A DNA stretch of 62,659 nucleotides, counting the filler, from Diploschistes diacapsis (Eukaryota): NCBI GenBank assembly GCA_023645945.1. It is 11 parts of 11 records of this genome, joined end to end, with 100 filler letters (N's around TTAATTAATTAA, not from the genome) between each part and the next. Parts side by side here need not be neighbours in the genome. Positions count along the whole stretch, not along the records: positions 26,877 to 28,589 come from JALAIB010002697.1; 10 more parts are not named here. One strand, given 5' to 3'. Below are positions 1 through 62,659 of the stretch, one piece after another. Position numbers and translations under genes: made by a program. The notes beneath the pieces were generated by a model. That model ran no database searches, was not told the DNA's origin, and saw only the letters and a list, made by a program, of their open reading frames with translations. Position 1 is the first letter of the stretch. Each line of letters starts with the position of its first letter.

Positions 1-603
1 CCTTTATAATTAATAACGCCTGGGGATAGATAATATACGTTAATAAAAATTATAGACGGAAACGAGTCTTTAAAATAAAATAATATCGATTATTATAACG
101 ATTACGTTTTTTTATAGAATCTAAAAATATATTTAAATAAAAATACCGTTAAAAGAAATTTAAAAAGACGATAAGATCTATTATAAAAAAAACAACGGGT
201 ATTCTTTTAAACAAATCAGCGAAAGAAATAAAGATCGAAGTGAATATTAACTGAAAAAGGCATTATCGCGCTTATAAGAGACACAAGCATCTGGAAAAGG
301 GGGTAATGAGATAGATCAGCCTAGGCGTGCCAAGCCACCGGGGTCACGTGACGGCAGGGTCACATGACGGGTACCAATCGTGCTAAGGATGTTAGGGGGT
401 AACTGTGTAGGCGGGTAGGACCCGAACCCCGTAGGGCTGGCACTTACATATTATTTATTCCTGCCACCTTCCCATCTAGATAATTTCCTTTCTAGCTTTT
501 CGAATCGAGACCTTTTATCTGTAGATGCCTAGCTACACGTAATCCTTCCGGATCAGGCCCAGCCCCCGGTAGTGTAGTATTCCATTCCTGCGCTGGCGTT
601 TCA
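1..603 (+). mobile_element. 3' end of a RIP-degenerated LTR retrotransposon (internal remnant, polypurine tract, 3' LTR)
   Basis: AT-rich, stop-riddled 1-290; purine tract GGAAAAGGGGG (293-303) just before a TG...CA LTR at 307-603 that recurs at 56193-56489. Confidence 0.8.
307..603 (+). repeat. 297-bp LTR (copy 1, 3' LTR)
   Basis: TGAGA...TTTCA termini; same length as and closely similar to 56193-56489, differing mostly by C>T/G>A; internal direct repeat GGGTCAC(G/A)TGACGG x2. Confidence 0.9.
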
Positions 604-1124
604 TTAGATTTATTTTTGTTATATAGTTCTTTATCAAATGCGACTAAACTACGAAAGATTAATAAAGAGTTTAATTAGGCGTTGCGAGCCGTTTTAAAAT
701 TAATTAATTTAATTCGACGTTATTTAAATCGAGTAATCCGTATGTTTAAATTGACGTATATTAAGTTTATAACGTTTCGTAAAAAAAACCGAAAGTAAAA
801 AACGCTTTTAAATAATCGTAAAAAACGTAAATTAAATAAACGAATCGAATTAAAAGATCGTTTTATATTTAATATAAACGAAGTTTTTAAAATAGTAATT
901 CGGATTAAATCGAATCGAATAATTTCGAAACGATTTATAACGCGTAAAAAACGTCGTCGCATTTTTGAAATCGAGAAAGATAAAAAGGAAAAAAATAGAT
1001 TCGATTTAGATCGATTAGATTCTGATTGCGACGAATAGATTGTATTTAAAAACCGTAGAATGTTAACGGTAGTGATTTGAGGTAGCCGGATTCTAGGGGT
1101 GGCCGGACTCACCGTCAAACACGT
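604..1124 (+). mobile_element. 3' part of a Fot1/pogo (Tan1/Vader-like) DNA transposon with right TIR, RIP-mutated
   Basis: 604-870 aligns by eye with 60585-60848 (transposase C-terminus); ends GGTGGCCGGACTCACCGTCAAACACGT followed by TA, the inverse of the ACGTGTTT...GGCCACC left TIRs at 25368, 58022 and 59239. Confidence 0.85.
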
Positions 1125-1126
1125 TA

Positions 1127-1946
1127 TATATAGGGATATTATTTTGCAAAAAAGTTTGTTTAGGCTCGTAAATTTAATGCATAATATCGCGTAAAAGTCG
1201 ATAATATGTTTCGGCGGTAACTATTCGTTTATTTATATAATATTCGTCGAAGAAATATTACACAACGCGCTCGTTTATTTTTATAAAAACGACTATTATA
1301 ATATTTTTCTTGTTTTTAAATTTAGTAGCGACATGTTCGTACAACCATTACTCTTCGGAATGCTTTTAAATTTATTATCGTATCTTACCGCTGTTAATCT
1401 GTATTAAATATTCATTTATTTATTAAATATTAATCTAATTTTTGGTACGTCAGCTTTTATATACTCTAAAATATTTTAGGCGTTTTATAGTATCTTTAAA
1501 ATCTAAATAAAGGCGCTAACGCTTTCGATATTTTTTAAAAAATGGGTCGATTTCGGCGAATTTTCGACGGATAGTATTTTTATTAGTAAACATTATTTCG
1601 AATAATTCGTGTTATTGTATGTCTAGCTGTCTTTTGGCGCGTCGATAGAGCTTATTTTTTTAATTTTCGGTAGTAGTTCGGGGTCGTTTTAAGCGATCGA
1701 GATTATACTGCTTATTATCGCGCTTTAAAGCTTTCTTTTTAGTATATTGGGCTGTAGAATAGGGAATATTGAGCTTTTGGGTAATATCTTTAAGAATATT
1801 ACCGTTATAGAGGGCGCCGAGGAGCTCCGAACGCTCGAAGGGCTTCAAACGGCGTTGTGGTGGCATAATTAAAAGAATAATAGCAAGAGTTGAATGTTTA
1901 TTTACTACCGCTTATGGTGGACCTAACTACTTTTGGCCTAGTACTG
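1127..1946 (-). mobile_element. Tc1-type transposon, 5' part, RIP-degenerated
   Basis: Minus-strand end TA-CAGTACTAGGCCAAAAG resembles Tc1 CAGT termini; ORF 1660-1866 looks like a transposase HTH N-terminus (LNIPYSTAQY...RPRTT, i.e. degraded GRPR). Left boundary approximate. Confidence 0.65.
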
Positions 1947-2328
1947 TACATGCCGAGTCTCTCTGCAGCTTCTATTGTCTACGCTACGTCGCCTTATAGG
2001 GCTGTACAACAGACGTCGAAGATCCACGACAATACGTTAGATTTTGTGGTAACTTACAAGCAATATCCGTAGATTTGATTGGAATCCGCGCTCCAAATCT
2101 CTTAGATGCGGAACCAATACTACCCGCCTGGCGCCACACTTCCCCAGTTCCTGAACTGGCAAAAGTATCGTGCATGTTTGTACAGCTTACAGCTTACACG
2201 TTGCAATGCAATGCGAGGTACCAAGGTGCATGTTAGATAAGTCAAATTGGTAAACCGTAAAACAGTCTTTCAGGATAGCAAATATGTGATGTACGGAGAA
2301 AGACGAAAAAGATCGCTGATTGGGTATC

Positions 2329-4495
2329 TCAAGGTGAATCTTTCCACACATCCGGGTTGTCCATGTCTCCGTAATGCGCACGACCTGTGTCATCTCGTTC
2401 TGCATCATCCTCCCTCTCGCCTTCATCAGATGCGATAGCCTGATGGTCTGGATTTAGCCTTTCAGGTTCGAAGCCATGCCTGATGTCTTCTCCTTGATCG
2501 TCATCGCCATATGTCCGTCTGCATACTTGGTTAGCCAGACCCTGTACGTTAATGCAACTGAATGTTAAACATACACAAAGTGTTCGGGTTGATCGAGGTT
2601 CCAATCCGCGCCTCCTTCTTTCCTTGCTCTGACCCTCTCTGCCTCTTCAGCCGCGTCGTCTTTGACGGTCAGATCGACCAGCTGGCTTCTGCCCGATTTC
2701 GAGGAGCTCGAAGAGCCTTCCTGGATCAGGTCTTCAACAACCGGCGCCCTGGTCTTCGACTTTGATTTCTTGTCTCCTCCACTACTCGAGCTTTCCCGGC
2801 GCTTTCCCTTCGTCAGTCTTTCCTCAATGTCCTTCTTTCGCTTCTTCTTATTGCCGTGTGTCGGGTGGAGAATGTTCCGATTGGCCGATGTAGTGAGTAT
2901 AGAAGGTTCAGAGCTATACCACCTCTCTCCTGAAGGAACGTGGGCTGTTATCACCGGGTACTGCATGTGAATTAGCCAGCACAGGTACGTAGGGATACAT
3001 TAGTACACACATTCCAGTCGCCGTACTCCAACACCCTGGCGCTTTCGTACAACCTCTCTTCTTCTGCGTCGATGGAGGCAAAGTGCAGTCCGTCAGCTTC
3101 GTCTCCGTCTCTTGCCCCGTGGCTCTTGGTTCTCTCTGAACCCCCTTCTGTGATTGGCCCGGCACTAAGTAGTGGTGTGCGGCTGTTTACTTCGCCGGGC
3201 TTTGGAATCCAGTACTTTCCTTTCCCATACTTGGAGTACCTCATCCCCTCTTGCATACGTGCCATTCGAGAGTCTGACCCCTCGTGTGTTATGACATTAT
3301 CCGTGGTGTCAAAGGTGCGGTATTCATAATGTTGGCCAAAGAATGTCTCTTTGCTGTCCTGCATCAGATCAATCACCCCAAAAGCATCCCGAAGGGCGAA
3401 TTTGACAGGCATCCGTGCAGCGGAAATTGTATTGTCGGCATAGTCATGCCACGAAAAGGCGTACCAGTGTCCAAGTGCAAACAGTGGCATCTCACAGCAT
3501 ATCAGAGCATCCTGAATCGCAGCAGCCAAGTTGTCTGCTGTATAATTCGGCACATCGGTTGGGATCGCGCCAAGCCATTGTAGGATGGATAGGAAAAAGC
3601 CTTGCCAGTATGATGCAAAGATGATCAACTTGATGCACAGGAATTTCGGTACGGGTCTGAAAGGCTGGAGATCTGACGACATACAGACCCAAAACATTGC
3701 TAAGGAATAGAGACTCACGCAGACGCTGATGTTGTACAGTAGCCCAGCCCACAAGTAGCCCGCGTCGATTCCTAGATAGCCTTCGTGATAGACATCCGTA
3801 GCCTTCATCACGATAGTAGCAATCCCTAGTGCCGGCTTTATCCAAGCATATTGGAGGATCCCGCGCTTAAGGGCCAAAAAGGTATGAGGATCTGAGATGT
3901 CGATTTTTGGAAGGCAATGATTCATCGGCCAAGCGTGCGAGACGGGTGCTCTTCCGTTAGTCATGACAATCACGGATCGCTCGCCGCCGAGGAAATTTAT
4001 GAGTAGCTGAAAAAAGGTATAGATTGTGAATGCCTAAGAAGCATGAGCAAAGAAGCTCGGAATTTTTGACCACCATACCTCATAAATGTCACGCAGAGGA
4101 TCGACATAGAAAGCAACCCTCAACGAAATAAGGCTCGCCCACGAGGCGGCGGAGTAGATCGGGACCCTGTCATTGTGGTTCAGTAGCGAACATTACGCCG
4201 GCTCTTGTATGCTCACATGAGGAGGATTCGGATCACGTAACGCTGGAGGAGTGGCTTCCGGTAGTTCTTTCTAGGCGGTGTTAGGTTTCTGCCATAATAC
4301 AAAGAAATCAAATGACGAACAGCTGTAACCATACTGATCTGAAGGAAAGAGTCAGTACGGGTTCTGTGCGGATACTAGGTATACAGACGCAAATGTGAGC
4401 AAAGAAGCAATCAAAGCAGCAACTCCGCATATTGTGATAGCCACACGAGAGAGCTTGTTCCCAGTTCCTCCACCAGCATCACTGCTGCTCGCCAT
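2329..4495 (-). CDS. HFL1: TMEM184/OST-alpha (DUF300) vacuolar membrane protein, Hfl1-like; multi-exon
   Basis: Spliced reading gives KNYRKPLLQRYVIRILLMVPIY, PKFLCIKLIIFASYWQG and the Atg8-binding-like segment IDAEEERLYESARVLEYGDWNYPVI; GT-AG introns traced; ATG at 4495, stop at 2329. Confidence 0.9.
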
Positions 4496-5081
4496 GCTGT
4501 TACTGTGGACGAGCGACTGCTGCCTTGGCGCCTTGGTGAGCTTCAGGGGAGCTTTCTGGCGCTCATGGGTGGCGTAGAACGTGTCGAGAGTAAAGCGTTA
4601 GAAATAGAGAACGGCAAAAAGTTGAAATACAAATTGAAAGCCTTGGATCAACCATCACGAACGGTGAGAAAGTTGAAGGTGAGCATCCTCGTATACAACC
4701 ATATCAAATGACGTTCCTAACTGGAATTCTGTGACATGCATGTGCCACAAGCAACGCGGCAAATACGCCAAGCACCATGGTCGGCGAAATTTTGAATTTT
4801 CTCCGGCAGAAGCTGGGGATAATTACTAGCGTCATTCTGTCAAGTCTACAACAATCATGGTTCTCATGAATGTTTGAGAGCTTGGAGTACAAAAAATAAG
4901 TGATTATGCTGAAGCCGAGTTCTGAGATACTACAAACTCTGTTTTTGAAGGTCTCGATGTAGTCAGCTTCTCTATGTTAGCCATTCAGGCAACAATCGCT
5001 TGGACTTTGAGACTGGCCTTGCCTGTGGGCTTGCCTGTGGGCAGATGAGGGACGTTGCTGAGAAGCGATGGAAAGGACGCA

Positions 5082-8000
5082 ATGAAGGAAGACTTAGTGG
5101 CACGAGGTCTAAGTTATGGCTCCTTCAACTGGTACCTTGCGCCCTAGGATCTCACTAGCCGGTATCGTAATACTCACATGCTGTAGGCCTTTCGTGGTTG
5201 AGCTTCTCGCCTTTGCACTTGTGTAAGGCTAAATACTTCGCGGATCGTATCTTGGTCTTGCTAATTGGCTGGCATAGGGCAATTGCATTCATTTTCTACT
5301 TCAATAGAGCCCTAGCTTTCCTCGTCTCAATAGCCGTCCGAACATATACTTGGTACTACTTCCGAGCACACATCGAAATTCAAGCAATACAGATATCTCC
5401 GCTCGCGGGACGGATCTTCCTGAAAGGCGTTCGTTATCAAGGTCAAAATGAGACGATAAGCGTAAACAATGGGCATATTACCTGGAAATACTGGTTGCGT
5501 CACGTGCGCCGGGTCGACGCAGGCTCTAAGCAGCCTTCTCGAAACCTAGATGGCTCTAGCAATGCTTCTTTGCCGACTGATCACGACGGAGACGAAGACA
5601 ATGTCGGAGACTTGAACGAGAGGGCCTTCACCTCGAAGAACGAGGATTTTTCGCCTCGAATTACTGTGGATCTTCGCGGCTTGGAATGGTTTGTGTACAA
5701 CCGCAGCCCAGTATATGATGGGGTTTTGGCTGCAATACTCAAGTCTTCCGACGAAAAGAGTGGAAAGGGTGGGGGTGCCAGCTTTGCTCACGGTCATAGC
5801 CACGTGAGCTCCACATCAAGTCAGTCTACTCCCCAGGAGCGTCTAGCAAGCAAGAAAGATGCTCCTCCATCCTCGTTTGTTGGGAATGCAGAAACTCAGA
5901 AAGAACATGATAGTGGTGCTTTTTCACCATCGGGCTCTGCTACGGCTCAAAAAGTCACGTCGGATGGCACCGAATATGCTGGTCTTTCTAGCTTTATGAG
6001 GCTTCTGCCAATTGGCATACAGTGCAAAAAAGGTGCAATGGTGATGGGTAATGAACATACGCGATGTGTCTTGGTGGTTAAGTTTGATTATGCCCACGGA
6101 TTTATAGACGCGCGAAGTTCAGGGCCTCTGGACTTGTACAAGCAGAGCTTTGACTTTGAGCTTGAAAAGTTTGTCGGAAGCTTTCGAGTTAACCAGGACT
6201 ACGGAGAAAGCATATTATCGGCCGGATCACGTCTAGATCCACTCCGTACTGCTTCTGAATCCGAGATTCTGCGAACTTTGAGTCAGGAAAACACCACGAA
6301 GCATGCTTTGCACAAATTATCAAAGCTAATTCCTCAGAAGAAAAGTTCAGCTCCTTCTCCGATAAATGAGAAAGGTGTCTTCGATAATAGTGCTGCGAGT
6401 CCTTCTCTAGGTTTCCCATCCCACAAGTGGCTTGGCTTGTCTCGCTATCTCGACGAAGATGAGGACGAGCTCGTTGAACAAGAGCGCTCGAAGTCAGTGG
6501 AGTATGCTCAAGTCACTACAATCATTGATTGTCCAAAACTGGGAATGAGCTTTTTCTACGATGTTCCTGGCAAGGTCTACAACAATTCTCACCCTGAACC
6601 CCTTACTCAACCGAACAACGGTTCACAGAATATCAATGGCGGTAAACCTCCAGATTGGGGCCTGAATATTACAATTGGTGGAGGCTTAATCAATTACGGC
6701 CCATGGGCAGATCGACAACGAGCAGATTTGCAGGCAGTTTTCTTTCCCCAAGCATATGCGTTGACAAGCGCTGCCAAACCTCTCAAACCAGGACAATTGC
6801 GGCAAAGTACCCAATTCAAAATCGATATAGTTATTGATGAAGCTGTTGTTCTCCGTATTCACACCAGGGAAGAATCCAAAGACTGGAAATGGAAAGGGCA
6901 TTTTCCAAGAACTGCGGAGACACATGGCGGCAAATTTGGGGGAAATCAGAAGCAAAATAAGCATGAGAAGCAGGATTCAAATGTGGATGTTCGGCCCGCC
7001 GGATGGCTGGATCTCACTGCGGCAGCAAATAGTTACGTCTCCTATTCCATGGATATGTTTGCTGGCTCCTCGGGCTTCGAAAATAAACTGAGTCTTGATA
7101 TCCCTTCCTTAAACTTGTCCACTAGTGTAAATCATAGCTTGTTGCTTCGTTCTAGGAATCTTACAATAAGCTGTGATTTAGCTACACCTTTGCAGTGGAA
7201 CGCTCAGCGCAAGTGGATTTTCGATCTCAACTGGGAAGCTCTGGAGCTCTTCCTGCTACGGGATCACGCTTTTCTTCTCACGGACTTGATAACCGACTGG
7301 ACCACAGGGCCTCCCGCGGAATACCCTACGTTCATACCATTCCTATACGGCATCAAGCTCCGATTTCCAGCGTTCAAGATTTACCTGAACGTCAATGATT
7401 CAAACATCATAGACTCTCCTGCTGCGCTCAACGCAAACGCTTTTATGGTTCTGGGAGGCGAACTCCTGAACGCCGAACTCTCTATTCCCTTAACAAACTT
7501 TCGACCCTTGCACAACGAGATCAGCTTTTCCGCAAACGTTTCAAAACTTTATATGGAGCTGCTTACGCCTCCTTGGAACACGCTGAGTACTTTACTGAAA
7601 AGCAAGGTGATGGCCAGACTTGACGCGCTTTCCGCCACGGGATCTTACACCTATTTCACATCAACGTCGCCCTCTCAAACTGAAACATTGATAATGGACC
7701 TCCATGGAACGGCACTGACTGTGCAGCTCTTTGGATTCCTTATCCGTTATTTCATTTCGTTCCAAAAGAACTATTTCGGTGAGGACATGCATTTTCAAAC
7801 CCTGGAAGAGTATCAGCAGAGGCTCGCTCTTCCCAGCGTCGATCAGTCTGTACAACAGAACAGTCGTCATGTCAAAGCATCTAACGATTTAGATGTCATT
7901 CTAACAATCAGGGCCGACGAAGACTGCATTGTTCTTCCTTGCGGACTCTATTCAGCAGAGACTAACGTTAATATCGCCATCTCCTCGGTTCTAATAGATC

Positions 8001-11000
8001 TGCGCTTCACCAACTATTACATGGACTTGGAGATATGTGCGGCCCCTCTAGCCTTCACGCGTGGCTTAGCAGAACCTGTGACAGTACTTGCGGAATCATT
8101 GGTGTCAAATACCCAGATATTCATTGATGGGCTGTCAATATCGGGACATCGCCTGTTCGGACTTCCGCCTACTGAGCCTACCTACGTTTGCAACTGGGAT
8201 TTGGATGTTGGTCGTATAGTAGGTGAATGCACGCTCGAGTTCATGAGTGCTGTAGCGAATGCTGGCAGAGTAATCACTTTCCAATTTCGCGATACAGAGA
8301 ATGCGCTACCTAATGTTAAGCCCACCATGATACATGACGTGACTTTTCTGCGACTAGGACTAGATTCAATGAGATTATGGATGCACGTGCAAAACTCGGC
8401 GGTCCTGTTGGAAACACACCAAATTGATCTGGATTTCAACGATTGGGCAAAGCAAACTTTCTCGGAAATCGCCCATGCAAAAGCACCGCATATTCTCCTG
8501 TCTCTTGTTGACGCTGTTTCCGCGGTTAGGCAGCGGAGCAAGTCAAAGACACCAGTTTTAACGCATGGTGTCCTGCGAACTTCGGTGGATTTCCGCATGG
8601 CAGGGTCCAAGGCAAATTTCAAAAGAGAAAGAGAGCTGCAGCAAGACCACATTGAATTGCACGACTCTAGAACCAGACGAACACCCTGGCTCCGGTTTCC
8701 GAAAGGGTCGGGCATATCAACGTCAAGACAAGAACCTCATCTTAGGCCGCGACCACCAGCTATGGCTGTTCCGCCTATTCCCGAGCCCTTGCAAAGCTAC
8801 AGCCACGATACTAATTCATCGACGTTCTCGCAAGAAGAATCTGGGCACCCTTTCCTTAGTAGACACCATTCTTTCTTATATGCTGGATCAAATTCCAATA
8901 CAACTTCTGAACCTATGTTTGCACCTTCGCCTTCTAAGAGCGAGCCGATAGCCGGAAGACCGAGATTCGTTGTAGTAAACCGAGATTCGGCTGAAGCCTC
9001 GCAAAGTACGCGGAGGACAACCCCTCCGCAGTCGAGTCTAGCATTTTCCAGTCCATTCGACCGTCCGTACTTTCCCTTACAATCTACTGTGCCAGATATT
9101 AGCGGTCTACCGCTCGATCTCCTTCCACTAAACAATGGCGACGACATCGACCATCACACAGTCTCCGACACTCTGGGCGAAGATGGATGGGAAGCACCTG
9201 AAGACGACACTGCTCGTACAAACCTGTTCCTTTCTTTTGGCCCTGGAGTGCAGGCATATTGCAGTTCAGAAGCTGTCGCAACTATCAACGATATCATCTC
9301 TTGTCTACAGCCTCGTAATCCAGAACAGATTTTGGACGACATCCAGATGCTGTCGGTGTCAAGCGTTCTAAGCGAGATATCAAAACAGAAGTCCATTTCC
9401 ACCAGTCTGCAATTACATCTGAGCGTACCTGCAATAGCTGCAAGACTTATCGACTCAACCCAAGGCGTTCGAAATCCTACGCATTGCCAAGCATACGAGC
9501 TAAGTGCATTCGATTTACGAACAATTGCTCGATTTGAGGATGGAACACAGCAACGTCAGTCAGCGGGCGTAGAAAAATCAGTTTTAGGGCATGGATTGTT
9601 GCGAAGAGCCCGACTAACTGTCAAAGGACAGGCTAAAGGCACTTTGGACCAACAAACCCGGTTGGATGTCATCTTCAATAACTTGACTGTCTGGCTGGCT
9701 CGGGGAATCCTTATTTCAAGTCAATTACGGATTAAGGGAGTAGAAATCATAAGCCTGAATCGGAGGGTTGAATACTTGTCAGCTCTGCTCAGTGGTGCGA
9801 CCGAACTGTTGCAAGACTTCATTAATATATTCGCACAAACAATTACTTCACAAAAAAGGAGATTACAAATATTAGTACGCAGCCTCGCCACTGAACATGC
9901 AGTTTCAGCAGGCCCTATGTTCCTAACGACTGTGTCTTACGTTCTGCGGGCGGCTTCGAGCCATCTTCGTAACACTGATACCTGGAAAATCATCTCCCGC
10001 CTTAGATTCATATACATGAGCTTGTCCACGGAAGACCAAATTAGGTTGAAGTCGCAATGGCATGAGTCATTCCGTCCGTCCCTCGAAAATGAAGTAGAGA
10101 TGATTTCGATTTCTCTTAACAGATGGCGCGCCTGGGATTTGGTGCAGGTAAAAACGAGTGCTTTCATGCAAGAAATATACGGGGCAGATTTGTCAAAGAC
10201 AACATCTGCGTTTGCTGCGTCGTCTTTCTCTCTCGGGCTCAACCTTGGCTCTTTTAAAGCCATAATCGACCCTGGTCCGGAGCAGAACGAGATTGAAGTC
10301 AAACAGCTGTTTATCTCGGTGGATTCGTCACTTCGTCATATAAAGGCACAAGATTCAAGGGACCATAGCAAACGTCTCTCCACAATTGCGTTGTACTGTG
10401 ACTCGACTTCCATACATCTCAATTGGGAACTCTGTGAGATCGTTGTGAATATCTTGGATTTATTATACGCTCCCAAGCCTGGGGGTGACAGTTCTGTGGC
10501 TGCTCCCCAGGATATGATTGTAGAGCAACAAGATACTGGACTTCCTCAAGTTCTAAATAGCTTGCAATTCGTGCTCGCGCTTGAAAATATTGATTTGGGG
10601 TTCAAAAGCATTAATATAATGGTCAACTCGCTGAGTCAGTCCGTCAAAGCCTCTCTACTGGTAGATCAAGTCTCGGCCACAGAAACCACCATGAACGCTG
10701 TTCTTAGCGCACAGCTAATAGCTACACAAGTTTCGAGCCACCTACGATCTCTAGCCCTTGTCCAGATAGTATATCCCTCCGTGAACGGCTTCTTGATTTT
10801 ACGAGATGGCTCTCAACAGCAACTGAGAACATGGAAGGGTGGTGCCTTCTGTACTAGAATCGGTCTAGAAGTGCATGAAGATGCTCTTGGCCTGCTTGGC
10901 GTAGCTGATATGCTGCTAAGGGATGAGCTATCCTACCTAAAGCAGAAGAAGGCATCAATTCCAGCTAAGCTTGTGGCACAATCAGAAACACACCAGCCTA

Positions 11001-14000
11001 CACAAATCCACAAATCCGTTGCAAATGATTTACACGTCACTCTTCTCCTTGAAGAGTATAGCATCAGCACTGTATTACTGTCCTCTTTGAGATATGTTGT
11101 TCGTGGAAACGTCGCAAGAAGCATAGTCAGATCGCTTGCTGCTCCAAAGAAAGGTATCTTGGCTGATTTCGACATCAAACAGCATTACCATTCTCTCGAG
11201 AACAATAGCAATCTGTCTAGGGAAGAGGTTTCCGGGTTCATTTTGCCTCCCATGAACGGCTATATAAATTTAAGTATAGGTCACAACAGACCTTCTGTGA
11301 CGATCTCGATGGCCCTGGAGAGAATATCAGTGAAAGCTTTGGCGCTGTACTACATCACAAGTACGTTATCTCGACAGGAAATCTCTCGTTTTCGTCAAGA
11401 TGTAGTTCGAGACTCTGAGATCGTCAAAACAAACTACAAGAATCTGCTGAGGCGCTCTTCCGGCATTGTGAAGCCATCTCAGGCAGACACTGCACCTGCG
11501 TTGAATTATAAAGTCAATCTTATCGCAAATGGGCTCGTCATCACGGCTACCACCGGCAAGTCATCCAAGCAAGCAGCCCGATTATCGCTTGAGCTTGAGT
11601 CTATATCCCTCCGAATGATCAATTATGAACAAAACAAGTGGCACAAACTTCTGTTCCCAGAGATTAGCGCTAACTTTAAGACAATAAAGATACTTCTCGA
11701 GCGCTACGACGGCAAGGTTGGGCGTTCATGTGGCGATTTCACCATAACAACTTCCTTTGTTGGGACCTCGAAGCCTAATGATGAAGGAAGGACTGTCAGG
11801 TCTTTTGAAGCTTCAATTCATGGTCCGGAGATCAATCTCTTCGCTGATACTGCGCCCATCGTGGTGGATATCCTCGGCTATATCCAACAAAGATTCAAAA
11901 GCTTCAGTATATCAGAAGAATTCCATACATTCCGGGCACGTCGACATCGCTCCAAATCTCAAGCAAGACTTCATTTGTCCAGTCCTTCCACTGAGAGTGA
12001 GGACTTAGAGCTTACCGCAATTTTGTTCAATTCGATGTATGCACTAGAAATCAAGGATATTCAAGTAAGCTGGCGGGTCGGTGACCTGATGCCTATCTCT
12101 CCGGGTCATGAACTCGAAGATCTCATCTTCTCAATCGAGCGAATCCATTTATCTACTAGAAAAACTAGCGCCGCTCGGCTTCTGATTGGCAATTTGCAAC
12201 TTCAGATGGTTCCAACTTCCCAATCGAGCCGAATGCGCTCAAAAAATTCTGCATTGCTGCCAGAGGTTGTGTTCAATGCAGCCTATCTGTCTACCTCAAA
12301 AGATAGACGTCTAGCTTTCCAGGCAGTAGGCAAGTCGGTGGATCTCCGACTAACGCCCAACTTCGCTGCTCCAGCAAGCGACCTGCAGCGTTCAATCGGA
12401 CATGCTACGGAAGATCTGCGGAAAGTCATTGCAGGGTGGAACGCCTCATTTCTCCAAGACGAGCAGCAGAGCAAAAAGCTATTTGGTAATAAAAGACTGT
12501 CTTCTGTTCTGATAGATGCCGACTTTGCAGGAGCTGTGGTACATCTTCAAGGAAGTGAGAACGTGAAGACACCCACGAGTGCATACTCTCCCCAGCAGAC
12601 ATTTCTACCATTCTCGCCCGGCGATATGTCTTTACAGAGTCCAACAGACTCGTCGCATAGCGTCGTTCTGCGTACGCCAGGAATTGCCTTCAAAATCGAA
12701 TATCAAGATCTTGAAGATCCTGAACCCTCGCTGAACGCGGAGGTCAAGGTTGACGCATCATCCAATACACTACAGCCTACAATCGTGCCGTTAGTTCTAG
12801 CACTTACCTCCAGCATTCAAGAGATTGTTCAAAGGAAAGGTGAAACTCCTCAAAGCGCAGTTACGAGGATAAATCCCACTAAGCCATTAGGCGAAGATTC
12901 TATTCGGGCAACGGATCCCGCTGCAATATTAGGCAATTGCAGACTCAATCTAGGGCTCAGAATCTGCAAGCAAAGATTTGGCCTGACCTGCCAACCAATA
13001 GCCAAAGTGGCAGCTGCGGCAGAGATCGAGGATATCTACATCACTATCAATACTGTTCAAAGCGATGACCAGAATCGGTTCTTTGCTCTCTCAGCAAAGA
13101 TAACCCGATTACAAGCCTCGGTGCAACATGCCTACTCTCAGGAGTCAACAGGGAGCTTCGTCGCGGAGGTCATCGAGCTATCATTGATGAACAGCCGACA
13201 TATCAGCGATCTTGAGGGAATGTCTGCCATCCTAAATCTTGGTCCGATGAAAGTTGTCGTAAATGCTAGGCAATTGCATGATTTCTTCTTGTTTCGTGAG
13301 CTTTGGCTACCCAGAGACATATTCCAACAGAACGCCCGACCCCCACCATCAACACTCGAAGCTCACCCTATCATGGTACAACGCTATCAACAGGTGGCGG
13401 CAGCGAGTCCTTTCCCCTGGAATGCGACAATATCGATTGCTGAACTTAACGTTGAGCTAGATCTAGGTTCCTCCCTGGGCAAGGGTTCGTTACAAACCAA
13501 GAAATTGTGGACCTCGTCAAGAAAACTTTCGAAATGGGAACAAACTCTTTGTTTGGGCTTCGATTCAGTCACTGTTGAGTCAGTCGGGAGACTCAGTTGC
13601 TCTATTGGGTTACAAAATATGCGTCTTCGAACGTCCATCAAGTGGCAGGAAACGGACGTTATGAGCAAGCAGACACCTCTCATTCAAGCTTCGATCGGCT
13701 TTCAAGACATGCACCTCAAGGCGGCATTTGAATATCAAACCATTCTTGTTGCAACCTTCTCAGCTCTTGACTTCATCATGTATAATGTTCGTGATGGCAG
13801 ATATAACTTTGCCGACAGACTAGTTTGCATGGTCGAGGGCGACCAAGTCCAAGTATACTGCACAACTCAAACGTCAGCGCAAGTCGTAGCACTTTCTCAG
13901 GCATTTCAGCGCCTGGTTCAGGAGAAGAAGCAGGCATACGAAAACTCCTTGAAGGACATTCGAAGATTCTATCGCACCGAGGATGCAAAGGGTCCATTAC

Positions 14001-14851
14001 CCACATCCAGCTCAACTGGTGTGGTTATGGCTGCTGAACAAGGGCCCGACAAGACACCGCTGCAACTGCAAACCAATGTTGTCGTTGCGTTAAAATACAT
14101 TAACGTTGGAGCCTATCCGCGGTCGTTTGCAGATAGTAATATTTTCAAATTGAACGCCCTAGATGCTTCTGCTAGGTTTTCTGTTCTAGTCAAGGATCAG
14201 AAGCTACAAAGCTCGCTAGGAATGAGCCTTGGCCAAGTTAGAGTCGCTCTTTCGCCGATCAACCGCCAAGCTGGGTCAAATGCATTCGAAGATATCTCCG
14301 TGGACGATGTTATGCAGTACTCTTCAGGGTCGCGGGGCGGCACGATTCTGAAAGTCCCTCGTGTAGTGGCGGTCATGCAAACCTGGCAAGCATTCGAATC
14401 CACACAGATTGAGTACGTCTTCAAAAGTACCTTTGAGGGCAAGGTCGAAGTCGGCTGGAACATCAACCGTATCAACGTTATCAGAAGCATGTGGAACAGT
14501 CACTCTCGCGCTTTGGCCGCTCGGCTTGGGAAAGCATTGCCCCAATCAGCTGTTCAAATCACTGGTGTACCGACTGGCGAGGAAGATAAAGGAGATGTGA
14601 AGATCAAGAAAGAAAAAATTACTGCTGTTGTGAATGTACCTCTGTCCAAGTATAGTTATGCTGCAAGAGAGCCGCCTGTGATCGAGACGCCCCAGTTGCG
14701 AGACATGGGCGAAGCAACGCCGCCGCTCGAGTGGATAGGTTTACAAAGGGAGAGGCTCCCCAATATTACGCATCAAATCATTATAGTACCGCTACTGGAG
14801 GTTGCAAAGGAGGTCGAGGATGCCTATGGCAGGATTCTCGGTGCTTCGTGA
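5082..14851 (+). CDS. CSF1: Csf1/BLTP1 bridge-like lipid transfer protein (~3,200 aa)
   Basis: Two short 5' introns give MKEDLVARGLSYGSFNWPFVVELLAFALVAIAFIFYFNR (TM anchor), then GLEWFVYNRSPVYD, YGPWADRQR, GHRLFGLPPTEPTYVCNWD and C-terminal PQLRDMGEATPPLEWIGL. Confidence 0.93.
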
Positions 14852-15126
14852 GGATGTCCTGGGCTGTTTTAGTTATGACACTGACTTTTACCATTTCTTG
14901 GGTTCACGGATCTTATCTGAAATGCCAAGATAAGTTGTATTCGAACCTAGCTCTGGCTCCAACGTGGGTATGGAGTTTTTTGTGTTTTTTCTTCCCAAAG
15001 AGGTACCCATATGCATAGCTTGTAAATATTCTAAAATGCGATGATGTCGAGCGCTCAATACGGCACCACCACCACCGATGACTACATTCCACTTGATACT
15101 ATGGAGCCTTTGGTATAGCTTGGTGG

Positions 15127-15190
15127 CAGTCACATTCTTTTGTGACTCACCCATGACATGTGTGAATCATGGGCCCACAAGTTGTGACTG
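15127..15190. promoter_or_regulatory. Homol-D-like CAGTCACA/TGTGACTG boxes upstream of EF-2
   Basis: CAGTCACA 15127-15134, TGTGACT 15141-15147, TGTGACTG 15183-15190, about 400 bp upstream of a translation-factor ATG. Confidence 0.45.
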
Positions 15191-15565
15191 CTATCGAGGC
15201 AGATTAGCCCTCGTTTAATGCTAGCGTCGGATTTAAAGGGTGCATTAGCTGCCCTCTCCGCACCAGGCTGTCCTAGCGTATTTTGGCCGCGGACCCCACC
15301 TCAATCAAAACTTCTCAACGCCGGCTTTTCTACATCTTCTCAACTCTTCCCTAATCAGCCACTTCATCAATCTCTTGAAGATATTCGAGGCTCCAGAAGT
15401 CTCTTTATCTTCTTCTTCTTCCTCCACCGCAAGCCATCACAGGCTCTTCAGTAGAGGCTCTACGGAGGGTCGAGCTAGCCCAATATCAAAAGGCGGGGTT
15501 CGCAGGAATCCCTCGAGGAAACAACAAGAACTTGGACGGAGTCGGCGCACATCACAACCGCCAAG

Positions 15566-18458
15566 ATGGTCAAGTAAGTACATCGACGTTTGCTTTTGAT
15601 ATGCTTGATCTTTCGAGCAATACCTCAAGGTATAAGGTTATCCGGAATGATGAAATCAGTACCAACCGAGTATCGAAATATTTGGGGTAAGATGGCTGAC
15701 AATTTTGTGCAACAGTTTTACGATAGACGAGGTTAGCCTTGCCTCCTGTTCCACCGAAAACTTGCCCCTTTAGCATCACTGACAACCTTCGCAGATCCGC
15801 GGTCTCATGGACAAAGTCGCCAACGTGCGTAACATGTCTGTTATTGCGCACGGTATGCATACATCAACAACCTAAATGCTCTCAATTACTAATTTATACT
15901 TTTCAGTCGACCACGGAAAATCCACCCTGACAGACTCCCTCGTTCAGCGAGCTGGTATCATTTCGGCCGCGAAGGCGGGTGAACAACGTTTTACAGATAC
16001 GCGTCAAGACGAACAAGATCGTGGCATTACTATCAAGTCAACCGCCATCTCCCTGTATGCGCACTTAGCAGACGAGGAGGATCTCAAGGACATTCCTCAG
16101 AAGGTCGATGGTAATGACTTCTTAATTAATCTGATTGATTCACCTGGGCACGTCGACTTTTCATCCGAAGTTACTGCTGCGCTCCGGGTCACTGATGGTG
16201 CGCTTGTCGTCGTCGACTGCATTGAGGGGGTGTGCGTCCAAACCGAGACTGTGCTCCGACAAGCCCTCAGTGAACGTATCAAGCCTGTGGTCATTGTCAA
16301 CAAGGTCGATCGTGCGCTTCTTGAGCTGCAAGTTGAGAAGGAGGAACTGTACCAGTCTTTCTCGAGAACAATCGAGTCGGTGAATGTCATCATTGCCACC
16401 TACTTTGATAAGGCTCTTGGTGATGTTCAAGTCTACCCCAACAAGGGAACAGTTGCTTTTGGCTCCGGTCTGCACGGTTGGGCCTTCACTGTGCGTCAAT
16501 TTGGTGCCAAATATGCCAAGAAGTTTGGTGTAGACAAGAGCAAGATGACCGAGCGTCTATGGGTAAGTTAGTACCTTTGGCATGATAGTTACAGCGTCTG
16601 ACTCGGTGTCTAGGGCGACAGTTACTTCAACCCTCACACCAAGAAGTGGACAAAGAACGGTGAGCATGAGGGCAAGCGTCTGGAACGTGCGTTCAACCAA
16701 TTTTGCCTTGATCCGATCTTCCGCATCTTCAAGTCTTGCATGAATTTCAAGAAGGAAGAAGTAGAACAACTTCTCACTAAGCTTGAAATCAAACTTTCTG
16801 GTGAAGAGAAGGACCTGGAAGGGAAGCCACTGCTCAAGGTTGTTATGCGAAAGTTCCTGCCCGCAGCCGACGCCCTCTTAGAGATGATGTGCTTGCATCT
16901 TCCATCGCCCATTACCGCTCAGAAATACCGTGCTGAGACCTTGTATGAGGGACCGACTGACGATCCTCACTGCACTGCCATCCGCGACTGTGACCCCAAA
17001 GCCGATCTCATGTTGTACGTATCAAAGATGGTCCCAACGTCGGATAAGGGTCGTTTCTACGCTTTCGGTCGTGTCTTCGCAGGTACCGTCCGATCCGGTT
17101 TGAAGGTCCGCATTCAAGGTCCCAACTACGTACCAGGCAAGAAAGAGGACTTGTTCATCAAGGCCATCCAGCGTACTATTCTCATGATGGGAAGATTCAT
17201 TGAACCCATTGATGATGTTCCTGCCGGTAACATCGTCGGTCTTGTCGGCGTTGATCAGTTCCTGCTCAAGTCTGGTACCCTGACAACTTCTGAGACGGCC
17301 CACAACTTGAAAGTCATGAAGTTCTCTGTCTCCCCTGTCGTGCGGCGCTCGGTTGAAGTCAAGAACGCCAACGATCTTCCCAAGCTCGTAGAGGGTCTGA
17401 AGCGGCTGTCGAAATCGGATCCCTGCGTCTTGACCATGATCTCAGAATCTGGGGAGCACGTGGTTGCTGGGGCTGGAGAGCTGCACTTGGAAATTTGCTT
17501 GAAGGACCTCGAAGAGGATCACGCAGGTGTCCCACTCCGTGTTTCTGACCCAGTCGTGCAATACCGCGAATCCGTTGGCGGAAAGTCAAGTATTACAGCC
17601 CTGTCGAAGTCACCTAACAAGCACAACCGTCTGTATGTCGTGGCTGAGCCCCTCGCGGAGGAAGTTTCAAAGGACATCGAACAGGGCAAGATCGGCCCTC
17701 GCGACGATTTCAAGGCTCGCGCTCGTATCTTAGCCGATGAGCACGGTTGGGATGTTACCGACGCCCGTAAGATTTGGTGTTTTGGCCCTGACACTAATGG
17801 CGCCAATCTTCTTGTCGATCAGACCAAGGCTGTTCAGTACCTTAACGAAATCAAGGATTCGTTCGTTTCCGGTTTCCAATGGGCGTCCAAGGAAGGTCCA
17901 GTTGCCGAAGAGCCAATGCGATCGATCCGATTCAACATCCTTGACGTCACCCTTCATGCTGATGCTATCCACCGTGGTGGTGGACAGATCATCCCAACTG
18001 CTCGTCGTGTACTCTATGCTGCTGCGCTTCTTGCTGAGCCATCCCTACTTGAGCCCATCTACTTGGTCGAGATTCAAGTTCCGGAACAAGCTATGGGTGG
18101 CATCTACAGTGTCCTGACCAGGAAACGGGGTCACGTATTCGCCGAAGAGCAACGTATAGGAACGCCCCTCTTTAACGTCAAGGCGTACCTTCCAGTCAAC
18201 GAGTCTTTTGGTTTCAATGCTGATCTTCGCCAAGCCACTGGTGGCCAAGCCTTCCCTCAATCAGTGTTCGACCACTGGGCGATCCTGCCAGGTGGCTCAC
18301 CACTCGACCCGAAAACCAAGCCCGGTGAAATTGTCCAGACTATGCGGAAACGAAAGGGTGTTAAGGAAGTCGTGCCAGGTGTCGAGAACGTAAGTTGTCC
18401 TCCATGCCCCCTGAGTCGAGGCCATCTAACTCCCCTCTAGTACTATGACAAGCTGTAA
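15566..18458 (+). CDS. EFT2: Translation elongation factor 2; 6 exons
   Basis: MVNFTIDEIR...[18 protein letters not shown] (G1), [12 protein letters not shown], diphthamide loop [10 protein letters not shown], terminal exon YYDKL*. Confidence 0.98.
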
Positions 18459-19316
18459 AGAGTCATTCACGAGCCGAAGAATTGCCATGCTTTGCATGTG
18501 CCAGCGTGTGTACGAGGCGCTGCCGAGAAGAGCTTGCAATAAAGTTGTTCGAGCTTACCAGCATTATGCGGCAGAGAAGGTAGCCGGGGTTGTTTAGAGA
18601 GAAAGCATCACTATATGTAGTTTCGAATGAATTTTTTACCCCGAGATTTCGATTTGACAGATTACTCTATTGGGTTTTAGCTACCCTTGGTACTGATCAT
18701 TGCGCTCCTTTGCACCTGCGAAATTCTCATAAGCATCTCCCCTTTGCCTCCCTCATTTTCATTTCATTTGTTTTGATTTTTGCTCGCCTATCTTATCTAT
18801 ATTCCGCCATTTTCTTGAGCGCTTTTCGAACTCCAACGAGTTCCCTTGCAGTTGTCAAAACCAACGTTTTATTTAATCCAAATGAATCCGCAGCCTCCTA
18901 CGATCCCGTTATGGCTGTCGTAGGATGGTTGGGATTCGTGGGACCCGTCGCGGTGATATTTTGGAACAGGGGATTGGAAGACTTTGGCTGAATTACAGGG
19001 TCCGAAGAAACACCTTTCCTTACGCATCCGCCTGAAGAGCGAACAAAAACGCTAAGCTATATAAAAGGTAAAAGAGGGTATTCGCTTCTTGGTCTAACGA
19101 TGTGCCATGAAGCTTTCCATAAATTTGTTACAGTCTCATCCCACTTTCTGTTTGCCGCCCAACCCTCTGCTTCTTCCAGCCCGGTCCTGTCCCCCTTTCC
19201 CAACCCTCCCGCCGTTCAACCCCTCTTCTTAGGTCATGCTCATAAACTCCTGCGCCATTAGATCCGCTGTCTACCTGCATTTCCTTGCACTCACTTCTCC
19301 TTGTATTCAGTCTCCT

Positions 19317-19898
19317 TTACTCGTACTCATACGCCGCCACGGAGTCAACATTGGTCGTCGTGATCGCCAAATCGATCGCATCCGCGCAAACGGCGCCCAT
19401 GCTGCTTACCCTATTCAGGACCTGGTACGGCAGCTGGCCGGGAGTGAACAGCGGGCACGCGATCCATCCACCGGAGTTGCCGCCACCAAAGTGAAGCACA
19501 CCGCCCTGGCCATCAAAAGGACCCTCATACGCACCCTCGGGCACATCGTTTACCTGGCCGGGCTCCGTGAAGCTGAACACGCCGTTCTGGGCAACGTACA
19601 CCCTGGACGGCACGGTGGAGTACATTCCGACCGAGCTGCTGAGGCTGTCGATCAGGACGGCCGTCGTGTTGCTGTACTGGGCGCATTGCGGGGCTGGCAG
19701 CGTGCAGGGCGCGTCGGTAGGGACGCCGATGTAGAAGGCGCCGCCAGAGGCAGCGAGAGGCTGGCCGTTGATGAAGCTGGCGTTCGAGGCCGCGAACAGA
19801 GCGCGTGTTCCGCCGCCGGCCTGACGGGAGGATAGGGGAGCGGATAGGGCGACGGGAAGGGCCACAATGGCGGAAAGGGCAATGATGAGGGAATGCAT
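19317..19898 (-). CDS. Small secreted/cell-wall protein, fungal 'IgE-binding protein'-like (193 aa)
   Basis: Signal peptide; INGQPLAASGGAFYIG, C-x6-C, VYVAQNGVFSFT, GWIACP, C-terminal AAYEY; GC-rich codon bias. Confidence 0.75.
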   Translation of the reverse strand: MHSLIIALSAIVALPVALSAPLSSRQAGGGTRALFAASNASFINGQPLAASGGAFYIGVPTDAPCTLPAPQCAQYSNTTAVLIDSLSSSVGMYSTVPSRVYVAQNGVFSFTEPGQVNDVPEGAYEGPFDGQGGVLHFGGGNSGGWIACPLFTPGQLPYQVLNRVSSMGAVCADAIDLAITTTNVDSVAAYEYE

Positions 19899-20671
19899 CG
19901 TGATGTTCGGTGTCTTAACAATGAAAGCTTATGGATAAGTCGCAGGGTAATTTGCTTGGCGAAGCTTAGAACACGTGGGGGATGCTTGCAGATCGAGCGA
20001 GTGGATCTTGGTGATGATGGCACGGAACAAAAGGGGCACGTTGAATCATTTTATAGTCCAGAGCGAGTTAAGACCCTTGCTAGTCGTGAGGATACTATCG
20101 TGAGTTCATGAGACTTAAATGAACCGTTTGGGGGCCGCCGTTCCTCAGCCTCACACGAAAACTTAGAATAAAAGGGGGGTGGACAAAGCTCAGTGAGCAA
20201 GTGGAAAAGAAACTCCATTTCTGCGTGATGATACGAGGTAGCAATACGGTTTCGTATTGGTATTGGCCGTAACGTGACATTTACAGTCGGATTAGCTTAG
20301 AAGCTGAGATTCGCAGCGTGGCTTTGTAATCTCCCAATGAGCTTGGGAGGCCTTGGTTTCCTTTGCCACTCTTGACCAGTGAGCATTAGCAGTTGAACTT
20401 GTCTAAGTAGTGAAGCAAACCATGACAGAATTATATATCGGAATTAGTACAAGGTAAACCCGAAATGCCTTGTATAGAGAGATAACTTCGGCGGAACTAG
20501 AAGACCGGCGCAAACAAAATATGAACTCCGGCCCTATACCGTGAAATTTCAAAAATCGAAACTTTTACTTGAAAGTCTATGCTTAAGTAACACAATGTAT
20601 ACCTCATCTTGACTCTTATCCATAATCTGCGGTCGTGTCGCCTCGCAACCAATCCCACAAACAGCTCCAAG

Positions 20672-23146
20672 ATGCTCGTCGCGGACGAGGAAGTCAACGA
20701 CCTTAAGGGCTGGATCGTCAAAAAGCTCGAGGACATGTGTGTCTACTCCACTCTTTCACTATCCATATCAGTTCTTGATCTGCTGTAGACTAATTCGACT
20801 GTGGAACAGCTCAGATGCAGACTCAGACGTACTTGCAGATTACGTGCTTGCGCTGATCCGCGCAGAAGCTCCAGATGAGCAGCTCAAGGCAAACGCCGTT
20901 GAGAATCTTGATGACTTTCTCAGAGAAAGTGCGTCATATTTCGAATCCCGATGCTCTGCTCAGTGCTAAACTGTTTTCTGCAGACACGATAAATTTCGTA
21001 GACGAGACTTTCCAGGTTATACACGCCAAATCCTACCTCCCAAACTACGTACCGCCTCCTGTCTCCTCGAAAACTTCGCCAATCCTTCCGATACCTACCG
21101 CGACCTCGGATGCGTTCATGCCGGTGCACATACGAAACAGCAATGTCCCAGCAAGCTCTCAGTCCCGCAAACGTTCTTATAACGATGCGAGCGAGACCAG
21201 GCAAGGCTCTGATCCCCACTACAACCATGGCGATCGGGGCATGAAGCAGCTTAGACGGGGTGTAAATTCCAGCTACAACGGTAGAAGTAGCTTCAACGGC
21301 AGTTTCCAGCAGCCATTCTCGGGGGACCCTCATGCAGGACAAATGCTACCTCCAGCGATGCCAGGACAGCCGCCCAACATGCCCTTCAATCCTAACGATA
21401 CTATGGCAGCTATGATGGCGCTGCAAGCCATGGGCATGCCACTACCTCCTTTGCCTACGGCGGGATCGACTCCTGACCAGCGAGGTCCAGGTGCGCCATC
21501 TGGTGGCGGAAAGAGTCGGATCGATGCGAGATGTCGGGACTATGATACCAAAGGCTTTTGTCTGAGGGGCGTTGCCTGTCCATTCAACCACGGTGGCAAC
21601 TCTGTCATCATTCCTGGCCAAACCGATGGTGAGATTATTCATTGCGGGAAGTGCCAGTAGCATACTAAATGTCATAGAATACGATCCTAAGACACCAACC
21701 CTCACCGATTTCCCTCAGCTCCAGAATGGTCAAGTTTCAATGCAAGGTTCTCGAGGCCGGGGCCATGTCCGCGGTCGTGGGCCTGGGGATCGCGCCGGCC
21801 ATCTCGGCCAAAGGCGTAATCGCGCAGAACTCTCCATGGCCGGCCCAAACCATGACAGATCCATAACCACAATCGTCGTCGAGCAAATTCCAGAAGAGAG
21901 CTTCGAAGAGCAGCACGTGCGCAACTTCTTTTCCGTCTTCGGCACGATAGAAGAAGTCACCATGAAACCCTACAAGCGTCTCGCTCTCGTCAGATTCGAC
22001 GGCTACCACTCCGCCAAGGCAGCCTATGATAGTCCCAAAGTAATCTTCGACAACCGCTTCGTCAAAGTCTACTGGTACAAGCCAGACGCGGCAACATCCT
22101 CTGGGGCCAACGGCAGCATACCAGCAGCCGGCTCCCCGACATCGACCGGCAGGCCGCCAGAGGAAGCCTTCGACAAGGAGAAGTTTCAGCGTGACGCCGA
22201 GGCCGCGCAGAAGAAGCTCGAAGAGCGCAAAGCCCTGCAACAGAAGACGGACGCGCAGCTCGCGGAGATCGAGAAGAAGCAGGCGGAGCTCGCGCAGAAG
22301 CGGGAGGACGAGCTCCGGCGGATGAAAGAGAAGCTCGCTGCCAAGGGCCAGTCCATGTCGTCGGACGTCATGTACGTGGACGAAGACGAAAAGAGCGGCA
22401 AGGACAAGGGCGGCGCGGATGGCCGGAAGGCCGCCCGGAAGAGCGCGACGACAGAAAAGTATCGCGCGCAACTGAAGGCGCTTGAGGACGAGGCGCGCAG
22501 CCTGGGCATCGACCCGGAGACGAGCGCGGGCGATTCTGAGCGCGGACACGGGCGCGGACGCGGACGAGCGGGCTTCGGGAGGGGCAGAGGGAGGGGATCG
22601 TACAGGGGGTATGATGTTAGCCAGGGTCCTTCCTCGTATAGGGGAAGAGGAGGCCCTTACAGAGGCACCGTGCGGGCAGGCGGCGCGTACAATCTCGACA
22701 ACCGGCCGAAGAAGGTGAAAGTCGAAGGCGCGTATTTCGACGACGCAAAGGACGAGGGGTTGAAACAGTACCTTTTCGTAAGTTCATCTCCGTTCCGCCC
22801 TTCTCCTTCCATCATGCGTTTGTCCACGGCACGTTGTTTCCGGCGAAATGCAACGCGTTCGATCATGCTTGCTGGCGGCTAGCTAACGGCTAGCTATCCC
22901 AGACCGTCGGCGAATTCGCCTCCATCGAGCCCAATGCCGCGCGCACGGCGCAGACGATCGCCTTCCGCGACCGCTTCACGGCCGAGCAGTTCTTCTACGG
23001 GCCCAAGGAGATCCCGGGCGTCGGCAGGCTGGAGTTTTCGTGGGTCGGCGCGCCGCTGCCGGCCGCGGCTGTGGCCTCTTCTTCTGCGCTTGGTGGGATG
23101 GGTGTGCTGGCGAAGGATGGGGATACGCTGATGGGCGGGATGGGGG
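20672..23146 (+). CDS. RBM26/27 (Rmn1-like) PWI + CCCH zinc finger + RRM protein, truncated at contig end
   Basis: LKGWIVKKLEDISDADSDVLADYVLALI (PWI), CRDYDTKGFCLRGVACPFNH (CCCH), TTIVVEQIPEE...FDNRFVKVYW (RRM), RGG tract, LDNRPKKV; four GT-AG introns traced. Confidence 0.9.
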
Positions 23147-23246
23147 NNNNNNNNNNNNNNNNNNNNNNNNNNNNNNNNNNNNNNNNNNNNTTAATTAATT
23201 AANNNNNNNNNNNNNNNNNNNNNNNNNNNNNNNNNNNNNNNNNNNN
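23147..23246. other. Artificial contig linker (also 24962-25061, 26777-26876, 28590-28689, 30403-30502, 32216-32315, 55413-55512, 57225-57324, 59037-59136, 60849-60948)
   Basis: Identical N44-TTAATTAATTAA-N44 each time; the core has stops in all six frames. Confidence 0.98.
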
Positions 23247-23248
23247 CC

Positions 23249-24208
23249 TCAGTCCCCGGTATCAACCTCCAAATCCAACTGCACCCCCCCACTCACAATC
23301 CCGTAATCCTCGAGCGTCAACTGATCCTTAAACGGCCGCTCCCCCTGCCTCTTCAACAATATCTCATGCGGCTCCCGCCCGATCCGCGCCGCCACCTGCG
23401 CCTTGAACAGCTTGATCGGATCACTCGGAAGGCACGGGATGCTGGCCTTGGTACCAAGACGGTCGTTGACCGTGACGATGATTAGGGGCTGCGAGGTCGG
23501 GGCTAGGGCTTTGGATTTTGTGGCGGTAGATTTTGGTTTTTTAGGTTTGGGATTGGAGGATGGGGTGGTCGTGGAAGGGGTGGTCGCGGAGGGTCGGAGT
23601 TTTGGTTTGTAGGAGCCGAATTTGGCGAGGATGTCGGGGTCTTCTTGCTCCTCTTCCTTTTTCTTTTCTTGGCTCTCTGCTTCCTTTTCGGTGCCAGTGA
23701 CTTTGAGCTGGTCTCGGCGGTCTCGGGAGCCAGAGCGCGAGCGCCGCAGGGACGCAGAGCCATACTCGTCCTCCTGCCCCCGCCTCCGCTCTCCGTCTTG
23801 ATCCCGGTCCTGGCCATGATCTACGTTTCTGTAACTCCTCGGCCTGCTCCTGTCCCGCTCTCGTCCTCCGTGCCGGTCCCGGCTGTCGTCCCTTCTTCTA
23901 TCCGTTCGCGGCCAGCTTCTCTCCCTTTCATTGCCATGACTTCCGCCCCTCCTCTCCCGCCTCGGCGAGCGGGACCTCGAGTACGAGCGCGAGCGGGATC
24001 GATAGCCATCGCGGTCACGGTCACGACTATCTCGCCTTCTCTCTCTCCTGTCGCCTCCTCTGCGCTTGCTCGCTTTATCGCGCGCAAAGTCCCTGTAAGC
24101 TTCCTCGTCGCGCTCGCGCTTGAGACCCCCGTCCTCGTCTCGGTCTCGGTCTTTGTTGCGCTTGTCGGCGTGTTTGGGGCGGGAGGAGTCGCCTTTGAAG
24201 CGGAGCAT
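23249..24208 (-). CDS. Hub1/UBL5-like ubiquitin-fold protein with long RS/RD-rich N-terminal extension
   Basis: C-terminal IIVTVNDRLGTKASIPCLPSD...FKDQLTLEDYGI matches Hub1 (VVVNDRLG...KDHISLEDYE); first ATG of the ORF at 24208; RSRSRSYSRSRSP tract. Confidence 0.85.
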   Translation of the reverse strand: MLRFKGDSSRPKHADKRNKDRDRDEDGGLKRERDEEAYRDFARDKASKRRGGDRRERRRDSRDRDRDGYRSRSRSYSRSRSPRRERRGGSHGNERERSWPRTDRRRDDSRDRHGGRERDRSRPRSYRNVDHGQDRDQDGERRRGQEDEYGSASLRRSRSGSRDRRDQLKVTGTEKEAESQEKKKEEEQEDPDILAKFGSYKPKLRPSATTPSTTTPSSNPKPKKPKSTATKSKALAPTSQPLIIVTVNDRLGTKASIPCLPSDPIKLFKAQVAARIGREPHEILLKRQGERPFKDQLTLEDYGIVSGGVQLDLEVDTGD

Positions 24209-24677
24209 TGTTGGAGTTTGTGGGCGTTTTTCTGAGGGTGTGGATAGATTCGATTTATGGCTGTTAGAGGGAGAGGAGAGAGGATGAGTGCGTGGAAGAG
24301 GGGTGCTGGTGGGGGAAAGTTGGTGGTGGAAGAAGCTTTGGGGGGTGGAAATGCTTGTGATTTGGGATGGAATGCTTGCAAATTCGATGGATATATTCGG
24401 GTTTGAAAAGCTAGTACTATTAGCTAAATATAGGTCACGAGTATGAGACCGGAGCTTGAATGTAATAATGTCCATCGAAAAAGAACTTCAGCGCAAGACG
24501 AGATGCTATACCGGAGGGGAACTACTTTTTTATCCGTCAACCTTCAGCTTTGCTGTGAGCTCTCACCAATCCTTCTCTCAGTCATCTGTCTCCCATTCTC
24601 AGCCTCACAAGAATACAAAATATGAGAATACCATCAATCTACCTCGGCCCTCTCACCACATTCCGTCAACCACAAAA

Positions 24678-24961
24678 ATGCCCCCCTGCCTAACAACAAC
24701 CTCCCCCTCTCCCTCCACAATCCTCTACACCCTCTCCTCCTCCCCGCCGCGCACGACCCTCCCGCAAACAGCCCTCTTCCTCCTGGCCAGCGCCCTACGC
24801 TTAGCAGCGGCCCTGTGGTCCCTCCTAACCCTCGCCTCCTACTCCCTGCACCACTTCCCGAGTCTCTCCCTCCTCATCCCAATCCCCGTTCCCACCCTCT
24901 CCACCTGGACACTGTCCCCGCTCGACCAGACCCACAGCCACAGCCAGACCGACCACCTTCC
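24678..24961 (+). CDS. Probable PIG-H/Gpi15 (GPI-GlcNAc transferase subunit) N-terminus, truncated
   Basis: AAAATG start; LTTTSPSPSTILYTLSSSPP followed by a hydrophobic helix resembles the N-terminus of ascomycete PIG-H proteins; the diagnostic domain is beyond the contig end. Confidence 0.55.
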
Positions 24962-25061
24962 NNNNNNNNNNNNNNNNNNNNNNNNNNNNNNNNNNNNNNN
25001 NNNNNTTAATTAATTAANNNNNNNNNNNNNNNNNNNNNNNNNNNNNNNNNNNNNNNNNNNN

Positions 25062-25330
25062 TTAATAAATTTATAATAATATTTCGGTGAATTTATTATA
25101 ATATAATATCCGTAGAAATATTCGTGTTTTAAAATTTTTAGTCGTAATGTTCGTGTTCGTGTTTTTATTATAATGTAGTGTCCGTGGAAGTGTTCGTGTT
25201 TAAAAAATTTTAATCGTAGTGTCCGTGTCCGTGCTTTTACTGCAGTGTAGTGTCCGTGGAAGTGTCCGTGCCGAGAAAATTTTCGCGGTAGTGTCCGTGT
25301 AAGTGACCGTGGCCCGCAACGGCCAGCCTA
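25062..25330 (-). mobile_element. Terminus of a DNA transposon (hAT-like) with a 72-bp subterminal tandem array
   Basis: TCCGT(G/A)GAA at 25109, 25181 and 25253 (72-bp period); many GTGTCCGTG motifs; minus-strand start TAGGCTGGCC at 25330. The superfamily call is inference. Confidence 0.5.
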
Positions 25331-25367
25331 TCTATAAGACTGACATTTATATTATTTACTTGTGCTG

Positions 25368-25642
25368 ACGTGTTTGACGGGGAAGTGGGCCACCCCAGAA
25401 GTGGGCCACTTCTTATTACAACTTTCATCTTTTTTTTCGATTTTTTTAATAATGGCCACGTCGTATAATACCGATTTAATTTTATTAAAATTTAATATTA
25501 ACCATTGTATTAATGTCTTAAATTTTTAATAATATATTAACGTTCGAGAAGCTATCCGCGTATTTAAAGTTCCTCGTTTAATTATTATGCGTCGATTTAT
25601 TGAAGTATAATTACGTTTTAATAATCACGGATCGAGTTAAAT
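25368..25642 (+). mobile_element. Fot1/pogo left TIR and transposase start, interrupted by an LTR element
   Basis: ACGTGTTTGACGGGGAAGTGGGCCACC; colinear with 59239-59514 until similarity stops at TGTAAAGG (25643). Confidence 0.85.
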
Positions 25643-26321
25643 TGTAAAGGATGAAATGCAGTAGTGTGATAGGAATGGTTATAGTATTTATGAACTAATC
25701 TCTAGAGAAGAAAAGAGGAGATCCTTTTATAAAAATTCTTCTTATATGGACCTACGGCCTTAACGCGGCGTTAAAATTGAATTTCTCCGCTCGCCCGAAA
25801 AACTATTATAATTATTTATTATAATCATTTTTTTCTTTTTTAATTCTAAATCTCTAGAACCGTTATTTACGTTTATCTAAAAACTTCCGTAAAGATCCCG
25901 ATATACTTTCCGTTAACCCCGCGAAAGGATAACGGACACGTATTCGCCGTAAAACGGAAATCTATCGGTATAATTCCGGTTAATTAATATACGAACCGAT
26001 ATCGATTTCTTAACGCGTAAAACGCGGATATATAAATTACGAATATCTATAAATTAAAATATATAATAATTTTATAAGATAAATATATTAATAATAAATC
26101 CTGTCGTCCCGATATATCTTTATAATCTTTATATTTTTTTAATCTTTCTTTTACTTCTTATCTTTAATTATAATTTAATAACCCTTTAAATAAAAATATA
26201 ATAAAAAACTTTCTAAAAATACCTCTACCTCGGCTAATATACGTATATCCCGCGATTAAATTCCGGAAGATCAACGATTAACGATAATAAAAAACAACCT
26301 AATTCTAATCCTCGATTCTAT
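25643..26321 (-). mobile_element. RIP-degenerated LTR retrotransposon 3' end (LTR ~25643-25823)
   Basis: On the minus strand a purine run AAAAAGAAAAAAAA precedes a ~180-bp segment ending TTTACA at the junction with the Fot1 copy; upstream DNA is AT-rich and stop-riddled. Confidence 0.5.
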
Positions 26322-26776
26322 TGTTACGATCCAAGTAACTAGGTGGTAGTCCACTTGGCACTTCACAGCTGATCGGGCATCTTCCCAACCACTCCTTGTA
26401 TATAGTACAATCATAATGACACTGATCACGTGATAAGTAGAAAACCTTAAAAGCTATTTTACCCTCTATAGGTAGAACGGGAGAACGATAGTTTTATTTA
26501 TTTACTAATCTATTCTATTAAGAAATAATTAACTATATAAAAACACGCCATGGCTCCTATAAATTAAGATATATTTACTTTTATAAACATCTTTAGCGAT
26601 TACTCGAGATCAATTTATATTCGTTAATTTCTATTAATAGAAAGTAATCTTTCTATAGATCAGTATAGATTTACAATCGATCTATTTCTTTTTTTTTTAT
26701 ATTTTTCTTCTAATAAAGATCAAATTTACTTTAATTAATACCTCGTGTCTATTTTATAGAGATAAAGATTATAATA
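26322..26776. repeat. Probable LTR of another family
   Basis: Abrupt start TGTTACGAT with higher GC; contig ends in ATTATAATA, compatible with a RIPed ATCGTAACA inverted terminus. Confidence 0.45.
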
Positions 26777-26876
26777 NNNNNNNNNNNNNNNNNNNNNNNN
26801 NNNNNNNNNNNNNNNNNNNNTTAATTAATTAANNNNNNNNNNNNNNNNNNNNNNNNNNNNNNNNNNNNNNNNNNNN

Positions 26877-27520
26877 GATTACATAATTGGGACACGTATT
26901 AACAATAGTCATGTACAGTTAGTGGACCACAATTGTGTAAATCCAGAAAATTTGAAGTTTGTTACAGAGAGTGTTGAGTTTCCACAAACTATTTACGGGA
27001 GACATGAAATTCAACGACCCAGTCAACATATTCTGAAATTTTTTTTGATTACATAATTGGGACACGTATTCACAATAGTCATGTACAGTTAGTGGACCAC
27101 AATTGTGTTAAATCCAGAAAATTTGAAGTTTGTTACAGAGAGTGTTGAGTTTCCACAAACTATTTGCGGGAGACATGAAATTCAACGAACCAGTCAACAT
27201 ATTCTGAAAAATTTTTTGATTACATAATTGGGACACGTATCTCCAATACTCATGTACAGTTAATGGACCACAGTTCTGTCAAATCCAGAAAAATTGATGT
27301 TTGTCACGGAGAGTGCTGAGTTCCGACACTTTGTTTACGGGAGACATGAATTTCAACGATCCAGTCAACATATTCTCAAAAAGTTTGTGATTACATAATT
27401 GGGATACGTATCTCCGATACTCATGAACAGTAAGTGGACCACAATTGTGTCAAACCCAGACAGTATGAAGTTGGTTACAGAGAATGCTGAATTCCCACAC
27501 GTTATACGGGATCAACATGG
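26877..27520. repeat. 171-bp tandem array (~3.8 units, open at the contig start)
   Basis: GATTACATAATTGGGA starts at 26877, 27047, 27218 and 27389 (periods 170/171/171); unit 2 has stops in all six frames. Confidence 0.97.
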
Positions 27521-27988
27521 TTCGAAAGTCTCTTTGGTGCTGACAAGCAAGTGCACATACTATTGTTGTCAACAACCTTGCTGCCCAAAACTTTTCGACC
27601 AGTGGATCGTGGAAAGTTTCCGGCAAGCAAATTGCACAAAAATCGCATCATCATGATTCACGCTCTCAGCCTTCTACACAGCTTGAGTCGCTTGATGAGT
27701 CTGTTTTCAGCAACTTGCAAGGCCAGTTGGTGTCAGAATGAAGCCCAAAGACTTCATTACAACCCATGCGTGACTTTAATGAGTTGACACAACCAGGTCA
27801 AAGGTTGAGTACCATCACCCCCATGCCCTTGCATGGTTGATTAGTTTGATGATCAACATCATGCCCTGATCTTCATTAAGAGCCTGCCCGCTCTATTCCG
27901 GTACCGGATTGAGATGGATTGGGCATTTGTTGCACATAAAGTGATTAGGACATAAGGCTATCTTTTTTTAGAGTACACAAGGAGGGGG

Positions 27989-28589
27989 ATGCCAGTCGTA
28001 TGTGAAACGTGTTTGACACAATTCCCATCCAACTACGAACTTGCTCGGCATCGGAATCGGAAAACACCTTGCAAGGCTAAAGACGTGGAGTGTCCGGAAT
28101 GCAAGCACAAGTTTACGACACCAAGAGCTCTGAAAGCTCATATCAAAGATGGGCGTTGCAAAGGCAAGACCGACGCAATGTTGGCGGAAAATCTAGCAGA
28201 AGAAAATTTTAAATTGAAGAACCAGCTGGAGCAGCAATCCCAACTAATGAATATGGCTAACCAAGCTACAGCAACAGCTGCCTATCAAACAATCAACAAC
28301 ATACAGAACATCGAAACTCAGAAAGTGGTCGTCAATGTCCAAAGTCTGCAAGTGACTAACAGCATTGGGGAGGAAAATTTGCGTCATTTGTCCGGATTAT
28401 CTGCCCTTGAGCTTCGCCAAAAGCTTCTTGTTCGTCATGATCCGGAAGCACTTGCTCTTTGGTGCGAGCTTACACGGGCAGATGAAGCACACCCAGAGAA
28501 CCACAATGCTCTTTTGCAAAGTGAAGACAGTAGCCACATGACGTGCTGTCGTGGGGGGACCTGGGTAGTCGAGGAGAAAGATAAGATTC
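27989..28589 (+). CDS. Intronless zinc-finger/coiled-coil protein of giant-virus (NCLDV, MIGE-like) type; truncated
   Basis: CETC-x12-H..RKTPC and CPEC-x12-H...RC fingers; coiled coil; N/I-rich linker TINNIQNI; NSIGEENL; HPENHN; W-x4-KD. Confidence 0.75.
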
Positions 28590-28689
28590 NNNNNNNNNNN
28601 NNNNNNNNNNNNNNNNNNNNNNNNNNNNNNNNNTTAATTAATTAANNNNNNNNNNNNNNNNNNNNNNNNNNNNNNNNNNNNNNNNNNNN

Positions 28690-29969
28690 ATACAACACGT
28701 AGCGCCAATACTTCGTAACTTCGACCTTAACATAAACTACCAATAATTCGGAAATGATATACTTAATATATCTAAAATATTAATATGATTCTATCTACGT
28801 CGGTAATATGCTTTCTTATAAGCCTATTAATAGAACTAAACAAGAATAATAAAGAGCTCGCCTTCTAAATATTTAAAGAAAAAGCAAATAGTTCACAAAT
28901 AAAACCGATTTTAAAAGCAGCGATCCTAACATTATTAATATCGCTATTAATCATAGGCTCTAAAATAACAGTATCTCCAAATAAACGATTAATAGGCACG
29001 AAACATAGATACGAAACGGATATATTAAAACTCGATTAAAAGCTAAAATCCGGAAACGATTGAAAAAACGTGATAATAAGCTCTATTACGGACTCTATTA
29101 GAAGCGTAATAACAATCGAAAAAAAACTAGAAAAATCAGGGCTAAACATAGGTAAAGAAGTGATCAATACATACCGCTTATAAGACCTACTACGACGTTA
29201 AAAACGGATAATAGGCTCCCTTTCTACCGCCTACACGAGCTTATCTATAAACGTATCGCCTTTAATCAAAAACATCGTTAAAAACGTGTTAAAAGCTTAC
29301 TCGGACGTTTTAAAGATATGCTTTAACATTTTAATCAAGAAAGTATAAGAAGTAAGACACCAATAACAACGAGAAGCAAAAACGGACGACGAACGAGAAA
29401 CAAGAACGAACGGCGATAATAACTCGCTAATAAAATCTATAACATGAATTAAAGGAATAAGGGTTAAAAGATAAAGAAATAAGATATAAAAATATCACAA
29501 ACAAGATAAAGATATTATAATAAAATTAATATCTAAATAAAAACATTATTAATTTAATAAATATTTAATCTACAAATAACCAGCGTCGATATTAGAATTT
29601 ATTTATATTATAATTAACTACTAACGAACCTTAGAATATACATACAAAAACGAGAATAAGCTCGATCTATATTAAGGATCGAAATAATAACGATATAAAT
29701 CGAATTAATCATCTAATCTATTTTAATAGGCAAAGAAAGGACCATAAAGGTGGCTCTGAGGGACCAGAGCAAGAAAAAAAGAGATAATTGTAAGGCCAAG
29801 CAAGAAGCATGCCAATAGTCGGACAAGCGGCACTCAGGGTCTTGGCTTGCGGGTACTTGAAAGGGGATTTTGCCCTTCTTACTCTCTCCTCTTCTTTAGT
29901 AATTAGTCCTAGCATGAATATGCCCTGCGTACAGCCATCTTGCCACATTGTCGTATTCCACCCTTTACA
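28690..29969 (+). mobile_element. RIPed LTR-retrotransposon 3' region with PPT and 181-bp LTR (29789-29969)
   Basis: AAGAAAAAAAGAGA purine tract then TGTAAGG...CCTTTACA GC-richer segment; upstream internal region too decayed to assign. Confidence 0.55.
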
Positions 29970-30502
29970 AATATTATCCCCTTTTTTCAATTTTATCGAC
30001 CCGACAAACACCGAAAAATAAACATAAATACTAAATAAAAGAAAATCCCAAATCGTGGAACAGCGATATCTTCTTTTTTTTCGAAATAAAAGAAACGTTT
30101 AAACATTATCATTCGTTTTCGGGGTTATCTAGACATACTATTTTATAATTATTGTTTCTTTTTTTACGATTATATTAGAATACTTTTTATCTCTATTAAA
30201 TACGCTCGTTGTGGTAAATCTAATAAGAAGGATTGCATTTATGTTATCTAAAAAATAATTAAACGAATTATCCTTTCGATTAAGGAAGAGATCGATAAAG
30301 ATAAAAAGCTTATTAACGAGGATAATAAATAAAAAGAAAAACTAAAAAAATAATTTCGTGAAATTAAAAATTGTCGTTTTTAATGTAAACGTCGTATTCG
30401 TCNNNNNNNNNNNNNNNNNNNNNNNNNNNNNNNNNNNNNNNNNNNNTTAATTAATTAANNNNNNNNNNNNNNNNNNNNNNNNNNNNNNNNNNNNNNNNNN
30501 NN

Positions 30503-31261
30503 ACCATAAACGACCGATTATTTAATCGAGAATAAGAACGTCGTTTTAATCGAAATAAAATTATTAGACTAAAACTTCGCTACCGTATTAGTTATATAAA
30601 AAATATATAAAATATAAAATATATAAATAACGATACCATAAATCTCGATATTTTAACTAGTAAACCCCGGTTCAATTAAAAGAAAGGAGCTAAAAGATTC
30701 AACGGGGGACCTTCAGCTGAAGGAAAAAAATGTTTCGAATGTGGCAAGATAGGCCACTTCGTTCAAGATTATCGATCTAAAAATAAGATCATCAGGAAAG
30801 ATACCCTAACCGCGACAGATTAATATCTTAACGTAATTATAATTATCTTTATAGAAAACTATCCGACCGACGGATAACCCTAGAAGGAAGTTATAATTAA
30901 CTCGGATACCATAACCTAACAAAACGACACCGACGACTTAACTAATAAAAATATCGAAACCGCGTTTTTGCAAATTATAACATTAATTACGTAAATTTCG
31001 AAAAACAACGATATTCCGAACCTAAATGTAACGGAATACAAAAAATCGACTTAAACATACGATCTAATTCCTAACGCCAGACCAAATATTCAAGAACCTT
31101 TAGGAATTAATTTAAGCGAAGAAGCAGCGTACGCGTTTCGTACTTTAAAAAAAGTTATAAACAAACAAAAGTATCTTCAAAAAAAAGTTCTTATCGTTAA
31201 TAATCGGAAACATCTAAATTACATACTTTTCGACGAATATAAAAACTTCGGATACAATTAC
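30503..31261 (+). mobile_element. Retrotransposon gag remnant with zinc knuckle
   Basis: 30731-30772 reads CFECGKIGHFVQDY = CX2CX4HX4C with the last TGT RIPed to TAT. Confidence 0.75.
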
Positions 31262-32215
31262 TGCTATGTAAATCATCTGTAAAATCAAGTGTGAGAAGTG
31301 TGTAGATTCGTAGCTAATCTGGAGCAAAATCTACTTATATACAGTAGATGCCAAGCGTTATCGTCATAGATGATACCTAGACAGCGAGGTCGGCAATATT
31401 TGCCTTAACAGCAACCTACAAGCAAGCCCAGCAACTACCACAATCTCCTTCTTTTAGTAAAAGCTTATGCCCCCATAAGCATATATCTATCTTATATTTT
31501 TATCAATAGCGATCCCAAAGCATCTTCTTTTATACTTATTTATCTTAGAGAAAAAATCTCCCACAAAGGCTTATTAAAAGTCCTTAAATAACAAAGTAAC
31601 TTTAATTCTTTTAAGAGATTAAAACCTTTATAATCGTCGCCATTTTTATTTACATCCTATTTTTAGTTTTATTTAATCTTTATAAGTTCGTTATAGTTTT
31701 TTTTATAATCGGCGACGAAGTTTTTAATATATCGTAATAATTCTTTCGACGATATTTATATATTTTCGTTAACATCGTATCCCGTCCAATGTATTAAATA
31801 CTTTGTTTTTTATCTTTTACTCTTCTTAAATTTCCTTTTAACTAATAATTTATTTATTTTATAATATCCTTCCTCCAAATCGATTGTTATAGATAGTAAA
31901 AATAAAAATCGGCGGTGATAAAGGTCGCCGACGGGATCTAAAACAGGTTCTAAATATGTTATATTAATAATATCGTGTATTCTATAATATTAAAGGAGTT
32001 TCAGCCTATAAGCGAGCTTATCTACTCGTTTAAAAATCTTGAAAGGATTTTATAAATTATGGCGAAATTTTCTTATTTAAGGCCACGAGTATCTTATATT
32101 TTTTATATAATTATAATATCGCAAAATCTCCTTCGCGTATAAAACAAACCTTATATCTCCGATCGTACGTTTCTTTTATAATAATCTTTATTATAGCTAA
32201 TATATCCTTCGTATC
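31262..32215 (-). mobile_element. Ty3/gypsy chromovirus 3' end (integrase tail, chromodomain, PPT, LTR ~31262-31442)
   Basis: Minus strand: KRVDKLAYRLKL...RIHDII, KYLIHWTGYDVNEN (chromodomain), PPT AAAAGAAGGAGA then TGTGGTAG. Confidence 0.8.
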
Positions 32216-32547
32216 NNNNNNNNNNNNNNNNNNNNNNNNNNNNNNNNNNNNNNNNNNNNTTAATTAATTAANNNNNNNNNNNNNNNNNNNNNNNNNNNNN
32301 NNNNNNNNNNNNNNNGGATTTGGAGTTCTAAACGCGAAATATCACGGCCGAAACAGGGTGCAGTATTGCATGAATTCTATAAAAGTACGTCCCTTCGTTG
32401 AGTTTAGACCGCCAACATACAATCGTTGTTGAAATATGTCGACCAACCATCCTGTTAAAGGAGGTCTTCCATGTGCTCGCCCAAACTCCGCTGCCGGCTA
32501 TGCTACGCTAGTGTTGAAACAGATAGCTGAACAGAAACTAACAAAAC

Positions 32548-34117
32548 CTAGACCGGCAATGGAAACGAGCCAGCCCAATCCGTGATTTCTTTTCGCAAGC
32601 TAGCAATCTCCTCGACTTCGCTGGTGACGATCTTAGCCTTGAAGTCCTTCTGTTTATTGGCTTCCTTGGGTAGGCTGCTTTGAACTTGCTTCGCAATCTT
32701 GATGCACCTATCGATATACACGGCGATCTGAGCAAAGTCCTTCTCACCCATCCCGCGGGTGGACATGGCTCCGGCACCAATCCTGATACCCCCTGGCGTC
32801 AGTGCCGACTTGTCTCCTGGAACAGAGTTCTTGTTGCATGCAATGTTCACTTGCTCCAAGACAAACTCTACTCGTGCGCCGTCCATGCTGTTCGGGCGAA
32901 GATCCAATAGGACCATGTGGCTATCCGTGCCATCAGCAACCAGCTTGTATCCGAGCTTCTTGAACTCAGTCTCTAGGGTCTTGGCATTCTTCAATACTTG
33001 TTGTTGATATTGCTTGAATTCCGGAGTCATGGTCTGCTTTAAAGCGACTGCTAAGGCTGTGATTGTGTGATTGTGAGGTCCTCCCTGATGCCCCGGAAAG
33101 ACGGAAAAATTAATAGGGCCTTCCAGATCGTACAAGAGCTCTTTGCCAGCCTTCTGATCTACTCTTCTGACGCCCTTGCGGAAGAAAATCATAGCACCTC
33201 TCGGCCCTCGCAACGATTTGTGGGTTGTGGTCGTAACTATGTCTGCGTATTCGAAAGGCGAAGGAATCACGCCAGCGGCGATGAGACCCGAAATGTGGGC
33301 CATGTCGACCATCAAGTAGGCACCGCAAAGATCGGCAATCTCGCGCATGCGTTTGTAGTCGATGAGACGACAGTACGCAGACGTACCGGCTACAAGAACC
33401 TTTGGCCGATACATAATCGCGTTGGCCTCGAGCGCCTCATAGTCGATGATGCCGGTTTCGAGATTTACGCGGTATGGAAGCGTCTCAAAGTAGGTTGATA
33501 CAGCGGATATCCTAGGATGGTGTTAGCTTTAGAGAATATCAAAACGTACAGCTGTCAATAGGACATACTTCCTGGCGGGCGTTTGATAACCGTGGCTCAG
33601 ATGACCTCCGTGGGGTAAATCCAGACCCATAAGTCTCTCGTGCGGCCTCATAATTGCCTGATATACTTGTAAATTTGCCGGGCTGCCGCTGAGGCACTGC
33701 ACGTTGACACCCCATTTTCCCTCATCAAGGCCAAACGCCTGTAGAGCGCGGGCTTGACAGGTCAATTCGATAGCATCAATGTGCTGGTTGCCACCATAGT
33801 AGCGCGCTCCGGGATACCCTTCGCTGTACTTGTTGCTCATGGGTGTGCCGAGCGCATCAAAGACGGCACGGGAGGTGAAGTTCTCGGAGGCGATGAGGTT
33901 TATAGACTCTCGCTGGCGTTGCACTTCATTGCGCTTCCCATAATTCAGTGCCCGAGCCCGTGGATGAGTTGCGATCAGCTAACCATGATCTCTGCGACCT
34001 CCGGATCCAAGTCCTCCAGTGACTTCTCCAGGAGCTAGTCCTTGTCAGCCTCATCTTCCGTGACAGATCGAAAGTACCTCCCTCTTTGTGAGAGCTTGAA
34101 AGCGCGTAAGTTGCCAT
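32548..34117 (-). CDS. SHM2: Cytosolic serine hydroxymethyltransferase; 4 exons
   Basis: [32 protein letters not shown]-lysine motif [13 protein letters not shown]; no mitochondrial presequence. Confidence 0.97.
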
Positions 34118-34536
34118 GATAGATAGAGGAGTGTCGTTCTTTCGCTCCCTGAGAAGGCAGCGAGTGAGTATGTCCGAATCAGGGGCGAAGAATGTTTCTG
34201 GTAGCGGACTAGTTGTTCACTGAAAATATCTGGGCAGGACCTGTCTCCGTAGTAGTAGATATGTAGACCACTGGACCGATTTACCGGTTAAAAAAAAAAC
34301 TAGTGCTGTATTCTACATTTTATTACGATACCTGTAACGGAGCTACTAATGTATCCAATCCTCACAAAAACTTCAAAATGCCCCGCTGTGGGGCTATTAA
34401 CGTGATTTGCCGAGACAGCTTTAGCGGTGATCAATGCTGTAGGTAGTAATTGTAGACTGTGCATTACACTTGTCGATCCAGTCAAGTTGCCATATCAGCT
34501 ACCTCAAAAAAAGAATTTTCACTCAACCTAGGCACA

Positions 34537-36244
34537 ATGGCTAAGGTCCAACAAAGAGTCGTCCTAAGTGAGTAGCCAACGCTCGCCTAGTACCGCTCAT
34601 GCCTTAACAAGCCTAGTTGTCATTGACGGTTGGGGACTGCCCAGCGCCGCTTCACGTCTTGATGGTGATGCCATTGCAGCCGCCGAGACCCCCGTAATGG
34701 ACTCTTTCAAAGAGCCCGGTTCAAAAACAGCAGAGGGCTATACAGAACTGGAAGCTTCATCCCTAGCAGTTGGCCTTCCAGAGGGATTGATGGGCAATAG
34801 CGAGGTCGGCCATCTGAACATTGGCGCTGGTCGGGTTGTGTGGCAGGATGTCGTCCGCATCGATCAGGCCTTGAAGAATGGAGAGTTCAAAAAGATTGAA
34901 AGCATCCAGAAGTCGTTCCAAAGAGCGAAGAATGGAAACGGCAGGCTTCATCTACTAGGACTCATTTCCGACGGCGGCGTACACTCACGCCAGGAACACC
35001 TGTACGGTCTTCTCCGGGTCGCCAAAGAAGTTGGCGTGCCTCACGTCTTCATACATTTCTTCGGCGACGGCAGAGATACGGATCCTAAGTCCGCAACCGG
35101 ATACATGAAACAACTCCTTGCCAAGACGAAAGAGATTGGTATTGGCGAGATTGCTACGGTCGTTGGGCGCTATTATATAATGGATCGCGATAAGAGGTGG
35201 GATCGCGTCGAGATTGGAATGCGTGGTCTTGTCACTGGGGAGGGCGAAGAAAGCTCCGACCCTGTAGCAGCGATTGAGAATCGATACTCGAATGGCGAGA
35301 ATGACGAATTCCTGAAGCCGATCATTGTGGGAGGTAGCAATGCGCGTGTAAAAGGTGCGAGTGTTATGACCGTTCCATTTTTTCTCCTAACGATGCACAG
35401 ATGGTGACACCCTTTTCTTCTTCAATTACCGGTCTGACAGGGTCCGTGAAGTGACACAACTGCTTGGTGACATTGATCGCTCTCCAAAGCCCGACTTTCC
35501 ATATCCAAAGGACATCCACATCACGACCATGACTCGATACAAGACAGATTATCCGTTCCCCGTGGCTTTCGAGCCACAACATATGGGCAATGTCTTAGCT
35601 GAATGGCTCGCCAAAAAGGGATTGAAGCAATCTCATATAGCAGAGACAGAAAAGTATGCTCACGTCACCTTTTTCTTTAACGGTGGAGTTGAGAAGCAGT
35701 TTGAGGGGGAAGACCGGGAGTTGATCCCTTCGCCAAAAGTAGCAACCTATGACTTGGACCCAAAGATGAGTGCGGGCGGGGTTGCTGATATGCTATGTGA
35801 ACGCATTGGTGACGGAAAGTATGAATTTCTGATGAACAACTTCGCTCCACCAGACATGGTGGGCCACACGGGCGTCTACAAGGCTGCCATTGAGGGTGTG
35901 GCTGTGACGGACAGAGCCATTGGCAAAGTCTTCGATTCTTGCAAGAAGCACGGATATGTGTTGTTTATAACCTCTGATCATGGGTGAGCTGTGTTTCCCA
36001 AGACCATGCTTGTCTTTGGCTTATAAGATCCAGCAACGCCGAAGAGATGCTTAACGAAGAAGGCAAGCCGAAGACATCGCACACAACTAACAAAGTCCCG
36101 CTAGTGATGGCAAACGCACCAAAAGGATGGAGTCTTAAAAAGACAGATGGTGTTTTGGGGGATGTTGCACCAACAGTCTTAGCCGCGATGGGCATCGAGC
36201 AGCCACACGAGATGAGCGGCGTGAGCCTTTTGGTGAAATCTTAA
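34537..36244 (+). CDS. 2,3-bisphosphoglycerate-independent phosphoglycerate mutase; 4 exons
   Basis: VIDGWG, GLMGNSEVGHLNIGAGR, SDGGVHS, AETEKYAHVTFFFNGG, PDMVGHTG, SDHGNAE. Confidence 0.97.
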
Positions 36245-36415
36245 CAGGAGCTACTAGATACTGGGGGATCTCAACCAGTGCCGCTACGAAACTTCCTGCT
36301 AAAAGTGTGCATGTGAGTTTGATGTCCTTGCGACGGATCGATCCTGGTTCAGGCGTAAATAGCCTAGTTCCAGATTTTACGAGGTAAGGGCGGCGAAGGT
36401 GCCCGTCAATGAGAC

Positions 36416-36993
36416 TTATGAGGATATTTTGGCCGCGTTTGGTTGCTGCATTGAACTCTGAAGACCAACCATCTACTGGCATTAGAGGCGAATCAAGGAC
36501 TTCATACAACACGTACCTCTGATCGTTTCTTCTCCACGTTGTCTTGAGTAGCTTTGATTATTACATCGATTCTCGCCCTGCCAAAAGATATTAGTCGAGT
36601 TTGGCCGAGTAGGTCAAGACACAGACACGGACATTTCTTTATCAATAAACTCTAATCGTTGGTCGACAGCCATCACAGCCTCGCTTCGATCTTGCTTGAG
36701 AAGAACCGGCCCAACGAGCTTGTATATGCCAGCGTCCTCACTGAGTTTGGTAAACTCCTGCAAAGGTTCCGTTAAGATATCGTCCATGGGTCACTGCAGT
36801 TATATTCTGTACCTTCTGCACGCTCTTGTTCTCCTGTTGCTGTGATTCTAATTTCTGTCGAGCATCTATATTGCTTTGCAGCTCTGGACCGTTAATTTAC
36901 AATCAGAGCTAGACCCGAGGATGGCGCCATACCCAACTGTAGGTTCTGAAAGTCTTCAGAGAGAGCTTGAAGCTTCTTCTGATTATCTGCCAT
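36416..36993 (-). CDS. YKE2: Prefoldin subunit 6; 5 exons, missing from the ORF track
   Basis: Splicing four GT-AG introns gives MADNQKKLQALSEDFQNLQLELQSNIDARQKLESQQQENKSVQKEFTKLSEDAGIYKLVGPVLLKQDRSEAVMAVDQRLEFIDKEM... Confidence 0.93.
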
Positions 36994-37198
36994 GTCTACC
37001 TAAACAAAGTCTTAGCATGCGATAAGCTTTTGAAGTAGATGGCTAGAAAGATGGATATGCGAGCGTCGACCGAGATATCGACTAATGTGACAGTAAGTAA
37101 CCGGTGAGGTTAGCCTGAGGCCATCTACTAGTAGTATTACTACTGGCCTTTAAGCGCAACAGGCGATGAATTACATTACTAACCATAACTGCTACTTA

Positions 37199-37607
37199 AA
37201 GTGTTTCATCATGAAACGGAACATACCACTAAGCGGAACATTACATTATAATGTAATTACGTTAGATCGAGCGCTTTTATATTGAGTTTAATTTTTAAAT
37301 TTGAAACGAGCTTTTAAGCTAAATTTATTCCGTACGAAGCCTAATAACTACATATTAAATTGTTTATACGAAGACGACGATAAAACGTTATTTAAAAAAA
37401 ATTCCGTATCGTTTACTGGCTTATCGTACGAATTTATATTTTTTAAATTATTAAGCATATAATACGAAAAGCGATTCGGCCTTTTGAAATATTTATAATA
37501 AAAGAACGTTATCGTACGAAAGATAAAAATATTAAGAAATACATTTTTTGAAAATGTAGGGATTATGTTTCGCTTGGTGGTGTGTTCCGTTTCGTGGTGT
37601 AACACCT
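37199..37607. mobile_element. 409-bp non-autonomous TIR element (MITE / Tc1-mariner deletion derivative)
   Basis: ~45-bp imperfect TIRs (AAGTGTTTCATCATGAAACGGAACATACCACTAAGCG vs reverse complement AGGTGTTACACCACGAAACGGAACACACCACCAAGCG), TA on both sides, AT-rich RIP-like interior. Confidence 0.85.
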
Positions 37608-38019
37608 TATCTGATACGATGTATAAAATACGGCTTGAAACGATACATACACAAGCAGTTATGACGGTGTTTACATTCTCCCCATCTCTGCACACTTGCC
37701 TACTATAAACAACCACCTTCCGAAGCACAAGTACTCTTTGTAGACTTGACGACTGGTTTAAGTACTTCGAAGTCCTCAGCCAAAGCTATTCCTCTCACAG
37801 ATCTAGTGCATACTCGCAAGCTTCCGCCACAGCCAAAATCTAGCATCCAAGTCAACAGCAGTCCCTCCTCTTTGAGGAATGCAACAGCAGAAGCGCAGCT
37901 GAATAGCCTGTTAAATTTGCCCTTCAACGCGGTTTATACATGTGAGAGCCAACTGTGAGCGACTATTAGGACATATTCGCTTGCTGTAAAGCAGGAAGGG
38001 GTGCCTGCAGCCATCCAGA

Positions 38020-39481
38020 ATGAGTAACACAGACTTTCTAGGTCGCGCCATTGACATGGTTAGGAAAGCTATCGAGGCCGATAATGCTCAGGATTACGAA
38101 AAAGCCTATCAAGTTTACTATTCATCTCTAGAGCTGTTCATGTTGGCCTTGAAGTGGGAGAAGAACCCAAAGTCTAAAGAGATGATACGAACTAAAACGG
38201 GAGAATATATGGAAAGGGCGGAGAAATTGAAACAACACTTGTCGGATGCGGACAAGGGCAATAGGAAGAAGCCAGCCGCTGTTGGCTCGAATGGCAAGGT
38301 TTCTGGGGGCGGTGGCAAGGGCAAGTGAGTACTATTTGAACAGGACCAACGTAAATTTGCTCACAGCGTTGTACCTGTAGAGATGACGACGAGGAAGATC
38401 AGGATCCAGATGCAAAAAAACTGCGAGGCGCTCTACAGGGCGCCATATTGTCTGACAAGCCTAACATTAAATGGGAAGACGTCGCAGGCCTCGAGGGAGC
38501 AAAGGAAGCACTGAAAGAAGCGGTAATTCTCCCGATCAAGTTTCCCCATCTGTTCGTTGGAAAAAGGCAACCTTGGAAAGGCATCCTTTTATACGGGCCT
38601 CCCGGAACTGGAAAATCTTACCTTGCAAAGGCGGTAGCCACGGAGGCCAATAGCACATTCTTCAGCGTCAGTAGTAGTGACTTAGTCTCGAAATGGATGG
38701 GTGAGAGCGAGAGGTAAGCTCAATGGACTTCCAAGTACTGATTTTATCTAACGAGTCGATGTAGGCTGGTCAAGCAGCTCTTTAACATGGCTAGGGAGAA
38801 CAAGCCTTCCATCATCTTTATCGATGAAGTAGATGCACTCTGTGGGCCTCGTGGCGAAGGTGAATCCGAAGCTTCTAGGCGTATCAAAACGGAACTTCTA
38901 GTGCAAATGGATGGGGTCGGGAGAGACTCGACAGGCGTTCTCATCCTGGGGGCAACAAACATCCCGTGGCAGCTTGATGCTGCAATCAGGCGAAGGTTTC
39001 AGAGACGCGTACATATCAGTCTACCGGATCTCCCTGGACGGGTAAAAATGTTCGAGATGTCTGTAGGAAGCACTCCCTGTAATATAAAGGCTGCAGACTT
39101 CAGAACGCTGGGCCAAATGTCGGAAGGCTATTCAGGGAGTGACATCAGTATCGCGGTACAAGACGCGCTAATGCAGCCAATCCGCAAAATACAGACGGCG
39201 ACACATTACAAACCAGTGGGTCATGTTATCCTTTTTTGCGTCTTGACTAAGTTGTGCAGGTTGTAGTCGACGGCAACGAAAAGCTAACGCCTTGCTCCCC
39301 CGGTGACAGCGGAGCCATGGAAATGTCTTGGACTGAGGTTGATTCTGAGAAGCTTCTGGAGCCACCGTTGACCCTGAAGGATTTTGTGAAAGCTGTGAAA
39401 AACGCCCGTCCAACTGTTAGCCAGGACGATCTCAAGAAAAGTGCTGAATGGACGAAGGAGTTTGGTAGCGAAGGCGCTTGA
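38020..39481 (+). CDS. VPS4: Vps4 AAA-ATPase; 4 exons
   Basis: MIT domain, [35 protein letters not shown]-terminal EFGSEGA. Confidence 0.98.
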
Positions 39482-39933
39482 CTTGTGGTTTTGTTGGTAT
39501 TTTGCATTGTCCTGAAGCTGTCATGAGTCCAGCAGTAGAGTTTTGTCTCCAACCGAACGAGCAAGGCGCGAATCTGGGGTCTTGTGCCGCGCATAACGAG
39601 GTATGACTGACAGCATTGACGATTTTGTGGGCTGAGGAACACATCCGAGACAGAGAGGAATCTGGTCAACACCTGCATATACCCCTAGTAGTAATGAAGC
39701 ATCAATAAATACCATAACATCTTCCGTAGCTCATATTTTGCTTGCAATCCAATTCAGCTCAATCCTGTACAAGAGTAAGCATAGTCAATCAGATATAACG
39801 GCCTTCCGAAAATGATCACCGCATCTGCCCGCGCTCAGTTTCCGCTTTCGAATTTTAAAGCCTACTGTGATGGGCTATCTGAGATTGGACACTGCCCACG
39901 AAATAACAATACTTCCCTCCCAGCATTCGTATA

Positions 39934-41637
39934 ATGCCAGTAGAGTCTAGGCAGAATGCCTCGCCCACGAGTTGGTACACGCTTCGAAGATATGTTATTA
40001 TCATACCTGCGGTCTTCGCGTGTCTCCTTCTAGCATGGACTCAACACAAGCCTCGGAGGATATACAAGAATTATGTAGATCAGTCAAAGGAACGTTGTTC
40101 TGTTGCGGATTCGTACTCTAGTAGAAAGGTTGCTATTATCGGTTGGTTTTCCTCAAATAACAACCTACAAATTGCTTTTAAATCTTGACGCCATAAAGGT
40201 GCCGGTTCCGCTGGCGCATCGACCGCGTATTATCTTCGGGGATTCCAGTCGCCATGCCTGAAGATCGATATTACTGTATACGAGCGGTCAAACTATGTTG
40301 GCGGTCGCTCGATTACCGTCTCTGCGTTCAATGAGCCAACCATACCCCTTGAAGTTGGAGCGTCGATTTTCGTCGAGGTCAACCGGAATCTTGTCTCTGC
40401 AGCAAAGAAATTTGGCCTCAATCCGAAGAAAGCTGGGGCTGACAGGCCCAGTGAGGCTGCTAACGCACTTGGAGTCTGGGACGGTCAAGGATTTAGATTT
40501 GTGCAGGATGGCTCCAGCTACTGGTGGTACGATATAGCTAAGCTTCTGTGGCAATACGGGCTGGCTCCCGTGCGAACACAACTCTTGATGAAGAAGACAG
40601 TCAACAAGTTCCTGCAGATGTATGATGATCCTGTCTTTCCCTTCGAATCACTTACTGTTGCTGCTGAGTCCGTGGACTTAGCAGCAGTAACCTCGAAGAC
40701 TGGTGAAACGTTCCTGGGCGAAAACGGTATCGATCCAGCCTTTTCACAGGATATTATTCAAGCAAGCACACGCGTGAACTATGCCCAGAATCTGCAGCAG
40801 ATCCATGGCTTGGAAGCGATGGTTTGTATGGCTACAGATGGAGCTATGTCGATAGAGGGTGGGAACTATCAGATATTCGCGGAAATGATTGCCTCAGCCG
40901 AGGCGGCTTTGCTACTGAACACTTCTGTCACGACCGTCGCTCGTGAAGGAAAGCATTTTCGGGTTCGCAGCGCACAATTCCATGCTGAAGGACAAGTCCA
41001 AGGCTATGAGGAGCTCTTCGATGCAGTGGTCATTGCTGCGCCCTTCCAATTTTCAAACTTGACCGTTGCGCCGTCGTCGATTCAGATGCCGCAGGAGGTT
41101 TCTTATGTTCAACTTCATGTGACCCTCTTTACATCGCCTCATCGCCTTTCGCCTTCATTTTTCGGGTTAGAACCCGACGAATCTGTGCCGGAGGTTGTCC
41201 TCACGACGCTGCCGGACAAGGCGTCGGCGAAAGAGCCCCCCTTTCTCAGCATCAGCACCCTTCGAAAAGTTAGCAACCCGAACACCTCCCAGGACGAATA
41301 CGCATACAAAATCTTCTCAATGTCGCCTCTCAACTCCACCTTCATCTCGAATTTGCTAGGGTTCCAAGATCCGCAGGTTCCGCTCGATCGTATACCAATT
41401 AGCGAGGTGAGCTGGGTGTTCCAGAAGATTTGGAATAGCTATCCTTATCTTCCACCACGGTCCAAATTCTCCCCGTTGCGATTAGACGAGGGTTTGTATT
41501 ATACAAGCGGCATGGAGAGCTTCATTTCAACGCTTGAAACTAGCTCCTTGATGGGTATGAATGTTGCTGGACTGATTGCAAATGCCTGGAATGGAGATAC
41601 GATTCTGAAAGGAAAACAGGAACACGCAGATATGTAG
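39934..41637 (+). CDS. Prenylcysteine oxidase/lyase; 2 exons
   Basis: VAIIGAGSAG (across the intron), VGGR, LEVGASIFVEVN, ASTRVNYAQN, YYTSGMESFISTLETS. Confidence 0.92.
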
Positions 41638-41745
41638 GAGCAAAGTGATGCTACATTGTTGTAAAGCGCTGTGATCATTGCAGGTATCATAGAAGAAGTG
41701 AGCCCTCCATATTTTAGGTAGAGACTCGTACCAAAATATATACAA

Positions 41746-43466
41746 CTATAACATCGCCTTTAAATCATCTGCAACTTGGAAGGGAGCTTCCGTCTTTGAT
41801 TTGATTTCGTCCACTGTAACGCCGTCGGCAATCTCGATCAGGGTCATTCCGGTAGTGAAGTCCACGTCGAATACGCCCTTCGCGACGTCAGCGAATAATT
41901 GCCGGCATAAAGAACAGAGAAAAGTACTTACTAGGTCGGTAATGATTCTGCTCACGCAAGCCTTGCCGGTTAAAGGGAATTCGCACTGCTTCAAAATCTT
42001 CGGCCGGCCTTTCTTATCCGTATGTTCCATCGTTACCACGACCCTGGTTTGCGATGGGTTAGAGACGAGATCCATGGCGCCACCAAAGCCCTTGATCTTG
42101 CCGGGTAGCATCCCTGGGAAGCAGCAGTGAGCAGGCGCTTGCAGCATGGCGAATAAAATTCGGAGGAGTACCGGACAGAAAACTCACAGTTTGCCAGGTC
42201 GCCCTTGTTGCTGACTTGCATGGCGCCCAAGATTGTCAGGTCGATGCGGCCGGATCGGATCATTCCAAAACTCTCGTCACTCCCGAAGCAGGCCGCCCCC
42301 TTCTGAAGCGTGACAGTCTCCTTGCCTGCGTTGATCAAGTCGGCATCCTCCTGGCCCTGCTTCGGGTAAGGACCCAAGCCCAGGATGCCGTTCTCCGATT
42401 GCAGCTGAACCTCGACGGATGGGTCGACAAAGGATGGTGCGAGCATGGGCATGCCAATGCCGAGGTTCGCGTACATGCCGTTCTTGAACTCCTTTGCTGC
42501 GCGTCGCACGATGCGCTCGCGCTTGCTGGCCGTATCGCCGGAGCCAAGGGCACTCATATCGGCACCTTCCTCCTTGGAGAATGTGAACTTCTCGATGTTC
42601 TTCTTCCCCGTGCTCTGAACCACCTTCTTAACATAGATACCGGGAAGATGCACGGCAGCGGGATCGATCTCCCCAGGTTCCACAATGTTTTCCGCCTCCA
42701 CGATTGTCATTTTCGCATTCCTCCCCATCGCGCCGTTGAAATTAGCCGCCGCAAACCTGAATTGGCAATTGCCCAACCTGTCTGCCTTCCATGCCTTGAC
42801 GAACGCATAGTCCCCTTTTATCGCCTCCTCCATCACGTAGCTCTTGCCGTCGAACACCTTCACGTCCCTCGGATGGCTGAAGGCCGCTACGCTGCCGTCG
42901 CCATTATGCTTCAGCGGTAGTTCTCCCGTCTGCACAACCGTCCCGAATGCGGCGGGCGTGTAGAATGCCGGTATGCCTGCCCCGCCCGCGCGGCATCTTT
43001 CTGCCAGCGTCCCCTGGGGCGTCAGCTCCAGTTCAATCTCCCCAGTCAGGTACATCTTCTCGAAGACCTTATTCTCGCCGACGTAGCTGGCAACCATCTT
43101 GCGGATCTGCTTCGAAGCGAGGAGCAGGCCGAGCCCGGAGCCCTCGATGCCGGCGTTGTTGGACACGGCTGTCAGGCCCGTGATCGAGGGGCTGGAGCGC
43201 ACGCTGTTGATGAGCGTATCGGGCACGCCGCAGAGCCCGAAGCCACCGGCCAGCAGAGTGCTATTGGAGCGCATGTCGGAGATGGCCTCGGAGGCGGAGC
43301 CGATGACCTTGTTGATCTCATAGCGGGGGTGGGTGGAGAGGAAGGTCCGGCGGAGTGTCAGGCTGGCTTCGCGTTGCTGCGGAGAGTTCCATTGGCGACT
43401 GGTTGAAGTTTGTACCTTACCGAAGCTCAGGCGGAGCTGCGATGACGTCCGAGCGGAGAACGCCAT
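41746..43466 (-). CDS. Mitochondrial succinyl-CoA:3-oxoacid CoA-transferase (SCOT); 3 exons
   Basis: Arg/Ser-rich presequence, [26 protein letters not shown], catalytic QSENG, GGAMDLV. Confidence 0.96.
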
Positions 43467-43883
43467 GTTGAGAAGGCTCGAGGGAGGGTTGACGAACCCT
43501 GTGAAAGCGTGCCATCATGCACACTCATCATATTGCGGAAAAACGATCGGCAAATCGCATCCTTGCACGTTATACAACTCGTTGCTCCGTAATCAGAGAA
43601 AAATTTAGTTATGGACAATTGATTATATACTTGCATACTTTGGTTATTCAGCTAATACAATCCTTGGAGAACCAGAGAGGGTGGGCCTCCTCATAAAGGC
43701 TAAGAGCCCTTGAGTATGGTGAATCAATGTATTTCATGTTTCTCATCTGCCAATCATCTGAAATAAGCATGTATTGCGCATGGGTATCACTGGAGAAAGC
43801 CGCGCTGTTGCAAAAGTCGGGTTGTAAAAGCAACATCATATACCATGTCCAGAAAAAAGCCTCCGCCCGAGGATGTTAATGGG

Positions 43884-46778
43884 CTAAGTTCCAGGAGTCG
43901 CCCGGCGCTGCTTCACCTTTCCCCATTCCTTGCCTCCACCTGCTGGTCTCTTCCGACCAGCGACAGCATACACCCGCTTCTCCTTCTTACCATCCGCCGA
44001 ATCGTCCATGTTACTCTGTTCCCCGACCGTTGCAACGATACTGCTAGCCGGAGGATCCACTTCCACCACCTCTGTCCCTTTCTCATAAAGAGAGGCATTC
44101 TCCTCGAATTCACGCTCCCGAGCAGCGACAGCTTCTGGTTCAAGCTGCCTGGCGTGGGCGAGCAGATCGATGGAAGAGTCATCTGACTCTTGGTCACCAC
44201 TCGACTCGTGCCTGGTGGTGTTCGACGAAAATGTATGCAAGAATCTAGACGGAACAAAGCGGCCAACATTCTCAACATCGTGCTGCACGTCTTCCATTTT
44301 ATCGTCGCTATCTCCTTCGCTACCGCTACCGTCATCGGATATGCTCTCCGAAGAGAACGGTAAGAGGGCGTACGAAGGCGGAGGCAAGGCAGATGGTAGT
44401 AGGTCAAGCTTGCGCGTAGACAATATTTTGGTCTCAACAGCAGATTCCTGCAACAGCTGTCGATGTTCGACGCGAACCTTGATCGAAAAGTTATCTCCCG
44501 GTACGACGCCACCGAGTCCGGAAACTTCGAAAGACTTCTCCTCTCCTTCACTAGACGGAGACTTACATGACTTGCCTAGACCCTCTGCGAGGCCCGTAAT
44601 TATGGGGGTACTTGTTGACTTCTCCCAAGAGTTTACAGAGCCTGGGTCCAGTGACTTCGATACCAGGCCATTGACTTCACTCCGGCGTTCCTCGTTGTTC
44701 TTCCCAACGCTACAACCAACAACTCCGTCAAAATCTTTATCGTAAAGTGGACAGTTGTAGGGCGTGTTTTCCTCGTCTTTACTCAAATCAGTGTAAAAGC
44801 GAGCACGGTTGTAGAAAATAATGTGGTCAACCCCCTTTCGGAAATTGGACCGAATCGCGGCATTTATCGCATTCCCATAAGGTGCACCATCTGCATCCAA
44901 GGCACTCGTACTTTGCATTGGCGTAGCGGAAACAGAAGATCCTTCGCCATCGAATGAACGATAGCCATCTTCTCCTACCTCCAGAGAGTGGTAGAAGATT
45001 GGCCTGTACTGGTATGGATCTTCAGACAACGTCTGGTTCAGCAAGAGTGGTCTTTGCCGGTCAAGATTGGATTTGTAGGTGCCGGAATATGGATCCTTCG
45101 ACGTCTGAACGTTGCCACTGATACCTGAATGGACCTCTGTTGAAGGTTTGCTAGGCTTGCTGTGGCCAATATCCTTGCCAACGCCAAGCTCGTAGGGATA
45201 GGATTCGGAACTGTGTTCCGAGCTCTCACCACCGGTATCGATAGTTAACTTGGTGACTTCGTTGCCTCCTTTCCACCTGATGCGGCTTCCATCTGTAGAT
45301 AGTTCAAACGTCGCGCCAATGTCATGGATAGAGTCGCGCACAAAGTCTGGCGTGACATTCAAAGTGTGGAGCTGTGCCATACTTATCAGTAAATTTAGAT
45401 AAATCCATCCCTCATCTCCCTCTGATCTCTTCTCATAGTCCAATTCTGGCGAATCAAAGCCCAAATGTTTGATGTACTGAACGTTCTCTTCGGGGTTCTG
45501 GGCCCGAGAAGGGTCCAGATCCAGAGGCCTTGTGGGTCGTTGAGAGGGCGTTGGGCTACTGCCTGTACTTGTATCTTTGGGGTTCCACTCGTCGGAGCTT
45601 TTCTCGGCGGGGGAGGCCCCTATATGGTTGGAAGTCCGGTTTGCGGTGGGGAAGATTTTGGCTTCGCGGCTGCCTTCGGCTGTCACTTGATGACCGCAAG
45701 CCTCACTCGCCCGTCTGTCGGCGTTGGCTGCAGACTGTGAGATCTCCTGTTGTTGCCTCGATTGACTGTGCGTATTGGAGCTGTCTCTGCTGCCAGTATA
45801 AAGTTGTTCAAGACGCTTGACGACAAGCTGTTTCTTTGCTTGCTCTGTCATCACAGGAGAATGCTTCGGAAGAAGACGCTGTGAGATTGACTGCAGATAC
45901 GAGCGCACATTCTGGTCGTTTGCTTTAGCTTTACCGGGAACAAGACTCGGGTCTGCTTTCTGTAGACGTGATTCGGAGTTGCCACCGAAGGCTGACATGG
46001 AAACGTATGCAGAATCCAGTGGGCGAGAGTTCGACGTCCCAGACGAGGAGGGTTGGTGACGTGGCGTTGGCCTGCGACTAGGAACATGGGATAACCTCTG
46101 GGCAAAGGCAGATGGAACATCCTCTTCCCCCGCATCTCCCATACTTGACGCGAAGTCTTGAAGAGCACGCTCCAACCTTCGCTTCTTGGAAGCGGGCAGA
46201 CCGTGCACTCGAATTTCGAAGAGCTTGTCATTCTGTAATTTCCCACAGTGTAGCTCTTCATATTTCTGCAGCTTCCGCCTCAATCGACGATTTTCGATTG
46301 TGAGATCGTCGATAACGCTTCGAAAGTCTTCATTGCTATTCTCTAGAATGTAGTTTTGTGACGCAAACGAGTCTGCGTGACAGGGGCGACGACCGCCGTT
46401 GGAAGAGGCAGATGGGTGGAACCGATCCCGCGAGGCACTCTCAGAGGACGATTTTTTTTTCAAGAAGAAAGGAGGGTCGTCGTTCCCAATGAATCTTGCG
46501 CTACCTTCTCCAGATACGTTCTTGTTTGAGTCAATGAACCAAGTCCTGGCCGATCCACCATCCTTCGGCAATCTAGACCCATGACAGATTGAAGGGTCTT
46601 CACCATTCGCTGCGATGTTTGAAGCAACGCTGAGGCTATCACTGTCCGCTCTGGCCGATTTCTCCGAGCTGTGCAAAGGCGATTTCCTGATGCAGACGGA
46701 TTCGGCACGCGATACCCTCTTCGGGTGTATCTGATTCCGGGCTTGAGTCGGAAGCTGCGAGCGAGTACCAACGGACAT
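43884..46778 (-). CDS. frq: Circadian clock protein FREQUENCY (964 aa)
   Basis: DFRSVIDDLTIEN coiled coil, KLFEIRVHGLP, KKQLVVKRLEQLYTG, QRPTRPLDLDP, GWIYLNLLISMAQLH, EVSGLGGVVPGDNF. Confidence 0.96.
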   Translation of the reverse strand: MSVGTRSQLPTQARNQIHPKRVSRAESVCIRKSPLHSSEKSARADSDSLSVASNIAANGEDPSICHGSRLPKDGGSARTWFIDSNKNVSGEGSARFIGNDDPPFFLKKKSSSESASRDRFHPSASSNGGRRPCHADSFASQNYILENSNEDFRSVIDDLTIENRRLRRKLQKYEELHCGKLQNDKLFEIRVHGLPASKKRRLERALQDFASSMGDAGEEDVPSAFAQRLSHVPSRRPTPRHQPSSSGTSNSRPLDSAYVSMSAFGGNSESRLQKADPSLVPGKAKANDQNVRSYLQSISQRLLPKHSPVMTEQAKKQLVVKRLEQLYTGSRDSSNTHSQSRQQQEISQSAANADRRASEACGHQVTAEGSREAKIFPTANRTSNHIGASPAEKSSDEWNPKDTSTGSSPTPSQRPTRPLDLDPSRAQNPEENVQYIKHLGFDSPELDYEKRSEGDEGWIYLNLLISMAQLHTLNVTPDFVRDSIHDIGATFELSTDGSRIRWKGGNEVTKLTIDTGGESSEHSSESYPYELGVGKDIGHSKPSKPSTEVHSGISGNVQTSKDPYSGTYKSNLDRQRPLLLNQTLSEDPYQYRPIFYHSLEVGEDGYRSFDGEGSSVSATPMQSTSALDADGAPYGNAINAAIRSNFRKGVDHIIFYNRARFYTDLSKDEENTPYNCPLYDKDFDGVVGCSVGKNNEERRSEVNGLVSKSLDPGSVNSWEKSTSTPIITGLAEGLGKSCKSPSSEGEEKSFEVSGLGGVVPGDNFSIKVRVEHRQLLQESAVETKILSTRKLDLLPSALPPPSYALLPFSSESISDDGSGSEGDSDDKMEDVQHDVENVGRFVPSRFLHTFSSNTTRHESSGDQESDDSSIDLLAHARQLEPEAVAAREREFEENASLYEKGTEVVEVDPPASSIVATVGEQSNMDDSADGKKEKRVYAVAGRKRPAGGGKEWGKVKQRRATPGT

Positions 46779-48149
46779 GACGAGCGTCTAGCAAAGCAGG
46801 TATATTAGAATCATTATGAGTAAGATAGGTGGTGCGTGCTGCTGTTGTGAGGTGGTGTGACTTCTTGCTAAGGGTAGATTTAAACGTGTTGATATGGGAC
46901 TGCGATAATAACAATGTCCCTCTTCGAGTACGCTCGGATCATGAGTATCATGGTCTTTAATGTATTTGCCATGGCATGGAAGCCATGGGGAGGCCCTGTA
47001 ATTGCTCATGCTACCAGAAGGTGTGAGATTAATAGATTAAAGATCCTGTCGATGGATTTTCGATCTGAAGAGTGTTCGCTTGTGGCAAGAATCATTGTTC
47101 CAGGACACCGAGATCGAATAGATGCTATTGGCCAGAATCTTCGGAAACCGCTCCGGAACTCACACGGCTGCTTTTGATATAGCACTGGCCCATATCCATC
47201 CCATCCCCAAAAGAGACGATGACACTGGCACTCACTTATATGATTCTAGATTTGCCTTCGAATCTACCCCAAGATGGAGGTGTTGTGGACTATGAGGGAG
47301 ACCGTCAAAGAGATATGGAACAATAAAGAAGTCGAAGGCCTCTGCCAGAAGATGCCTCGATTAAGCGACTGGATTTCTGTATCCTACAGCTTTAGAGGTG
47401 CGTATCCAGAATCGTCGGCGTGCACCCTGCTCTACACATGGAGCGAACGACATTCAGTAACCATCCCGCCTCCTTGCGTACCTACTCCGACAATACACCT
47501 CTTCCTCTCGTTTTGTCTCGATATCCATGCCATCTCGTCCTAGTTCTTGTAACGGCAGTGGCAGGAGCTAGGCTTAATTGCTGCGTATATGACTGCGCGA
47601 ACTTGTCGCACTCGCCTTGGTTATCTACCAGCCTATCATGCCGGCCAATGCCGTTGGGAGGTTCACATCTCCTAATGGTCCTTCTTGGTTTTCCTAAAGC
47701 GGCCGAGATGTTGCCAGCGATCATTCCCAGTGACTTCATGAAAACAAAGATGGTCTCGAATTTGACGTCGCAGCTCCTACTTCGCTCGATAACTACCTAC
47801 ATTCTCTCCTTCATGCTGCCTGTGGTCAGGAGGGGGACAAAAAAGGGCAACGAGGACGACGATGGGATCGCGATGGCAGTCGCTTCGTAGTTCTACATGA
47901 CCACAATGACGACAAGCGTAGGCTTTATGCGAGCCCTCGAGGTGCTTCAGCTGGCGCAGTAAAAATACAGGTCTGACTAGCTTGACAATCGGAAGAAATG
48001 TTTTATGCCGCGAGCCTGTCGTAAGCTACTTCTAAAACTTGATCTTCGTCTCTCTCTAGATCCTTTAAGCCTCGACAACGAACGTGTATATACGCGAAGA
48101 AGAAGCCAAAGATGACTGTAGCATCCGAAGTGTCGGCATCGCCCCTAGA

Positions 48150-49250
48150 CGGCTAATCGATGAGGGAGCACACAAAGGCGAAGAGGACGCCGTGATCCTC
48201 GACGCGGTATCTGTGTCAGATGCCGTAAAGTCTGCACAGTTGCTTCCGAATATGATGTAGCAATCTTGAGACGCGCCTGTGGTAAGAGGGTGATAGGTGC
48301 GTATGCCGCTACGCGCAAGGAGACTGTTGGAGCCATGGCCGCTTCGGCTTTGAGTTCTTAGTCAAAGGCCCGCAACGAGTCAGCCGATGGCGATCGTCAA
48401 CGAGGTGCGTGTGGATGCACGGACGCTCATCGACTCGTAGGACGGCCTCACCATGAACTCCGTCGAGATAACCACGACCTAAGCGACAGCATAGACGATG
48501 GTGAAGAGCATCACGACCATGATCACGAAGGCAAGGGCGGGCGGGGCTAGTGATTCCGCTTGGAGAAGTACAGCTGGTTAAGCACACAACCGGCGCGAAC
48601 TCACTAGACAACTCTCTTTGGCGTGGCGACGAGAACGTCCACCAGAAAGGCATATGAGAACGTCGAGTCAAAATCTTCTCGGAATTGAGGCCGATAGTCC
48701 AGAGACGCATAAAGGTCGGCATGGCTACGCATGCAAGCGAGATAGGATATGAAGGTGGAGAAGAAGATGCCCACCACTGACAACACCCGTCCCGAGCGGG
48801 TCTCGTCCGCCATGATGAAAGAGAAAACCGTCACGGAGCCTCCTCTATGCTCCACCCAGAACCAGCGTAAGAGAGCGGAAACGATTACGTGTTTCTCCAT
48901 AACGACCAGCCAGAGCCGTAAGCTCTTCGTAACTGTAGCTCGTGTCTGGGTACCATTATGATGCTGGAAGGGACGTGAGTCAGCATCAACAACGCCTTCG
49001 CGGGTGGACCTTTGCTCGATATACTCGGGGAGTGGCTCCATTAGTCGATGACAATCGGTATGAGGCACATCATGTACTTGCTGTCCCTCTCTGCAGGGCC
49101 GAAGCCGTCCAAGGGAGCCCTCAGGATCGTCAGCTCCTGCAAGAACTTGGTCAGAGTTGGCAAGGACATGACTCTAGACGTGATTACTGAAGGCGCGCAG
49201 ACTAGAGTCGACAGAGCACCGCTTCGCTTTATTAAGGGAATAGTGTGGCC
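48150..49250 (-). pseudogene. Possible decayed membrane transporter (MFS sugar-porter-like)
   Basis: Hydrophobic fragments broken by stops (ALAFVIMVVMLFTIVYAVA*...SMSVRASTRTSLTIAIG*LV; GIRTY) and intron-like CTGAC...CAG ends; boundaries approximate. Confidence 0.3.
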
Positions 49251-50313
49251 ATACTAAGGACGTGACGACGGCAACTGTGAAGCTCAGAACTTGCCTCATC
49301 CGCCCGAGACCTATCTGTGTCTTGATTTTTTACTCGACCTCCTTTTACTTTCCACCATCGGGATTGTTAGTTGTAATGAGCAGCCCGACTCAGGCGTGAG
49401 AGCCTAAGCGCCCTTCCTTGTACTCTTTTTATCTCACGTGATTTACTCACCACTACTACGTGAAAGCTCAGGCTAGCAAAAAACCCATGTGATCACGAAT
49501 AGGCAGTAATGAAAACGTGAAGGCGCTCTGTCATGTTCCGCCTACTGAGTTATCGCGCCCACAAGGCTTTCTGTCTAAGCGCGATTCAGCCTTGTTCAAT
49601 TAGATAAATAGCCTCGCTTGCTCCTGAGGTTCCCACTGCCTCCATCGTTGCTTAAACTGGCATACAAGTAAGCCACCAACGTATAAGCGACGTCGTGGTA
49701 ATTCCAAGATCGTCTAGGCATGTAACGAAGATCCCAAGGCCGTACACCAAACATCCTTCAGTGTAAATACTAGCCATGAAGTGGAAGGCTCTGCAATATT
49801 ATTCCATTTGTTTAATATCGTTCCCAATAACCCGCTCGAATGACGTGTCATTGTTAAAGTTAAATCAGTATAAGATCAATATTCTAATACTCGAGCGTCC
49901 CGTAGATAGCAATAACATATTTTTAAAAATCTTTCAAAATTAAAGTTTTCGATTTCCGAATCTTCAATCTATAATGGTCGTGGTGTAATATATAACCTTC
50001 CATACCAAATCTTCAATTTTAATACTCCCAAAGCAGGAAGGAGTTCCGGCTTAATCATGTGATTTCACTTAGTTCTTGTACAAATTGATAATACAGCTAC
50101 ATGTCGTGTGATGTGATACACTCAATTTAGTAAATGAACCTCGGCACCGCTGATAAATACCCATGTCCTATAAAACGGGATTGATTATAAATGCTGAGCG
50201 ACCCATTCTTACATTATAATAGTAATAGATACATACTGATAAAGATACTATCCTTTTAACAGACTATAATAGTGTTCTAGACTTTTTTTATGAAAAAAAA
50301 AAATAAAGCAACC

Positions 50314-50393
50314 TGCCAGCACTCGGAATCGAACCGAAATTTCCACGGTGAAGCGTCCACAACGTGGTGTTCTGACCATTAAACTATGCTAGC
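50314..50393 (-). tRNA. tRNA-His(GTG) with 8-nt intron (50349-50356)
   Basis: Acceptor GCTAGCA/TGCTGGC+A, anticodon stem CCACG/CGTGG around TTGTGG^C, T-loop GGTTCGATTCC, downstream oligo-T terminator. Confidence 0.93.
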
Positions 50394-51295
50394 TTGTATG
50401 AATTCATCCATAATAAATCTATATATCTTTCAACCTGGGATATAAGAATTCTACTAAGCGATGATGCGAGTATATAGCTATTCATGTTCTAGATTGTTGT
50501 AAGTATAACGAAAGTTTCTTTACTTTACAAATGAATAACTTTATTAATAATGTGAATCTATATAATCACCAGTGAACAAGGTTGATACAGTCTGCTTGGT
50601 CTGGGCTTTCGCTTTCGAGAAATCGCGGTCCATCTAACCTAAGCATGCTTTTGTACTCTGCATTCAACATTATCTAATTTAAAAGAGCGAAATTAGCGTA
50701 TCATATTCTTTCCATATCATATCCGTGACTCTTGCTTGATTATCATTTGAATTTTGGTATTATGCGTCTGCAGCGCTATCGCGGGCAATCTCCAGGCTCT
50801 TCTGTTCAACCCAATGTCTAGCCATCTTCAGGTGCTTATTCATTCATAGGAGGATAACTCCTTGAACGTGCCCTCAGCATGGAGGCCTAGTGGAAGAATG
50901 GAGGGCACAAACAAAGCACATGTAGCTCAAGGTTACCACGGTCCTTTGGGCGGGAATTCTTGAAATGAAAACGCTGCAAAGCCGCAAAGCAATCAGTTGC
51001 CATAAGCCATTTATAACCGGTCAATACCTGTAGTAATGAGCATGTCGGCAAGATCGTTGCGCGTCTACAACCTGTCTCCCACTAAAGTTCAATTTTCGAC
51101 CGATTGCATTGCTAGCAGGCATCTTCGCGGTGCATGCCAGTAATGTCATGGACTGCTTTCATTTTAATCGTAGATATTGCCACTGATAGTCCGGCACACT
51201 GGCAGGACTGGAAGAATGGCAACCTGTGGCCGTTTAGGATCGCTCTGTTTATTCCCATCCAGGCCAAGCTCTTGGGCCGAATGGTCTAGGTTGGT

Positions 51296-51786
51296 TCAAG
51301 AGAAACGAAGGAATCCTTTCCACTGATTGATCTTTCTGGACAACCACGACCTCTTTGGTGCTTCCTCGAGCTCCTTGAGGAGGTTCTTGTAGTAGTTTGG
51401 GTTCGATTTCGGCTTAAGTAATTGGTCTGAAAGCGGATACTGTATTCATCAGCGTTGTGCTGTTTTATAGAATATTACATCCGACAGAACCTTTTTGGTG
51501 TACCGGTTTTCCAGAAAAGTAAAGAGGGCATTAGCCTCTTCCATTTCTGCCTTCAGATTGCCATTGTCAACAATGGTATTTACGGTTTCCTTGTCTGCAC
51601 TTGTCTGCTCAGTAACCCCGAGTCGCCTGTTAACCCGCCTTTGCATTGCCTTTTGGAAAGAGACCTCCGGCCGGAGCACATCCGCGGGCCATTTTTCAAG
51701 AGCGCGCAGATAGTGCCTAAGCACCGTCTGTGTCTGATTAGCAAAGTCCAAGAACGAATGCTTGATTCACGCACAACTCTCGACAT
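51296..51786 (-). CDS. CBP6: Cytochrome b translation/assembly factor Cbp6; 3 exons
   Basis: Spliced MSRVTVLRHYLRALEKWPADVLRPEVSF...NALFTFLENRYTKKYPLSDQLLKPKSNPNYYKNLLKELEEAPKRSW. Confidence 0.88.
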
Positions 51787-52083
51787 AGCGTGGATAGTGG
51801 AAGGAAAATGGCGTATTGACTTTACCTACAAGTTAAAACCGACGGGTCATACTAAAGAAATCCTTGTTGACTAAGCGTTGCCAAGAAAATGACCGCTCCG
51901 CCCCCCTATGCTAATGCCATTTGCCATTCATTACCTTCTGACTTTGTACACACTGCTGCCTCGTAACCTCATCTCCTGGAACGACTCTCTCCTTTGTTCA
52001 AACCCTTGTTATATTCATTGCGGCGAGAATTTCTCCTTTCATTTCTAATCTCTAAGAGAAAATATCTAAAAGAGCACCTTAAG

Positions 52084-53219
52084 ATGGTGGCTCAGTCCTA
52101 TGAGCGTGTGCGTTACCCTCTCAAAATGCGTGAAAAGCCACTTATCAGGCTATAGGTACCTGGAAGCGAGGAAGATGTGCCCGATACCCACCACAATGCT
52201 CAGAGACAAGTGCCTAGCTCTCCACCTCCACCATTTCGATCCCGTGCATCTTCGATAGGATCGCGGCGACATGGATCACACCATTCCCCAGAGCCTGTTG
52301 ATCAGACTCTTGAAGATACATTCGACGCTGGCCCAAATGCCGACGACGAGCATAATGCACTCGAAGACGACAGACAACGGTTGATACACGATGCTGCGGT
52401 CGCTCATGATCAAATCCAAGGCACTCGCCCAGGCGTATCAAGGAACATCACAGTGTTACCATCATTCTTTACCTCAAATCGAAGTCGCCAGACTGGTCCT
52501 TCAGCGATGTCCAACGATGGTGTGTTCGCCAATCTGAGTGCAAAACCGGAAAAAGGTGAAAAGCTTGAGGAACAGCCACCAGTGAGCCCCTTTCCCCCAC
52601 TCCCCCAACACCTGATACTTAGATCTAATTCTAACATCACTAGTCATACGAACAAGCAGCAGCTGATGCTACTCCTCCGTACTGGGAGACGACGATAATG
52701 GCACCTGGCATCGCTTCCGATGAAGTCTATATCGATGGTCTGCCTGTGGGATCGTTCTTTTCATTTGTATGGAATGGTATTATATCAATGGCCTTTCAGC
52801 TCGTTGGCTTTCTCTTGACATATCTTCTCCACACAACACATGCCGCACGAAATGGTTCAAGGGCAGGCCTTGGTGTTACACTGATCAATTATGGATTCAC
52901 AATGCGCTCAATCTCTGTTCACAAGCACGCCGGCGCCCAGCAACAATATACTGCACCAGCGGATCCAAATAATCACAATTTCGACCCGTCGAATTCTGCG
53001 GCGGCGGGCGTTGCTATGGACGACTCACCTGCTCGAAGCAACTTCGCTGGGGAATGGCTTGCATATACTCTCATGATCGTTGGTTGGATCATTCTCATTA
53101 AGGCGGTTACGGATTTCATTAAAGCACGACGTCATGAGCAGTTAATTCTACAAAGCCCTGATAGGGGCTTGAGCGTCCCTGTGGTTGCGGAAGGGGAGGC
53201 CTCTGAGACCGTTGTATAG
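52084..53219 (+). CDS. BSD2: Bsd2/NDFIP Rsp5 adaptor (metal homeostasis); 3 exons
   Basis: NDGVFANLSAKPE, PPSYEQAAADATPPYWETTI, FQLVGFLLTYLLHTTHAA. Confidence 0.95.
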
Positions 53220-55512
53220 ATTCGCGGTGATGTTGGGCTTTTTGATGTTTCGGACTTTACAGCTTTCTTGGTACTGAAACGACAACGCTTTTTTGTATTT
53301 CCTCATGCTTTCCGCACTATGCTACAGTGGATTATCTTCATCTTGATCCTGGCCTCGCCCAAACCATGTTCCTTTCAAATCATGCAACCATCTGTAAGCT
53401 CAAGTGTTATACAGAGTACCCCAAGTTTGCATACCTTCATTCATCCATTTCAAGTGGGCGACACGGGTTACTACCAATCATTATTCCACGTCGTGAAGCA
53501 CAGTTGTGCCTACTCCGCATAATTATGCTACAAATATTCCTACGACGGCTTATCCACTTCAGCTCCAATCCTGTTGCTGAGCATCCCATTAGAGATTGTG
53601 CCCTCTGTGGCTCTACCCACAGGCTAGTTTCTTTTGGCTGCAAGACTTCGGTAAGCTAGAATGCAACTCTTGTTCAAGGAACAGCGTCGGACGCCAATGA
53701 GTGTTTGAGCTTTTTCAGTGCTGTTGAATGGCGAGCTACTCAGCTCTAGTTGTAGCTACTCATCTTCTGACTCGGCATCCAAGCTAGTTTTTGCGATACC
53801 GCACAAACACTCTCTGTCGAGCCCGAGTCCTTTGATGGAGGAGTGCGAATTAAGAAAATGGTGCCTTCTGGCCTGGTGTGAGTTACGGATAGAAGGACGA
53901 AGAACCCAAGTCTTCGATTTCCTCAAGGGCAGTTCGAATAGTGCATACCCCCAGCGTCCGCTTCTCATCCGCTATGAGGCCTTGAGAGCCTTCGCTTTAC
54001 CTGGGCCCCAAGCGCTCGGTGATTGCACATTCCTGGCCATCATCTAGATCGGCTTTCTCTTGTCTTGCACAACGTCTACCATTCCAGCCGGGTACTTCGG
54101 TGGTATGGATAATTTGCGTGAATTTGAAAATGGTGGCAAATCGGCTCCTGAACATTACAAGACAAGCACAATAAAGCAACTGCAAGACAAGTAGTGACAA
54201 TTAACGGACGATATATACACGTAAGTGCGGTGGATGACTTTCGGATAAGCTCAGACCACACAATATCACCATAACATCGCAACAAACACGCCGCAGCCAG
54301 CAATGGGAACCACGAACGCTCCAACACCTTACACACGCAAAGTGCCACTGCCAGCGAGCACCACATTGAGTGAACTACCTCCTAGCATCAGAGGAAAGCG
54401 ACTGCACTTTTGTAATATGTTCAGCCCATGCTCGCGATACTCCTATCACGCCTTTCCCGCCATCTCACCAAGGCTAGCATGGAGCGAAGGGGCACGCAGC
54501 AAGGAAGTTCTTGTAGCCCGTGTTAAAAAGTTGTTATTGAGGGTGCCCAAGCCAGACATCTATGATCTGCTATGACCACGGGGCTCTATCGAGTATACTG
54601 GGAACAGGTTAGAGTACCTGGAGCTTGAGCCGGAGCCGCAGCTGGGACCAGGAACAGGCTCTGAAAGGCAAAAGAAATGCCCAGAAAAATAAGCAACGTC
54701 GTGTCGTTTTTCGCACCAAGTCCCGGAACACTGAGTAGAGTTGGAAGAGTTGGATAATAAAACGAGCATGAGAGCGACACAGAGATTAGGAAATACGGGA
54801 GCAAAACCCTCACCCTTGTAACGAGGACGCAGAACACACACTTCAAACTGAGCTTTTCCTGTAGCTTTGTAGTCTGAGTAAACACTGTGTAGTATGATTA
54901 CATCCTATAACAGATTCAAATCGCACAGCAACTACTGGAGATTCTTGATAGCATTTGCAGTTTTGAAAGAGGCACTAAATTGTGGCCCAACGAACGTATG
55001 GTATGGTATGATAGCGAATAAAGCATCATCAGGAGAGGGTTAAGTGGTAGTATCCATAACAGGGCTTGAATGGCATACATAAGTATCAAGTTTTGGTCGA
55101 AAGATTTATGTTAGGCTCGCCAAGGCTTTCCAACAAAATTCGGGGGCAGTTATTCTGACCGAAATAAACGCTATTACATAAGTAAATTATCGGAGTTGAC
55201 ACTTCCGATCTTTTTGAATTTTCTATGTCTTCCCACTACATCTCAATATACGTGCACGGTTTATTTGAAGTAAAGAATATCGAAGGTAACGGTGACTAGA
55301 CTAAACTAATGACTCTGATTCGAATGGTGATATTTGTTTTAAAGGAGCGTGGGTGTAAAAAAACTTATAATAAACATCACTTGAAAGACCCGCAAAAAGG
55401 GCGTAAAGGCTANNNNNNNNNNNNNNNNNNNNNNNNNNNNNNNNNNNNNNNNNNNNTTAATTAATTAANNNNNNNNNNNNNNNNNNNNNNNNNNNNNNNN
55501 NNNNNNNNNNNN

Positions 55513-56192
55513 ATTTAGATTATATTAAGAAAGTTAAGGTGGAATATGGTAATAGTATTTTATATTTAGAATATATTATGTATGTTTTAGGGTTGAAAGC
55601 GAACCTTATATCGGGGTAGAAGTTATGTAAGGTAAGCTTACGGGGAAGTTTCGATAAAGACGGTTTATATTTATATAATAGCGAAGGACGGATCATTTTC
55701 ATATGTAAGAAGAAAAATGGAGTTTATTACACAAGCAAATTTGCTAAGGGAGAATATATATATGCTGTAGAGGTATATTTAGCGAAAATAACTGAACCAG
55801 AACTGAACCTAAAAGTTCAGTCGAATAAAACTAGTTATTAATTATGGCATGCGCGTATTGCTTATATAAGATTTAAAAGGCTTTAGCATTTTTATGAAAT
55901 AATAACTCTTATTAATCCGATTCGAGTTATGCTATATACCTATAAGATATACTAACTGACCAAAGCCAGGCAGTAGATAAACCATACGCTCGTTAAGCAT
56001 AAGCATGGTTTACTGGATCTAATAAATATCGATATTTACGGTCCATTTTTAAAGTCTCTTAAGAATAATTAATACTTTATAAAAATCGTAAATAATTACT
56101 CGCGTAAGATTTGGTTTATCTTATATAAAACCCGAAAAGAAGCCGTTCGTATTATGTAGTATTAGAAAGTAAACGTTGAATATTAAAGTAAT
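55513..56192 (+). mobile_element. Ty1/copia integrase remnant (RIPed)
   Basis: LWHARIAY (pre-integrase), LDLINIDIYGPF, YFIKIVNNYSRKIWF. Confidence 0.85.
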
Positions 56193-57224
56193 TGAGACAG
56201 ATCAGCCCAGGCGTGCCAAGCCACCGGGGTCACATGACGGCAGGGTCACATGACGGGTACCAACCGTGCCAAGGATGTTAGGGGGTGGCTGTGTAGGCGG
56301 GTAGAACCCGAACCCCGTAGGGCTGGCATCTATATACTATTTATTCCTATCACTTTTTTATTTAGATAGGTTCCTCTCTAGCTTTTCGAATCGAGATTTT
56401 TTATTTATAAATGCCTAGCTACACGTAATTCTTCCGGATCAGGCCCAGTTTTCAGTAGTATAGTATTCTATTCCTGCGTTGGCGTTTCATATTCGAAAAC
56501 CTTATTTTACTTTCGCACTCGTAACGAGAATTTAAAACGTTAACCGAATTAAATATTCGAATAAGTCTACGACAACCGGAACTCGAAAATACTACCCGCC
56601 GATTTATTATAAATAATAACTCCCGCTAATAAAAAGAATTAAAAGAAAAAGAAAAAATCGATAATACTTTCGTTTTTTAAAAAATCAACCGAGATATCAT
56701 CGGTTAAAAAATACGATTTAATAAATGAATCGCCAGTTAAAAAACAATCCATAAGATATCCCGCGTTATAATAATTATTAACGCTAAGAATCATCAAAGG
56801 ATTTAATATTAGCGAAAAATTAGTACCGGGAAGATCTAAAAAAGGTCCTCGCGACGAACTCGAATGGAAAAGATCCTCGTTTAAAAACCTAATAAAAGAA
56901 TGTGTTAATTAATAAATAATAATCGAGAACGTAATAAAGCTATAAATATTAAAGCGAGTAAAAGAAATCTATTATCGAACCGAAAAAGAATTAACGGAAC
57001 TTATTAAATTAATACGTATTTACGTAAAAGCGGTCGAAGAAATAACCCAACGAAACGAACGAAAGATTTAACGATTTTAATAACAATTCGAGAAAGATTT
57101 AATTAAACGAAACGAATTAAAATAATTATTAAATAGAGAATAAGAGACCCGGGCTTATCTAACCGACGAAATTATCGACTTACGAGCAGCGATTAAAGAA
57201 TTTCGAAATCAACGAGTATTTACG
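56193..57224 (+). mobile_element. 5' LTR (56193-56489) and RIPed gag-side region of the 297-bp-LTR retrotransposon, inserted into copia
   Basis: Second copy of LTR 307-603; no PPT before it; followed by ATTCGAAAA and a decayed coiled-coil-like coding region. Confidence 0.82.
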
Positions 57225-58021
57225 NNNNNNNNNNNNNNNNNNNNNNNNNNNNNNNNNNNNNNNNNNNNTTAATTAATTAANNNNNNNNNNNNNNNNNNNN
57301 NNNNNNNNNNNNNNNNNNNNNNNNAAATATTTATATTCCGACGTAATTTTAAAGCGAAATAAACGAACGGTCAATTTCTATTACTTCCGGTCTCTTGTAA
57401 TTTTTACGTGGTAAAAGTCGAGCTATTTTTAAATACTAGAGCTGTTCTTGAACAATTTTGAAAAAAAGGAGATGCCGCAGCTATTTAAAGATTTATATAA
57501 AGATTAATCGAATGGCGCGATAATATTTACAACGAAACGGACGTCGAGCCCCATTTCGATTTTAAAATATATTTATATAATATACGAGAGACCTTTATGG
57601 CCTCTTTCTTTCCATTTCTTTTAATTCTGCGTCAGTTATACCCCGAAACTGCAATCAGATATATTATATTAGACCTCGAATCCGACTCGGAAGTCAAAAC
57701 TCTCTACCAACGACATACTAATAATATCAGACACTTATCCGCCAAGCTGAGATCAATGGTGGAAATATATAATAAAGCGTCGAAAAAAAGACCCGAAAGC
57801 TTACCGATTTTAAAAACCTTAATGTTCACATAATACCCGGTAATCGCTGATTTTTACGCAAAGATATAAAGTCTTCTTTAACCTTTTAAACATTAAAATC
57901 TATTGTTTATATCCTTTCTTTATTCGTTCCATTAATAATGATATAATTCATCCCGCAGGTTCTAAGCGGTCATACTATCCTTAACATTAAAAACATCCAC
58001 GACTCAAAAAAAAAAATACTA

Positions 58022-59036
58022 ACGTGTTTCACGGGGATTCCGGCCACCCCCAGATTCCGGCCACCTTAAATCACTATTTTCATCTTACATTCGATCTTTC
58101 TCAATAATAACTACCTCGCATAATAATAATTCGATTCTAATAAAATTTAATATCAACGACTATTTACAGGTCCTAAAATCATAATAATATATTAACATTC
58201 GAGAAACTATTCGCGCATTTAAAATATCTTAATCGACCATTATAAATCGACTCGATAAAACTTAATCTCGCATTAAGAACTACGAAACGATTTAAATCCT
58301 TTTAAATTCGGAAGAAAAGATATTAATACGATAGATTACACGTTTTACATAAACTGGCTTTCCTGCATCGTTTACGTTGGTGGTAGAAATGACCGAAGAG
58401 ATTCGACGCGAAAGAATTTAATTCGGTTCGAATTTAAAAGTCACGATCGCGAATCTTTAATTTATCGATAAAAATTAAATATCGCGATTTCGCAAACGAT
58501 TTCTTAAAATTATTAATATTTAGACGAGATAGATCGAGTCGAATAAATTTAATACGATAAGTTACGAGGCTATACAACGGTGGTTCGATGTAATGGTAAT
58601 TTAATATAATAAAGGATAATACGCGCCCGAATATATCTATAATATAAACGAGTTAGGTTTTAATATTAATGATAATTCTTTCTTTAAAACCTTCGTTTCG
58701 AATCGAACAAACTCGAATTAAAAGATTATTAAAGGAAAACAAAAGTAGATAACTACGATCGAATACATCTTAATTATTAACGGAATATTACCGCCGATAA
58801 TCATTTTTAAAGCATTATACACCAATATTAGCTAAATTCTAGTCGAAACGCCTCGAAACTAGCTATTCAATATTAATAATAAAAGATAAACAATAAATAA
58901 ACACGGTTATTAATAACTTATACGTATCTTTAAGCCTCTAACTAGACCGAATCGACCCGAAACGCGTCGTTTATTAATTATAAACGGTTATAATAATTAT
59001 ATTACCGCTAATATTATTCGCTTTTGTATATTTAAT
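58022..59036 (+). mobile_element. Fot1/pogo transposon, 5' half, RIPed
   Basis: TA + ACGTGTTTCACGGGGATTCCGGCCACC TIR; colinear with 59239-60250; IYNINELGF corresponds to RIPed YNMDETGF. Confidence 0.9.
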
Positions 59037-59238
59037 NNNNNNNNNNNNNNNNNNNNNNNNNNNNNNNNNNNNNNNNNNNNTTAATTAATTAANNNNNNNN
59101 NNNNNNNNNNNNNNNNNNNNNNNNNNNNNNNNNNNNGGATAACTAGCGGTAAAAACTTGCTAAAGTTCTCACGGCGCGAATATTCACGCTTACGTAATAT
59201 AAAATACGCCATTTTTAATATTTTCGCGATAATATATA

Positions 59239-60848
59239 ACGTGTTTGACGGGGAACCGGGCCACCCCCTGAAGTGGGCCACCTCTCATTACAACTTTCAT
59301 CTTTTTCTTCGATTTTTTCAACAATAACTACCTCGCATCGTAATAATTCGATTTTAATAGAATTTAATATCAACGACTGTTTACAAGCCCTAAATTCTTA
59401 ATAATATACCAGCGTTCGAGAAATTATCCGCGTATTTAAAGTTCCTCGTTTAATCATCATACGTCGATTTATTAAAATATAATCACGTTTTAATAATCAC
59501 GAATCGAGTTAAATCCTTTTAAATCCTAAAAAAAAGACATTAATACGATAGATTACACGTCTTATATAAATTAGCTTTTCTACATCGCTTACGTTAATAA
59601 TAAAAATGGCCGAAAAGATTCGACGCGAAAGAATTCAATTCGGTTCGAATCTAGAAATTATGATCGCGAATCTTCAACTTATCGGCAAAAATTAGGTATC
59701 GCGATTTCGCAAACGATTTCTTAAAATTATTAATATCTGGACGAGATAGATCGAATCGAATAAATTTAATACGATAAGTTACGAAGTTATATAACGGTAG
59801 TTCGATGCAGTAATAATTTAATATAATAAGAAACAATACGCGCCCGAATACATTTATAATATAAACGAGTTAAGTTTTGATATTAATAATAATTCTTTTT
59901 TTAAAGCCTTCGTTTCGAGTCGAACAGGCTCGAATTGGAAGGTTATTAAAGAAAAATAAGAGTGAATAACTACGATCGAATATATTTCAATTACTGGCGG
60001 GATATTACCGCCTATAATCATTTTTAAAACATTACATATCAATACTAACTGGATTCTAGTCGAAACGCCTCGAAACTAGCTGTTTAGTACTAATAACAAA
60101 AGATAGATAATAAATGAATACGGTTTTTAATAGTTTATACGTATTTTTGAACCTCTAATCAGACTGAATAGACCCGAAACGCGTCGTTTATTAATTATAA
60201 ACGATTATAGCAGCCATATTATCGTTAATATTATTCGCTTTTGTATATTTAATCGAATCGATTTAATAATATTACCACCGTATAATTCTTATCTTTTTTA
60301 ATTACTCGATGTCGCAGTGTTTTCGCCGTTAAAAAGCGCGTTGGCGCAAAAGACGGATCATATTACTCGATTAAATGGATCGCGCATGGCACGCTTAGAA
60401 TAAGTCGAATTGTTTTTAATAACTCGGAATTGAGCTGTTACGAGTCGAAACGCTTAGGCAGACTTTGTAGATACTGGATTATAGTTTATTAATCTTATAA
60501 CCGTGTTTGATAAGCTTTATTCGACTTATCGGACCCCTTCACTTCCATCTTACAGTTCTTTTTCAACCTCGAATCAATTCGATTTGAATTTATCTTTATT
60601 ATATAGCTCTTCACCAAATACGACCGAACTACGAAAGGCTAATAAAGAGTTTAATTAGGCGTTACGAGCCGTTTTAGAACTAATTAATCCGATTCGACGT
60701 TATTCGAATCGAGTAACTCGTATGTTTGAATCGACGCATATTAAATTCATAACGTTTCGTAAAGAAAACCGAGAACAAAAAACGCTTCTTAATAATCGTA
60801 AAAAACGTAAATTAAATAAACGAATCGAATTAAAAGATCGTTTTATGT
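59239..60848 (+). mobile_element. Fot1/pogo transposon, near full length, RIPed
   Basis: TA + ACGTGTTTGACGGGG TIR; decayed catalytic motifs IYNINELSF, RRLLIINDYSSH, LPPYNSYLF*LLDVAVFSPLK. Confidence 0.92.
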
Positions 60849-61045
60849 NNNNNNNNNNNNNNNNNNNNNNNNNNNNNNNNNNNNNNNNNNNNTTAATTAA
60901 TTAANNNNNNNNNNNNNNNNNNNNNNNNNNNNNNNNNNNNNNNNNNNNCTATAAGATTTTAAAAGGTTTAATTAAACTGAACTGAACTGAATCTCGGTAA
61001 GTTTAGCAGAACTGAACTTCCCGGGTTCTTCCAGTGAACCTCTTA

Positions 61046-61512
61046 AAACAAGCTGAGCTCACAGGCATGCCTTCCGTCTGCCTGCTCAACATTAACCGTA
61101 TAAAAAAGTTAAATCGTATAAGATTAAATATAAATATTATTTTAATTACGGAGGAGCATTGTAAGGCCTGCGGGGTTACACATCTGCCTCGGCTGCCACA
61201 GCCACGCACCTACAGATAGTGTAATAGGGAAATAGTGCTTTCGGGGTTCCTGAAAGCATTGTGGTTAGTCTTTTGGCTCAGTGGGATAGCGCTACCTATT
61301 AGGCACTACCCCCGCTGTTACAAGCATGATATTTTTCGTAAAAAATACGCGTTTTTTTATTACGATGCAGTCTATATAGTTCGTACGAATATACTTTAAT
61401 AGTTAATAATAGCCGTCCTTTTTGCTGAATATCAATTGGTATAATGGTGGTTGAGATATATATGTTATAAGTTGAAAAGGGGGTAGGTGGGCGGATGACT
61501 TGTGAAACACGT
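61046..61512 (-). mobile_element. 5' end of a second ACGT-terminated (Fot1-like) transposon inserted in copia RT
   Basis: Minus-strand TA-ACGTGTTTCACAAGTCATCCGCCCACC terminus at 61512 abuts copia RT sequence; left boundary approximate. Confidence 0.6.
61160..61322. repeat. 163-bp solo LTR with 5-bp target-site duplication
   Basis: TGTAA...TTACA flanked on both sides by AGCAT. Confidence 0.9.
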
Positions 61513-62508
61513 TAATGCCGACCTAGATGAGGTCATCTACATGATCCAACCAATAGGATTCGAGGATTCAACCTACAGGGTTTATTTACTAAACAAAGCC
61601 CTGTACGGCCTAAAGCAATCTGCCCCCCAATAACAGAAAATGCTTATGAAAATGCTAGTTAAATGCGGACTAGCGCCTATTACGTCAGATTAAACTATCC
61701 TTATATAGGTTAACCCATTAATCATTATTCTAACACATGTAGACGATATGCTAATATTTTTAGTCAATAAAGAAACAGTTAACAATATATTCGATAAATT
61801 AACGGCTGAATTCGAGACAATTAATATAAACCAAATTAGTCGATACGTCGGTATTGAAATTATCCGAGACCGAAAAAATAAAAATACGACGATTATTTTT
61901 TAGCAAAATTACGCCAAACAATACCTAAAAAAATATTAAAAAGGTATTAAAACCGTAGTTAATTTTCATCGAATAAGAATAAAACTAGAACCTAATTCCG
62001 AACAGACTAGCGCGGATGATATCAAAATATACCAACAACAAACAAAATCGTTTATTTATTTAGCGATAATAAACAAGCCCGATCTAGCTTATCTAATAGA
62101 ACTATACGCTAAATTTATACAAAATCCAGATCCAGATTACTTTTCGGCGCTAAACCGCATTTAATAATATTTAAGTTATACCTAGAATTTCGGTATATCA
62201 TATAATCAGACCTTTTATGACCTAAAAGGCTACTGCGATTCCGATTAAGGAGAAGATTATGAAAGCCGAAAACCAATTAGCGGTTATTTATTCCTAATCG
62301 GGACTAGCGCCATTTCTTAAATACTTATTTTACAAAAAACAGTAACGCTTAACAGCTATAAGGCTGAATATATAGCGTTTAAAGAAGCGACAAAAGAATA
62401 GTTATATCTAATTAATACGCTTAGTCAAATTCCTTACTTAAATAAGGAATTAACTAAACATATTTTACAGACAGTTAATCAACGATCGAGCTAGCAAAAA
62501 ACCCGGTA
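61513..62508 (+). mobile_element. Ty1/copia reverse transcriptase-RNase H remnant
   Basis: NADLDEVIYMIQPIGF, LNKALYGLKQSA, THVDDML, GYCDSD*G, VTLNSYKAEYIA. Confidence 0.92.
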
Positions 62509-62659
62509 ACGTATATACATAGCGAGCGGATACCCCCCATTTAATTTTACGAACTTTCAACTTTTATATGAAATTTCTACTCGTACGATCATAGACTCAT
62601 CTTTAATTAATATTAGAATCATAATAACACTTTAGTTTATCAAATTAAACTTAGATCTT
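62509..62659 (+). mobile_element. Start of another ACGT-terminated DNA transposon
   Basis: TA + ACGTATATACATAGCGAGCGGATACCCC interrupts copia RNase H after LAKNP. Confidence 0.5.

Follow-up and report, generated by a model that had tools for sequence, protein, structure and literature searches.

Background

A tandem repeat array and the start of a gene for a zinc-finger protein lie side by side on one contig of a lichen-fungus assembly, and this arrangement raises the question of whether the array is the target of the protein and whether the two form a selfish module. The contig (G000:C1887, 26877-28589) is present whole, at 1713 bp, between N linkers in the window, by which we mean the full stretch of 62,659 nucleotides, made of 11 contigs joined by linkers. 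The preliminary description suggested that the repeat units may be binding or origin sites, or processed RNAs, recognised by the adjacent protein, and likened the pair to MIGE (Major Interspersed Genomic Element). In the accessible parts of the two sources (bioRxiv 10.1101/299784; PMC4669402), MIGE is a lone zinc-finger ORF with short non-coding DNA before it, present in up to 20 copies, with 12 in PgV-16T and 6 in CeV-01B; its route of spread is stated to be unknown in the portion of bioRxiv 10.1101/299784 consulted.

Results

Origin of the contig

The contig is best explained as DNA of Trebouxia, the photobiont (lichen alga), astray in the assembly of the lichen fungus. Among the 15 of 28 listed members of the clusters to which the whole protein (P0001) belongs, there are at least one gene model of Trebouxia sp. 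C0009 and at least three of Trebouxia sp. C0010, the latter on three contigs. Array, spacer and ORF have a common composition (CpG 0.5-0.8, CpA 1.3-1.7), and the contig as a whole (CpA 1.48, CpG 0.66) carries no RIP signature. In the source assembly the array and the gene occur once, as a single gene copy, and most algal DNA is absent; rbcL and light-harvesting genes gave no match there, so that the assembly looks filtered and this contig appears to have slipped through.

The large contigs of the window carry ascomycete-type genes, as judged by eye, and a 964-aa ORF at 43884-46778 (minus strand) is a possible counterpart of the fungal clock protein FRQ. Seven small AT-rich contigs (25062-26776, 28690-32215 and 55513-62659) are depleted in CpA/TpG and have CpG in excess (CpA 0.4-0.7, CpG 1.4-2.8), a pattern that may be read as that of RIP-mutated fungal repeats; one of them holds a 72-bp tandem repeat at 25092-25300.

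The array and its linkage to the gene

The features of the contig are collected in Table 1.

Table 1. Features of the contig, in window coordinates.
Feature	Position	Strand	Remarks
Tandem array	26877-27499	.	3.6 units of 170-171 bp; GC 36%; cut by left contig end
Non-coding spacer	27500-27988	+	489 bp
5' 200 codons of zinc-finger/HPENHN gene	27989-28589	+	ORF cut by right contig end
Zinc finger 1, C2HC	28001-28072	+	residues 5-28; ligands C5 C8 H21 C28
13-bp word in finger-1 codons	28011-28023	-	reverse complement of unit 4, 27443-27455
Zinc finger 2, C2HC	28091-28159	+	residues 35-57; ligands C35 C38 H51 C57
Long helix/coiled coil	28172-28306	+	residues 62-106; AlphaFold2 mean pLDDT 88.9
HPENHN domain, start	28430-28589	+	domain residues about 148-270 of whole protein

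Tandem Repeats Finder (TRF) gave the array a period of 171, 3.6 copies, 88% matches and a score of 929. The units start at 26877, 27047, 27218 and 27389; the first two are 97% identical and the remaining pairs 83-85%, divergence growing toward the right edge of the array. A 10-bp palindrome noted earlier is present in units 1, 2 and 4 and is absent from unit 3. GpC is scarce in the array (3 in 623 bp, a ratio of 0.15; spacer 1.08, ORF 1.22). Three readings of the array were rejected: as a coding repeat (171 bp being 57 codons), every frame having stops across the units; as leftover gene-start modules or a decayed gene start, homology stopping at one 13-mer; and as a sequence of nucleosome-type periodicity, the 10-bp A/T periodicity not being found.

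The distance from the TRF end of the array to the start of the ORF at 27989, put at about 470 bp in the preliminary description, was measured as 489 bp. That description rested on a single truncated contig; the contig is indeed cut, but the join recurs in other data. Of 24 sequencing runs listed, 14, from 8 studies that include lichen metagenomes, contain at least half of the sampled words; the comparison leaves out the RNA runs X15-X18 and X20, whose shares are small. X1, X2 and X13 are DNA-type runs, each of a different study (X1 is perhaps the source sample itself), and in each a single contig leads from 27211, 27243 or 27427 through the spacer and the ORF beyond 28589, with 1, 10 and 9 letters, respectively, differing from the window. 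The join of array and gene is real and the two are stably linked; the linkage seen in three runs could be that of one orthologous locus.

Array pieces were found in all four runs compared. Summed contig depth, which is no copy number, reached 207 for the array versus 16 for the ORF in X1, 332 versus 111 in X2 and 129 versus 14.8 in X13. Degenerate units sit on other contigs with differing flanks, and this, with the greater depth, implies either that the array extends further than the contig shows or that sister arrays exist. A loose end before 27310, identical in the three DNA runs, points to a fixed array boundary. In the poly(A) run X19, 27804-28589 is covered at a depth of 27.4 by a relative that differs at 63 positions, and the 185 bp upstream of the gene (27804-27988) are thus common to this 92% relative; the array piece of the same run has a depth of 2.2 and is unjoined to the gene contig, and as DNA may contaminate such libraries, it does not demonstrate transcription. 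In X13 (DNA) and X19 (the RNA relative) the gene contigs extend 1135 and 1147 bases beyond 28589, ending about 750 past the stop codon, which hints weakly at a shared boundary downstream.

Within the spacer, 68 bp with a 7-bp stem (27698-27765) are also found on a second X2 contig whose flanks are unlike the window on both sides, possibly a cis motif common to related elements. One 5-mer occurs 11 times in the spacer and the first 200 nt of the ORF, where 2.1 are expected, a count attained in 0 of 300 shuffles; some of the copies are Cys-Lys codons, and it never occurs in the array.

The zinc-finger protein and its C-terminal domain

The gene is intronless and the whole protein has 329 aa, from which the window ORF differs by a single residue (site 28407). 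Its two zinc-finger stretches match Pfam PF00096 (E 4e-8), and all the ligands given in Table 1 are invariant across 20 aligned relatives. In the AlphaFold2 model the coiled coil is followed by an N/Q-rich linker of low confidence, and the HPENHN motif reported earlier lies at residues 168-173 (28490-28507).

A nuclease or recombinase fold had been envisaged for the missing C-terminus. The recovered protein gave none, Foldseek returning no nuclease or recombinase match in the PDB at E<=0.001, and a collar-like match appeared instead. The AlphaFold2 model of the HPENHN domain has a helix, a three-stranded sheet and three helices, the topology of the D5 collar, so that the predicted fold of the tail resembles the ring collar found in D5 primase-helicases of giant viruses. 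The collar match is a middling one. Aligned with D5_N by hhalign, the domain has a probability of 1.4-2%, which exceeds all shuffles and is position-specific; Pfam D5_N gave no match to the protein, a poorer model had no D5 row among its top 50, and a wide structure search, its results taken up by coiled coils, had none either. Faint Foldseek rows for kinase and Fic folds (probability 0.15 or less) were dismissed, as was an identity with DUF1390, matched by 4 of 37 members below the cut-off and in the N-terminal half only. Homo-oligomer prediction for four copies of residues 122-272, made without an alignment, scored 0.00 with an uncertain fold and is evidence neither way. The available part of PMC9611036 supposes that D5_N never occurs without a following helicase; longer, fused forms were not seen among 8000 candidates, which is weak evidence. 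At two giant-virus loci a gene of the family adjoins, or lies within 4 kb of, a D5 primase-helicase gene (L083:2687-3496 and 3538-6480; L024:4699-5622 and 8883-10415).

Family relationships and copies in Trebouxia

In all 61 representatives of the family obtained by a full scan with the finger-less P0004, two C2HC fingers are combined with a coiled coil and an N-rich linker, and the motifs G-x-E and HPENHN and an invariant Trp are present. Searches by structure and embedding led to no group other than large DNA viruses. Distant relatives are encoded in 212 stretches of IMG/VR; close ones were absent from IMG/VR (queries A1, A3). A Foldseek structural match (E 9.5e-5) was obtained with the CeV-01B protein A0A0N9QRA7, which may or may not be a MIGE product. 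It is this one match, together with the architecture, that ties the gene to MIGE, which is compared by its description. A quick, unrooted tree, in which every second viral core was taken and from which P0055 and P0061 dropped out, separated 37 Logan/ENA/NCBI proteins, including those of Trebouxia, from 36 giant-virus rows (SH-aLRT 98).

Among themselves the copies of Trebouxia C0010 are 93-97% alike, and two of them seem to be broken. Over 266 aa the likeness between the C0009 copy and one from C0010 reaches 99.2%, whereas the two genomes, according to the part of PMC11523091 consulted, align at 85.93% over 64.41%. Recent spread would account for this difference, strong conservation being the alternative, and the gene, which is multicopy, looks recently mobile in Trebouxia. 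A 27% paralog (ABBQ38_006361) is 15 numbers away from ABBQ38_006346 and on an equal-sized contig, a proximity that agrees with several paralogs lying in a more extensive region of virus type.

The C0009 gene model of this paralog (P0108) fuses it to an extra N-terminal part. Residues about 180-225 of P0108 (H-x-x-R ... G-R-W ... Y) resemble by eye the pattern of tyrosine recombinases, a likeness that Pfam, PHROG and PDB searches did not support. At L033:4428-5636 and L045:4548-5864 the family domain follows an N-terminus that by eye is GIY-YIG/T5orf172-like and replaces the fingers, and a Terrestrivirus match bears the name GIY-YIG nuclease; some cousins of the family may carry a nuclease.

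Is the array the target of the protein?

If the units were cognate sites, similar arrays would be expected upstream of related genes. This enrichment fails in the relatives that can be examined, which are distant (20-28% identity): long-period arrays lie upstream of 1 of 67 family genes and 8 of 649 others, and no array upstream of a family gene has a period of 150-190; with periods from 30 bp, arrays were found upstream of 16 of 63 and downstream of 11 of 74. DNA loci of close algal relatives were absent from IMG/VR (A1, A3), JGI metagenomes (A1, A5) and GTDB (A1).

What the viral relatives do have upstream is of another kind. At least three exact 9-mers occur in the 220 bp before the gene in 21 of 63 cases versus 5 of 81 non-coding controls (63 of 78 loci were used, 8 near-duplicates and 7 cut or fused ones having been dropped); the words are private and short, and their commonest spacings are 11 and 21 bp. 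A C/CT tract precedes 31 of the 63 genes versus 8 of the 81 controls. The 220 bp upstream of the Trebouxia gene hold neither a C tract nor phased 9-mers, and the viral cassette of C/CT tract plus phased words, within 220-300 bp of the ATG, is lacking there. No covariation of fingers with words was detected in the viral loci (rho -0.02, 34 of 83 loci), nor was the enriched spacer word predicted by like fingers in 7 viral genes; since the finger-to-word code was not recovered, we do not claim this word as a site.

The most serious competitor of our preferred reading, possible but clearly less probable, holds that the array is the expanded leader of a stand-alone MIGE-type unit, whose repeat units dock the protein and act as origin or partition site for collar assembly. 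It draws on the joining of array and gene in three runs, on the repeated upstream words of the viral relatives and on the 13-bp word of finger 1 that matches unit 4 in reverse. This last match reaches p 0.03 in local alignment as the best of 8 tests, 18 of 500 shuffles give 13 or more, and the word is changed at three letters in the X19 relative, of a sister subfamily, while the finger helices are nearly identical. Against this reading there also stand the rarity of long-period arrays upstream of viral family genes and the scale of the family words, which measure 9-21 bp and sit in phase no more than about 200 bp before the ATG, whereas the unit is of 171 bp and 489 bp off; no word is over-represented within one unit; and the summed array depth, which exceeds the ORF depth severalfold, together with the degenerate units elsewhere, places units also away from the locus.

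A period of 171 bp is common among satellites, and the array might be an ordinary host minisatellite of nucleosome-like length, beside which a copy of a virus-derived gene landed, the two being one inherited locus with no functional link. The diverged edge units fit unequal crossing-over, units occur on several contigs with differing flanks, a comparison of the array with 106 viral loci gave no homologue (best E 0.16), and an array 17-mer had no exact counterpart in IMG/VR. We nevertheless consider this rather unlikely: array, spacer and ORF are of one composition, the 10-bp A/T periodicity is absent, and the loose end speaks for a fixed boundary.

Very improbable is the reading, also offered in the preliminary description, in which transcripts of the units are processed to give structured RNAs that the fingers bind. 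The plus-strand unit folds somewhat above shuffles (z -1.97, 9/200) and an array-like contig is present in a poly(A) run, but the minus strand does not (z -0.26), Rfam gave nothing for the unit at E<=1, inverted symmetry within the array is at shuffle level (p 0.10-0.88), and the X19 piece is shallow, unjoined and possibly DNA. Equally improbable, and already largely refuted, is a fungal or chimeric contig, for although it sits in a fungal assembly free of algal marker genes, cultured Trebouxia encode near-identical proteins, the RIP signature is missing and other studies show the identical join.

Discussion

We favour, with a probability of about 0.5, the reading that the contig is a fragment of a virus-derived, recently mobile Trebouxia element that encodes a MIGE-type docking and collar protein, with the array as a linked cis repeat. 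Such a protein would combine a pair of zinc fingers that read sequence with a coiled coil and a collar-shaped domain that has no catalytic role. The fingers may bind short words in the DNA of their own gene or close to it, probably reading something other than the 171-bp array, while the collar-like domain may self-assemble or contact the D5 helicase of a helper virus. The element would have no cutting enzyme of its own and would be copied or recombined by borrowed viral machinery, and the array would be an origin-like or subterminal cis repeat of the larger element, inherited with the gene. Matches to a packaging ATPase, an NCLDV capsid (for which the control was silent), an integrase, D5_N and the paralog were absent from the filtered source assembly; this counts against our explanation, yet the same assembly also lacks rbcL and light-harvesting genes.

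The idea of a MIGE-type module thus survives in part: the gene belongs to a giant-virus family, is multicopy and recently mobile-looking, and is linked to the array, and it is the units as cognate sites or processed RNAs that find no support. A bolder proposal, which we regard as doubtful, is that the algal branch is a minimal nuclear parasite of giant-virus replication, with the fingers on the array and the collar seeding or hijacking the D5 ring of an infecting virus, array and gene being amplified and passed between Trebouxia species without a transposase. If true, MIGE would gain both a mechanism and a reservoir among eukaryotes. At this locus the most common of lichen algae has a MIGE-type gene in its genome that shows signs of having moved recently from species to species, and the collar-like tail suggests a testable route, via the viral D5 helicase, for an element that has no nuclease. 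For the carrier strains there are assemblies at chromosome scale, from which the ends of the element, its target-site duplications and the link of array to gene can be read directly. In the literature searched, which covered few subscription papers, neither the presence of this gene in Trebouxia nor its collar-like fold was found described; the supplements of the Trebouxia paper may list these genes.

Among known systems MIGE is the closest. Like it, the Trebouxia gene is one ORF with a zinc-finger motif behind non-coding DNA, has several dispersed copies (in C0010 at least three on three contigs, among the members listed) and no recognisable transposase. It differs in lying in algal nuclear contigs, its named near-identical relatives being Trebouxia gene models and not residents of Mimiviridae genomes, and on a branch apart from the sampled giant-virus rows; in the 329-aa protein with its extra C-terminal coiled coil; in the 171-bp array upstream; and, from the viral relatives, in having neither C tract nor phased words. 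From its sequence the gene would work like MIGE, strict membership seeming to fail on host and leader features.

In poxvirus D5/E5 and ASFV C962R, as described in the parts of PMC9611036 and PMC10516667 consulted, the collar (the N-terminal part of Pfam D5_N) belongs to a primase-helicase, whereas in the Trebouxia protein the predicted collar-like domain is without primase or SF3 helicase and fused to zinc fingers. The multicopy C2H2 genes of pacmanviruses and of the terminal repeats of megamimivirus, placed beside repeats and recombination-prone sites, and the transpovirons, with an internal tandem repeat and a zinc-finger gene, resemble the locus in the sections of PMC11788076 and PMC13712841 used here; the likeness is by description only, and the Trebouxia contig shows no helicase and no terminal inverted repeat. 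With the endogenous giant-virus and polinton-like elements of green algae, as far as the extracts of PMC10120064 and PMC9356565 describe them, it shares an intronless virus-type gene, part-decayed copies and CpG depletion, and differs in that capsid, ATPase and integrase are not tied to the 1.7-kb contig.

Follow-up and report, generated by a model that had tools for sequence, protein, structure and literature searches.

How a zinc-finger gene of giant-virus type comes to stand in the genome assembly of a lichen-forming fungus is the question raised by this locus of the Diploschistes diacapsis assembly GCA_023645945.1. The window, by which we mean the whole stretch of 62,659 nucleotides that was analysed, filler included, consists of 11 separate contigs with ten artificial linkers between them, each of the form N44-TTAATTAATTAA-N44. 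A first-pass annotation, made from the sequence alone, had held that the reading frame is not a normal ascomycete gene and had proposed as its source a co-sequenced giant virus, an endogenous viral region of an associated eukaryote such as the algal partner or, less likely, a viral insertion in the fungus. The reading that we favour, at a probability of roughly 0.7, is that of a nuclear gene of the green alga Trebouxia on a stray contig, belonging to a giant-virus-type family of viral or selfish ancestry.

The reading frame and its contig

The frame that opens at 27989 continues to 28588 and meets the N run at 28590 without a stop codon, and the full-length form of its product, P0002, has 329 amino acids, with 199 of the 200 residues encoded in the window identical to it (Table 1). 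The frame had been described as intronless and untouched by RIP, and both descriptions hold: the first 200 codons of an intronless gene of 329 codons lie in the window, and its contig has a TpA/ApT ratio of 0.59, as against 0.98-1.15 in seven AT-rich short contigs of the same window.

Table 1. Features of the gene and its contig, in window positions
Feature	Position	Strand	Basis or remark
Host contig of the gene	26877..28589	.	1713 bp; linker map and composition
Tandem repeat of 171 bp, 3.6 copies, running off the contig start	26877..27499	+	TRF
Non-coding DNA upstream of the gene, ~490 bp	27500..27988	+	ORF scan
Codons 1-200 of the 329-codon intronless gene, cut at the contig end	27989..28588	+	ATG-initiated frame
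Zinc finger 1: C5, C8, H21, C28	28001..28072	+	Pfam; at least 90% conserved in the 44-sequence alignment
Zinc finger 2: C35, C38, H51, C57	28091..28159	+	Best Pfam stretch, residues 34-53
Long helix, putative coiled coil, residues 62-98	28172..28282	+	AlphaFold model
N/I/Q-rich linker, low confidence	28283..28351	+	Model pLDDT under 50 for residues 95-104 and 106-111
First half of the conserved core domain, the rest beyond the window	28352..28588	+	Alignment, core model, core profile
G127-x-E129	28367-28375	+	G127 and E129 at least 90% conserved
H168-PENHN	28490-28507	+	N171 invariant, P169 at least 90% conserved
W192	28562-28564	+	At least 90% conserved
Assembly join, non-biological	28590..28689	.	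N44, TTAATTAATTAA, N44

Both of the C2H2/C2HC-like fingers reported at first sight are present, with Cys-Cys-His-Cys as their ligands in the family alignment; the Pfam model zf-C2H2 matches the window ORF in two stretches, with an E value of 4.2e-8 and a score of 33.6 bits (cut-off 25.2). Across 44 aligned sequences C38, H51 and N171 are invariant, and C5, C8, H21, C28, C35, C57, G127, E129, P169 and W192 are conserved in at least 90% of the rows. The coiled coil that had been proposed behind the fingers is represented by the long helix of the AlphaFold model, its coiled-coil nature being putative. The asparagine- and isoleucine-rich linker reappears as a low-confidence stretch rich in N, I and Q at residues 95-111, and the motif string NSIGEENL...HPENHN...W-x4-KD is found at residues 123-130, at residues 168-173 and as W192-x4-K197-D198. 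The zinc-finger/HPENHN frame is thus confirmed as an observation. The AlphaFold model of the full protein, built on the same 44-sequence alignment, has a mean pLDDT of 87.6. The compact core that it predicts spans residues 113-275 and is made up of two helices, then the PENHN loop, a beta-hairpin (183-196) and three further helices; a C-terminal helix of 50 residues comes after it. Pfam searches with P0001 and P0002 gave no model matching the core, no nuclease domain and no D5_N match.

Upstream of the gene, the tandem repeat at the contig start (TRF score 929, period 171, 88% matches) is met again in many short contigs of sequencing runs, at a depth that is higher and uneven, and one run contig skips 362 bases. 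From the many short contigs and the uneven, higher depth, the repeat is taken to be a satellite that also occurs elsewhere in the same genomes. Between repeat and gene the scan found no convincing ORF, only four short overlapping frames of 50-85 aa, and a repeat scan of the 1713-bp contig recorded two weak inverted repeats, with no sign of target-site duplications, of terminal repeats or of a viral region.

Alga or fungus as the source of the contig

The assembly as such is fungal, since two contigs of 23 kb in the window encode FRQ (the Frequency clock protein) and Csf1. The remaining nine are short, and seven of these are the AT-rich ones mentioned above, with a GC content of 0.30-0.34; some of the seven have repeats in common, and their make-up fits RIP-mutated fungal repeats. 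The gene's contig has a GC content of 0.425, with 0.47 in the ORF itself, and resembles neither the gene-bearing fungal contigs nor the RIP-like ones. A contig of the window with 57% GC gave a weak fungal-looking lead in the ESM Atlas.

Named relatives of the protein come from Trebouxia. The 90%-identity cluster to which P0002 belongs has 28 members, among them KAL3134493.1 of Trebouxia sp. C0009, encoded on a contig of 1,066,206 bp, and a related cluster of nine members includes three proteins of Trebouxia sp. C0010 from contigs of 2.5, 2.7 and 3.6 Mb. These C0009 and C0010 proteins are 95-98% identical to P0002. The three C0010 proteins are 93-97% identical to one another over their shared parts, and two of them are without the finger region, owing to either decay or an error of the gene models. 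There is also a second subfamily at about 85% identity, and further members of P0002-type clusters lie on contigs of up to 729 kb. The family is thereby shown to be multicopy and dispersed in Trebouxia, a single genome having three or more diverged copies. The organism names given to the clusters come from four NCBI records. Of 25 clusters examined 23 are unlabelled, among them all 20 that were consulted for further family members, and a profile search of a set of 5.8 billion sequences returned no further labelled records.

Runs from 12 studies, labelled as lichen metagenome or under several coded organisms, contain the contig or parts of it. In three DNA runs, contigs of 1.7-2.3 kb from three different studies (X1, X2 and X13) cover the gene; they start at 27211, 27243 or 27427 and extend 309-1135 bases beyond 28589. 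At 28407 the window has a T (Leu148), as opposed to the C (Pro) found in all four of four aligned runs. A polyA RNA library yielded a contig of 2036 nt from a relative about 92% identical, which aligns from 27804 to the end of the contig with 63 differences and 17 gaps. Its 90 letters before 27804 are unlike those of the window, and the part in common upstream of the gene therefore comprises 185 bases (27804-27988). This single contig from one library, in which carry-over of DNA is possible, gives a hint that the relative is transcribed.

The contig is best read as DNA of a Trebouxia-type photobiont that strayed into a fungal assembly, with one copy of a gene family that is dispersed, intact and probably expressed in Trebouxia. 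The claim that this is not a normal ascomycete gene is borne out, and the algal partner, one of the sources proposed, gains support from the position of same-cluster proteins on Trebouxia contigs of 1.07-3.6 Mb. Under this reading the window ORF would represent the 5' part, some 60%, of a gene in the nucleus of the Trebouxia photobiont, and a short algal contig would have been swept into the fungal assembly. The contig would then count as photobiont DNA, and neither as a fungal gene nor as a horizontal transfer into the fungus.

The insertion of a virus or a transposon into the genome of the lichen-forming fungus would accord with the fungal character of the assembly's large contigs. No evidence pointing to it was found: the contigs of the window are joined by artificial linkers only, the composition of the gene's contig sets it apart from fungal gene-bearing and RIP-like contigs alike, the ORF has no RIP-like bias despite the RIP-like repeats of the assembly, and a form 95-98% identical is annotated in Trebouxia. 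We regard an insertion in the fungus as scarcely credible.

A family shared with giant viruses

The first-pass annotation had assigned the HPENHN layout to a multicopy family of Nucleocytoviricota, and this assignment was upheld on several counts. A scan of 1.84 billion cluster representatives returned 197 relatives at E<=1e-3 and 29 at 1e-10, many of them proteins of 260-340 aa that match from the fingers through the core. When the IMG/VR viral collection was searched with the degenerate DNA pattern FD-x3-PENHN, at least 127 stretches were found; the viral sample obtained in this way is biased, because it was picked with a strict motif. Among the matches listed, 73 of 126 loci lie on contigs named GVMAG, which we take to be the label of published giant-virus metagenome genomes, and the others on viral contigs of 100-527 kb. 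A core profile free of the fingers recovered 113 of the 119 distinct motif-bearing viral ORFs among the matches listed at E<=1e-3, and 108 at 1e-10, with scores of up to 90 bits and E values set for a database of a million. A profile made from 11 algal-side sequences alone passed 41 of these 119 ORFs, and BLASTP with P0002 as the query matched 44 of them directly, at 21-27% identity, again among the matches listed. In prokaryote genomes totalling 596 Gb the same DNA pattern occurs at 84 places, which by estimate is about the number expected by chance, and none of the 84 passed the core profile, the best reaching 17.5 bits; the scores of the viral ORFs are thus not explicable by the motif alone.

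The genes near the viral copies include those for VLTF3, topoisomerase II, family-B DNA polymerase (PolB), a D5-type primase-helicase and MutS, as well as an RFC-like clamp loader, FEN1 and RNase III. The number of fingers varies among the 111 confirmed viral ORFs with an initial Met (among the matches listed): exactly two in 42, one in 24, three or four in 9 and none in 36, the fingers of two-finger ORFs being typically near residues 5 and 50. Several copies per genome are usual, with six places in one record of 405 kb and 7-11 loci, some overlapping, under single GVMAG names among the matches listed, and the DNA identity between paralogs of one viral genome is 66-83%.

Structural comparison gave the same picture. 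The whole-protein model had 31 matches in BFVD at E<=1e-3, of which 28 are named giant viruses, one is 'Virus NIOZ-UU159' and two are without a name. The giant viruses include Mimiviridae sp. ChoanoV1, Yasminevirus, Borely moumouvirus, Tupanvirus, Aureococcus anophagefferens virus, Pyramimonas orientalis virus, CeV-01B and EsV-1. These alignments span about 210-490 columns with TM-scores of 0.2-0.34, which are low over the whole length because the parts are flexibly linked; a fragment with the core only reached a TMt of 0.74 at an rmsd of 3.3. In the ESM Atlas, the clusters nearest to residues 110-329 are 90-100% viral, with scores of 0.88-0.91. An algal or fungal transcription factor without NCLDV hits to the HPENHN region, the outcome named beforehand as contrary to a giant-virus-type family, was checked for, and NCLDV hits to that region proved strong.

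The giant-virus proteins, known as 'C2H2-type domain-containing protein', have the same order of parts and the same length class as the algal form, namely N-terminal fingers, a helix, an N-rich linker, the G-x-E...PENHN...W core and a C-terminal helix. Whole-length structure matches between the two have E values of 2e-9 to 1e-4, and the genes are multicopy in both. The algal copies differ in forming a separate clade at the 21-27% identity given above, in their ordinary amino-acid make-up, which is not AT-driven, and in their location on algal chromosomal contigs. The family is one of proteins of about 260-340 aa in which two N-terminal CCHC fingers are followed by a long helix and a disordered N-rich linker, and these by an alpha/beta core and a helix at the C terminus, with G-x-E ... 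D-x3-P-E-N-H-N ... W as the core signature; among labelled records it is found in giant viruses (Nucleocytoviricota), usually with several diverged copies per genome, and in Trebouxia, where it is multicopy and dispersed.

These data also bear on the proposal of a co-sequenced virus, which fared less well than that of an algal source. A free or episomal giant virus of the photobiont, sequenced together with the lichen, would suit a family typical of giant viruses, a short contig with an intronless gene and its presence in lichen metagenome runs. Such a virus is at odds with the position of same-cluster proteins, 95-98% identical to P0002, on Trebouxia contigs of megabase size and of others on contigs of up to 729 kb, and with the satellite of 171 bp that adjoins the gene. 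The GC content of the ORF, 0.47, compares with a median of 0.30 for the viral loci among the matches listed, identity to the viral ORFs is low, no IMG/VR contig has a close relative, and the algal-side clade was absent from viral contigs in four scans. We consider this explanation very improbable.

The individual searches of viral contigs (IMG/VR) with P0002, P0141 and P0008 found no relative, and those with P0156 and P0055 found one locus each (L001 and L132), both of the AT-rich viral type. Viral contigs gave no match to a DNA pattern designed for the subfamily on the algal side, which is weak evidence of absence because the pattern is strict. A scan of JGI metagenomes returned finger-level matches only, with no close relative among them.

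In a FastTree phylogeny computed from 158 rows and 164 columns of the core, with an arbitrary root, the seven Trebouxia-cluster rows fall in one clade with a support of 100, which lies within a clade of 25 rows (support 98) and this in turn within a group of 56 rows. Neither the 25-row clade nor the 56-row group includes a labelled viral row of this tree, all 78 viral rows being in the other group, and the split between them has a support of 88. Because that support is no higher, the root is arbitrary and the algal-side groups are without a labelled viral row, a transfer from host to virus is conceivable.

This tree also speaks for a different history, in which the gene would belong to a native, vertically inherited family of green-algal transcription factors that giant viruses captured and amplified. 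The 56-row group on the Trebouxia side is diverse (about 20-55% identity), its members have a K+N+I fraction of 0.13-0.25 as against 0.3-0.46 in viral copies, and the four scans met no algal-side member on viral contigs. Vertical inheritance in green algae is harder to reconcile with Trebouxia as the sole organism name among the 25 clusters looked up, with the largely viral character of the nearest ESM Atlas clusters, and with genes that are intronless, multicopy, dispersed and in some copies truncated, which would be unusual for a housekeeping regulator. The viral members, moreover, span distant lineages by their BFVD names, namely mimivirus relatives, marseillevirus-like MAGs and EsV-1. On balance, a native algal family appears distinctly unlikely.

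Returning to the preferred reading of an algal gene with viral or selfish ancestry, we infer that the ancestor of the algal copies was probably a giant virus, or a selfish element moving between such viruses and their hosts, and that the transfer was not recent from any sampled virus. The family is clearly shared with giant viruses. A lichen alga would with this gene join the hosts that carry giant-virus-type genes, such genes in green algae being already known.

Predicted core, possible function and selfish elements

The most likely description of the product is that of a DNA-binding protein of viral or selfish-element ancestry. DNA binding as a role is suggested by the zinc fingers, through which the protein probably recognizes specific DNA. 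For the PENHN core, a role as a second module for nucleic-acid binding or for assembly is an evenly balanced proposition. The algal form, being devoid of a nuclease, would serve as a regulator or act in trans, if at all. The relatives in Trebouxia include intact ones, and as the alga is culturable, the function is testable there.

A model of the core alone, made with unaltered viral references and family members, reached a pLDDT of 90.6 and a pTM of 0.83. A widespread multicopy family of giant viruses has a core without a Pfam model, and the fold of this core is now predicted with confidence. Fold searches of the PDB with the core-only model gave no significant match, those with the whole model returned fingers or single long helices only, and searches of PDB sequences with both profiles returned zinc fingers only.

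Below significance, the comparisons converge on D5_N (PF08706), the collar domain of primase-helicases of the NCLDV and phage P4 type, such as vaccinia D5, mpox E5 and ASFV C962R. The top VIA match is to residues 360-540 of ASFV PrimPol (132 residues aligned, rmsd 4.0), although its Z of 5.8 lies under the noise guide of 7-8, and three further primase-associated helical domains stand lower down the same list. Nine of the best ten Foldseek rows from the PDB are vaccinia D5, mpox E5 or AsfvPrimPol, with E values of 0.67-1.4 that are below significance. The Pfam model of D5_N scored sub-threshold in two of 46 members (15.6-16.2 bits against a cut-off of 22.4) and found no match in the window protein, and hhalign against 20 D5 proteins gave an E of 0.2 at a probability of 0.3%; the sub-threshold Pfam hits and hhalign indicate the same segment of beta-hairpin, Trp and helix. 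The family departs from D5_N proteins in its PENHN loop, which is without a demonstrated counterpart there, and in having no attached primase or helicase domain. Kinship of the PENHN core with the D5_N collar is accordingly doubtful.

Homing endonucleases of the GIY-YIG type, with an architecture like that of I-TevI, have separate DNA-binding modules. A T5orf172/MUG113 domain, which is of GIY-YIG type, stands ahead of the fingers and core in three of the 16 longer viral members scanned, and a relative from Terrestrivirus is named 'GIY-YIG nuclease' in BFVD. These T5orf172 fusions, together with the copy number and the divergence of the genes, suggest a selfish family resembling homing endonucleases. 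Like the latter, the viral genes are multicopy, diverged and dispersed, and some have a nuclease module; unlike them, the window protein and most other members have no nuclease domain, and no association with a homing site, an intron or an intein was seen. By analogy, the part made of fingers and core could be the targeting half of a selfish gene of this kind, a tentative proposal that falls a little short of even odds. A reading of 'ENHN' as part of an HNH or His-Me nuclease was rejected, as neither His nor Asn is conserved in the helix behind the hairpin and the lists of structure matches contain no fold of that kind.

The first-pass annotation had compared the layout with MIGE, the Major Interspersed Genomic Element of PgV-16T, CeV-01B and related alga-infecting Mimiviridae. 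A genome announcement gives 12 copies in PgV and six in CeV-01B (PMC4669402), and the element is characterized by a single zinc-finger ORF with a short conserved non-coding stretch ahead of it. The viral relatives of the window gene are likewise multicopy within one genome, and two copies in one viral record of 405 kb (L004 and L049) have about 390 bp of ORF-less upstream DNA in common. Such common upstream DNA was not seen in the other viral MAGs compared, and bacterial homologs such as those described for MIGE are not matched by the strict core motif, as shown by the 84 prokaryote places, none of which passed the profile. For the window gene, 185-490 bp of upstream DNA are common to its relatives, which orthology could also explain. 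One protein of the MIGE host CeV-01B, which may or may not belong to MIGE itself, is a structure match (BFVD rank 21, E 9.4e-5).

It is conceivable, though unlikely, that the whole family is a MIGE-like element that propagates itself in giant viruses and algal hosts. The Trebouxia copies, which are intact, 93-99% alike, dispersed and apparently transcribed, would then represent a recent burst, and the core would be a divergent domain of D5_N type drawn from the viral replication machinery. Mobility of the copies, if real, would connect the selfish elements found in giant viruses to those found in the hosts.

For the preferred reading of a nuclear algal gene, a precedent is given by another lichen photobiont, Asterochloris glomerata, which is reported to carry an integrated NCLDV genome of 540 kb with some transcribed genes (PMC6652019). 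Both cases present virus-type intronless genes in the nuclear genome of a lichen photobiont with signs of transcription, and they differ in that a single gene family is concerned here, with copies dispersed over different contigs.

A prediction of self-association for two copies of the 329-aa protein gave a score of 0.01, which carries no weight either way. Further down the VIA list of the core stand weak rows for the restriction enzymes EcoRII (Z 3.9) and PspGI (Z 3.6), and rows for BEN domains with Z values of 3.8-4.6.

Make-up of the window and its fungal contigs

The window (1-62659) is made up of 11 contigs joined by ten N44-TTAATTAATTAA-N44 linkers. Two of the contigs are ~23.1 kb long, and the other nine measure 1711-1715 bp. 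Because the window is a chain of contigs, neighbourhood within it is uninformative on neighbourhood in any genome. The large contigs are ascomycete, since a homolog of the Frequency (FRQ) clock protein and a Csf1/BLTP1-type lipid-transfer protein are encoded there. Seven of the short contigs are AT-rich (GC 0.30-0.34, TpA/ApT 0.98-1.15), and no long open frames were found in them. Repeats are common to several of these contigs (for example, 57325-59036 and 59137-60848 match at 83% over 1018 bp) and also to a 1.1-kb stretch at the start of the first large contig (1-1130); the seven AT-rich contigs look like RIP-degraded fungal repeats. The short contig at 23247-24961 has a GC of 0.574, which differs from the fungal contigs and from the contig carrying the zinc-finger ORF alike. 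Its minus strand holds a 412-aa stop-free frame that had no match in a Pfam search, and the ESM Atlas provided only a weak, Ascomycota-looking lead for this contig.

Features of the window and of IMG/VR viral loci (L-numbers)
Feature	Coordinates	Strand	Details
FRQ homolog	43887-46787	-	Pfam E 2.8e-113
Csf1/BLTP1-type protein	5171-14848	+	3226 aa, stop-free
171-bp tandem repeat	26877-27499		3.6 copies, 88% matches; extends off contig start
Linkers	23147-23246, 24962-25061, 26777-26876, 28590-28689, 30403-30502, 32216-32315, 55413-55512, 57225-57324, 59037-59136, 60849-60948		ten
AT-rich short contigs	25062-26776, 28690-30402, 30503-32215, 55513-57224, 57325-59036, 59137-60848, 60949-62659		seven
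D5-type primase-helicase	L107:1937-4900	+	beside next gene, convergent
PENHN-family gene	L107:4942-5751	-
T5orf172/MUG113 (GIY-YIG-type)-bearing family members	L041:2601-4004, L076:5692-7305, L079:3037-4722	- (all)

Repeat and variant site on the zinc-finger contig

In three DNA runs, numerous short, higher-depth contigs map over the 171-bp repeat, and one contig skips 362 bases. The repeat appears to be an algal-genome satellite and is the probable cause of the break in the assembly. Within the ORF, window position 28407 is T (Leu148) and is C (Pro) in all four sequencing runs compared and in the 329-aa full-length protein; residue 148 is a non-conserved position, and the T stems from strain variation or from a mistake in the assembly.

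PENHN-family genes on viral loci

On a giant-virus MAG contig (L107), the D5-type primase-helicase (AEP_C962R + D5_N) directly adjoins a PENHN-family gene in convergent orientation. Two copies lie in tandem on one viral contig, with ~1 kb between them (L013:5422-7376). Another viral contig, of 53.9 kb (L015 and L016), holds three copies separated by a few kb and interleaved with two HNH endonuclease-domain ORFs, one of which also has SAP. In the three longer viral members listed above (L041, L076 and L079), the T5orf172/MUG113 domain comes first, followed by the fingers and then the PENHN core. Two family copies on a 405-kb viral record have in common an upstream stretch of ~390 bp (L004:6538-6921 and L049:6556-7028) that holds no substantial ORF, and part of this stretch is present, inverted, at two more copies.
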